Positions 1 to 64,000 of a stretch of DNA of 64,000 nucleotides are shown here, one piece after another. The position numbers and the translations under genes were made by a program. Origin of the DNA: Monocercomonoides exilis PA203 (taxonomy: Eukaryota; Protista; Preaxostyla); contig LSRY02000009.1 in NCBI GenBank assembly GCA_001643675.2, positions 620,001 through 684,000 on the forward strand. The letters are read 5' to 3'. Each line of letters opens with the position of its first letter. Position 1 is the first letter of the stretch. The notes below the pieces were generated by a model, which worked only from the letters and a program-made list of their open reading frames with translations, was not told the origin of the DNA and made no database searches.

Positions 1-798
1 GCCATTTTCTGTTCCAAAAAAAATTTTCAAATCAAATAATTCCCGGGAAGAAGTCCTTTTTCGCAAACTGATTTGTATGTCGAATTGAAAACAATTCTGC
101 GAATTAATCCTCCTTATAATTAATGGATTGTTCTTCCTTTCCTCGCTTTCTTAACGCTTCTTGTTTCATTGCTTAATATTCAGCCAATTATGCACGTCAA
201 CGTACCACATTCAAATTTTCTAAAATATAGCCTTTTCGATATGTAGTATTTCATGCAATTTCATTCGACCTTAAATGCTGTTATTCAGGACAACAGATAA
301 ACATTTTTAAATTTATGACCATAATTGTTAAATAAAAATTTTCGGAATTAAACATTAATATGTTAAAAATATTTTTTTATCAATAAATGTTCTGATTTTT
401 CAGCACATTCGAATTGACAAAAAGGATCATGAAAATTTTTGTTGAGGGATTAATTGGTATAAACTTGGTCTTTTAGGAATAAATTTCTTATATTCGAATA
501 AACAAGTGTTATCCGGAATAAACTTTGGTTATTAGAATTTGTATATTTGTTTCAATAAAATTTTCTTATTCCATTATCATCAAATTATAATAATTCGTTC
601 CAAACTTTTTCTTCTGTCATATCGTAATCGTAATTTGAATTTAACATTCAAATGAATTTGAAAACAAAAATTTCATCGAGAAATATTATGGTTAAAAAAG
701 TGAGGAACATAATTCATAAACTGTTTATTTCGTTTTTGTTCTTTAATCAACAGAGTTTATTCAAACAAGCTACTTGCATTTGAAGTATAAGCTAATTA

Positions 799-1197
799 CA
801 GTTTGTGCAAAAAATACCGAACATCGCAAAAAATACCGGACAAGATCGATTTCTCAACAACCGCAAGAGGAATAATTCTGATAATTTTCCTCAAAATATA
901 TCTCATTAATACAAACTCATTTGAAAAACAAGACTTTCAAAATTGCCTCATTTTTTGCTTAGAAATAATTAATTATTCAAATGTCGGAGAAACTCAAAAT
1001 CCTATTTCCCCGAAATTTCGATAATAAATTTTTTCTGAGCACAATAGAGGTTATTATGAAAGCCTCGCTTATCTAATGAGTTTGTGTTAATGAGATATAT
1101 TTTGAGGAAAATTGTCAGAATTATTCCTCTTGCAGTTAGTGAGAAAACGATCTTGTCCGGTATTTTGTGCGATGTCCGGTATTTTATGCGATATCTG
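799..1197. mobile_element. Tc1/mariner-type MITE, 399 bp, ~175-bp imperfect TIRs, TA target-site duplication
   Basis: 799-~975 is the imperfect reverse complement of ~1021-1197 (e.g. AAAATACCGGACAAGATCG and GCAAGAGGAATAATTCTGA occur on both arms). Ends read TA|CAG...CTG|TA. No credible coding capacity. Confidence 0.88.
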
Positions 1198-1332
1198 TAA
1201 TTGATTCAATTTCATCGGTTGAAATATGGAAAAATCTATAAAAAAAAATAGAAGAATTGAGTGATAAAATTTTAGATCATAACTTTTTTATCGAATGAAA
1301 TAATCGGTTTTCTAATTTTGTTTTGAATATTT

Positions 1333-1538
1333 GGCTGATCCTTTTTGAAATCACACTTTCGTTTGAGTTTTGATCAAAATTTGAATTTCGATGGCACTAT
1401 GAAAAACCGAACCAAACTGATAATACACGATGTTAATGATGTTGTTTTTGCAAAAACATATTTTTGAAAAAAAATCCCATTGAGATTAAAATTTTGATCA
1501 AAACTCGAACGAAAGTGTGATTTCAAAAAGGATCAGCT
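1333..1538. mobile_element. MITE with ~60-bp TIRs related to the giant-element TIR family
   Basis: GCTGATCCTTTTTGAAATCACACTTTCGTTTGAGTTTTGATCAAAATTT (from 1334) is matched with 1 mismatch by the reverse complement ending at 1537. Flanks ATTT/AATT may be a degenerate 4-bp TSD. Confidence 0.8.
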
Positions 1539-1540
1539 AA

Positions 1541-1750
1541 TTATTATTAATCATGTGACAAGGAAATTGAACGAAAATGAAAACAATGAAATGGAGGAAG
1601 AGAACAGAAAGGAAATATTTTATGAATTATTTGAAATGATGGAAGAAGATAAATAAGAGGATATCATTGCAAGCTTTCAAGAAATTATAGTTTTCCTTAA
1701 CTTAGGGTTTCATAATTTATCGTTAGAGATTTCTGATCGTTTGGTTTATT
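1541..1750 (+). pseudogene. 3' fragment of the expanded 'EEEGYED' gene family
   Basis: Reads IINHVTRKLNENENNEMEEENRKE..FEMMEEDK*EDIIASFQE..SLEISD. Homologous to the C-terminus of 42391-43212, with an in-frame stop. Begins at the MITE end. Confidence 0.75.
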
Positions 1751-2168
1751 CCGAGAAAATGGGTTGTTTTCTTCGTTTTGCTGCTCAAAAAATATCCTTT
1801 TTTGTTAATATTTTTCATTTCACAATTTTGCAAGCCATTGAGCCTTTTTTGTCTTTTTTTCACTAACTTCTTTGGAAAGCAACAAAGAAAAGAAAGAAAG
1901 AAGGAAGGAATCACAAATGGTTGTTTTAAATATTTAGTATTCTTGAAGAAGATGAAAAAGAAGATGAAATATGCCTTGAAGAAATCAAAAAAACTCTGCT
2001 TTATTGAATCTGAAATGTGAAAAAAAAAACAAATCAAGAAGTGGAATAAAGTTGATTTTCGAAAAAATAAAATAAACTTTTCTTGAAAACAGAAAAAAGA
2101 ACAAGTATTTTGTTCAAATCAAATGAAGTTCAAAGACAAAAACACAAGATGAATCAAAAAGCCAAGAC

Positions 2169-2513
2169 TCAGCAATAAACAAAATAATCATCAATATATT
2201 CAACTAAAAATGATTCATAGAATACTTTTTTAATCTTGCAACAGCTGAATCTGATGACATAACCTTCGTATCCTTCTTCTTCCATCTTTTCATGCACTTT
2301 TCTTTTCATCTCTTTTCGTTCTGTTTCTTCGTTTTCATTATCTTCCTCTTCTTTCAATCGATTTGAAATTTCAATAAAGAATTCCAAGCAATCAGATGTT
2401 ATTTCGTCTTTCAACGTTGGTCGCTGAATCTCATTCAAAATGAGATCAGCTGCTCCACTTTTCAGAAAGTCAACAATCGTCACGGATCCTCCAAATGTTG
2501 AAATAATAAATAT
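2169..2513 (-). pseudogene. C-terminal half of a family gene split by the 16.5-kb transposon
   Basis: VDFLKSGAADLILNEIQRPTL...MEEEGYEG. Joins in frame to the 18997+ half when the element and one ATAT are removed. Confidence 0.92.
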
Positions 2514-2535
2514 GGGACATTATTTTCGAAATCAT
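2514..2535 (+). repeat. Left TIR GGGACATTATTTTCGAAATCAT
   Basis: Exact reverse complement of 18975-18996. Confidence 0.95.
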
Positions 2536-3739
2536 AAAAAATTTCGGGGGTTGTTTTTTCTGAAAAATGAATCCTGATTTCTGCTTTATAAACTCAAATA
2601 TCGTTTTGGTGAGCAAAAATATAAAATATTGAATTGATATTTAATCTATTTGTTCATTATTTTTTGATAGTTTATATTTTTTTGAAAAAGATCATTTGAG
2701 GAATAATTTATTTCACATTTCAGAAGATGGACTTTTTGTCAGCTGTAAGTGAATGGATAATTGTTAATGAATTTCAATAAACAAGTCAACTTCACGAATG
2801 TTTATGTTTATATGCACGAAGGAAATGTAAATGCATTATTATTTTCGTTGATGCATGATTGTTTGAAATATATTATTCATGACTCACAGCCCTGAAAGTT
2901 TTCTAAAAATAACATGGAAACATTATTTTTTAAAATTGATTCAATAGCCTAGTATCATGTTTTTCGAGTTCATAACAGCTTTTAAACTTTTTTTGTTATT
3001 TCTTTGACAACTGAATTATTAAGTGAAATTGATTGGTTCTCTTTTTGAATTTCATCGATCTTTTTTATTTTTTGAACGCTAACAAATATTTTAACAAAGA
3101 ATAGTAATAGAATTACCCTCATTTGTATTTTCATGAAAAAATTTCTGAAGTTTTTTCAGATGTGGAAATCACGTTTAATGCATATCATAATGAGATTTTC
3201 ACTAATTGAGTTACCAACAAGTTTAATTATTAACAAAATCAAAGTTATCTATTGCACAAAAATCAAAGAATCGATCACAAAATAGTCAAAGACAGTTTTT
3301 GTTTGTTTGTTTTCCTTATATGACATTTTGAAAAGTTTTATTCGGATAGAATATTAATTTTAGTTATGTTCAATTCATATTTTAGTTTATAGCGAGTGTT
3401 TTTTTTTATAAAAAGGTGATGGATTCATTTGTTTTTAATGTTTTATAATAATATTATTGGAGATTCAAAGTTCAAATAAATCATATTTTGTTCATGAAAA
3501 ACTTGTTCAACACATATGGTTGATAATTTTTTATAATTACTTTGAATTTTGCGATGTTGTTCAGGATTAACAATTGTGATTTAAAAATTGATTCGATTCA
3601 ACGATCCTTCGAGGAGAAGATTTTCGATATTATTTGGGTAGCTTTCAAAAAAAGTCGTTTGTTTTGTTTTCTTTTTCCTTTTTTTCTTGTGAAATTTAAC
3701 TGTCTCCATTTTCACGTTCATCTGATGAAACAACATGAA

Positions 3740-6700
3740 AAGCTGGCTATTGACTTGAAAGATTTTGTTTTATGTTGAGGTGAACATTCAATCACATCCT
3801 TCAAGTTTGATTTTGAAGAAGTTGTCGAACACAGGCTCTAAGCTTGATCAAATGATGAATCTGTATCAGTTGAGAATGTTGAAGAAATTGATTGCAAAGG
3901 TGTCTTTTTTCATGTTTCATCTTCTTTTTCATCTTCTTCAACCTTTTCCGATGTTTAATCAAGGATCTAATCTGTATCTTTTAAGAGAACATATTCTGTC
4001 GATCCACTCTCAGATTGAAGATGCTCTGATGATTCTGAATGCTCAATATTTGTCTCAAATTCCCTCTTCTTTATTATCTCTTCATTCTTTTTCTCAGCCT
4101 CTCTCTGCTCTCCTCCATTGCTCTTCAGGAGACATTTCCATCGTCACCATCTCAAATGCCTTTGGATCTTTTCTGATGTTGTCATTCACAATCTCCTTGT
4201 ATTTTTTCGCTTCATTCTTCGCCCTCCTCCACCGAACAATAAATATTATTGAAACAATCAGAACAATCAACAGTACCACAACAAGCACAATCACAATCAA
4301 CAACCAATAGGATTTCCCTTCTTTTCCTCCTTCAACCACTTTATCATTTCCAGTCTTTGGTTCTGTTTTGTTCTTCAGAATCTGTGGTGAAGTTGAAGCC
4401 AATTGCTTTCCAAACAATATCATCACAAACACCTCTGTTTCATCTGAAGCCAATGAAATATTTTCTGATGGAACTCTTCCAATCACCTCTGTTTCTGAAA
4501 GATAGCTATATTTCTCAAACTGATATGTCTCAACCAACTCCAAATTCCCAGTTTTTTATTCAAATCTGAATGACAAGTCACAGGGCATAAAAAGTGATCC
4601 CTTGAATTTCACAACAATGTTGCTTCCATTTTCACTGATTGAAACCTCTTCCAATTTGGGAATGAAAAATGGAGATGGTCTTTCAGCCGCTACCCCTTCA
4701 AGTGTGCATCCATCATAAAGAATCCAAAGAGAAGAATTCCTCTCTTGTCCATCTCCGCCTTTCAAACTGGAGATGGTCAATGAAGCAGAATCCGAGCAAA
4801 TAATGTTTCTTCTCATCGATGGATATTTTTCAATGAATGGATTGTTGCTCAAAAACTCTCCTTTCTCGATTTTCACATTACCAGAAGATATGGATAATCC
4901 GCCTAATGAAGAATTCGAAATTGTTATGTATTTCATCACTAACGAAGTATTTGATGAATGAACAAGCAATCCATTCCATTGACAGATATCTGTCATTGCA
5001 TTCAAATTCTCAGTTTCATTTTCTTTCATAAACACTCCTTCAAGCTCACACATGTGCATAGAAACATCCTTTGTATTGCTTATCTCCACGATGTTTTCTT
5101 TATCAGAGCGAGAAACGCCTTAAAACAATAACAACTGCAAAGAACTGCATGAGTAAATGATGAAAAAACATACAGAACAGAAGCTCTTTCTGATTTTATC
5201 GAATGGTTGTTGAATGAAGCAGTTCCAAATGAAATTGAACTCAAGTACGAATCACCAATTTCAATGATGCAGTTTTCTTATGATAAAACTTCATCTGTAG
5301 ATACTCCGTTTCATGCAACACTTCCACATTCGCGAAGCACAATAACTTTTCTTTTAGATTAATTCTTTTTCGGCTTTCCATTCGTCAACAAAATCTGATC
5401 TCTCCAACGCAGAAAAGAAGGCTTCTTGAATGAAAACATCTTCCCTGTGAAGTTATCAACATGCGAAATTCTAAGTTTGATGTTCAACAAAGTTGATTTC
5501 GGTAAAGAAGGTCGAGCGCAGTCAGATCGAACAACTTATGAAAAATTACCAACCAAAAGAGAAAGTCGAATACTTGCATCGCGAATGACTGATCAGTGGA
5601 AATACTAAAATGATTGACAGAAATAAAATTTCGCATTCTTTATCCAAGCTCTCTCTCTCTGACGTTGTGATGATTCTTTCTCAGTCGTTGGTGGTAGTTG
5701 AGTTCAAGAATTCAAAAGCTGATGAAGGATATTGAAGAGAGTGGATGCTTATATCTTGAACGCTTCACACACCAAGAAAAACAGTTTGCTCCATGTCAGT
5801 AGTTGAGAGAAACACGATGGAACGATATGTTTCACTCCCACATTTAGCGACTCGCAAGGTGCATTGAACTCTGCACATTATTTGATGTCTGCTTGTTTGT
5901 TTACATTCATAGACACAAATGTTATCTCTCTCCGATATTTCATAATTCTCATCAGAAGATTTCTCCTGCTTCAAACGAGTCTGCTGTGCATCCCCACATT
6001 GCCAGCTCTTTCACAAATGGTGCTTTGAAAAAAAAGGTATTGTTTATCTGTAATTTGTGTATCGATTGAGTGGCATCGAACATAAACATCTCTCCCTCTC
6101 AATGCAGAGTTGTCTCTGAATGTGATATTTGACAGAACAAAATTCAGAGGCTTCTCATCCATTGAGGTTCATTCCAGAAATAGTCGGCCTCCTCTTCCTG
6201 TGGTTGAGCAGAAGCATTCAGAAATCGTGCAAAATGAGCAATCGAAGCTTCCTCCCTCATTCAACACACAAAACATTTCTCCTCCCTTTCCACACCTCAT
6301 TCCCCCACATTTCTTCATCGTTGTGTTTCGTACAACTATCTTGGTTAGCTGTTTGTTGTAATTTCTTATGATGGGAATGCCATCTGTTGTGTACTGGGTG
6401 ACTTCTTCGAATATGCTCAACTCAATAACAACATCTTGTTCTGCTTCATTTCTCTCTTTCCCCAAACTCTTTGATATCCTCAATCCGCTTGCTCCTTCCA
6501 ACTCAATATTCTTTATCGTCAGATTTTTAAAGTTCAATATTGTTGTTGACAGAACAGAAATAACATCTTTTGAAAAGCAAAGTGATTGCATTGACACAAA
6601 TTCCAACGCAACTGTTCCTTCATCTACCATTATCATCCTATAATGAGTCAGTTCTTCTCTCTCATCTCCTTTTTTGTGAAAGAGCAGTCTTTCAGAGTCA

Positions 6701-7030
6701 ACAATCCTTCTCTTGAGCCAACATGCTTCAAATAACTGACTCCATCTGTGAATGAAGAAAGAATGACAAAATTTATCAATTCAAAAAAGGTGATGTTCCA
6801 TATCTTCATTACCGCTCCTTCTCCTTAAAGCAATTATGCGCATTCAAAAGTTCCCACGATGTTGTTATCATTCGATTTTGTTTCAGCAACGCTAAGATCC
6901 AAAAATATCGGAGTACTCTTTTTCCAATGATTCTAATGTTTCTTTCGTATCAAATTAGTTATTTGTGATAATTCTCATTGAAAATTTATTGATAAACACA
7001 GATAATGATAAATAAAAACAATGTCGACAT
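3740..7030 (-). pseudogene. Degenerate pectin-lyase-fold/polymorphic surface protein with a C-terminal TM helix (element cargo)
   Basis: Broken ORFs 6169-6636 (GKGGEMFC..STTGRGG), 5971-6162 (FRDNSALRGRDVYV), 4556-5089 and 4094-4543 (TM WLLIVIVLVVVLLIVLIVSIIFIV followed by RWRR). Many frameshifts and stops. Confidence 0.75.
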
Positions 7031-7119
7031 TGAAAAAATACATAAACGAAAACAAAAATATTGAGTTACAAACTTCAAACGAGGAATTTTGTTTGTTTTG
7101 TAATGAGTTAAGAGAAAGT

Positions 7120-7217
7120 CCACCCTGGGAGGCTGATTCTGGACCCAAAGCCTTCAAGGGATTGTACTGGACCGGTCACAGCACAATCCCAGGACGGAAT
7201 CAGCCTAGCCCCATTTT
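7120..7217. other. GC-rich nested stem-loop (candidate structured RNA or cis element)
   Basis: Outer stem AGGCTGATTC 7130-7139 / GAATCAGCCT 7197-7206. Inner stem GGGATTGTACTG 7158-7169 / CAGCACAATCCC 7179-7190. Followed by a T5 run on +. Confidence 0.55.
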
Positions 7218-7349
7218 TGCATAAAAGCAAAAATAAGGGTACCCAGATAAAAATGCTTTACGCATTTATATCTGAGCTTGAGCAGCAGACATTTCAAAAA
7301 ACTCATCAACAAAACAAACAAAATTTCATAAAAACACAACAAAAAATAC

Positions 7350-10300
7350 TCAAATATCATTAGTTGGATTAAAGAACAATAATTTATCAAGCTTTTCCCT
7401 CTCTTTGTACATTCTTTTAGTGTTTATTCCAGGTGACAAAGTGGTCGATTTATGATAATACTCCTTTGATGTTTTTTTGGGGCGCTCATCTCTTTCTCTT
7501 TTTTCTCGAAATGCTGTTGCAAATGTCCCTTTTGAATTAAAAGGAGATGAAACCGATCGAAATACTTTATTTCCGCGCTTTTCATAAAATAAATATGTCT
7601 TCAAAGAACTGACTACCATTTTTTTCCATAGAATTTTGTTGGATGGATTGTGCCTGTTATTTATCAAAAGACATAATAAAGATGTTTCAAATAAAAATGC
7701 AAGTGAATCAAAAATGAAAACAAATAAAAAGCAAACTTCAGAAAGTGACGGTGAGTTTTGGCACAATAGGAAATATTATTGTCATCAAATGAACCTGTGA
7801 GATAGGAATTAATTTCAAAGAATTTTATAAGTTCATCGATATTGCAAATTACAGTATTGTTATCCAATTTGTTATTAATGCATTGCGAAAGATGCCCGAA
7901 CTCTCCGTCGCACTCGCACTTTCCGTGCTTTTCGCAAAAGAATGACAAAGATATTGTTTTATCCTTTGCAAACGAAGAATTGTTTGAAAGAAGAAAGTGC
8001 ATCAGTTGAGAGTTTCGGAAATGTGATCCTGTATCACACATGAATCGAAACACTTTCTTTTTTTCAAAAATCGGATTTGATAAGACTTGTTGCAAACATT
8101 CTATTGTGAACTTGTAGTCATGAGACAAAACGTTGGAAAAAAAGTTGAAAATGTGTTTCTCTTTGTTTTCGTTTTCATCTTTCAAGTACGCTATAACACA
8201 GAATTGAGACACTTCAACTTTGTTGTAAAAATCTCGACTTATTTGATTCTTTCTGATCGGCAAGGACCAGTTTTCTTTGTAATCAAACAATAGAAGAGCC
8301 TCATCCTGCGTGAAATTATTTTTTAAGTGTCGAAAGTATTGTTGTTGATTATTGGCCAATATGCGGTGTTTTTCAATCAGTCGTTTCGTTGCTTTCTCTT
8401 CATTGTTAAGTTGTTCAGATCGCTGGAATAAAAGTTTCTCCTTATTCTTTAGTGAAGAGTACACCTCACACAAATCACAGACGTCCGTTCTCCTCGTTGC
8501 CCTTTTTATGCGTCGGGTCCTTTTGTAGAATTGACTTTTTGACATTTTTATCTTTGTTTCTTTAACAAACTTTTCATATAATTCTGATTTTGTCGTATTG
8601 ATAATCCTGATAGGTTGCTTTGAACATTGAAGATTTTCTTGTTCATGTGAAGGAATAAGAGTTTTTCCAATTTCTCTGACGTCTGTGTTGTTCACTGGAT
8701 TTCTTGTCGAAAATGATAGTTTTGAAGAATCGATTGATTCATTTGGAACATGTTTTGATATGTTGTTTGGCGAATGATTGTTTGAATGAATTGTTTCAAA
8801 ATTATTGGACGAAGCATTTTTTGGAGCATTTGTGTCTTTCCGATCTGTTGGAGAATGATGAATATGCTTATTATGAAATGAAATGTCAGCAGAATTGTCG
8901 CTATTTTCATCCGAAGTGTTGTTTGATTTTGATTGCGATAATAAAGAGAAGGACGCTGATGAAACCTGAGAATAATGAAGTGGTTGGGTTATCAAAGATA
9001 ATTCGTTTGATGATATATTTGTTGGTGAAGCGAAGTTTTTTGATATTGAATGATGTGGATGAAGTGGTTGAACTCTATTTTGCCTTTCTTCTTCATTGCA
9101 AACTTGATAAGAAACATCATCATGAAATGAGAGAGAGTTGTGACAGCTGATTGACTGATAATAATCATTCGAAATATGATAGTCAAGCAAATTAGGCGAT
9201 AAAATATCTGTAACAATTTCGTCAACATTGCTGTCAATTTTTTTATACACAGAAAGGATCGGATGCGATCCCTTGTTAATATGCGTTTCAATTACGGTTG
9301 TTATGCTATCACGAATAGGCGAAATTTCATCGTCATTACACATGCACCACCCACTTAAATTTAGCTTTAGAAAATTCGAACACTTCTTACTTTGCACAAT
9401 TGAGTAAAAATGACCATGTTGATTGTCTCCTTGATAAAATAGAAGTCCTATCAGTGTGTAGTTAATTGAGCCTCTCTTCAAATCTCTATCAACAGAAATG
9501 GAATAACTGTCTTTTTTGAAAGACAACGTCTCGTTTATTTGGAAATTGATATCTCTTTTATTTCCTGCAGGTTCCAAAGAAACCGAAAGAATTTGAGGAA
9601 ATTGTTCCATTTTCAAATGACTTAGTTGAAAAGTTTCTGACTGACAATGCTCACAGAAAGCGTATCTGTTATTCTTGTTGCTGGTTTCCATTTTGAATGA
9701 AGTATTAAATGCTTCGGTGCAACTGGATCCGACTAGTCGTATAATTGGTGTCGACTCGAATGGACCATTCACTGAGCAATGACATTTTGAACAATGTCTT
9801 GGAAATGACAAACTTGTGTTCACCTGATACGCAAAGTTAGGAATGATTATTGATAAATCATTGAACAAATCCAAGAAAGTTTCATAGAATTCTTGCTGCA
9901 ATCCTTGTCTCAGTTTATGCCTTTTTTCAAATTGTCTTAGAAAAAATGGTGACCATCTTTGTTTCAATTGTGAATTCTTTGTTTTGACAATAATTTCCTC
10001 TGAAACGAGATGTAAAAGATTTGAAAAATAAGAAGTGAACGTTCCATTTCGAATGGGTAAATCTGGACATTGAACAATAATTGCTCGAAATATTTGAATT
10101 TGTGAAGCCAGATAACAACTGTTTCCTAAATTTGTTAAGCTGAAAATATTTGCTCCTTCATCTTCGTTTTGGTTATCCTGAGTGACAAGCTCCTGATCAA
10201 TAATCATATTCTGATCCGAATGTTTGTCAAGCACATCCGTCATTATGTCAGAGGAATAGTTATTAATTATATCTTCTTCTACGTCCATTAATATGCTAGG

Positions 10301-11312
10301 ATCAAGATTTTCCGTAATTTCTTGATATTCCTCATTCTCGTAATAATTCTCTATCGGTGAACTTTGACAATGACTTTGAGAAACATGATAATATTCTCCC
10401 AGAAGATTTGTTTGTGTTCTTGAAATGTCGTGCATATCTGATAAGCTGTTGTTATCCATTGGATGTGTTTCGATGTATGTTCCAGAGATAATATTATTCT
10501 CTTCAAAATCGCTATTTTCTAGAAAATAATCTCCCAATGGATCAATGTCTATTTCCATGTTGTCTTCCCCATTCAATATCGCGAAATCATTGACATTTGC
10601 TAAATTTTCCTCTTTGAAGAAAAAAAATATTTTTAAAAATTTTCATTTTCTTTTCATCAAAAATTCATAATATTGCAAACTATTTTTGGAACTGATGATT
10701 CTTCGTGATCCTTCAGATGATTCAGTCGAATTGGCAGAAATAAATTCTGAAAATCTCTTTTCTTCGTCGTTGCTGAGTTCTTATTTCAAATTTTCAAAAT
10801 AGTAAATATTTTCATTTAAGATACAAAAAACAAACTTCTTTTTGATGGAGGCATTTTAGGCTTTTGAGCACGAGATATTTCTAAAGATGAAGAAGAGCTG
10901 CTTTGCTTCGAATAATTGTAATTTCCTTGTGTGCAGTGGAATCCAAAGTCCAACAGCTGATGAAATGAATATTCATGACACACAGTCTTGAGTATTGTGA
11001 CTTTCGTATGAGCGTTATCTTCTGTATTGGATGCCGATGCAAGACGCATTATAACGTATTTATCCTTTTCTTTATGTTTCAGTGAATGTTTATTTTTAAA
11101 CAATGAAAACATTTATTTCAACAAAAAATCATACCGTTGAATATGTTTTGCAACTCGGAAAACAATTTCTTTCCTTTGTTTGTGTGAATGAACATGTAAG
11201 TCAAGCAGTTAACTATATCTTCCCCTGATATGCCATTCAAATATTCCCAAGCAGCATTGCACTTCTCGCTTTTTCTTGATGGAGAAAGCAAAGAAAATTT
11301 CTTTTTTTCCAT
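7350..11312 (-). CDS. Sola2-like DDD transposase with an internal USP (peptidase C19) domain; 5 exons, ~1229 aa
   Basis: Exons 11312-11135, 11069-10836, 10779-10681, 10611-7737 and 7653-7350 are joined in frame by GT-AG introns of 65, 56, 69 and 83 nt. Transposase motifs: TDVCDLC, FDYKENW, CDTGSHFRN, FFCEKHGKCECDGEFG. USP boxes: NLGNSCY, QQEFYE, GHFYS, WCMCNDDEI. Start codon uncertain (frame open to 11354). Confidence 0.85.
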
Positions 11313-12729
11313 TTGGAGTTCAGAAAAAAATGTCTCAGCAAATGAGAGGTCCAATTAAAGGGAATGGTTGTATTATTTATATTTCATTCTATGAATTTCA
11401 TTTCAGATTGCAAAGAAGTGTTGCAGTTATTCAATCTCATTTTACGTGTGACTTGATTTTCACAACAATATTTTCGTTAACTTTTTGTGTACTTTTGAGT
11501 CAATGAATAATTTTTATCAATTCACTGCTCGATTCATCTTATTTCATAATAATTAAAAGAAAACAATTGCCGATTTATTAATCACATGTTTTCCAAAGCA
11601 AATGACATTTACGAAAACCGTATTAATCGCATAAGCAAACAATCCGAAGAAAGAGAATGATAACGTTCATTCGATGTTATGAAAAAAGAAAAAGTTTTTA
11701 TTTGACGATGAGAGTGACAAAAAAATAAATAAAAGGAAGTGCTTCATTCAGACTGCTAAGCTTTCACGAAGTGTGCACTGAAGAGAATTTTAGAATTCCA
11801 TAAGGTTACTGAAATAGCTATTTCCTATTTTTTATAGACGATACACTTTTGTTTTCATCTCATCCTTCCTCTTTATATGAGTCATTTTTCTTAACATTTA
11901 GTCATTCAACTCCAATTTCAGTTGATTATGCATCAGTTCTCAAATGTTATCTTGGAATGCAAACAAACAAAAAGAAGATTTTGTTGAAGCACTCATTCAA
12001 GTCAGTTCTATTGAAGAGAATACTTTTTCTTTTTTTAACATCGTTTTCTCCAATAGCAAAATATTCTTCATTTTTCACAGAAATTGATGTTTATTCATCA
12101 TTATCAACAATTACTTAATCATCTCTTCCTCTTTTCTTTCTCCTTCTTCTTTTCTTCGTTTTCTTTCTCCATCTGTAACTTCTCCATTGAAACCGCTAAC
12201 TTTCTGCAGCAGATGACCGGCTTGCACTACTTCATCTTGATATAAATAAATTTGCATTCTTTCAAATTTTGACGTTCTTTTGTCAAACGTTATTGAATGA
12301 CCAAGAGTTAACATTTTCCATCCTCGAATTACTGTTGTCACAAGTTGGTTTGAGATCATCAAGCACATAAATCAACTGTGCAATAAGCTGCAAGCAGCTC
12401 TCTTTCTTGAACAATGTCTTTTGATGAACAGAATTCATAAGCGAAAAAAAAAGAAAAACGCAAAATAAGAGAGACATGAAAGAAATTTCTTTTTCTTTGA
12501 CAATAAAACAATCTCCTTCATTTCTTCTTCCCTTTTCAATATCTCTTTTCTTTTCAATTTTCACCATTTCTATCAACCTTTGATAGAAGTTAGCTCCTCT
12601 CCACTTTTCTTTCTTTTTGCAAACAATTTATCTTTTCCTTCTTCCCATTTCAATTTCTTTCTGCATTATCTTTAAGTTCCCTTTAGTCGACTTAAGTGTA
12701 CTCTGAACAATGCTCACTTTTGAACATTC

Positions 12730-14140
12730 AACACAGCCAGTTTCCCCATGTGAACATCACAATTGAGCAGGTGGGAATCGAAGAGACGTTGATTCCATCC
12801 AATGCCCGCTCAACACACTTATTGACTTTCATTTGCTGAGATTCTGTCAGGAGTTTATTCAACTGAGACAATCTTCGTTTGTTTGGATGACATACTCACA
12901 ATCGTTCTTGGGGATCGAGAGTGCAAACAGCAAGAGAGAAAGGAAGGCGCAGAAAAGGTTCATCAAGTGTATGCAAAAGCAGATTGAGATTTCAGAGATA
13001 GCGTCAGACATTTGCAATATGAAGAATTATGGAGATGACATCCTGCCGATATTAACGTACTCTGCGTTTGGCTCAGATTAACAAGGCGTTTTTGAAGGGG
13101 TTGAAGGAGAAGAGTGTGTTTTGCCAAAGAAAAAAAATTGAAGATGAAAGAAAATGAAGAAGAAAAGATGAAAATTTGATTGAGAAAACAATTGAAGAAA
13201 ATATAAAAGAAGGAGAAAAAGAAGAGGAAGAGTGTTATCAGCAACATTAGAAGCAGGCAGATGCATATTCAGATTGAGTAAGAAGAGCAAAGCGCTGATG
13301 GGGCCCCTTGGCTGTCGTTGTCGATGATCGAGAGTTGTTTGAAGGTTCATTTTGCAAAGCGAAGCAGAACACTATGAGCAGCAATTGCAAAACTTCCATT
13401 GTTGTCAATTGCCGAAGATGCAATCTGAAACTGAATGGGAAAATGTTTTCACAATATGTGTCTCGAGTGTCTCTGAGAAGAAGCCAGATTCGTCATAAAT
13501 TGGTGAAGTTAATGAGTTTTATGTGATCACTTTTCAAATTGTTTCATCTTTGTTGGATTCGAAAACTTTTGCAAATATTTCTTCTTTTTCAGAAATAAAG
13601 AATTGGATTGTTCTGCGCTTGCTTCCATCTCTTTTGCTGAATAAATAATAAAAAGAAAAAAGCTTGAATAACTTGCCATCAGAGGCAGATTAGAAGATTG
13701 ATTCAAACAAAGTTGCTCATTCAGATAATTGCTGAAAAGAAAATTATATCAGAACATAATTCATTTCAGCAGAAATCTCCACAATCCAACATTGTTGCAG
13801 AAGAAGAATCAGATCATGCAAAGCAGATCTGTTCACCTTCAATACTTGTTCTTTCAAGTCCAAATTCTGAAGCACAATTGCAGCTTCAGGCTGATCAACA
13901 CTTTTAACCAGTTAATAATGCGGAATTATGATATTTGCAGTTGGCATTGTTTCATTTTTTTAAATCTCAGTGTGCTCAAATATTTCAAGAATCGAACTTC
14001 AATGAAGGGAAGTCTGACCGATTTGATATGCGGAAGAATTTTTTTGAGAGTATCGATGAAACAAACAACAAAGATATATAAATCTCTCGACAAAAGAGCC
14101 TGTTTTCCTCGATCTTTCATTCCTTTGGAATTTTAACCAT
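12730..14140. pseudogene. Degenerate, unidentified host-gene fragments inside the giant element
   Basis: Short protein-like frames (e.g. 12833-13081 +, 13698-13907 +) interrupted by stops. No confident family. Confidence 0.3.
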
Positions 14141-14970
14141 TTTTTAACTAAAAAGAAAAAAAAGAAATATAGCTTTAAAGCAAAACTGCTCTTTCTCAAT
14201 TCTTTTATCTCGTCATTTTCGAAATCACTTCATTCGTTTTCGCTTTTTCGAAAAGATAATGGAATACTGAAAATTTCTTCTCATTTGACTTTTATCAAAT
14301 TTATCAAAAAATCAAAATTTTCATTTAAAAAATAGATCCAAAGCAAATAGACATTCCATCACAAAAGATACACCAAAGAAACATTGTCTTCAAAAGTAAT
14401 TCTTTGTTTAATCAAGAAAAGCTAATCAGAAGGCATTCAACAGAAAACGGAGATCAAATCGGATTATTCATTTATAAATTGAAAGAGGCTTTGAAAAAAA
14501 AAGAACGTTGAAGTTATTTTTGTTAAAAACGGATGGGTTCCAAAATAGTCTTCTGCATGCTTCACTGCTTCGAAACCACTGCAAATTGAAAAGATGAAAC
14601 GATAAGGGAAAGCGCTTTTGAAGAAAAAGCTTATTTGAAGAGAAATTATATGATCTTTTGGAGCAGATCGGATTCATGCATGTTGAAATCGGAAAGTTGA
14701 AGAATTAAATGTTTTTAAAGAACTTTCTGATATAATCGAAGAAATGAAAATGGAAAATTGCTTTCAACAATGAGCTTTATTTTCATTGGATGCAGAAACC
14801 AAAAGAAATGAGGAAATTAAGAAAAAATGTTTTTATGTGATATGAGTTTATGATATATGAAAAAATAAGTGTTGATATATGCTTCAGTTGAAGAAGTGAT
14901 GAAGTCTCATGTATTTTTCTATGACATGGAAAATGGTGAAAATATGAAAATGGAAGGAATAATATAGAAA

Positions 14971-16865
14971 TCAGAAAAAGTTATTATTTCCTGTTGTTTT
15001 TGTATCAACTGCGCTGAAGGTGAGTGTTTGAATGGGAACAAATATTGAGGTGAGGAGGGTGAGAGATGCGTCTTGGGGATCTGTCATGCGAACAAGAGCG
15101 AATTCAATTGTTTTGCATGGAGTCTGTTGGGGTCTGCCACAGGCATCTGTATTGGTTCCGTTGTTAGAAACGATTTTGAATGTTGTAATGAGAGGAAGCC
15201 ATTTGTTGAACTCAACATCATCAGCAGTTCCTGCATTCCAGACTCTTTTTGATTCTGTTGTTGAACCGCATTGATTGAATGGAGATTGGGTGATGCTGCT
15301 TCCACTGAAGAATACATCGTTTCCTCTTCCATTTGTGGCTGTGTTTCCATCGAAGAAGCAGAATGTGATGAAATTTATTCCATTCATCCAATTTGATGTT
15401 CTTGTGCAACACAGCGCAGTACCACCATAGGAAGTTGGATTTTCGACTTTGTTGTTGATGAACTGGCACTCTTGGAGCAAGCACTGTTTTGGTTTTTGTG
15501 GTGGAAGCCAATTGAATGTGACTGCTCCAGCTGCATCACCGCCAGTATTTGCAACACATACACAATTTTTGAACAAAAAATTTGCATCTGGTGGCATGTC
15601 GTCAAGGGCAAAAAACCAACCAGTTCCACACCAACTTGTAATTGAACAACTTTCCACTCTGTTTTCTGAGAATGTCCAAGCAGAATTTGTTTGCGGATAC
15701 CTGATGCAATTCGCTCCTCCATTAGCCGCAGAACAACTGGTGAAATTGGATTTTGCGATATCAACTTTTAACAAATAATCACAATATAACGCTCCACCAT
15801 GATCACTGGTTGAACATTTGCTAAATGAGCAAGATGAAATTGCGAGATTGGCATTTGTATAAGAAACATAAAGTGTACCTCCAGCAGATCCATTTCCAGA
15901 ATTTTCCCATATGCACCACTCAAAGCGATGGCTATTTAGATCAAAAGAATCGAGTCTTCCAAGTTTCACTCTTTGAGATTCATTTCCAATGTGAACTTCA
16001 TCAGCATTTGATAAAGAGCGTGTTTGGTGGAGGAAAGAGGTGTTGAAGGCAGAGAGAGAGGTGGATGGGCTGTTGAGGGAAGGGAGGATGGCACCATCGA
16101 TGGGGTTGTGAGTGTGGAGGAAGATGGCTGAGTGGATAGAGAGGGAGGAATGAAGGGAAAAAGAGGGGATTGTATTGGTGTTGGTGTTGGACGTTGAGAT
16201 GAAAGGATTGAGTGAGTTTGAAGGAAGAGATGGAGAAGATTGAAGGGATTGAGGAGAGGAGATGTCGGAGAAGAGGGTGTTTGAGAGATGGAGATTGAGG
16301 TGGATTTGGATGTGGGGATGGGATTGGCGATGGATATGGAGAGGGGAAGAGGAAGAGGAAGAGGAAATCGAAGGGGAAGGGGAAGGAGAAGAAAAAGAAG
16401 AGAATGAGGATGAGGATGAGAAAGACGAAGGAGAAGGTGAAAGGGGATGGAAAGGGGGAAGGGGAAGAGAGGGAAGAAGGAGTAAAAAGGAAGGGCTGGA
16501 TGAGGGAGATGAACGAGGAGAATGAGGAGTGGGGGATGGAGAAGGAGGAAGGGATTGGGGAGTGAGCATCTGAGAGGAGATTGTTTGGGGTGGAGAAGAG
16601 GGGGAAGGAGAGGATGGCAGGTTGGGGGGTGGTGAGGGAGAAGTTGGAGAGAGCGAGGGAAGCATGGGCAGAGAGGAAAAGTGGAGATTTTGTTGCTGGG
16701 TTGATTTGGTAAGTGGAGGAGCAGATAGAGGCAGCGGAGTGGTGTTGGGCAGTGAGGAGTGGACAACCGCTGAGAGGGATGATGTTGAGATGGGTCACGC
16801 ACAAGGAGGTGTTGATGAGGGAGAGGCTTGTCTGAGCACCACAGATGGGACTGCCTGAAAAACAT
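14971..16865 (-). pseudogene. 5'-frameshifted, 3'-truncated pectin-lyase-fold/adhesin-like surface protein (element cargo)
   Basis: Repeated GG(A/T)-x-FxxC beta-helix motifs (AGGTLYV, FSKCSTSDHGGALY, NGGANCI, YGGTALC), FFDGNTATNGRGNDVF and CGRPQQTPCKTI. Ser/Pro-rich N-terminus with a frameshift near 16800. Confidence 0.72.
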
Positions 16866-17249
16866 TATGTTTTTTTTATATTCTTTGTTTTGTTTTTTCT
16901 TTGAAATGATGAATTTTTAATGAGCGATAATGAAAAAAGAAAGAGATTAAATTTTTCTAAAAAAAAGGAGAATTTTATGTTTCAAATATTATTTTTTTAA
17001 AAAAAATTTGAAAGTCTGAAAACAGTTTTAAAATTACTTTATGTAAAGTTATCAAACTTTATTCAGCCCGCCTCCGAAATAGTTTTCCCATAAAGTACAT
17101 AAACAACAGATTCCAGCAGCGACAACTCTTTTGAAGACAGAAGTTCTGTGTCTAAAAAAAGCCAAAAAAAAAAAAAAAATAAACAAATAATATAAAAACA
17201 AAAAGCTTTGATATTAATATTTGATGTTCAGGAAAAAAAAACGCATTTC

Positions 17250-18760
17250 TTATTTTTCTGAGCAGTGAAGTTGCTCAGAAGCAATATTAGTTGCATAAGT
17301 AAGAGGATGTGAGAAAATATCCTTTCTGCCTTCTTTTTCGTTCTTTTCCGTTTTGCAAAGATTTTCTTCTCCGCCATCTCTTTTCATTGTTGAACTGCCC
17401 AATAGAACCGATTCTTCATTTTTAGTCTCCGTTTCTGATTGGCGATGGTGGTGTATTTTACGAGGCATAAGCGTTCCATTTATTCTTCTGTGGTTCCGAG
17501 CCGAGCGTTTGCGAAGAAGTTTGAGTGTCTCTTGAAGGGAATGCATTTCATTCTCTTCAGAATCAACAAGTTTCGCCTGCGGAGCCGAGCTGCTGCTCAT
17601 TTCTTTACTTCCAAAACTTTCAATAGTTTTGACTTTTGAATTCTCACTTTCTATTAGTGTCTTGCTGTCATCTTCTTTGTCCTTCATTTGCTGCAGCTGC
17701 AGTTGTTGCATTTGACTTGCTTCGTATTCGTGTGAGGAATGCCGAGTGTTGTGATATTTCATTCGAAAACTTTTCTTTGCTTCGTTCTTTCCCTTCTGAG
17801 TTCGTTTCCCTTCTTCCTCATCGAAATAGCTTTCGAATTCTCCGCTTTCAACTGCAGGATGATTGATTGCTTTTCCATAAGATTTCTTCGCAGTTTTCCT
17901 ATTGGCGATTTTGTGTTGTCCAAACACTGGCAGCAATCTTTCTCTTTCATCAACCAGCATAACACGACTGCTTTTGGCTTTCTGCGTCTGCGCTGGCTTA
18001 TCCGATGCCCCTCTCCTCTTCGCCATTTGCGCCGCTGTGCTGCTTCCAGAAGGCTGCGGCTCGTACTTCGCATTCATTTGCTCAATCTTCTTCTTCATTT
18101 CTTCCAGTTGTTGGGCGTGCTTTCTCGTTGCGGCATTCACTTTTTTCCTTCGGCGAGAATATTTCCCTTCATAAAATTCTTCATCATCATCGCTTGTTTC
18201 ATCAGAACTTGGATGGCGTTTATCATCGTATGCTTCTTCTTCATCTTCTTCTTCTTCACCTTTGTTGATTGAATCCTCGTCGTATTCATCTTCTTCATTG
18301 CCACTTTCTGATATAACGGCATCTGAGTCGTTCTTGTCATCAGTTGACTCTGTTGATGGCTCCAGAAGAGCTGCTAACTCTTCTTCGTCCAAATCTTCGT
18401 ATTTTTCCTTTTTCTTCTTCAAAGAAGACTTCGAATTTTTCTTCAGTTTCTGTCCTGAAATGTTCTTCGATTGCTTATTTGGTTAGCTTTTTTTCTTCTT
18501 TGATTCTTTATTTTCTGGAGACATGACACGCTCCAAATTTGCACTGCTATCTTTTAAATTAGAACTATGATCTTTTGGAGAATTATCTGATTGCTCTTCA
18601 CCAACTTCCCTTTCGTGAGCATCTTCTTCAGATTGGCAAAATACACACTTCCATCCCATTCTAGGTAAGAATTGTAATCCAACACATAGCTTGTGAAACA
18701 CTTCAAACTATTTTAACCTAACTTTTTGAAAATTAATAATATACCTCTGTTGCATCTAAT
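17250..18760 (-). pseudogene. 5'-truncated PHD-finger gene with an acidic/low-complexity tail (element cargo)
   Basis: After removing a short intron it reads RCNRVFHKLCVGLQFLPRMGWKCVFC, the second half of a PHD finger. ORFs 18483-18701 and 17250-18422 are in the same frame, separated by one TAA. Confidence 0.65.
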
Positions 18761-18974
18761 TTTCGCTTGAGTAAAATACAAAAAAGAATTTGCTTTTCAT
18801 TTTACATAATTATTTATTCATTGATCAAATATTTTTCTGAAAAAGTTTTGAAAGTGTTTCTTTTTGATAATTATTGAGAAAAAAGTCATTTTTTCTTATA
18901 TTAACTATGAGTTTTATCATATTTGCTCGAATTTTCGCCAACTTTTAACATCCGAAAAATTTCAATGCAGATTA

Positions 18975-18996
18975 ATGATTTCGAAAATAATGTCCC
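18975..18996 (-). repeat. Right TIR of the giant element
   Basis: ATGATTTCGAAAATAATGTCCC followed by the ATAT TSD. Confidence 0.95.
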
Positions 18997-20058
18997 ATAT
19001 ACATAAGCAACCCATGACTATATCACTGTGATTCTCTTTAACTGCCCGAAGTACCTGAACAGTGATTCGGATAATCTCTACAAATTCCTTGTCCCATAAT
19101 ACGCACGAGTCAAAAAGAAGAAAAAACACAATGAGCCATCTCCTGATAATATGCACTTCTTTCATTTCTCTTCCTCTTTTCTCTTCTTTTCTCTCCAAAT
19201 TCACGCATTTTGTCAGCTTTTCCAGTTCTCTTGCAGCCTCTCTCGCAAATAGCAGCTCATCCAAAATAACCTCTTTCAAACTTTTATCTGATAATCTTTC
19301 TATCAAAAAATGCCAAGCTGATTGATAGGCAAGTCTTGTCAAATTGTGATGTTCCTGATGATATTTTATGATTTCTTTGATTCTATTTAAATACAGCTTT
19401 TTCTTAATGTTCTAACAAAAAAAGACAAAAAAAAAAATCAAAAATGATATTGAAATGTTCATACGTAATACCCACTATTGCTCAAAGCCAGCAACGCCAT
19501 TTCAACTTCATGCTTAACTTTATCGCTTTCTTCTTTGTTCGTTGCAACTTTCAGAAGGCAAGGCACACAAACAGAAAGTAATTCTTTTAAAAGATCTTCG
19601 TTATGCAGCATGAGATAGTCTTCGCAAAGATCAACAAGAAGCTTTTCATCCTTTCCTTCATTTTTCTCATTTTCATTAATAATTATCTCTTCAATTCTTC
19701 CGTTCAATGAAGATTTCTCAAAGCTTTGAATGAAAATTCTCTTCAGCCTGGTGCAATATCCAATGTGTTTCAACAACAGAATGACACTTCCAAAATTCAA
19801 TTTCTTTTCATCTATCATTTTAAGAATTTTGTCGACAGTTCTTCTGTTAAAATGGATAAAAAGTCGCTTCTGTCCATTCCATCAATTATTTTATTCATTT
19901 CAATGAATTTCTGTTTCTGCTCTTCCTCATCGCAATCTTCCAGTTCGCAAAACAATTCTTCAAAAACAATGAAATTGGAAAAAATGCAATGAACAAGAAT
20001 TCACTTGCAATAACAATTGCAAGCTATTGAACATTTTTGTGTTGTCTGTCTCCTGCAT
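18997..20058 (-). pseudogene. N-terminal half (3 exons) of the family gene split by the giant transposon
   Basis: MQETDN.., intron, LFCELEDCDEEEQKQKFIEMN..EVEMALLALSN, intron, KYHQEHHNLTRLAYQSAW..ENHSDIVMGCLC, then the TIR. Confidence 0.92.
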
Positions 20059-20229
20059 CATTTTCTTTTTTTAAAAAAATTTGTTCAAGAAAGCAATAAT
20101 ATTTCAGCCATTCACATTAGACCTATTTTAGTTAGAATCAATAAATTCAAATATGTTAACTCAATTTCAATTACCTTCAACTTATCCAAATTTGCTTAAT
20201 CTAATTCGAATTCCCTTAAACTTTTTTTT

Positions 20230-23096
20230 GGTTAAAAGGGCATTTTTATGATCAACACAAAATGATCGCAAGTTTTTGTTTTTGTGCATTTTTCACTCAC
20301 TTTGAATGAAAACTGAACAAAAGATTATGGCTCATCATTAAAAAGAAATGTGTGTGATCAATTTTTAAAAATTTTTGAGTTTTTTCTATCAATTTTACTT
20401 TAATGTGACTTTTTTTATTATTGATGTATTCTCTTTCACATACACTAGCTTTGCATATTGCAACATGTTTTGGATGTTCCATTTTAGCTTTTAAAAAGAT
20501 TCAAATTGTATTTTCTTAAATTTTATCACATTTTGCAATATTTTCATTTCAACTTCAATTTTTATTGGCTATGAAATAACAAAGAATGAAAATGAAGTTT
20601 TTGTATAAAAAATTTTTTCTGAAAAATAAAACAAAATAAAAAATCTTATAATTCTAAAAATTCTTTTTCCTTTTTTTAAAAAAAAAAAAAGAAATGAGAG
20701 AGAAATTTGGAGAATGTTTATTTAAATAAATGATAAAGATGATAAAAGCCTTCATGTGGATATTTGAATACAGTGATTGTTATTTTGTTTGACTATGATT
20801 TTCATTGGATGAGAAAGAAGAAGATCGTGCCCGAGATAAGTTTGAATCTGAAGATGCAGAAGAATCTGATTGTTGAGAAAATAAATGATGAGTTGAAATC
20901 AATTGCAAAGACGAAATTGGAGTATTTAACTGTGGTTGAGGAGAAATTGCCGTTTCATTCAGTGAAGCCTGAGAAGAATATTGTGTATTTATTAGGGGCA
21001 AAGGGGAATTCAATAAAAACTGATTAGATGAAGTCGACTTCCGCAAACGAGTTGATTCCCATTGATCTGGAAGAAACCAAGAAAAAGGGCAACTTCTTGT
21101 ATCATCATCGTTTATTCTTTCTATTTCTTTCAATTTATCTTCATTTCTTTCAGAATTATTGAAATTGACAGTTTTTCTTTTTTCTTTTTCTTTTTCTTTT
21201 TCTTTTTCTTCAGAAGTTGAATCATCATCTATTTCTATTTCTTCTCTTTCTTCTAATTCCAATAATGAATGTTTTTGTTTTTTCTCTTGATCTGGATGCT
21301 TGGAAAATCGTTTGCAGTATGGGTCATTTGATTCTGTTGATTCTTCTAAAAATGATAAATAATGGAAATATGAAAGTGAAAAAATGTTCTTTTCATGCTC
21401 AAAAGAACAATATGGGTGTAAAAACAAAAACAAACCAATTCTTTGGATTGACTTTGAATATTCAAAAGTTGAATTCTCATTTGCAAGATTAAGTTTTTTT
21501 CTTTGTCTTTCTATATACTGCTCGTTCGCTTTCTTTTTCGCTTCCTTTTTTTGATAAAATTGAGTGTGAAGTTCGTTAATAATCAACTCGTTTGCATCGC
21601 AATCTGATTTCGTTAAAGGATTGTGTAAAATGTGAAAATTGGTTAAACAAACTGAAACAATAAAAAAATCTTCAACTGTTTTAATATCCATAGGCCAATT
21701 TCTTCTGAACACAGTAAATAAAGTCTTTAATCGTCCAGAAAACCTTTCTACAATAACCCTGTGCTTCGATAGATATGGTGTTCCTTGGGGTTTTGTAATA
21801 ATAGCTCCCAATTCTGCTTTTGCTCCCATATAGGCCGAGTCTGCCATGATTTTGGAACCTTTGAGATGTTGAGAGAAGGTTGGATAGTGATTTTTGAATA
21901 TTTCATAGTCATGAACGCTTCCTGGGTAAAAATCACTGATTGTGCTGGCTAATCCGTTCTTTGGGTTGACCCCAATTTCAACTTTAACACAGTAAGAATG
22001 ATGTTTTCCACTAAAAAATTTCATTCCATCTGCCAATTTTCCACTTGGCCTGTTAATAGGCACAATTGTGCAATCCAAAATTAGACCAACCTCTTGCAAC
22101 TCTTTGATTCTATCTTTACGAAAAATCAAAAGTAAATTAACAAGTGTATCTTTAAAGTTTCCAACGATGCTGTGTAATAACTGCGTAACTGAGCTATGTG
22201 ATTTGTAAAATGGATAAGTCAAAAGTTCTGTCATTGATGTTGAGCCCAAATGAAGGAAATTGAGTAAAATAAAAAGTTGTTCGTCAATATTTTGAATTGC
22301 CTTTTGCTTTCCACGATGTTGAGGTAACTCGTAATCAAGAAGAAGAAGCAACATATCAAATTCTGTTCTTGTGAAACCTGTCAAGCTGAAAAATCCGTGA
22401 ATGGGATCTTCGCTTTTTTGACAAGCTTTTTCTATTAAGGAATTTTTTTTCTCTTCCGGAGTTATTGGCGTGTGCGTTGGAAGCGTTATTCTTTTTTCTG
22501 CACGCTCAAGAACCTCCAAAAAATTCAATCGTTCCATGACAAATATTTATTTGCAAAATTTCAATTGATCTTACACCATTTTTTGTTCAATCAAATTTAT
22601 GATCGACAAACCAGCATTTGAAGTTTTGAAATTGATTGAGTCATTTTGAAAAAGAATTTGTTTTATCGCATTTTTATCAAACTTATTTCAATTTTGTTCC
22701 ACTTTTTCTAATTGAAAAAATATATTTAAAATAGGTCTATTGAACGAGCACATGTTTAAATAAATGAAATAGTTGAAAAATAATATCTTTAAAACAGGAA
22801 TAAAAAGATGTGCATCCATACGTCCCCTTTTCTGAAAAATCTTTGACAAGTGACAAAAAAGAAAACAGATGTTCAATAGTTTCAATTTTATTGTAATGGA
22901 AGCCATTGATCAATAGTTTTGAAAAAAATAAAATTTGATGATATGAAAATTTAATTAAACCAAAATTTAAGACATTTAAAAAATCATGCGAAAACAATAT
23001 TTTGTTCAATTTTTTTATAATTTTTGAAAATGCCAATTGATAAAAATGTTGTGGAGATTATAAGTAATTGTTTTCCTCTTAAAAAGCGCTTTAACC
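20230..23096. mobile_element. Putative boundaries of the Harbinger/ISL2EU-type element
   Basis: Imperfect inverted ends GGTTAAAAGGGCATTTTTA (20230) and TAAAAAGCGCTTTAACC (to 23096) bracket the transposase. TSD not resolved. Confidence 0.45.
20780..22537 (-). CDS. PIF/Harbinger-ISL2EU-type DDE transposase (DDE_Tnp_4-like) with an acidic tail
   Basis: FSLTGFT N-terminal HTH region, LDCTIVPINRP, FSGKHHSYCVK, YPGSVHDYEIF, MADSAYMG, RVIVERFSGRLK. A probable in-frame intron lies near 21350-21455. Confidence 0.9.
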   Translation of the reverse strand: MERLNFLEVLERAEKRITLPTHTPITPEEKKNSLIEKACQKSEDPIHGFFSLTGFTRTEFDMLLLLLDYELPQHRGKQKAIQNIDEQLFILLNFLHLGSTSMTELLTYPFYKSHSSVTQLLHSIVGNFKDTLVNLLLIFRKDRIKELQEVGLILDCTIVPINRPSGKLADGMKFFSGKHHSYCVKVEIGVNPKNGLASTISDFYPGSVHDYEIFKNHYPTFSQHLKGSKIMADSAYMGAKAELGAIITKPQGTPYLSKHRVIVERFSGRLKTLFTVFRRNWPMDIKTVEDFFIVSVCLTNFHILHNPLTKSDCDANELIINELHTQFYQKKEAKKKANEQYIERQRKKLNLANENSTFEYSKSIQRIGLFLFLHPYCSFEHEKNIFSLSYFHYLSFLEESTESNDPYCKRFSKHPDQEKKQKHSLLELEEREEIEIDDDSTSEEKEKEKEKEKRKTVNFNNSERNEDKLKEIERINDDDTRSCPFSWFLPDQWESTRLRKSTSSNQFLLNSPLPLINTQYSSQASLNETAISPQPQLNTPISSLQLISTHHLFSQQSDSSASSDSNLSRARSSSFSSNENHSQTK

Positions 23097-23882
23097 TTCA
23101 TGTTTGGTTGTTATTATGAAATCAATGCATTCTTGGGATGTTCAGAAGTATGGACTTTGTTTCACATGTGTTCATAAAATATTAGCAGTTTATGTCTTTT
23201 CTGAATAAAAAGATGTGAGATGAAATGAATGATCTTCAAAAGAACATAAGTGGGAAAGCCTTCAACTCCTTTATTAACTGCACTTTTCCCCGATAATCAT
23301 CAAAGGATTCTTTTTCACATAAAGGTTTCTGCTTTAACTTATCATATTGGATTCCTCCTGATAAATCTGTTAATATAATCCAACAAATCACGATTATCTT
23401 TTCTTTTCTTTATTTTCCTCTTTTTCATATATTTAAGAAATGAATCTTCTTAAAAATTTTGGACAATCCATTGATTTTGTTTTGAAAAGGAAAACGATTC
23501 TGGATTATTTTATGAAAAAATGAACATCTGTTAATCCTTTTCTCAATGAAAGAAAATTGAATGAGTTGTTCAAATACCTCTCAATGGTTAATAGAAAGAA
23601 TCAGCGAACGTCGATGCTTTATTCGAGTTGACAGATGTGAAAAACAATCTGGAAGCATTTTCCGAACTGTTATCAAGAAGAAACAATCAAATGACTGAAA
23701 TAAAATGGCAAAATATATTTCTTTCGAAGTTCATTTTTCTTCTTGAAATAAAAGCTTTTATAAAACATATCATTGCTGTTTTTTTGTCTTCAATTTGTTT
23801 CTATGCAAAAATAAAAATAAAAATAAAAATAAAAAACTTGGTTGGATTATCTAAAACACTGTCAAACACAAAACGTTTTCAA

Positions 23883-25261
23883 TCATTCCATGCTCCTTTC
23901 ATAATCGAAGATATTGGATGCACAGTGAAATGAATCGGAAAGATCTTCAAATCCTCTTTCCTCAAACAAGTCGATAATCCTTCTCTTTTGCATCTTCTGC
24001 CTTTCCTTCTCGTTTCCATCGTTGATTTTCTCTCTCACTCTGTATGAAAGTGAAACATTGAACTCCAAACAGCAATGTGTTATCTCATTATCCAAAGTTT
24101 GCTGATAAAGTTTCTCCATCACGTAATCAACAGCACCTCCACTTATCAAAATGTCGACATCATCTGTCGAGCAAAATAAAATTCTTTCAAAAAGATCGAT
24201 GAATCTTCTATACGTACCTCTGCTGTTTCCCTCTGCCGTCATGCTCAGTCCCACAAGGCATCTGACCAATTCATCCCATCCTTCCCCACTCAAATCACTG
24301 TAATGAAAGCATGTGCGAAGCGTTCTGCATCATCTCTTGATTATGAGCTTTTCTTTTCTTCCTTTTCTTCCTTTTGCTTTCTTTCCCTTTCTCTTCTTCT
24401 TCTTCTCCCAGCAAACACAACTTTTCAATTCTTTCAATTCCCTCACAGCCTCTCTCGCAAAAAATGCACCAAAGAATTTTCCACTTTTTGTCTCCCAATC
24501 CAAATCTGCATTCCCAACAAAATAATCCCATGCCAATTGGCAGGCAAAGTGAGTTAGATTGCGATGCACAAGATTATGCTTTATGATTTCTGTGATCTCG
24601 TTAAGAAACAGACAATCCTTCTCTTCCTGTTAGAAAAATGAAATGTTCAGTAATTAATAATTAACAAAGAAATTTCATCATACATGGTTTTTGACAATAT
24701 TTCCTAGAGCTATCAATGCCATTTCAACATCTTTATGAGCTTCTTCGCTTTCCTCGTTGTTCAACGCATCTCTCAGAAGGAGAGGAACACATATTGAAAT
24801 CACTTTTGGTGAGAAGTTGCAACTAAGAGAAATATAGCATTTGCATAGATTAGCCAAAAGATTTTCATCTTTTCTTTCTTTTTTCTCATTTTCGTCAATC
24901 ATCATCTTTCTTATTCGTTTACTCAATGATGATTCCAAAAATCCATTTGCCCATTCACTTTTCAACGCTTTCCAATATCCAACATGCTTCAACAGCAAGA
25001 TTGCATTCCCCATTGACAGTTTCTCTTCCTCAATCATTTGGTGAATTTTGTTGAACAATTCTTCTGAAAATACAGACTCAAATTTATCCTTATTCATTTC
25101 TTCCATTTGTTCATTCATTTCTTCGATTTTCTGTTTCTGTTCAATTTCATCGCAATCTTCAAGTCCTTCAAATAATTCTTGAATGAAAAAAAAAATGCAA
25201 TAAAATATGAAGTCAACTGTAACAACGATTGCACGCCAGTGAATTTTTCTGTGAGTTCCAT
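23883..25261 (-). pseudogene. Divergent, frameshifted member of the expanded family
   Basis: MELTEKF.., LLLKHVGYWKALK..DVEMALIALGN, HRNLTHFACQLAWDYF..FAREAVRELKEL, LISGGAVD..FEERGFED. Frameshifts between segments. Confidence 0.85.
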
Positions 25262-27495
25262 ATCCTGCAATTTTTGAAAAGCGTCACATTCAGAATGAAG
25301 CACCAAATTGCCAATTTATTTGAATTCGAATATGCAGGATGGAAGAAATCAGCGAAAAGCAAAAACTCAAAACAGCCAAGAAAATAACCGCATCCAGACC
25401 ATCCTATTTCCTGCAAATATCTTTTGCAAACGACGAAAGAGAAAATTGACACTTTATCCAATTCGGTTTACTGCAATGGATGTTTTGATCAAACCTTTTT
25501 AAAAGAATAAGAATTCTAATTTAAAAAAGGAGGATTGAAGGAAAAATATTTTCAACAAAATAAGCTATCTTTTTTGTCTATATTTGAAAAATCGAAGAAT
25601 TAAACATTATTGATAAATGGATATTATTTAAATCATTTTGCATTTTGAGGCAAAAGTAGATACAACAACGAAAATGCGAAATGTTTGCTTGTAATTCGCT
25701 GTATCTTTTTTTATTTCAATTCAATTTGAAGATATTTACATCCGCTATCTTTTTCAGACCCGGGAATTTGACATTTTTTTTCAAATGGGCAGTCTTCGCT
25801 TTTCAGAGCAGAAAAAGTCTGACTGTGAGTGTTGGGCCAACGTGCATATGTTTAACATATTGGAGGAGCATTTGATTCTGTTAATCTTTCGGAGAAACAT
25901 GATTGAATTGAAAAGATTATTAAAGCGTTTCTTTTTATCGAAAAGTCAGAAATAGACTTCTTTGAGGGCGAAAAGACTGTTGGAAAGGACGTTTGGTGAA
26001 TCCTCTTGCGAAACTGTGGAAAATTTGTGGAATAATTATTTTCTGTTGGAGGATAACAAGCATTGATTACAAAACAATATGTATATAAACATATTTTGAA
26101 GGTTTGCAGTTATTTTTTGTTAACGTTGCATAATTTTATTGTTTTTGCTGTTGAAAGAATAAGAAACCTATTTATTTTGTGAGAAAAGAAGAAAAATAAT
26201 GAATTGGCAGAAAAGGAAAGTGAAGGATGGACAAAACGTATATGTTGAAGGAGAAGTAGTTGCAAGAACTTATGGTATTGGATTTAGACGAAGAATTATT
26301 TTTGGAAGAAAGACGAGTTGAGTGAAAAAAGTGAACAAAAAATGGAAAATGAGGAAAGAGTGAAACAGAAAATGAGATTATCATATGATTCCTATTTTTA
26401 ATTTTTGAGATGGAGAGGGTTTTACAAAATGTGAAAAGGAGTTAGAGGTTTTTATTCGCTAGATGATATTCAAAATGGAAAAAGAAGAGTATTTCTTTTT
26501 GCTTCTCTTTTGTTGTTTGAAGAAATTTCTCTTCACAATTCTCGACTTTCAATCATTTTATTCAATTCATTTGTATATAATCATCTTCTTCCTCTTTTCA
26601 AAACAACAACATCATATCACACAACTTCCTATCGTTGTTTCTATTCTTATCATCCTTGTTTATTTTTTTATTTATTCACATCTGCATAGTGGATTATTGG
26701 AGAAAAGAAGGAAAGAAGAAATCTATTGTCAATCCATTTCGATTTCCATGTAAATATTTTCTACGGATAATGAAATGTCGAGCTGAATGTTTCCAACTGT
26801 AGAATTAATGGATGTAGAATTAAAGAAGAAAGACTTCATGTTGGACGAAGATAACAAATCTTGAAAATAGACAAAACAAAATTGCTTCATCTTCGAAAGG
26901 AAGAGAAAGAGTACCAATTTGAATATCTTGTATATCATCGAAAATGAATGGGAATGTCTCAACAATTGTTTTTTTAATTATCTTCCTTCATGCTTGCTTA
27001 TACGATATTGCAGACGAACTTCATTCAGATATCAACAAAAGTTAGATTGATTGGATTTTTTTAAATATTTCAATTAGCATTGCCGTTCACAATGCTTGAA
27101 ACTCGCAGCGTATGTTGGAGCAAAAGATTTATTGGCAAATTTCCACCGATATAATTCTTTTTATTGGGTACAACAGAATTCTAATATGATTTAATGCAAC
27201 TTAAGTCGAATTTTCTTTCAAAACAGACATCGTTAACGAACTCGACATTGAATGGAAAAGGGATTTTGTGGAAAAATAAATGCATTTAATCAAAATATAT
27301 ATTTTATCAATTTCATCCAAAAGATTATCTTTTTTAAAAAAAATTATCCAACCATTATAAAATTTTTTGATTTGAGATTTCAAATTTTTGTGCGAGTTTT
27401 TTGCAGCTCAGAAATAGTATTCACAGGGATACACTTTTGTGGCAACATAAAAGAGCTCATTTATGGAGTTTAACATGATTAAGGAAAGCACTAGC

Positions 27496-30400
27496 ATGGA
27501 AAATATTGATCAAAGTGATGATTATTGCAATTTAACTTCTTCTTGTGATAAGGCTGATATCAATGAACAAAACCATAATACTATGAATATCCCTTATGTA
27601 TGTTATTGAAGAATTACATTGTTATAGATTTTTATCATTTATTTTTGTTTCAAAACAATTTCAACAAACAATACATGATTTTCTGATAATTTACTTTCAA
27701 TATGATTTGTTTTATATCGTAGTCTGCTGATGATAGTGAAAACATTGCAACTTCATTTAGAAATATTGCACTGACAGGAACAGGATTGAAGGGAGGACAG
27801 CAAAGTCCTCAGATGTCAAAATCTCCTCATCTTCCCTTTGAATCAATACTTCAATCAGCTGAAATAATACCAGAAGTACAGGATCATAATAGTAAATCTT
27901 CCTCCCCCATATCGAAATCTTATCGTCATTCAACATTATATGAAACACCAAAGCAATCACAATCAAATGCACTTTTGACAACGAGATCATCACAGATGCC
28001 GACAAACAAAACAACTTTGATGGAATATGAATTATCCCCCACTGACCCCTTTGACACAAAGCCTTTTTGCGCCTACAGATCTTTACAAGAATTTACAAAT
28101 AATCAAGCGACTTCTGAAACTGCTTCTGACATTTCACCTTTCAGAGCATCCTTTTCACCTTCACCAAGCCCTATTCATGGACGTCGTTATGTAGAACAAT
28201 CAGTTGCTGCATTTTATGATACTGAACATACAGGCCAATCATCAGAGCCAGCAGGTTCCATGCTGCCAGATGTTGTTGGTACACCATTTAAACAAATCAC
28301 ATCAAATGAAACAATGAAAAATGAGTCGTTGAAAGAAGATCATTCAGAAAAAATAACATTGTTTCCTTCATTTGAAATGCAACGCACTCCCGACGAGGCA
28401 AAGAGGAAAGAAGATGAAATCTTTTCTTCGAGCGACGAAGCATTAAATCAAAAACTGTTGACAGATCGAGCAATTGAAGATAATTCCTTTTTGGATCTTT
28501 CATCAAATGACATTCATTCACCGTTGTTCGATGATGATTCGATGCTTTTCTCTTCACAGGAAAATGATGCGCCGACATTCGGCTCTTCTGATTTCGACTC
28601 AGGTTTTCCCGAGTCAGAGAAATTCGAATACGCTTTTTCGAGTCGCATTGGCTTTGATAGAAACAAGATAAAGCACGAAAACTACAATGACATGGATCTC
28701 AATCCGTTGCAGGCTCATTATTTAACTTCTTCATCTCACGACCAGGCAGGAACTGCGCCTGCTGATGATCTGAAATTTGAAGATGATATTCTATTTTCTC
28801 AATTAGCAAACAGAAAAATATATTCGATAGAAACTCCTCAATCGGAGTCACATTCATTGTCAGGTTCAACATTTTCTTCTTCTTCTTCTTCTTCTTCTTT
28901 TTCTCCTTCGCGTACTTCTTCAACAACAGAAAATGCATCATCACCCACGGCAATTAACAAAAAATTAGGAACGTCTCCACATGAGAAAACACATTTCTTG
29001 TCTCACTACAGCGATTTGCTCTCCTTTTCTGACAGCAAAACGAATGTGAATGACCCAATCAACGCACTTACTTCGCCATTTCATTCTTCTTCCACATCTT
29101 CGCTCGCATTGCCAAGGTATTTTGGAGCAACATCTTCAAGCCAGTCACAAAGACCATCAAGCACAAACTCCCCGGTCAGTTCAGAAACAAATAACGGCTC
29201 GATTTCTCTTTTAATTTCAATGGCACAATTTGACAATTTTGAAAACAAAGCGTTTCAAAGTCCGTTGACAACTCCATCTCTTTCTCCACGCTCTGTTTGC
29301 GGATCAAGAAGAAGGAAGTTTATACAAGAACAGACCAACTCAGAAACGAATCAGAGGACGAGAAATGCATCGCCTGCAGTTGTCTCCAGCTCTGATGAAT
29401 CTCCTTCTTTTTCATCGCGCACTTTCAGCACACACAGATATCTGACATCTTTATCTCCAACAGCTTCGCAATCATCATCATCTACCACTTCTTCTTCAGC
29501 AATATCTTCATTTGACACTGAACGGGACCAACTACACCAGCAGATGCTCACCAATCAGTTTGATTTTTTTGCCTCTTCTCGTCCTGATTCGCCTTTTGCT
29601 GCTGTAAAGACTGAGGCAAATTCTTTGCTATCTTCGAACATGAACGCTGAATTTCAAAATACCAATTCACGTCCACATACACCTTCATCTGCAAGCAATC
29701 CATTTGTTTCTCTTTCGCCTTCTCAAAAATTGAAAGAAGCTTATCATCAGCTGCAAAACAACGATGTTAAACGGATATCACCTCGAAAAATAAGCGGAAA
29801 ATTTACTAAGAATTTAGGAGAAATGCGATTTGAAGGCTTTGTTGCTGATAATGAGCTCGACACCTCAGCAAATGATGCTGAAGAATTGTACCAGAAGGAA
29901 ACTGAAAGAGGAGACGAAATGAATATAATGGAGACTCCTCCATCACCTTCATCTGCGATGGGGAAAACAACATGCCAACGAAATCTAAATTCTTTTTCAG
30001 TCAAAATGCAAATGAAATTCACAGAAAAAACTGAGAAGCAACTTTCACAATTGAACGATTCAGGAAATAATTATGCGCTGTCTGATGCAAATTGCGATAA
30101 ACAAAGTGGATACAATGAAGCACGAAAAAGTGAATTTAAGCTGCAGCAAAAATGTTTTGATTCTCCGGGCAACGAAATCAGCGACGATGGAACAAACGGC
30201 ACATTTGAGAAATTGGAAGAACTGAACGAAACCAATGAGCAAATTTACAGCAATCAAAGCGAGTCATTTAAAAAGAACAATCAGAATACAGAAGAAGATG
30301 ATTTGATGTATCCTCAGAAACAACTTCAACGTGGATACACAAATTATCACCCATTTTCAGGAGAACATCTCTGGAATGATCAAAATGCAGCTGTTAAAAG

Positions 30401-33400
30401 TTATCCACAAACTTGTACATCTCATGATTCTTTATCCACTTCATTTTCTCAGTCCAGGTCCACAGTCAATCAGAAGCAATCTGCTTTGAGCAGTCCATCT
30501 CACACTTCCGCTGAGCACACTTCACGAACATCACATCAGCAATCCACATCAAAACGTATCACAACATCAGCCACCTCATCAGCTTCTCCTTTGTCTTCCT
30601 CTCCTTCTCATTCGAATTCTCCAACTTCTTCTTCTTCCTTTTCTCACTCTTTAAACAACTCACCTCACTCACGCAGAACATACACATCCAACGACCTTTC
30701 GCAAAATGCCATCAAAAAGCCTCGCGGGCGTCCCAAAGGTGCACTTGGACAGAGGAAGAAGAGGATGAAGAAGCGTCTGATAACAGAATGCCGCTCCAGC
30801 GACCCGAATCGTGCTGCTCTGGCCAGCACTTTGCTGACCAAACTGCTGAATGGAGAGCATGTCGAAGCTAACTTTGTCTATCATAAGCACAGCCGAAACC
30901 CAATTTCCTCTTTATCTACAGCTCAGATGGCATTCGAAGAACACAATTCTGGAAATGAAAGCAATGCCGAAAGGAAAAATATGGATGAGAACGGAGAACA
31001 ATCCGAAGAGCATATTTTTGGCGCAGATGGAACAGAAGGAGAAGATGAAGATGAAGAGGAAGGAGAAGGAGAGGAAGAAAAGGATTGGATAAAACAAGAA
31101 GAGGCTAACGCATCGCACAACTCGAATAATGACAGCAACAACATCAATGAAAGCGAAGACCAAAAAGCAAAAATGAGCAATCAAACTGCGAAAGTTCAGA
31201 AATCAGATGCAACACCCTGCAAAAGCGCACATCCACAAGTCCATTCAGCAACAACAGCTGCAACATCCTCCAATTTGCTTCAAAGCCCTTCTCTTTCTTC
31301 TTCTCTTGAAGCATATGCTTCTTCACCGACAAAAAGCATCAACGCGTCTGAAGACGACGAAATGTCCTGGCTGCAGTCAGATAGCGAGGCAGATAAACGG
31401 TCTGAACTTGGTTCGCCGACTGATGAGTCGCGAAGGCGGACGCGTGTTCTTGTTCCACGAGAACACAGGCCACCTTCGCGAGACAGTGAGTTTGTCACTT
31501 TCTTTTCTACAAGAGCGAAAAGGGCACCAAATTCGACCCAGCAAATCAGTGTAGAAAAATCAGCAGCGTCAAAAACTCATTCAGAATTCACTGCATCAAC
31601 ACCTTCTTCGATTCTTTCTCCGCTGAAAGAAGACAGAACAAAAGATGAAATATCAAAAGGTTCATTTGACAGTTTTGGTTTCAATACTGCTGGGAAATCG
31701 ATATTCTCACAAAAACGTTCAAACAAAAATTCAAAAAAATCGAAGAGATCATGCAAAAATCGAACAAAGTCTTCAAAAATAGCACAGCAAGTTGCAATCA
31801 GCCATCTTCAAACGAGTTTTCAGCAAGATAGATTTCAGTTACCATCTTCAATTACATCTGGAATTTCTTCACTATCAACGAAATTGAATGAATCTTGCCT
31901 TTATTCAGACAAACATTCAGGAGTCAAGCAAATGGAAAAGAAACAACATTCATCGAATTATTCAACAAGATCGCAAAAGTTATCAACGCCTCAGCTATCT
32001 GAGGAAATGATTGATGACAAATATGATACAAAAGACAAATTCGGAATAAAATTGCATGGAATAGAGAAAAACTTCAACCACAACAACGGCAAATCAACGA
32101 GAATAACTGCTTTTGAGCATTCTGGTTTCAACAACAGCGATTATGATGATTCAAGCAGCTTAGATTTCTCGACTGACGATGATTTGGACTCAGACTCGAG
32201 TTTTGATGAAGAAGAAGATCTGAGACTGGATTATAATGCTGTTTTGGAAGCATTCAAAAGATCAAAAAATGAGAAAGAAAATTCCAGAGATCTAAACGTA
32301 GAAAACAAAAACTCAAAAATGAAAGAAAGCGAAATTGAAGGAATGGATGAAGATTTTGGATTCAATGAATTTAAATACAATAATGTGAGACGCGAGCAGC
32401 ACAATGTTGATCACGGAAAGGCTTCAACAAAACGAGCAGATTGGATTCACATGGATTCAAGGAGCTTTTCTGAGGACTCAGAATTATCTTCCACAAGCAA
32501 CGATACAACAAGGAGAGCAAATGCTAAAGGAAAAAAATGCGAAAGAAATAGAATGGAATTTGATAGTCCGACAAGAATTGTGAAAGGAGACCTTACAGTT
32601 GAAGAAGAAATGGAGTTGCTTGAAAAGGAAGAGGAGGAGCTGGACAAGCACAGTCATGATAGAAGCAACAATTCATTTGAATTTGAAGAAACAGAAGAAA
32701 TGAATTCAAATAAACAAGAAAGCAGAAAGCAAAGAGGAAGAGGAAGAGGAAAGGAGGTTTACAGAAATTGGGCAAAACAACCGAACTCAATGAAATATTC
32801 CGAGGGTGAAAACTTTGAACAAGATAATTTTGAAGATAGCTCATTTGATGAAAATCTGTTTGACAGCGAATCAACTGATACACAGAACGAAGAAGCCCAT
32901 GATGGAGGTGAAGAAAGGGAAGAAAGGGAAGAAAGGGAAGAAAGGATGGACGCACCCGGAAAGGGGAAATCAGCAACTTCAGTTGGCTTCTTATCGCCCA
33001 AACGCCAGCAACATCCACCTTCTCAGTCGCATTTCCGCCGCTCGACTTCTGCCACACGAGTTGGCTTGAGAGGCAATCAGATGGGCAACTTTTCGTTGGC
33101 ATCCAGAAATATGCAGATTGGTTCGCACCTTGGAACAGGAAGAGGAAAAGGAATAAGAATGGCAGATGAGTTTGATTGTGACATGCATTCTGAAGAAATA
33201 GAAGAAAGAGAATATGAGCCACAGTATTGGAATATCTCCTCTGTTTTTTCTCCACGAAGCAAGAAGAAGCAATCAAAAAGAACACAACAAAAGGATGAAA
33301 AGTTGTCCAAAGTTACAAAAGAGAACAGAAAGGATATTTGCAAAATGGAGATAACAGAGAAAGAATCAAGAGAAAGAGGGACAAAGATTACAACAAATGC

Positions 33401-35153
33401 ACAAAGAGATTCCGAAGAAATGTCTTCAACAGCAAAAATTAGTTCAAAGCAAAAGCAAACCAATTCCAAAAGAAAGAATGAAGAAATAAAAGAACAAAGA
33501 CAACAAACTATCAATCCGAATATGGCTCACCAACATTTACAACAGTTTCAGCAGGCGCTTCCATTGCAAGTTTCACCAAAGTTCTTTGAAGGTGGTTTCT
33601 TTCAACTGCAAAAGCCTTCGTGGTTTTCTTCTTCTCCGGACACTTCTGCTTTTGCTTCAACTTCATATACAACTCCAGCCGGAGCATCAATTAGATCAAA
33701 TCAAATACAAATGATTCCATTCACATCAACTCCTTTATTCACGTTGAACCAAAACAGAAATGGAGAATGCAACGGATCTCTTCCAGAGTGGCTGACACAG
33801 CCACTGAAACTGGAGCCGCAACAGATACAAAAATTTGAGGGAATTCAAAAAGAATCCGACAAATTGGAAATTAAACAAGACATCAAACCAGATAATGGAA
33901 GCAAAAATTTTGTTGAAGCTGCACACAAAAAAATTTTAACAGCCCAACAACAACAGCAGATGCAGATGCAACTTTGTCAGAGGCAATTAATGTTTTTGCA
34001 GCATCAGCAACAACAGCAGCAGTTACAGCAGCAAGCGCAGATTCGTTATCCCTTCCAACCTTCTCGGAAACAATGTACTCCTTCCGAGGTGAACTTTCCT
34101 CCTCCGCCTTCGTCTCTTTCTCTTTCTTCTTCTCAGGCGGTGTCAACACAAGAGCAACGCTCAGATATGTCAATTACATCACAGATGACGCATATTCTGC
34201 ACTCTCATGGGTCAACAATTGAAAGTGGTGTGCTGTCCATTCATACAAGTTCGCAATCAAAAAAGCAGAAAGATGAACAAACTGATATAAAAGAAGCAAA
34301 TGAAAACAATTATAGTGCTGCAACTTCTTCTTTTCCGTTGCCTTTATCTTCTCATGGAGCTCTGTTACATTCAAATAAAGCAACGTCAACAACTTCAAAT
34401 AGTTTGGAACAACAACCTTTATCTCAACAACCAAACACCAAGCCATTTCGCTATACAACTTCTCCTCCTCACTTCAGCTCGTTTCCACAAAAGTCTTCTT
34501 ACACTGCAGCTGCTTCTTCTGCTCCATGCACAAGCTCATTCAGTGTAAAGCCGTTGACTTTCTTTCCATCACCACTCATGTCTTCAGTCAATACAAGCAT
34601 TAACAATAATCGTTTGCAACCTTCTTCCTCGTCTTGTGCACCTTCTCTTTCATCAACTTCGTTTTTGCGTGCGCCAATTGCTAATGCAACATTGTCGCAA
34701 CCTTCAATCCCCTTAAGCTCGAAAGCAGCCAACTCTCTTCCTCCTCCTTTATTTAAGCCTCCACTTTCACCATCTTCATTACAATCTTCTTCATTTTCCA
34801 CTTCTATTCCATATGTTTGTAACTCTTATGGTTCATTGCCTTCAATGTTTCAAGTTTCAACAGCTCCTTCTTCATTCACATCTGGAACTGCTTCTTCATT
34901 TTCGCCTTCACAACAACAGCCAATTCAATCGAAAGAACTCATTCCAAAGACTTCGACAAAATCGATAACTTTTGTTGATCCATCTTTGAGATCTGTGTCT
35001 TCTCAAATGACTGTTACTCCATCAACCACTGCTTCATTTTCTTCTTCATTGACATCTTTCAATTCTGATTTTGTTCCATCTTCAGCTGCTCCAACTCTAA
35101 TATTGCAACAATCAGTTTCAAAGCCTTGCTCCATTCAATCATTCATTGCATAA
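27496..35153 (+). CDS. Very large (~2510 aa) Ser/Gln/Glu-rich, probably disordered protein with an AT-hook motif
   Basis: Exon 1 27496-27597, GTATGT..TAG intron 27598-27722, then an uninterrupted in-frame 7.4-kb exon. KKPRGRPKG near 30715 is followed by a basic NLS-like RKKRMKKR. Confidence 0.85.
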
Positions 35154-35984
35154 GCTTGTTGGCATGCTTGAAGCAACGAAGGATCGAATTCTTAATTTCA
35201 ACTTAAAGGATAAGATTTCCATTTGAATAAAAAAATTTTGTTCAAGAATTAAAGAAAACATGTGTTTTTAGTTTTCTTGTTAAAAGAACAAGCGAAACTA
35301 GAATTAACTTGTTCACTTTCCTAATTTTTATCATGTGTGAAGTTTAGAATCAACATACAAAAATTGTTGAGTGGATAGAATTTTAAAATTGTTATATTTA
35401 TAATATAATTATTATTATTTTGTTGAAGAAAATATTTATTATGTTTGTTCATAACAGCTAAAAATAGTCTGTGAAAAAAAAATTATATTTATTAAAAAAA
35501 ACACAAATCAAATTATACCAAAATATTTGTAATTCCACTTTGCGTTTATTTTTTGTGATAAAAATGGTTCAAACAAAATTTGTAAAGTCTCTTTTTTTTG
35601 CAAAGCACACTTAACATGGAAAATGAAATAAGATTATGGAAATAAATGTGTATCACTGAAATCAACTTTCAAGACACAACAGAAAATCTGTCAAAAAAAT
35701 GAAATACTCAAATTGATTTTAAATGAACAAAAGAGATGCAATAAATATACAACGGAAAGTTCCACTCTTTGAACGAACCAAACATTCTTTAAAAAAGTTC
35801 AAGCTGTAATCAATCGTTCATGCTTTAAATCGAACAAAACACATTATTCCACACTGAAAATGTGTAAAAAAAATTGAAAAAATTTTCAGAATTTCATTAT
35901 TTAATGGCTGGATTTCTTCCAATCTGAAAAGAGCAATTAAGGATATAAAAAAGTTGAGTTGCAAAATGAAATGCCTCTCATTTT

Positions 35985-37397
35985 CTCAAGCATTCACAGA
36001 ATAATCAGAAATTTCCATCGACAATTTTTCAGAATATTTTTTGTAAAGAAAATATATCACTTCATGAAAGCTTGTGATGATATCTTCGTATCCTTCTTCC
36101 TCCATCTTTTCAAACACTTTCCTTTTGGTTTCCATTTTTCCCGCTTCTTCGATTATTTCTCATTTGTTTTCTTTCAATCGTATTGAAATCGCAGACAAAA
36201 ATCTCGGGCAATCGTATACTATTTTGCCAGCCAGTGTATGCAGATGAATACTCTCCAAAACAGCATCAACTGCTCCACTTTTCAGAAAGTCATCAATTCC
36301 TGTTAATTTTTTATTCACTGCTACCAAATATATTTGGATACAAATGAAAACGATTTCTGCATTATTCTTCGTTGCTGCTCGAAATACATGGGAAATGCTG
36401 CTTAAAATCTTAACAAAGTCTTCATTCTGCAATTGACACTCGCCAAAATAAATGTTTTATGTCTGCATCCATCTCTTCAAAACAAGCTTTTTCTTTTGAC
36501 TCTTTTCCTCTTTTCTCTTCTTTTCTCTCACAATTCACGCATTTTGTCAGCTTTTCCAGTTCTCTGGCAGCCTCTCTCGCAAATAGCAGCTCATCCACTA
36601 TAACCTCTTTCAAACTTTTATCTGATAATCTTTCTATCAAAAACTTCCAAGCAGATTGATACGCAATCCATGTCAAATTGTATTGTTCTTGGTGATATTT
36701 GATGATCTCTTTGAGTTCACTCAAATACAGTTCTTGCCTCAAATCCTGACAATAATAAAGAATAATTGAAACAACTTCAAAAATGAAATAACATTGTTCA
36801 TACACCAATTCCAATGCTATACAAAGCCAGGAAAGCTATTTCCACTTCATTACGAGCTTCCTCGCTTTCCTCTTTCCTCAATGCAACTTTCACAAGGCAA
36901 GGCACGCAAATCGACAATAATTCATCAAAAATGATGTTACTTAGGGAAACATAGCATTCGCAAAGATCAACAAGAAGTTTTTCATTCTTTTCTTCTATTT
37001 TTTCGTTTTCATCAAAAATCATCTTTTCAAATCTTTTGTTCAAAGAAGATTCGTCAAAAGGAAAATTCCAAATTCTTTTCGGAACATTGCAATATCCAAC
37101 ATGTTTCAACATAAATAGTGAATCTCCCAAAGATATTTTGCTTTTTTCGAGCATTTTTTGAATTTTGTTGAACATTTCTTTTGTGAAAACGGAATAAAAT
37201 TCCTCTTCGGTCATTCTATCAATTATTTTATTCATTTCAATGAATTTCTGTTTCTTCTCTTCCTCATCGCAATCTTCCAGTTCGCAAAACAATTCTTCAA
37301 AAAAGAATGAAAGAAAGAAAAACTAATCATCTGGAATTCGAGTACGGTTATAGATGCAAACTATTGAAGATTTTTGCGTTATCAATCTCCTGTACAT
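35985..37397 (-). pseudogene. Frameshifted member of the expanded family
   Basis: ORFs 36798-37292, 36422-36814 and 36160-36432 carry the family motifs in different frames. Confidence 0.85.
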
Positions 37398-38989
37398 TTT
37401 TAAAATTATTTCATTCAAAATACAATATCATTTTTATCATTTGCATTGAATTCGCATATGTTCGAATATAAGAAGCAGATGAAACATAAAAACTCAAAAT
37501 AAAAATTAATAAATCTACTTTCACACAACTGTTTTTTGCATTATTATTTTTGGCGATGTTTTTGAAAAGAAGAAACGTTTTATTTCTGATTTTGTTTGTT
37601 GTTATGGATGTTTTGATCAAATTGTTTTCTCAAAAATGAATTATTCCATGTTTGAATGAAAGAATGATGAATGTAATGTTCATGAGGAATATGTACGATT
37701 ATTACCTGCTGTGGCAGCCGTCAATGATGGAGATGAATTGATTTTGGATTTCTGTCTAACAATTTTTTGGAAATAAATAGACATAGTATACTCAACAATA
37801 AAGTTGTTGATTATTAAAAGCTTTGTGCTTGCTCTTTTTATTTCTATTCATTATGAATACGTCTCCGCTTGCCATCTTTTCAGAAAAGAAACATTGCTTT
37901 TTGTTTTTAATGGCAGAATCCACATCTCTGTTTTGAAATTCACTTCTGAAGAATTAAAAGCAAACAATGATGAAGATGTATCTATACTCATTCTTCCATT
38001 TGTGGAGCTGCACATGACTGGTTCATGTTCTATCAGTCAGATTTCGATGAATGAAAGGGAGCTGATCAAGAGCAATGTTCACAATATGTGACGTTAATCA
38101 GGCTTTGCATGAAAGCAACATAAATACAAACTTTAAGGTTCATACGCTCATTTGGAAGAAAGATATGCTGATGCAAGAGAGATACAAGTCAATCATCTGC
38201 CCTGTTCTACAAACATTGCGTACCTGAATTCATCGGCAAAAGATTTCACGTGATGAGACACATAGACTCAAAAGAGACTGACATTTATTTGAGAAAAAGA
38301 CAATAAAAATATGTCTTTGGCATCTATTGTGAAAGGAATTATCATTCAACAGTTCATCGAAATTGAGAAGCTTGGAAGGTTGGATGAGTGTTGTATATAC
38401 AAATGGGGGAGAATGAGCTGGCACTTGATCTGGAGGTGTGGATGAGAAGAATGCAACAGTGGATGCTTCACCTTCATTGCTGCTTGATTAGCTGCACATG
38501 ACTTCGCGCAACCCAACTGATTCAGGGAGTGTTTCTGTTTGATGCATCGAGAAAAAGACCTGGATATTTGTATGATTGATGTGCACAAATGAAAAGGCAC
38601 ACCATGAAACAGAAGAAGGATCTTGAGAAGAAAAATAAAGAAAAATACAGCTTGAGAAAGAGAGTGATCTTGTGATCAAACAACATTTTTGAAGCAGTCT
38701 GGCCAAGCTGTGTTAAAATCTCAGGGCACACAAAATGTGCACAAGAATTTCTATCACATGTTCACATTGCAGCATAAATTGCTATTTATTCTCTTCAGCT
38801 CAACCAGAGATGCACAATCTTCTCAATACGATTTTTGAATCGCCTGTGACAAATAAAACTAAATTTTTCTTCTGCCAATAACATTTTACTGATTTCTTGT
38901 ACCAACCATATATTTTGGTATCATTTTCTCTCTTCTTCGTGTTGCTCATCTCCTGCAAATGCATCTTTTTTCAATTATGCCATCGTATC

Positions 38990-40170
38990 CATTTCTTGTT
39001 CGTCTTCTTCTTCTCATTGTTCTTTTTCTTTTTTTCCTCTTCTATTTATTCTCATTTTCATTTTCATTCTCCTTCTCCTTCTCCTTCTTTCTCCTCCTTC
39101 TCCAAATCAATCAAGCTATCTTTTCTCGCTTGCTCCTCTTTTGAAGCAAAACCATCATCGATATTTACACATGTTCCTCATCTTTCCCCACATTTTCTTC
39201 TCTTCCATCTGAAGCTATACCCAAAGACCCATCTAATGATTCTTCTTCTGCTCTTGAAATCTTCTGTTGGATGCCATCGGATGGAGAAGAATGATACATT
39301 TCAGCTTCTGTTGAATGCGGCTTGTCTGCCTCAGCCTCATCCTCCGCCTTTGCAAACCTCAGCCAACTCAGCCCAAGCGCCTCCACAACCGTCGACTCCA
39401 TTGCTTCTTCCTGCTTCCCCTGGCTCTTTTTGATTCTTTCCACTAACTCTCTGTGCGCTGCCGGACAGTCTCCTTTCATTTCATCCCCTTCACCTTCCTT
39501 AGCCTCTTCGCGCTCCTCCAGCACCGCCTGCAAAAGAGCCTCATCCTTCGTCCTCAACCCCATTTCCTCCAATTCCTTCCCCACAATATCTCCAACTTTG
39601 CACAATTATCACTTTGTCCTCAAACTTCATCTCCACACGCCTCGACTGCGGAGATTACCATATCTGCAGCGACGGATCAAACAGATCGTAGATCGACGGG
39701 AACGCATTCACATCTGCCGCAGCAAAGATTCACTTGCTCCCCGACTTCGTGCCCACTGATGCTGCAATCAAAGAAAGCTGCTTCACCAGCGGAACCGAAA
39801 GCATTGCCGAAAGTGCCACATCGTAGGCACACACAACATCCCCACACAGCATCGCACACAGAGCTTCGACATATCCCTCGAAGCGTCTGCAATTCCTTCA
39901 AAAACGACTTCTTGTGATTTGCACACACCCCTGCTGCCTTATGCACCGCAATTCGCAGTCGCCTCTCTATCTCTTCCATTACTGCCACCTATGTGTATGA
40001 CGCTGCCACCACCGACGCATCCGAAGGGTCAATCGCAGGCGCTGATGATGGCTGATCATCTCATGTCACTTTCTTCTCTTCGCTTCTCCGCCTCCGGAAT
40101 GGAAAAGTTGATAAAGAATACGAAAGACACTGAGCAAAGAGACAACTGCCGAGCTGCGCTAGTCACAAGA
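38990..40170 (-). pseudogene. Degenerate unidentified gene fragment
   Basis: GC-richer coding-like block with ORFs 39677-39988 and 39165-39605 broken by stops and a frameshift. Confidence 0.4.
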
Positions 40171-41699
40171 AGCTTTTTGTAATAGACTTTCGTGACATAT
40201 AACAGCTCTGCATGTGATAAAACACAGCAACCACATTCGGATCACGAAGACAAATCAATCGCGAAAGATCGACACCATAAAGCGATTTAAAGCAATAAGT
40301 TATTATTGTATTATTTGTTGAACGTGCATTGAAGTTCGGAGTGGAAGAAGAAGAAGAAGATCATGATGATGATGATGAAATTGAATACAAATCCTTCAAA
40401 TGATCATCATCGACACATACAGAATTGGAAACAGCTGCAGATGCGAGTTGTGTCTTTTCAGCAGATTTAACAACTTCAAAAGTTGAATGGCATGAGAGAC
40501 CGATAATGTGATAGAATAGAAAGATGCTGCTGATGAAACATTTTGATAGAATCAGATGAATTATGAGTGAAATGGCGGGCGTTTTCTCTGATGGCTGTGC
40601 GGCTTTTACGGGAAAACGGAGGATTGAAAAGTCCATTAATTTGAATTTGAATTCACATTTATTATCCATCGTGACAAGATATGGCAACGAAGTCTTGCGA
40701 AGAGATCCCGATTGACTGAATGAAGATTGCGTTTGCACAAAAGGATTTCTCGAACAATGAAACAAAATTCCCTTCATGTCTCTTCATTCTTTGAAAACAG
40801 TAGCTGAATTCTCTGATTCATAAATTCAGGTATTTTTCTCATTGAAAATGATGTTATTTGCTCGCTTTCATCCAGATTCAGCTCATGAACACAGCTGATT
40901 TTGATGCATTTCCTTTCCAATCATCATGCAATTGAATGCAAACTGCTATTATGTGTTAAAAGTGCTCAATGAACAATTGAGATAAAAGCTCTCACCAGTC
41001 ATTGTTGTTATTCCTCCATTTGTTAAACCCTGTATTTTTTGATGTTGGAGATGGCCTTTATAAATTTTCCTTGTGGACTCATTTTGCAATGAAACATGTT
41101 TCCCATGTCCTCCTGCCGTTCGTGTGCATTTTGCTTTGAATCGTCAATTCTTTTTGATTTTTTGCTTTTTCGGTTCTTTCTTCTTCTACAATCCTGAAAG
41201 TCACCTCAAATGAAAACAGAAAATATAAAAATAAGACAAAAAACAGAACCATTCATTCATACACACATTAACATTCCCTGTCTTTTTTATTTAATTCACT
41301 TTGTTATTAAAAATTTGAATTCTTTTCTCTTCAAGAAGTGTATTTGCCTGTTTTGCTTTTTCTCCTCAGCAAAACTCCTTTTTGGCATTTGATGTTTCCC
41401 GGACTACAAAATTGGAGGAAATCCAACTCATTAAAAAAAATGTCTCAAAATCCGAAATCCATTGAAGAATCATTATTTTCGATGGTTTGATCAAACGGAA
41501 ACAAAACAATTTGCATTTCTGACCTTTTCCAACCGAAATCATTTGCATCGGTGAATATTCCTTTTTTCACTGATTTTTTAAAGTCAGGCAATTGTTTTTG
41601 TGGTTGCAACCTTTTCGTTTTGCAAGATAATCAAACATGTTTGCATTTATCGATTTCTTTGTTAACTGCACTCATCTGCTCGAAATCAACATTTTTTTC

Positions 41700-43212
41700 A
41701 CGCTACAAGAATGACGTTGTGTATCGATGATAAGCATATCGATGAGATTCGAAAGATTCCCACAAGAGAAAAGTTTTTGAGTTTGCCATTTTATTTGGAT
41801 TAAACAATTTTGACAAAATTTTTGCTTTTTTTTCAATTCCATTTACAGAATTGTTTTGTAAATTGAAATGTTGCAGAGAAGATGAGCAAATGTAGAAAAT
41901 AGAGGAAATGAATGAATTGGTTAATGAAATGAATGGAGAAGAATTTGAATCAGTTTTCACAAAAGAACTGTTCGATACAATCGGCAAAATGATTGAAGAA
42001 AAGAAACTATCACTTGAAGGATTCATTTTATTTTTGAAACGCATTGGATATTGCGTTGCGATGAAAAATGTTTTCATTTCAAGCTTTGTGAAATCTTCTT
42101 TGGATGATAGATTTGAGAAGATGATTGCCATTGAAAATGAAAAGAAAAAGGAAGAAAAAAATGAAAAGCTTTTAACTGATCTTTGCGTTTGCTATATTTT
42201 TCTAAGCTGCAGCTTCACACCCGAAGTGCTTTCAATTTGTTTGCCTTGCCTTCTGAAAATTGCATTGAAGAAAGAGGAAAGCGAGGAGACTCAAAAAGAA
42301 GTTGAAATAGCGTTGCTAGCTTTGAACAAAATTGGGCTTCACGTATGAGCACTTCTTTTTCATTTTTGATATTATTTATTTATTTATTCATTGTTTTTTT
42401 TTTTTATTTTTTTTTATTTATTTATCTGTTTATTTAATTCTGATAAAGAAATCAAAAAAGAGCTGTATTTGAATAAGATTACAGAAATCATCAAATATCA
42501 TCAAGAACATCACCATCTGTCTCATCTTGCATATCAATATGTTTGGGAGTTTTTGATTGATCGACATTGGAATGATGAAAGTATTGAAAAAGTGTTTGTG
42601 AATGAGCTGCATTTTGTGAAAGAAGCAAGAAGAGAATTAGAAGAACTCTCAAAGTGTATCGACTGGAAAAGAAAAGAAGAGAGAAAAGGAGAAAGGGAAG
42701 TGAAGGAAGTTCTTGCTATCGAGAGATGGCTTAATGTTATTGATAATTGCTTATACTTATGCACGTTGCAGAACGTAGAACGTGCCGGACTCGTCAGCAG
42801 TATTGTTCAGGTGTTTAGAGCATCAAGAGATAATTACCCGGATACAAGGCGTCGATGCATTGATTCATTCAAATTTGAAGCAGCAATTGGAAAAGTGAAA
42901 ATTTATGACATGCTGAAAAGCGGAGCTATTGGTGCTGTTTTAGAGGAGATTCAGCGGCCAACAATTAATGATGATTTGATAACAGCTTGCTTGAATTTCT
43001 TTTCGGATATTTTGGAAAGACTGAAAGAAAAGAAAAGATATAAAATGGTAGAAGCTAAAAGAAAGGCAACGAAAATGAAGATGTTTGATTGGATGGAAGA
43101 GGAAGGATATGAAGATAGCATCACAATCCTTTATGGAGAAATTTCTTTTATAAACTTCAAAGATGATTATGAATTTTCTTTGAATATTTCAGATTATTTT
43201 TTGAATATTTGA
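41700..43212 (+). pseudogene. Near-complete member of the expanded family with a premature TAG at 41893
   Basis: EDEQM*KIEEMN.., exon to ~42342, intron, then KELYLNKITEIIKYHQEH..EEEGYEDSI..SLNISDYFLNI. Confidence 0.85.
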
Positions 43213-43769
43213 GAAAATGAAACTCTCTTTGTTAACAAATTTTAATTTATTTTTATTAATTTAATTATTTATTTTTGATTTGATTGATTAATGGTCCAAC
43301 AAAACTTTAACCGTTTTTTGCTAAAAAACAAAAATATTTTTTTCTGTGTTATCTGTTTTTGGCTGTTCAGTTAATGTTTGAAGAAATGAGATTCTTCACA
43401 TTTTGATTTACACTATGCTTGTTTTTTCTTTTTTGATTATTCCCTTTATCAGCAAATGGTTGTTTGCAGCCTTTTTCAGTTGATAATTTTTGTTGGATTG
43501 CGTGATAAATTATCATCTTAGATGAGAATGTTTGAGAAAAAGAGAGTCATATTTATTTTTTAACTCAAAAATTGAAGTTTTTGTTTTTGTATTTGTATTT
43601 ATTTTTGAATTTGTATTTGTAACTCCAAAATTACCCACAATAAAAATATTACAAATTTTAATTTATTGAAAACAATATTTTATCAAAATTTCATCCAATA
43701 TTAAATGCAATTGGAAGCAGATATAACATTTTCTCCATTTTTTCAAGAATATTACAAAGTTTGCTTAAA

Positions 43770-46700
43770 CTAAAGATGAAATCAAATTAATTTGTTGATA
43801 AAAATCAAAGCAGAAAGTTGCGAAAGGAGAAGAAATCAGAAAGATTCGAGAACTCGAGTTAAAAGTTGAATGTTTTCAGACTCAAATAGTTAAATTGAAT
43901 GAAAAAGTTTGAAAAACATATATATTAAGTTTTTTTGATATTTGCTTTTAGAATGAAAAGAATGAACAACGTTTTCTTGAAACTCAAGAAAAATTAAAAG
44001 AAAAAATAATATATTTAGTGTATGCATAAATAATCACAGTTTATTTGTTGTTTAACGTTTTCAAAAGTGATTCATTGGAGAGTGCTTTTGATAGAGAGTC
44101 ATCGCTAAAAACTCAGCTTGAATTTGCTATATCACAACGAGAAGAGGCAATTTCTGCATCAGTTAAATTGGAAAAAGCTTTGCAAGAGATGAGGTCGATG
44201 ATTCAAAATACTGAAGAAGAAAGAGAAAAGAAGAATGAAATTGAGAGACTACGGAACACAGGGAAATTAGCAGAGAGAAGGTGTGCCATTTGAAGGAAAT
44301 ATCATCAAGCGTTGTATTTTTCAACTTGCCAATTACACATCTTAACATAGATTTTGGGAAAGTCTTGCAAGCGATGCAACCTCAGCTTCATTTCAGCCAA
44401 TGTTTGCGGTCAGTTTTCTATTGCAACTCACATTTTGATATTAACACTTATCTTTTGTTAATTTTTATTCTTTTAAAAAAAACCTGATAGAAGGAAAGCA
44501 GAAAAGGAATTGGATTCCAACGAGAATTGCTTTGTGAAAGAATCAAGAGAAAGAAACGCTTTTCATGTGATTGAAGAAGAACACAAAAGGAGAATTAAGC
44601 TGGAAACAGAACTGAGAGAAGAAAAGGCAAAACGAGAAGAAGAAAGGGCAAAGCGAGAAGAAGCCGAAAAAGCGCTGGCAAATGCAAGAAAAGCACTTTC
44701 GAAAGAAAGAGAAGAAAAAAACAGGAAAATGGCGCTGCTTTTGAGAAGAGTCGAAGGATTGAACGGGCAAGTTAAGAGGGTGTGCATATCTTTGAGTGAA
44801 ATATTTTTATTGTGATGTTGAAAGTGAATCATTTTGATTGCGCTGCTTTGTTTCGTTCTTTCTCTTTATTCTTCTTATCGTTTTAATTGTTCTTCTTGCT
44901 CTTCAGCTTTTTATTTTTATTCTTCCTATTATTTTCTTGTTATTTTATTTTTATCTTATTTTATTTTTTATTTTTTTGATCGCATGTTCTCTTCATTTCT
45001 GATGCAGATGACGAAAGAGCTTGACTCTAAAAGCAGTCTTATCAAAACGCTGAACAGAAAACTGAGTGAAAAGAAGGTTTTCGTCAATTCCTCATATTTT
45101 TCTACCCCTCCTTCAAAGAATGTGAAGGATAATAGAAAAGAAACGGGGAAAAAGGAAGAAGGAGAAGGGGAAGGAGGAAGAGAAGGAGGAAGAGAAGAAG
45201 AAGAAGAAGAAGCGAAAGAAGCGAATGAAAGAAGAGAAAGAAGCAAAAGAAGGGAAATATTGAGATTAACTCCACATCATCTACATCAACAACTTCCACT
45301 TCAGAAGAAGAAGAATCTGAAGAAGGAAGAAAGGAAGAAGGAAGAGGAAGAGGAAGATGAAAAACAAGGGATGATGATGATGATGATGGACTTTGCAGAT
45401 GATCCGTATTTGTCAGTGAGAATGGAGCGAATGATTGGAAAACTGCAGAAGATGGAGAAAATGGAGAAAATGGAGAAGATGGAGAAAACACAGGAAAAAG
45501 CACAAATTGAATGTGAATGTGAAAATGGAATGGAAGGAGGAAGAGGAAGAGAAAGAGAATGGGGAAGAAGAAGAGAAGGAGAAAGAGAAAGAGAAGGAGA
45601 AGGAGAAAGAGAAAGAGAAAGAGAAGGAGGAAGAGAGGGAGAATTGGGAAGGGGAAGAGGTATTGGAAAAGATATTTCAGGTTTGGAAGGTTTAACAGGA
45701 ATAAGAGGAGGAAGAAATGAAAACAAAGACGAAGAAAGAGAAAGAGAAAGAAAAGAAAAAATTAAAGTGAGTTTTAATGAAATGAAACAGAAAGATAAAG
45801 AAAAAGAAGAGAACATTGAAAATTATGATAAAGATTATGATGATGAAGAAGAAGATGATGATTATGAATTCAAAGAATATGATTTTGGCAATGAAAGAGA
45901 AAGTATAACAGAAAAAACAAAGCAAATGGAAGAGGAAAAGCAGATGGAAGTGTTAAGTTATTCACAAAAGAAGCAAAAGGGACTAAATAAATTGGAAATG
46001 TTGAGTTTTCAAGAGAAAAATAGCTTTGAAAACAGAATGAAGGAAAAGGGAAGTGACTTTGAAGAAGAAGAAGAAGAAGAAGAAGAAGAAGAAAGCAAAG
46101 AAAAGGAGAGAGAAAGGAAAAAAGATGAAAAAGATAAAAAATTTGAAAAGAAAGCGAAAATAGAAGACTTATCAAGTTTAATTGAAGAAGAAGAAGAAGA
46201 TGATGATGATGATAAAAAAGATAATAAAGATGAAAAAGAAGAAGAAGAAGAAGATAGCATTGATGCTTTCTTTCACAATGACATCAACAATGCCAATGCC
46301 AATGATGAATGTGCATTGGATGTTTTAACAGAAGGTGAGGCAATTGAGCTGATGTTGGAAGACGAAGCGGAATTAAACTCCTTTTTAAACATTAGCAACG
46401 TCAACAAAATTTCAGTTTTGAATGAAAAAAATTCGAAATTTGAAAGAAAAAAAGGGGGAAAAAATGAAGTTGAAAGAATCAGAACGCCTCCGATTGGACG
46501 ATCACTTTCCCCTCCTTCGTCAGCTCAGAAGGCGTCTTGCTTTGCTTCTCCTTCTGATGATTTTGTTGGTGCTTCTTCTTCATCTTTATCTACTTTCTCT
46601 TCATCATCATCATCATCATCTTCTTCTTCTTCTTCTTCTTCTTCTTCTTCTTTATCTTCCTCCTCCTCTTCTTCTATTAATAAGCCATTTTTCTCTCCAA

Positions 46701-47648
46701 ATTCTTCTTTCCCTTCAAAATCTCATGTAACTTTCCCATTCAACATACAACAGAAAAAATCTTCAATTCAAACAGAAATTTTATCAGACAAACAAATTGA
46801 ACAAAGAGAACAAAGAATAAAAGAGAGAAAAAAGGAAAAAGAGGGAAAAGAGGGAAATGACGATAATGATGCAAAAAATGATAAAAATAATAGAGAAGAT
46901 AGAGAAGAAGAAGATAATGAAGAAGAAAAGGATTTTCATAAAGAGAAAGAAGAAGGAGAAGGAATGACAGAAAAAGAAGAAGAAGAAGAAGAAGAAGAAA
47001 GAGAAAGAGAAAGAAAAGGAGAAGAAGTTTTATTTGAGAATAAGCCAAAGAAACAATCTTTTGACGCAAACAAACAAATCATAAAGAAAAAGAATTCAAC
47101 AGAAAGAAGAAGAAGAAGAAGAAAAGGAAGAAGTGAAAGTCAAAGTGAAAGTGAAAGCAGAAGAAGAATAAAAACAAAGAAAACAAAAGATTCAGATGAA
47201 AATTCATCTCATTCACCAGAAAATGACTCGATCGAAGCTGATTTTTCTGCTTCTGCGAAATTCTTCACTCCAAAACGAACAAATCCTTCACAACCATCGC
47301 AAAACTCTTCTTTCTCTTCGCTTTCTTCTTCTTCCTCTTCCTCTTCCTCTCCCTCTTCCTCTCCCTTTTCTTCTTCTTCTTTTATTTCTTCTCCTTCTTT
47401 CTCCGCTTCTTCCTTTTCCTCTTCTCTTTCTGCTCTTTCTGCTCTTTCTGCTCTTTCTGCTCTTTCTGCTCCTTCTTCAGAATCAGCACAAATGTCTTCA
47501 ACAAATTTGATTCGTCTTCCTCTTCAAAAGCATCATCATCATCAAAATAAACATCATGTGAATCACTTTAATAATCAGAAAGAAAGAGAAAGAGAAAGAG
47601 AAAGAGAGAAAAAGCAAGAAAGAGAGAAAGAACAAGAAGAATGCCATA

Positions 47649-47684
<36 letters not shown>

Positions 47685-49078
47685 GTTCAAAGAACACTCA
47701 ATCATCCAATCACAACCACACTCCACATAATCTTCATGACTCAAGCTCTATTTCATTCAAAAGAAATAAGCATTTAAACTCTTTATCTTCTTCTTCTCGT
47801 TCTCGTTCTCGTTCTTCTTCTTCTCCTCCTCCTTCTCTCCATTCTTTCAATGAAAGCAGCATCGAAACGCCAAACGAATCTCAACTTCCTCCTCTTTCTC
47901 CTTCGAATGAAAAGACCAACAGAAAATTTCACAAACATGATTCAAATCTTCCTTCTTCTTCTTCTCTTTCTTCTTCTTCTTCTCTTCAACATCGTCTTCA
48001 TCGTCATCATCATCAACACATCGGTAAACAATTGAAATCTCCTCATTCTTCTGCACCTCCTCAATCCGACAGGCACAATTTAAGTTCAAGTGCTTCTTCT
48101 TCTTCTTCTTCTTCTCTTTCTCCTTCTCCTTTTCTTTCTTCACCTAAAGATAAAAAGAAGAATAGAGAACCAGAAGACATTGACTTACCTCCACTTTCTC
48201 CTTCTTCCTCATTTCTGTTGGATTCATCATCATCTTCTTCTACTACTACTACTACTTCTTCTTCTTCTTCTTCTTCATTGTTATCATTGTCTGCTTCTTC
48301 TTCTTCTTCTAAATCTTCTTCCGCGTCTTCTTCTTTCCATTCCCCTTCTCCTTCTCAAACAAAACAAAAAAATCAAAAATTTGAATTGAAACAAACAGAA
48401 CTTGAACAAAAAACAGAGCAAAATCAAAATAAACAAGAGAATCTGTTGGATCAGATGAAAAATCCTCCATTGTTAATTTCTTCTCCTTCACAATCGTCTT
48501 CTTCTTCCTCTTCAACTCTTTTATCTTCTTCTTCTTCTTCTTCTTCTTCTACTTCTTCATCATCAACTTCTTCTGCCTTTCCTCTTTCTTCGACAATAAT
48601 CAAAAAGAAAAAGCGAAAGAAGAATTTAAAAACAAAAATTGAAACTGTTCTTGTTTCTCTTTCTCCAAATCAGTCTCCAAATTCATCTTCATCTTCATCT
48701 GCTCATTTCACACCCACTTCATTGATAACTTCTTCCTCATCCTCCTCTTTTTCGCATCCTTCTTCTTCTCCAATATCAAATTCTTCTCCTTCTCCTTCTT
48801 CCCCTTCTCTTTCTCCTTCTCACGATAAAGGACCAAAGAAAGGCCAGAAATATCTGTCCATCCTCAAAACAGCCAATCTCAAACTAACAAATCCTGCTTC
48901 TCAGCATCGCTCTCAAAATTCATTGAAGCCACGAAAAATTGTGAATCCGTCTCAAATTGCATCAAGTTCTGTTTCATCTTCGTCGTCTTCATCATTATCG
49001 TCTTCGTCGTCGTCTTCTTCTTCTTCTTCAACTGTTTCACAGAAATTTTTTGATAATACAAAAACAGAAGGAAATTAA
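43770..49078 (+). CDS. Multi-exon gene: coiled-coil N-terminus plus a ~1350-aa E/K/S/H low-complexity region
   Basis: Short coiled-coil exons at ~43800-44780 are separated by AT-rich introns. The last exon starts at CAG|ATG ~45008 and is open to 49078. The 5' exon structure is uncertain. Confidence 0.7.
46061..48560 (+). repeat. Coding microsatellites: (GAA)n, (TCT)n, (CAT)n, (TCTGCTCTT)x4
   Basis: Poly-E at 46061-46093, poly-S at ~46590-46675, SALSALSALSA at ~47425-47470, poly-H at 47651-47683. Confidence 0.85.
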
Positions 49079-49339
49079 AAGAAATTCTTACAAGTTCCAA
49101 GTTTATGGACCATCAAAAAAAAATATTTTTTTATATTAACCAAGAAAGAAAATGTTATATTAATTAATTTAAAATTAGTTTTTTCAGTCGAAAAAGTGTT
49201 TTTAACAATTTTCCATTTTTCTTTTGATCTATCCCATAACATTTTCTTGTTTTTAACAGGTTTGAAATTTTTGTTTATTTTTCGAAAAAATCTTTCTTCG
49301 ATCTTTAATGTGCTTTGGATAAAACAAGAATTTATAATG

Positions 49340-49799
49340 CTTTTTATTACATAAACTGCAGAACGAAGAATCCGCTTTGCTTATTAACAGCATTGTTAAT
49401 TTTTATCTGGCATCTAGTTATGATTACGGAGAAAGAAAGAAGAAATGCACAATTTCACTTGAAGAGGCGGCAGATAATAATGATGTGAAAATTGTAGACT
49501 TCTTGAAAAAAGGTGCAGTTGACGCAGTTTTGGAAGAGATTCAGCGATATGCAATGAATAACTTAGATATGCATCAATACTTGATATTCTTTATGATTAT
49601 TTCAAGAAGATTGAAAGAAAAAACGGATAATGAAATGGAAGAAGCGAAAATAAAGGCAACGAAAATGGAGATATGTGAATGGATGGAAGAAGAAGGATAC
49701 GAAGATTGCGTCATTGGACTGTGCTGTTATATTTGTCACGGGTTTTTTTGCGATTTTCCTTTGATTGAAAATTGTACAGATTATTTTGTGTATTTATAG
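49340..49799 (+). pseudogene. 3' fragment of the expanded family
   Basis: LQNEESALLINSIV..VDFLKKGAVDAVLEEIQR..EEEGYEDC..DYFVYL. The 5' exons are absent. Confidence 0.85.
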
Positions 49800-50266
49800 T
49801 TTTTTTCCTGTTTTGTTTCATTCTCTTCATTTTTTTGCTTTTCCTTCTTCATTTCATTTATTTATTTATTTCATTTTTTTATGATATTTTGTGCAGAATA
49901 TTCATTCCCTCAACAAAATAAGAATTATGATTTACAAAATTGATGAAGGCGTTTTCTCAAAGTATATCAAGAATTTTCAAGAAAAATGAACATTTGTGAA
50001 AAAAAAAACGTAATTGAAAATAAGAAATATAAAAAATCTACCAGAAAAGAATCAAAATTGTTGAATTTTTTTATTTATTTTGAGTAAGAAATATTTTCTT
50101 TTTTTTTAAAAAACACACTGATATTCGTATAACTCACTCAATAAATAATTTCTGGGCTTCAAAAGCTAATAATTTCAAACCAAAATAGTGGGGGAAAAGG
50201 AAAAAATGTTTGCCATTTCACGATTTTTCGATTTTTGACTTTCAAAGTGAAATTCCTCCAATTACC

Positions 50267-50436
50267 TCAAAGATACACAAGAAAATCAGAAATACACAGC
50301 GATAACACACCATAACAGTCTCTGTTAAGAAAGCCAAATATTTCATAAAAGCTAGTGATGAAGTCTTCATATCCTTCTTCTTCCATTTTTTCAAATATCT
50401 CAATTTTGGTTGTCCTTCTTTTCACTTCTTCAACTT
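50267..50436 (-). pseudogene. 3' fragment of the expanded family, truncated at a TIR-like sequence
   Basis: VEEVKRRTTKIEIFEKMEEEGYEDFITSF..SDFLVYL. Homology stops at 50436. Confidence 0.85.
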
Positions 50437-50464
50437 GGGTGATTTTTTTGAAATCATAAAAAAA
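50437..50464 (+). repeat. TIR-like end related to the giant-element TIR (possible left end of a second element)
   Basis: GGGTGATTTTTTTGAAATCATAAAAAAA versus GGGACATTATTTTCGAAATCATAAAAAA at 2514. Sits exactly at a gene truncation point. Confidence 0.6.
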
Positions 50465-50944
50465 GATCAAAAATTGAAATTAAAAAATCTATTGTGGTAT
50501 TTATTGATCAAAGAGAAAAATTGATTTTTTTGCTAGTATTTAGTTTTTTTAACAATAATATAGATTTGTTTTATTTATGTATACAAAAAATACATACCTT
50601 TTGAACGTTTTTGATAAAAAAGTGTTTTTTTGATAAAGTTTAATAAAAATTAACTTATAAAAAATGAATAAAACTTCAGAAAAAAAAAATAGAAGTTTCA
50701 AGACAAACCTAACAATACTGACAATTGGAAAATAAAAATAAAAAATATTGGAAAAGTTTGAAATTTGAATTAAAAAATTTTTTGACTTTCGAAAAATTAC
50801 AATAAAGTGGTTTTTTTATCCGGACATTTTTTTTATCCGGACAAAAATTTTTATTATGAATTATTTCTTCCCACTTTTTGGATATTTTATAATATTTTTG
50901 ATATATAAGGAAAAGTCAGTAATTAGAATTTCAGATTAAATTAC

Positions 50945-51060
50945 TATACCTAATCTCTGATGTGGGGGGGGGGGGGCGGAGATGGGGGGATTAGCTCCTC
51001 CATCTCTGGATTAGTGCCTCCCCTGAGGAGATTAGGTAATAGCAACGGGGCTGACTAAGT
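50945..51060. other. GC-rich nested hairpin with a G13 run in the pogo element 5' region
   Basis: TACCTAATCTC 50947-50957 / GAGATTAGGTA 51028-51038. Inner GGAGATGGGGGG / CTCCTCCATCTCT. The G-run can pair with GCCTCCCCT. Confidence 0.55.
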
Positions 51061-51159
51061 TAGAAATTTATCGAAAATATCTTTTTTTAATTTTTTCTTC
51101 ATTTCAAAAAAAATTTTTTTTAAAAAATCAAAAATGATCATAACCAGAATTTATTTGTT

Positions 51160-52754
51160 ATGAGTGCTGTGAAAAATAGAACAGAACAAGGATTAATAAA
51201 TATTAGAAATCAAATGATGCCATTTGGTTATAGGCAAATAGAAAATCGTTTGGAACGAATTGCAACAATCGTTTTAGATGGAAAGGCAAGGATAGTGGAT
51301 GCAGCCAATCTACATGAATTCAGCCGTTCAGCCATAAATAGAGCATTTACAGCTTTGGAAAATAAAAGAAAAGTCGGCAAAATTGGTCACCCAGAGTTAC
51401 TAACAGACGAAGAAAAGAAAACAGTAGAAGATGTTATTCGTTGTGAAAGTTCAAGCGGAGTGAGCATTTCTGTTTCTCAAATGAAACATTTGGTTTGGTT
51501 TTTCATCCATAAACAAATTAAAAATTTATTGTTATATTATTTTAGATGGAATCTGTAATTTCTGATAGACAAAAAAATCTATTTAAAGAAGAAAAAGAAG
51601 AAGTTGAAATTTTGAAGTCATCGCCCTACTCATTCATAAAAAGGAACCCACACCTCAAAGTATCTCTTCCAAGAAACGTTGATATTCAACGATTGGCTGT
51701 TTCAAATAAACAAACCCTCCAGCCTTTTTACTAACTTCTTCAACATCTTCATAATACTCACAAATATTCTTCTTCTTTGATATTTAACACAGACGAATCT
51801 TCCCTTCGCCTCTCAGATACCACCAAAAAGCTTGTTGTGCATCCTTCCGATTCTCCAGCTGGATTTAACAAAACACCCATGAACATGCCAAACGCCACGT
51901 TGTGCGCTGCAGCTGCTGCAGATGGTTATTCTTTGAAAAGTATCGTTTTATGGCCTTCTAAGAAGATTCCAGCCGAATTGCGTGTGATGCTCAGCTCAAC
52001 AATAAATATCTGGGAAGATAACGATGGCTGGATGACCGACGCAATATTTAGAAGATACGCAGAAGATGTTCTCCTTCCAGGAATCGTGGAAAGACGAACT
52101 CTTTATAATAAAGATGAAGAAAGATGCCTTCTTCTATTGGACTCTCATCCATCGAGAGCTCAGCCCGACATTTGGCAAAAATTCGCTGATGCCTCCATCG
52201 ACGTGGTGACTTATATCCCCCACAGCACGCACCTCACTCAGCTTCTCGACCGTGGAGTATTTGCCGTGTTAAAAAAATGTTTTAACACAAAATATGTCGT
52301 TCCTTCTTCTTCATCTGTCTCTCTTCGAAGAAAAGCAATTGCAGATGCCCTTCCTCAGGCTCTGCAAACAGCATTATTGCCTGAAACAATTGTTTCTTCC
52401 TTTGTCAAAAGTGGAGTGTTATCAAATCAATGGCATGCTGTTCTTTCCACTTTCCCTGATGAGCCTTCTGTCACACTGAAGAAAAAGAACCGCAGATTTG
52501 ATTTTCATGGAAAAATAATTACAGACCAAGATTTTTTGGATGAATGGAGAAATCAAAAGAAAATGAAAGAAGAAAAGATAAGGGATGATGACGATGAAAA
52601 TACTATGGAAAAAAAATTGTTTGATGATGAAAAACCAAAGAAAAGGAAAATTCAACGAAAAAAAGTTTTTTTAGATGATAATTCTGGAGATGAAAGAAAA
52701 CAAGAAAATTCCAGAAAAATAGTCAAGAGAGAGTTGATTGACTATATTTATTAA
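51160..52754 (+). pseudogene. DD35D pogo-type transposase (DDE_1-like) with one premature TAA
   Basis: HTH exon 51160-51492, intron 51493-51545, in-frame TAA at 51732-51734. Motifs FNTDES, LLLLDSHPSR and PHSTHLTQLLDRGVF, with 35 residues between the 2nd and 3rd Asp. Confidence 0.9.
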
Positions 52755-52961
52755 TAGTGTACTTTTTTTTAAAAAACAAACATGCTTTCGTGAAATAAAT
52801 ATTTTTTTATTTTTTCATTCCCATATAAAAAAATATCCGGATAAAAAAACCACCCTAGTTTATTACCTTTAAAATCTTTGACTTAAACATCACTGAATCG
52901 TCATTCCAGTTTAGTGGTCCAGCTTCAACAGCAAAACAAAAGATAAAACCGTAAAAAAGGA

Positions 52962-53931
52962 AATGTTTCCAAGAATAACAACTGATTCAAATTCGTTGTT
53001 TCTCTCCATCCTCCTGATTATTTGGGGTTCAAACTTTCTTCTCTATACCATTTGTTCGTTCAAAATTTTCTATAATTATTTCTTTCACATTCTCATTCTG
53101 CACGCTCCCTCTATCTCTCCTTAATCTCCAAAGGATTTCATTCCACTCATCCTTCACTAACTTTTCTTTCTTTTCTTTATTTCCCCCTTATTCTTCTTCA
53201 TCTTTCTCGCTGACTGCTCCCTCTCTCTCAACTCCTCCAACATCACCGACATCACCTCCACTGCCTCCCCCGCCAGCTGTGTCCTCTCCTCTGCCACCTC
53301 CCCTGCCCTCTCCCTCTCCCTCGCCAACTGCACCATCACCAACATCAACTCAGAACAGCTGAGCCAACAAACTGCCACCAATGGCGGGTGCATCTCATTC
53401 GCCTCAACTACCTCTGCCAACTCCTTTTCGGTGAGTGACACCACCTTCTCCAGCTGCTCTGTGAGCGAGGATACAAGTTCTGGAGGAAGAGGCGGTGCTC
53501 TCATGATCGAGTACAAGGATAATTCAGAAGTGTCATCCACAACCTTTGCCATCACCAATATCGTGTTTTCAGCCAACAAAGCGAGTGTTGGAAGAGATGT
53601 GTATTTTGTGTGCGAATCATTTGTCGCTTCTGTGAAAGAGCCCTTGTTCGCCTTCATGGGAAACATCACTCAGAAAGACAACTCGATTGTTGGACATGAC
53701 AGAACAGAAGCATTCGGTGATTGGAGTGTCGATTTGTTTATATTTCTCAACTGGCATACAGCTGACAATGAATTCGTGGAAAGAATACTTGGCATCAAGG
53801 AAGTGAATTGCGAGTTGGAAAAGACTCCCCACAAGAGGACACACAATGCGACGGGGCTTCTGAAGAAGTTGCAGATCATAAGGCACAAATCATTTCATCA
53901 GCTGACTTGTGGTGAATTTATGTGCAAATGA
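52962..53931 (+). pseudogene. Fragment of a pectin-lyase-fold surface protein gene
   Basis: TNGGCISF, FSSCSVSEDTSSGGRGGALMI, FSANKASVGRDVYFVC, VDLFIFL. Truncated. Confidence 0.72.
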
Positions 53932-56179
53932 AGGCAAAGTCGAAGATATTTGAAGAGAAGGCACTAACACAAAATATAAGAAATTGACACAAAAATACTT
54001 TTGATGGATTAATCTTCACATGTCTTTTGTAAATTCGGCTGTTTCATAGAATTTTCCGTTCAAAAATGAATTTTCTCTAAATAACTTTCCTTCATCGTCT
54101 CATCTTTGATTGCTTGTTGAAGGCTCATGACATTATGCAATCTCTCGAAAGTCATTACATAATCATTCACCCTAAATAACGTCTTCTACCCTGCTCCTTC
54201 TGTTTTCTGTGAATTCTTTCAGCTTCAAAATGGAAAAAGTCAGATTCGATCTTCATGGATTGTGCACCTGATGATCGGCTTTTCTTGGTTTGATATTAAA
54301 TCACTTCCGTTGACATATAATTTCAGCTGATATTCTGCGATAGAATAAATAATCTTTTTGTGCTTCCGAAAAGAAAATAAAAGATGACGCTTGGCCCCGA
54401 ATTCGATGAGAATTTGAATGAAATGGAAATGACAATATTTTTGTTGTTCATCGAAGAAGGCTGATGAAAAAGAAGACAATTTCAATGAAATAAAATCAAT
54501 TCGTTCAAATTACCTTTTTCATCATCAAAATTGTGAATGAAAAATGAAGACTAGTTAAGTGATTGATTGTTGAGATAAAGAAATGCAAGTGAAATAATTG
54601 TAAGTTCAATTTTGCGGCTCTGTTGATTGGAGCGTATGAATGCATCAGAGAGTTGATGCCCCGATCCAACTTAAAGTTAAATGAGCAGTAAAGAAGAAGG
54701 CGAAGAAAATGAAGAAGATGAGATGATAATGAATTATGAAATGAATCCAATGCTTTCAATAAAGAAGCTGAAAATGAACTGTGTGATTAAGAGAGGTTAA
54801 AATCTATTTTTCGGAGAGTTGATTTGGTACAGAGTGAATAATCGCAATCGAAATATTAGTGGCAGGCTGGCTGAAATTAATTGATGAAGATGAAAACATG
54901 CACGTCTACAACTGTCTCTGAGTTGACATCCCGTCTTTGCTTTAGAAATAGAAGATTACTCTGTTCTGTTTGCTCCGAAAATACATGCAAAATTAATATC
55001 TTCCAAGGATATTGGAAAAAAAAATTCGAAGAAGAAGTCCTTGAAGAAGCCGAAGATGATGAAGAAGGCGAAGGTAATGAAGGTGTGAAGGTGAAGAAAA
55101 AGAATTGGAAAAAGTATTTATTTTTGGGCTTTGAGCTATTTTCGGTATTAAATCGCTTTGTTTGTCAAGAGAAGAGCGAAGAAGGAACGTGTTTGGGCAA
55201 AGAGAACCCAATGAGGACATTATTCGGCAGCTGTGTGTCGTTGCGTCTTCATAAAGAGAAGGAAGAACTGCCCTGGTAGAAGAAGTCGAAGTTGTAGTTG
55301 TAGCAGATGAAGGAGAAGGAGGAGAAGAAGTCTTCTCAAGAAACTGTTCAGGAAATGCATCAGAATGCAACGATGGCTGTGCTTCTCTTTCCAAATCGTG
55401 TTGCATTCTTGTGTGCCTTCTCTCTCTGCCTGCACAGCTGCCTGTATGCATTCCATTCCTCTCGCAAAAACTGCCTTTGCTGGTGTCTGCACAACTGTCT
55501 GTCTCTTTGAAGATATATTTTTTGCTGTCCTGCTCCTTTCTGATCTCTCTTCTAATCGCAGCAACAGTTGGCCTGATGACAACATGATGCAAATACTTTC
55601 AATTGCTCCATTAACTTTTACTTCCACTGCTCAATGATGCGAAGGCTGCTGCATAATCAGAAAAATGAGAAGAATCACAAGTCAACGAAGAAGAAGAAGA
55701 AACAACCTGTTAAATGTGAGATGCACAATGAAAATGCGTCGTATCAGAGGAAGATGAAGATAACATTAATAATTCTTCTTCGCTTCACTTTCTCTCTCCT
55801 TCCTCCTTCTCTCCCCCTTCTTCATCTTATCTCGACCTTAATTTCCATCACTTCCCTTCTCTCTGCGCGCACGCCTCCTCCAAAACCCCTCTTTCACCAG
55901 CGCTTCTGTCTCTTCGCTCTGTACAACCCACTCTTCACACAGCTCCCTGCTTTCCACATGATACCTCAGTGAAGCCACTGCTGCCACTTCGCTCAAAAAT
56001 GTCACCCAAACAGAAATTACAATACGATCACATTGGCACTCCCCTCCTTCGGCAGCTGCAATCGCACGCTCCACCTGCCTTGCTGTCTCCTGCTTCGTAA
56101 CAACAATCTCTGGTGGGCAACTTTCTTCCTCCCCTTCTTCTGCAATTGCCCCATTTCCAGTACTCTTCCGTTCTTTGCT

Positions 56180-56900
56180 GTTTCAATATCCTTTCTTCTC
56201 CTTCTTTTCTAGCATCTTCATTTCAATCAGCCATTCTATTGCCTCATTTTCATCTCTCTTCCATCTTCTTTATCATCATCTCCACAATATGCTCTTTTCA
56301 GTAGTGGAAGCGCAATCGACAGAATGCCCCCGAATTTCATCAGAATCTCATAGAGCGAGTCGCCACACGCCGCCGCCACGAAATACACCTCCAGCACAGA
56401 CAGATCACATGGCAGCACAACATTCGGTATCTACATCACCTTCACAAAAAAATAGAGCAGGCAATATAACGTACTTCACAGCCTCCAGATACCATTCTGC
56501 CCCACAAACGCCATAGATCTGGGCGCAATGAAATAAACCTGGAGCAGTAGTGTGCATCGCCTCTCCACACACACGTCCCATCATCGTCCCCGAAGCAAGC
56601 GAAGCTATCATTACACCTGCGGGAACAGCCAGCGGTATCGACAGCGGCTGGAACACATGCTTCACAACCAGGCACGCATACAAACTCCGCTCCCATGTTC
56701 CACACGCCTGCAGCTTCACCTCAGTCGGTATATCTTCCTGTGGTAGTGCCTTCAGCTGCGATGTGTCTGTCCCAATGACTATCCCTGTAGAGAACACAAA
56801 CGAAGAAGTCGAAGAAGAGGCAGAAGTGTGCGCAAATGTTTCTATTCGTCGGGCTTCGAAAAAGACTAAAAAAAAAGATGATGCATTATTTCACATTAAA
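56180..56900 (-). pseudogene. Degenerate CLC chloride channel/transporter-like fragment
   Basis: LVVKHVFQPLSIPLAVPAGVMIASLASGTMMGRVCGE resembles the CLC signature (K..lT.l....vPaG.F.Psl..Ga..GR..G). It is followed by PGLF..IYGVCGA. Confidence 0.55.
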
Positions 56901-58724
56901 ATCAAAAGAAAATAATTAAAAAAATATTGAAAATATAATAACTCATGCCTTTGAATTCTTCAATCCCAGTGTTTTCGATCAAACAAATTTATTATGATCA
57001 ACTCAATTTTCTTTCTTCTCTTCCTCTTCTTCTACGGTAGCATCACAATTATCAAATCCAAAGACCACCTCCCTGATCAACTTCCTTCCTTCTTTTTTTT
57101 CACTCCCTCCCTCTCTCTCATTCACCCTTCTCACTCTTCCCAATTAGCTGCAACAAATATCTGCTTGTGAATACATTCACAAAATGAAAAGAAAGCAGCT
57201 GCTTCGAGGCAAGCTGTAACAATACAAAGTGGAGGAACATTCAATCAATGAGTGGAAAAATGTGAGAAGGCAGAGAGAAGGAAGGATAATGGAAGAGTGA
57301 TGTCAGAAGAGAAACATGTTGTGTGTGCTCTGATTGCACGCAGCAGCCTCAAATGAAAAGAGCGGAGGCATTTCATTCGCCAGGCAGTTCAGCTATTGAA
57401 TGCCTCTCAAGAGATGGGCACGCAACAGAAAAAATGCAGATATTCAAAAAGAAGAGGAGGAGGAGGAATTGTAAGAGAAGATGTGTTTGATAGCCGTATG
57501 CGTACTGCACAAACAAAATCATTAAACTTTCGAAGCTAAGCTTGCTGTTCTCTAAAATTACAAATTCTTTCAGCAGTGAAATTCAGAAACAGTCGGACAG
57601 AATGTTGCTTGATTGCCAATAAATATTCGATAATTGGATGTCTCGTAGTTGGCGTTTCTCCACTCTTTTGAAGCAAAAGTGGAATCGGAAATAGAACCTC
57701 GTAACTTTCCATGTCTGCCTGGCACAGTCCGAGAAACAGGAAAACCTTATTAATATAATTGACATCTTGAAATTCTCCTTTTTTCCAATGAATTGTTGCC
57801 TTTTTTGTGATAAATATCCTTCCCTTGATATTGCAAGCCACTTTTTTTTTGCCAAAAAACTGCTCCCACTGCCTTATATTCCAAATTCTATAAAACTTTG
57901 TGCAGATTTTGTCCTTCATAGAATTCCATCCATAAATCTTCATTCAATAAAACATCAGTTGAATTTGCTTTAATCTTTTGTTCCAATCAAAAATTATAAA
58001 AATCATATATCTTTCGTAACTTCCTTTATTTCCCAATGGCTATATAATAATATGTTCTATTCTCATCGCAATGCTCTCCAACGTGAAGATTTGCTATTTG
58101 ACAGACAAGAAAAGTTCCTTTTCTTTGAAAAGGAAGCAAACAGAGCAGTTTTCCAATATAATGAAAAAATTGTAATATTACAATAAAAACTAAATTATAA
58201 AAAGTATTAGCAAACTGGTAAAAAGTTGGAAAAGTTAGTGGTTTTAAAAAAATGAAAGAAACAAAACTCCAGCTTTAATCAGAACCATATTTTTTGAATT
58301 TTTGAATAATAATAATAAAAAAAAACAAATATCAGAAAAATTTTGATTTTTTGTTTAATAGTTATATATGCGATAAGAGTAAGAAAAATGTTTTTTTTGA
58401 ATTTTAAAAACTTGTATTCATGGAAAAAACTTCTGTTTTCCGCTTCAAACAATGAAGATGACAGAAGGATCAGAATCTCGACGCCACTTTTTTTTGTTCA
58501 GAATGGTTTATTTCATCGATTTAACTTCATATATTACCAAAAAACAGCTTTCTGAAATCTGCAATTTTCGCCCTTTAGCGCGTAATTTTTTGATCTTTTT
58601 TCCATCGAAAAAAATAAAATATAGGGTCGGATCCTTTTTTCATTCAAAATTGATAATATTGAGAATAGTCGAATTTATTAAATTTGTAATTTAAAAATCG
58701 TATACGGACAGGTTGCATTAAACC

Positions 58725-58995
58725 TGAGTGACGTTCTGACTTTTGACGTGAAATTTTCGAATTCTGACGGAATTGGAAATTTTATCACGTCACTGAAAAA
58801 TTTTCATTAATTTTTTCACAGTCTTTTGATAATGTTCATATTATTTTTATTCTTTTATTCTAACCTTCAAAAAATTAATAAATAGTATCTTTGAATTTTG
58901 TTTTTATTTTTGATCACACAAATAAAATATATTACACTGACGCATTAGTCATTTGAGGAATTTCAATTGTCATTGACGGTCACTGACGTCAGCTT
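58725..58995. repeat. Cluster of TGACG/CGTCA motifs upstream of the hAT gene (subterminal repeats)
   Basis: At least seven TGACG/CGTCA copies in ~270 bp of very AT-rich DNA. Confidence 0.55.
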
Positions 58996-59009
58996 CAATC
59001 AATACGCAA

Positions 59010-61919
59010 ATGGAAATACTGTCGAAAGATTATCAAAGTGAATTACCAGATGAGTTGGTTTCGAGCCTCAATAACCCTCTAATTGTTTGCTTTTCAAAAA
59101 ATGCATTTGTTAAAATATATTATTTTGTGTTTGATTCATCGCAGCAAGAAGCTTATGAAAAAATGAAAAAGAAAATGGAGAATGCGAAGTGCTCATTTGT
59201 TCAACTGCAAAAACGCATTAACTCAAAATATGGAACAGGAAAACGTTATATTAGAAAATGATATTCAAGATTCATTTTTTGTTAATTTTTCCAAGTGTCC
59301 GTTCATCCAAAAAAGAAAAATGAATATATATCAAAGCTCAAATTTGAACTGTTGGAAGATAGTTTATGGATTACTTATGTAATTGCGGACGAAAATGGAT
59401 ATACAGGGAAAGATTGTCACAAGTATTTCCTTTGCCCTGTATCCAAGGATGGATATGCTTGCGGCATATCAGGAAGGAAGAATTATTCCATTGTTAAACA
59501 TCACAAGTGCGATTTACTGAGTATTCGAGAATTTTTGAATTTCAAAAAACAGACAGATTTACCCATTACCAAAAGTTCTCAAGAGCACTCTATATCATTA
59601 GAACGAGATTGTTCACCCAAAGAATTGGAAAAACAGTTTATTTCGATGGTTGGAAGGTGCAATGCTTCTTTTTTGTCTTCATCCTCAAAGGAAGTTAATA
59701 CATTCATATTCTCCTTAAATCGAGCCGGTCAAGCTAATCCTTCTATTTCACCTTTGTCAATTTTCCCATGCTTAACACGAAGGAAAATTTCTCATTTGAT
59801 CATCAATGAAAAAACTGACAAAGAGAAGGAAAAAAAGCAAAAAGTTTCAAACAAGGGAATAAGCGTAATGTTTGATGGAGCAACTGCTGCAAATAAAAAA
59901 TTCATGGTGGTGAATGTTTCCATTTTGTCTTTGAATTCTTCTCCATTTTTTTGGGGTCTTTATGAATCGTGTGGAACAACGTCGGAGTTTTTTTTATTCA
60001 TTCAACAATTAATCTCAGAGTTTCGATCATTCAATGCAGTGATCAGAAGTTTTTGCACTGATGGTTTTTCTTCACAGAAAAAGGCAATAACTCAATTCTC
60101 TGAATTCGAAGAAACTGGCTCAGGAAGTTCTGAAAGAAACAGATACTCATTTTTTCCAGTTCATATTCATTGCTGCAACCATCTAACAAATTTAGTCATC
60201 ATTAATGCTTTTTCAAAAATACCATTTTTAATTTCCATCAAACAAATGTTACAAGATTTTTCACAACGATCCCATTCTAAATCTGTAAGAACACTCTTGA
60301 AAAAGCGCATTCCTTCATTCGTCACAACAAGGTGGATGAGCCTGTTCAATATTTCTTCTTTTATTAGGAAAAAATTCGATGTTGTTGTTAATCAAAAATT
60401 TTTGGATTATTCATGTGCGTTAGATATTATCAAAACTGAGTTGTTGCTTTTCCCTCTACAGAACCTTCATTTAATGTTTGAAAAAGACAGAACAAAGCTT
60501 TGTCAAGTGTTTCCTTATTTACTCGATTCATTTGATTATCTATTTCATATTTCAAAGCATCATTTGTTTCAAGATGCGAAATGGCGCAACGCTATCACAA
60601 ACGTTATCATTTTGTTACATAATTATTTTTTAACAGGAATTCGGGGGGAGTACGTGTCACTTTCTTATGCATTAACACCAGAAGGAATTCAATTGATAAG
60701 AAATAAGACATTTCCGAAAGCTCAACTTTCTTCATCTTTTTCATTGAAGTGCACGATTCAACAATCCGACTCAAATGAAACAATTGTGTTTAATCAATCT
60801 CAATCTTTCTCTGTTTCAATTTTTCATCCTTGGCCTTTTCCATTTGATATTTCGGAAAAAACATATTTTGTGTCAAAAAGTTTAAATTCTTTCGATTCTT
60901 CAACTTCCTTCATGAATGAAGATACTCATGACATTTAAGATCTTTCAATGCCAAAAAGAAAACAAGTTTGCTTCGACAAACAAAATTCATCAATTAAAAG
61001 CAATAGTTTGCAATCAATATTTCTTCATTTTTTTTAATTTTTTTTTTTTTTATTTTTTTAATGATTTTTAGGTTCGGAAAATAAAAATGAGGAATTTATT
61101 GAGATCGAAAAACTAATAAAAGAAATTGAAGAAAAAGAAAAAGATGTTTTTACGAAAATTGGTGAATTGAAGGGTTTGGAAGACGGTGAAAGCGAAGAAA
61201 GCGACGAATATGGACTTGTACAAGCAGAAAATGATGCGATTGATGATGTATATGATTGTTTATTTCGTAAGGAATTGGAAACAGAAGATTCTTCATTTAT
61301 ACGGGAAGATTTTGCGTCATCATCAACATCTCCTTCTTCTTCCATCTCACAGACTTTGAGATCTTCTTCTTCTTCTTCTTCAGAACTTTTTTCAGATATC
61401 GATACTGAATTGAGAAATGACTCCTTTCATTGTGCATGCAGCACAGCTGGAGAAGAGACGTTTCAAGATGAAGAAGAAGTACAGGAATTATTTTCGACAA
61501 AGAAAATAGATTTATGTATAGAATTCAACGAAGAGAAAGAAAAAACTATATTGCAAGAAATCCAAAATTTGCTATACACAAACTGGTTTCCTCGACTTGA
61601 CAGATCATTTACGAATTATGCTCGGAGCGTGCTTAAAGATTATGGAAACAATTCTATAACTGCTTGCAAGTTGTTCTTTGAAAATCAGATGAAATCGAAG
61701 CCGGAAGAAATGCTCGAAAAAGATCCAGAAATCTTTTACAATGTAATTACTGAGTTTGGTAATCTCCAATCGTTGTATTCAGGCTTATGTTTGTCACTAA
61801 TCCTATCTCCATGCAGCGAAGCTAGCTGCGAGAGAATTATTTCAAAAATCAAAAACATAATTGGAGATAAAAGAAACTCGATAAGCTAACAAACTTTGGA
61901 AGCATTACTTCATATTTGA
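59010..61919 (+). pseudogene. hAT-superfamily transposase, multi-exon, with premature stops
   Basis: VMFDGATA, FCTDG, HIHCCNHLTNL, TRWMS and C-terminal PCSEASCERIISKIKNIIGDKRNS. In-frame TAA at 60936 and 61887. Intron at ~61006-61071. Confidence 0.88.
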
Positions 61920-62639
61920 CTTTAATCACTGTTTTGTATTTGTCTTTTAAAAAATTATTTCATTTCATTCTATTTTTCAAGTTATTCTTATTGAACAAGC
62001 AAAGCATATAAATCATATTCAAAAATACAACGCTTTCAACGTGGTAAAATGATCTTTAAGTTGCGAATGATTTCTCTTTATACGTTTTTAAAAAAATGGA
62101 AAATCATACATACATATGTTTTTATCTTAATATAAAACGTTCATTCACTTTGTCCAATATCGCAAACTTGTGGTTTTATGTTCCTGTAATGAAGGACTTT
62201 GAAATTGAAATTTCATGAAAGATTGTTTCAAATGAACAATGCAAAATGAAAACAAAACAAAAAATATAGATGCACTTTCTCAGCATCATCAATTCTAACC
62301 TTTATTATAAAATGAATATTGATTTGTTTGAGTGTTAGCATTTAATCATTTCATTCGATTGATAAAGCTTGTGAAATGAAGATCACTTCACTGGCCTTCA
62401 TTCATAAAGTCATTAATTGTTTAAATCTTTCCTTTATTCTTCTCTTCCTCTTCTAAAACCGTTCGATTAACAAATCATTCCTTCTTTAACTATTTCGACA
62501 TTAGCAATTCTGCCTGGCCCGTCCAAAAAAACAACACAGCAACGCCATTCTGTGAAGAGAGCTCCACACGATCAAAACATTTTTTGGCCCTTTGAATCTT
62601 GCCAAATGCACTTACAGTTTCATGTTTTGGAGTAATCTC

Positions 62640-63675
62640 AAGAATCCTTCCCTCGACAGCTGTGTGGATAACACAGCTGGATCACTGAAAAGACGATTCT
62701 GCAGGAAAAGCTGTCATTTCACTATCTAAACCATATTTATGCCCACGAGCTCACACTATCAGCGGGGATATTCAACCTCCACGACGAAAAACTTATCATA
62801 GAGGCTGATATGCGCTTGCTGCAGAATCTGCTGCACCTGCCATTCTATTTGGATGCTGCTCCGCTGGGAAGCAAGACATTTTGGAGATCGTGTGCCAGAC
62901 GCTGATTCCAACTGACGCATGTTGTGTTTGAGATCGGGCGAGGCGCAGAGATAACTGCGATGCACTTTCTGGAGCAGATACCAATCTGCGAGGTGAATGC
63001 TCCGATGCAATCGATTGTGTTGCGGAACGAAGGTGGGACGAGCATCGACAACAGACTGGAATTGTCTGATGTGAAGCGGCTGAATGCGTCTGCAACTTAT
63101 TTCCCTCTGTTTGAGTGTTCTATCACGAGAGGGATTGTACCTGCTATGAAAAGTAGGCAATATATTGGTGCTTCCATCCACTGATGTAAATAGGTTATTT
63201 TGTGAGGATTCCAATCAAGCTGGAAAGCAGAAACAGTTCAATGAGTGTGATGAACGAGAATGTTGGAGGAGGATCAGAGGGGAGAGGAAGTGATGGAACT
63301 TAAGGCATCACACGCATAAAAACTGAGCTCCAAGCTCTGCTGGCAGGCGACGGTTTCATCGCAAAGGAAGGTGCAGAGCCTCTTGTGGATGAGAATAAGA
63401 CAACAATTCCAGCTCCTCTTTCTCCGCTGCCTGGCCAGCTGTGCTTGTTGTCACATGAGCGAATTGGCTTTGGGAGTGTGGCGGGTGGGAGCATCGAGCG
63501 GAGGCTGGTGTGTCTGGTGTGTCCGCGTGTGAGGAGACACCGTGCACTGCAGAAGAGGGCGTATAAGAAAAGAAAGAAGAGAGACATCCTGCATGACTGG
63601 AAAGAGATCCATCCGCTGATCAAGTTGCAGGTTTTGACGATTCTGCCGATCAAAGGAAAAATTGCAGATGGATAG
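62640..63675 (+). pseudogene. Degenerate fragment of a ciliary ASH/Ig-like domain protein (CFAP65-like, tentative)
   Basis: HFLEQIPICEVNAPMQSIVLRNEGGTSIDNRLELSDVKRLNASATYFPLFEC and LLSHERIGFGSV..IERRLVCL. Broken by stops. Confidence 0.4.
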
Positions 63676-64000
63676 AAATGTGTGTGTGATGAACAACTTT
63701 ATGTGATGCATTCTGTTATTTTGGTAAATTCACTTCTGTAACTTTCTCTTTCGATGAATTCGAAGTGGAATTCTTCAATTGAAAATCAGAATACTTCAAC
63801 TTTATTTGCTGTGAATAATGAAGAAGCAAGTTCAAAAGTTATTCAGATCTTTTTGTATCAATGTTTCCCTTCAACATGTCGAACTTCTTTTATAAATGCT
63901 TCTTCTTCATCCTCTTTATCTAATGTTGTTGCTTCCAACATAAACTCAGGCAAAACTTATGATCACTCCGTCATCGCCTCATTCTCCTTCGGCACTTTCA

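Follow-up and report, generated by a model that had tools for sequence, protein, structure and literature searches.

Do two identical inverted repeats some 16.5 kb apart in the genome of the gut-dwelling oxymonad protist Monocercomonoides exilis bound a single mobile element that carries host genes? Within the 64,000-nucleotide window analysed here, a first-pass annotation had described identical 22-bp termini beginning GGG, flanked by ATAT, at the two ends of a 16,483-bp element, and this description is borne out. The element occupies positions 2514-18996 of the window, with terminal inverted repeats (TIRs) that are identical inverted matches at 2514-2535 (plus strand) and 18975-18996 (minus strand), and with a 4-bp target-site duplication (TSD), ATAT, abutting each end (2510-2513 and 18997-19000). 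By chance, ~9e-4 such perfect pairs of 22-bp inverted repeats would be expected in the window, or ~5e-6 when the 4-bp flanks must match as well. Sequence comparison leads us to favour, at a probability of roughly 0.85, the reading that this is an autonomous Sola2 cut-and-paste transposon, one of a family of large-bodied elements in M. exilis, with host-gene passengers captured in its arms.

The element lies in a minus-strand host gene whose 3' half is at 2169-2513 and whose 5' part, in the region of the last exon, is at 18997-19420, with paralogs near 24, 36, 42.4 and 49.5 kb. It had been claimed that deleting the element rejoins the two gene halves into a paralog-like sequence. Excision in silico of the element and one ATAT indeed gives a 251-codon open frame, VLRAVKENHSDIVMGCLCIFIISTFGGSVTIVDFLKSG, and retention of both ATAT copies breaks the frame (longest 152 codons). 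The restored frame aligns with the paralog at 42.4-43.2 kb without gaps over 75 residues, from VQV to RLKE (counted by eye), although this holds at the protein level and gaps do open in a blastn comparison of the restored site with this 66%-identical paralog. The left junction is crossed, with zero differences, by a short-read contig from a 2016 run (record 26, 2291-2579); these reads come from the same sample and so back the assembly at that junction, rather than representing a second isolate.

The 4.2-kb core of the element comprises a predicted five-exon transposase gene, into which a USP deubiquitinase domain is inserted, followed by an RNA of ~180 nt, all on the minus strand. Neither the USP domain nor the RNA had been noticed at first pass. 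Predicted exon 1 (11135-11312, start codon inferred) has homology to Sola2 relatives at their extreme N-terminus, and exon 2 (10836-11069) to the N-terminal region of those that lack the USP domain; exon 3 (10681-10779, 99 nt) is predicted from splice sites and phase arithmetic; exon 4 (7737-10611) would encode an acidic region, the USP/UCH domain, a linker and the Sola2 catalytic domain (~7737-8701, with D at codons 8284, 8035 and 7909); and exon 5 (7350-7653), whose splice sites are conserved in three copies, matches the C-termini of Sola2 relatives and includes the stop. The predicted exons were searched singly, and their compatibility was judged from splice-site conservation and phase arithmetic. 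Values of dN/dS in the core (exons 1-2, the USP domain and the catalytic domain) are 0.04-0.35, indicating purifying selection.

Several traits support the Sola2-like assignment made at first pass, namely the DDD triad, short and perfect 22-bp TIRs, a 4-bp AT-rich TSD and homology to a published Sola2 transposase. D140, D223 and D265, together with HGK, are invariant among 60 transposase relatives, and structure prediction gives a confident model with an RNase H-like DDE transposase fold, nearest to IstA, ISCth4 and Hermes. The protein P0072, which maps to scaffold GL291006 of Polysphondylium pallidum and agrees with the sequence published for Sola2_PPa-1, is 26% identical to the window transposase over 256 aa (pairwise E 1e-25; E 2.8e-19 in the library search). 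A full HMMER protein search returned 815 relatives, word-index protein searches were nearly blank, and metagenome scans gave only two weak transposase loci, both lacking the RNA motif, with no exact match to the RNA pattern.

Two colinear sister copies occur elsewhere in the genome, one of 16,550 bp (91.5% identical, TSD ATGT) and one of 15,140 bp (TSD AATT). Because these sisters have their own TSDs, the interior travels together with the ends, and the whole 15-16.5-kb unit has been inserted at three sites, having moved as a whole at least three times. Identity between sisters is patchy along their length (69-99%), the nearest sister differing by 2-8% outside converted tracts. The giant size that had been proposed holds for the family, as the TIR pairs found to enclose such transposases (n=10, five known from coordinates only) span 12.9-18.0 kb and none is short. 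A genome search for inverted pairs of the exact 22-mer, which had been suggested as a check, found nine occurrences only, eight of which form four giant pairs with matching TSDs. The TSDs of five giant copies are ATAT, ATGT, AATT, AAAT and ATAT, and those of six MITEs are AT-only 4-mers. Other subfamilies have only the core in common and carry different cargo, one item of which is a member of the same family as the gene interrupted in the window.

The arms total 12.3 kb, in agreement with the earlier estimate of about 12 kb of cargo as far as length is concerned, but only ~7.3 kb is traceable to host-gene DNA. The left cargo (3770-6950, minus strand) is a broken fragment, with stops and frameshifts, of a multicopy host family, matching ~30 other loci at 71-76% DNA identity over ~3 kb; this family (1214 candidates) has a transmembrane helix near the protein end and probably encodes a surface or receptor-like protein. 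The spacer at 11313-14737 is present only in the three sister copies and showed no coding signal and no frame with a selection signal. The right cargo is a 4.1-kb block (14738-18788, minus strand) with an 85% match to a single TIR-less host locus, G000:C25:1611615-1615705; this donor, known from its coordinates and identity only, has no TIR, transposase or RNA match, and is less probably a remnant of an element that has lost its ends. Within the block, on the minus strand, are the 5' part of a beta-helix surface-protein gene (14971-16800), from a family of 1901 candidates, with frames open over 2000-3100 aa in many host members, and a copy of host gene MONOS_15778 (17250-18480; 92% aa identity over 98% of 390 aa). 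MONOS_15778 has three matches only in the genome, in the window element, sister C9 and the C25 locus, which, on sequence identity, identifies the single-copy parent of this cargo. The MONOS_15778 cargo decays neutrally, with a dN/dS of 0.91 against the sister copy, which has three stops.

Elements of this kind could instead act as vehicles that help expressed surface-protein genes to spread and diversify, to a Starship-like benefit of the host, and their cargo would then be kept by selection. In line with this, dN/dS of the beta-helix cargo is 0.3-0.5 between sisters, its reading frame stays open over 564 aa in the window element, the cargo sources are the most expanded host families, and unclassified repeats that overlap expanded gene families make up 35% of the genome (PMC8767320). 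However, the beta-helix part is a mosaic between sister copies, and its segments have a dS of 0.3-0.9 against 0.04 in flanking DNA, an excess that points to conversion from host paralogs and hence to a selection signal that belongs to the host. Moreover, stops and frameshifts disrupt the left cargo, only the 5' part of the beta-helix gene is present and both sisters have a stop in it, and the single-copy cargo shows neutral evolution. We consider selection on the cargo unlikely, and favour capture of host DNA by a Sola2 transposon in which most of the cargo would be a neutral passenger.

Rather than being captured host DNA, the arms might also be what is left of nested insertions or of a segmental duplication. 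The genome is transposon-rich, and in a sister-subfamily copy (C91:1871813) 4.6 kb of the 17 kb is a TIR element nested in intron 1, which itself bears a fragment of the cargo's surface-protein family. Against such an origin in the window subfamily, we looked for an internal TIR pair within the window element and found none, there is no indel >24 bp between it and sister C9, homology among sisters ends exactly at the TIRs while the TSDs differ, and the host locus to which the 4.1-kb block aligns has no TIRs. Later insertions as the origin of the arms are thus largely refuted, to the point of being quite improbable, and the claim of a single mobile unit stands. Misassembly, or chance pairing of the ends of a common short repeat, is barely credible even with ~1,590 TIR-like matches genome-wide, many from 241-258-bp MITEs, given the scarcity and pairing of the exact 22-mer, the restored host frame and the short-read contig spanning the left junction.

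The first-pass annotation knew of no described example of a giant Sola2 element with cargo, but in 2013 Bao and Jurka described Sola2 elements of 10-15 kb, with Fanzor genes as passengers and with 4-bp TSDs that are AT-rich, in the protists Dictyostelium fasciculatum (DFa-1/2/3) and P. pallidum (PPa-1/4/5), so size alone is not new (PMC3627910). The M. exilis element resembles these Sola2-Fanzor1 chimeras in its transposase lineage, protist host, AT-rich 4-bp TSDs and short TIRs (theirs 12-22 bp), and in having a constant transposase part with an exchangeable remainder. It differs in that their passenger is Fanzor1 whereas here the transposase is central and is flanked to left and right by host gene fragments; no PF07282 match to TnpB/Fanzor was found across the genome (weak evidence as regards divergent Fanzors), and the element's long open reading frames are all otherwise assigned. 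An analogy drawn earlier with Pack-MULEs is apt for the cargo but fails for autonomy and size. Like Pack-MULEs and Pack-TIR elements, this is a TIR element with host gene fragments from identifiable parents (transduplication), here the C25 donor of MONOS_15778, but Pack-MULEs are non-autonomous, mostly 1-2 kb and never >7 kb (PMC6431247), whereas the window element is autonomous, in a Sola2 family of 13-18 kb with 22-bp TIRs and 4-bp TSDs. Identity with Pack-MULEs was rejected, as Mutator-type long TIRs, an 8-11-bp TSD and non-autonomy are all lacking and the element has its own Sola2 transposase. Starships are far larger, carry a tyrosine recombinase captain as first gene and hold intact adaptive genes. 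The proposed likeness to these fungal elements, as large mobile units with variable gene cargo, is weak and we set them apart by this description, since the window element is of the DDE/TIR type with mostly broken, decaying cargo; a Pfam scan of its open reading frames found no captain, the mobility gene being the central DDD transposase.

The USP/UCH (Peptidase C19) domain in exon 4 (~9251-10159, minus strand) matches PF00443 at 57.1 bits against a cut-off of 23.9 in that scan, with intact Cys and His/Asp boxes that hold the catalytic residues; its NLGNSCY, GHFYS and NDD align with USP34 and USP21. It follows the N-terminal region of the transposase and precedes the catalytic core, and was not found at the PPa locus or in 150 relatives. 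Ubiquitin or SUMO proteases are found in other transposases (OTU/Ulp1 in Ginger1, Ulp1 in MULEs, OTU in Helitrons), and XP_001314237 of T. vaginalis is a transposase with Peptidase C19 (PMC2836005). Common to all is a deubiquitinase-type cysteine protease within the transposase polypeptide; what differs here is the Sola transposase and the position of the domain. We found no report of a deubiquitinase domain in Sola transposases in the literature searched.

About 55 nt past the transposase stop begins a conserved multi-stem structured RNA motif of ~180 nt (7116-7294, minus strand), which shows covariation and lies behind transposase/USP genes in 58 of 59 strong matches. It had no Rfam match up to E 1 and no tRNA by ARAGORN, was not found at the PPa locus or among the 150 relatives, and could not be assigned by eye to HDV-like, hammerhead, twister, SECIS, SRP or RNase P motifs. 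A Fanzor guide-RNA role was considered and is unlikely. Invariant UCCUG could form a pseudoknot with CAGGG, a pairing that lacks covariation support because it never varies.

We propose that the transposase binds the 22-bp ends, and excises and reinserts the whole unit. Cargo would be gained through template switching or gene conversion during break repair in or near the element, a step that homology to the huge gene families of the host would favour, and could later be re-exchanged with host paralogs. More tentatively, the USP domain might strip ubiquitin from the transposase or from chromatin or repair proteins at the cut site. Equally tentatively, the RNA might act in cis on the transposase mRNA at its 3' end, in end formation or stabilisation and possibly by self-cleavage, which would also block read-through into the cargo.

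What appears to be new is the capture of host genes by an autonomous element, together with the USP insertion and the structured RNA. Eukaryotic cut-and-paste transposons are thought to be less efficient once their cargo exceeds ~6 kb, and Pack elements in nature are small (PMC6431247); against this limit stands a whole autonomous family at 13-18 kb that has moved host DNA captured from a donor that can be traced, this locus supplying multi-copy mobility, an empty site (in silico) and the identified donor. It offers a testable route to gene-family expansion in this repeat-rich genome, a natural large-capacity transposase worth trying as a tool, a clean case for asking what keeps deubiquitinase domains in transposases, and a novel structured RNA linked to a DNA transposon. 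A bolder and doubtful possibility is a distinct three-part system that unites the Sola2 transposase with its built-in deubiquitinase and with a novel class of catalytic or regulatory RNA, one present in the Sola2 elements of other organisms too; such a system would be unusually tolerant of cargo, at 8-13 kb, and would have been a main engine of the surface-protein expansions and of the unclassified 35%.

Sola2 termini are typically 5'-GRG. The window element begins GGG, a sister subfamily GGC and the published PPa-1 TGT, so GRG is not strict for Sola2.

We have found that the element at 2514-18996 (16,483 bp) is a real transposon of the Sola2 group, that the whole unit has moved repeatedly and bears the hallmarks of cut-and-paste transposition, and that part of its arms is of host origin. 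Its core (about 7116-11312, minus strand, 4.2 kb) is accompanied by a left arm of 4.6 kb and a right arm of 7.7 kb. We assign it to Sola2, by the tests run on its sequence, because its protein aligns (26% identity over 256 aa, E 1e-25) with P0072, a relative on P. pallidum scaffold GL291006 whose sequence agrees with that given for the Sola2_PPa-1 transposase in the PMC3627910 supplement; the Sola2-like identity proposed in the first-pass annotation is thereby borne out. The catalytic domain, located in a long ORF, has three aspartates and an HGK motif, none of which varies across 60 relatives, and its structural model (pLDDT 84.8) matches DDE transposases. Upstream in the same ORF lies a ubiquitin-specific-protease (USP, Peptidase C19) deubiquitinase domain in which both the Cys and the His box are intact, the former being present in 0 of the other transposase relatives compared, and two small ORFs further upstream match N-terminal regions of Sola2 relatives that have no USP. 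Eight splice sites are kept in three copies with compatible phases, from which we predict a five-exon gene of ~1,230 codons in which the USP sits within the transposase; the predicted exons were searched singly. Exons 1-2, the USP and the catalytic domain have dN/dS values of 0.04-0.35, and the inserted USP would protect the transposase or act on repair. We note that the genome also contains another large clade in which a USP is fused to a transposase (~40% identity, with frames of 1000-1300 aa open in many members), mostly without matches to the TIR or the RNA model of the window element.

The origin of the cargo can in part be traced. In the right arm, a 4.1-kb block (14738-18788) matches one host locus, C25:1611615-1615705, at 85%, and this putative donor, known by its coordinates, is absent from the genome-wide match lists for the TIR, the transposase and the RNA. 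Within the block are the 5' portion of a gene for a beta-helix surface protein, from a family of 1901 candidates, and a copy of the host gene MONOS_15778, matched at just three places genome-wide (the window, the sister element on contig C9 and the C25 donor). A broken 3.2-kb piece from a multicopy family of transmembrane proteins (71-76% identity to ~30 other loci) lies in the left arm, and another subfamily carries a member of the family to which the host gene interrupted here belongs. Cargo would have been captured while breaks were being repaired, through template switching or conversion, and most of it would be neutral. That the cargo is adaptive appears unlikely; the MONOS_15778 copy, with a dN/dS of 0.91 between sisters and three stops in C9, is a neutral passenger. 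Multicopy cargo segments are 69-78% identical between sisters as against 95-98% in their flanks, and the beta-helix segment of the window resembles host paralogs (77%) more than it does the sister copy (64%), indicating an ongoing exchange between the cargo and host paralogs. A further ~3.4 kb (11.3-14.7 kb), confined to the three sister copies, has no coding signal.

Genome-wide there are nine exact copies of the 22-bp TIR, eight of them forming four pairs, so that the search suggested in the first-pass annotation yielded four exact giant-element pairs, with different TSDs in the sisters. The C9 sister (387053-403602; 16,550 bp, TSD ATGT) aligns with the window element over its full length at 91.5% identity with no indel above 24 bp, while the C13 sister (965879-981018; 15,140 bp, TSD AATT) aligns over most of its length at 82-85%; homology among the three stops at the TIRs. 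Two further subfamilies (16,988 bp, TSD AAAT; 14,697 bp, TSD ATAT) have the core alone in common with the window element, and five more transposase-enclosing pairs, known from coordinates alone, span 17,789, 17,966, 14,196, 12,851 and 13,799 bp. Some of these spans are inflated, since 4.6 kb of one sequenced sister (C91:1871813-1888800) is a nested element. That the arms are older nested insertions is a quite improbable reading; the earlier annotation had named shortness of all other TIR pairs as part of what would refute its claim, and genome-wide every pair that encloses a transposase spans at least 12 kb. With at least 109 transposase matches among 420 candidates, the family is large, and its ends also stand on MITEs of 241-258 bp, flanked by AT-only 4-bp TSDs, among ~1,590 TIR-like matches. 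The nested element of the C91 sister (element positions 4467-9083), which has GGC...GCC ends and lies in intron 1 of the transposase, carries a fragment of the surface-protein family of the window's left cargo and a part similar to 39.7-40.1 kb of the window; cargo capture in this genome is thus not limited to Sola2.

As first described, the terminal 22 bp are exact reverse complements with ATAT beside both ends, and the proposed empty site does restore the host gene: when the element is deleted together with one ATAT, a minus-strand frame of 251 codons opens up, which is broken if both ATAT stay and which equals in length the paralog at 42.4-43.2 kb across 75 residues around the junction. An artefact of misassembly or chance end pairing is exceedingly improbable, with ~5e-6 such TIR pairs with matching flanks expected by chance in the 64-kb window and the left junction crossed without differences by a short-read contig (2016 run, same sample; window 2291-2579). 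We also note that depth in the two 2016 runs is confined to gene-like regions and that the runs may be RNA, in which case this contig would represent a transcript that reads from the end of the element through into the cut host gene.

A covarying structured RNA motif of 180 nt (7116-7294, minus strand) lies ~55 nt past the transposase stop; elements with just ~55% identity in their transposases are 84-99% identical in this motif. Compensatory change is seen in 16 of 52 pairs (6 copies), exceeding all 500 shuffles and all slid controls, a result that is not a probability because the sequences are few and related. A covariance model gives 59 strong genome matches, 58 of which, by coordinate comparison, follow a listed transposase or USP match on the same strand at no more than ~3 kb, and 46 weaker matches of ~140 nt, many of which adjoin transposases of a second group. 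A 147-nt version (L021:2098-2244, plus strand; E 5e-9) sits 59 nt behind a transposase of 41% identity on a metagenome contig of a different sample. The motif has no match in Rfam. Our best guess, with a probability of about 0.6, is a putative cis role at the mRNA 3' end, where the motif would act on the transposase mRNA; self-cleavage makes up perhaps a third of that.

Every trait of the element except the RNA motif has a precedent. The first-pass annotation knew of no described example; giant protist Sola2 elements with a passenger are, however, known (DFa-1/2/3, 10.3-12.9 kb; PPa-1/4/5, 13.6-15.3 kb; PMC3627910); their passenger is Fanzor1. Protease-transposase fusions are known from Ginger1, MULE, Helitron and one T. 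vaginalis C19 case (PMC2836005). Capture of host genes is known from Pack-MULEs too, though these are small, non-autonomous elements (PMC6431247). Our literature search found no paper on a Sola element with host-gene cargo, a USP or the RNA motif. The value of the element lies in the combination of traits, the family-wide size and the traceable donor, in a genome where 35% of the assembly was reported as unclassified repeat (PMC8767320).

Other repeats lie nearby. A 585-aa DDE_Tnp_4 transposase ORF of PIF/Harbinger or ISL2EU type (20780-22537, minus strand, E 2.6e-22) may have its ends at a 13-bp inverted match at 20118 and 22739, and a pogo/Tc1-mariner-type DDE_1 fragment lies at 51777-52754 (plus strand, E 3.4e-14). 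Another Sola2-like TIR start (50437-50458) has no partner within the window. Two very long Ser-rich low-complexity ORFs are on the plus strand, one of 2455 aa (27786-35153) without a Pfam match and one of 1414 aa (44834-49078). Short inverted-repeat elements at 794-1202 and 1326-1545 (arms of 156 and 69 nt) are probably MITEs, the second being high-copy by read depth, and at several other loci (L012, L014, L015 and L016) mirror-image 255-bp MITEs stand at both ends of 1-8-kb inverted duplications.
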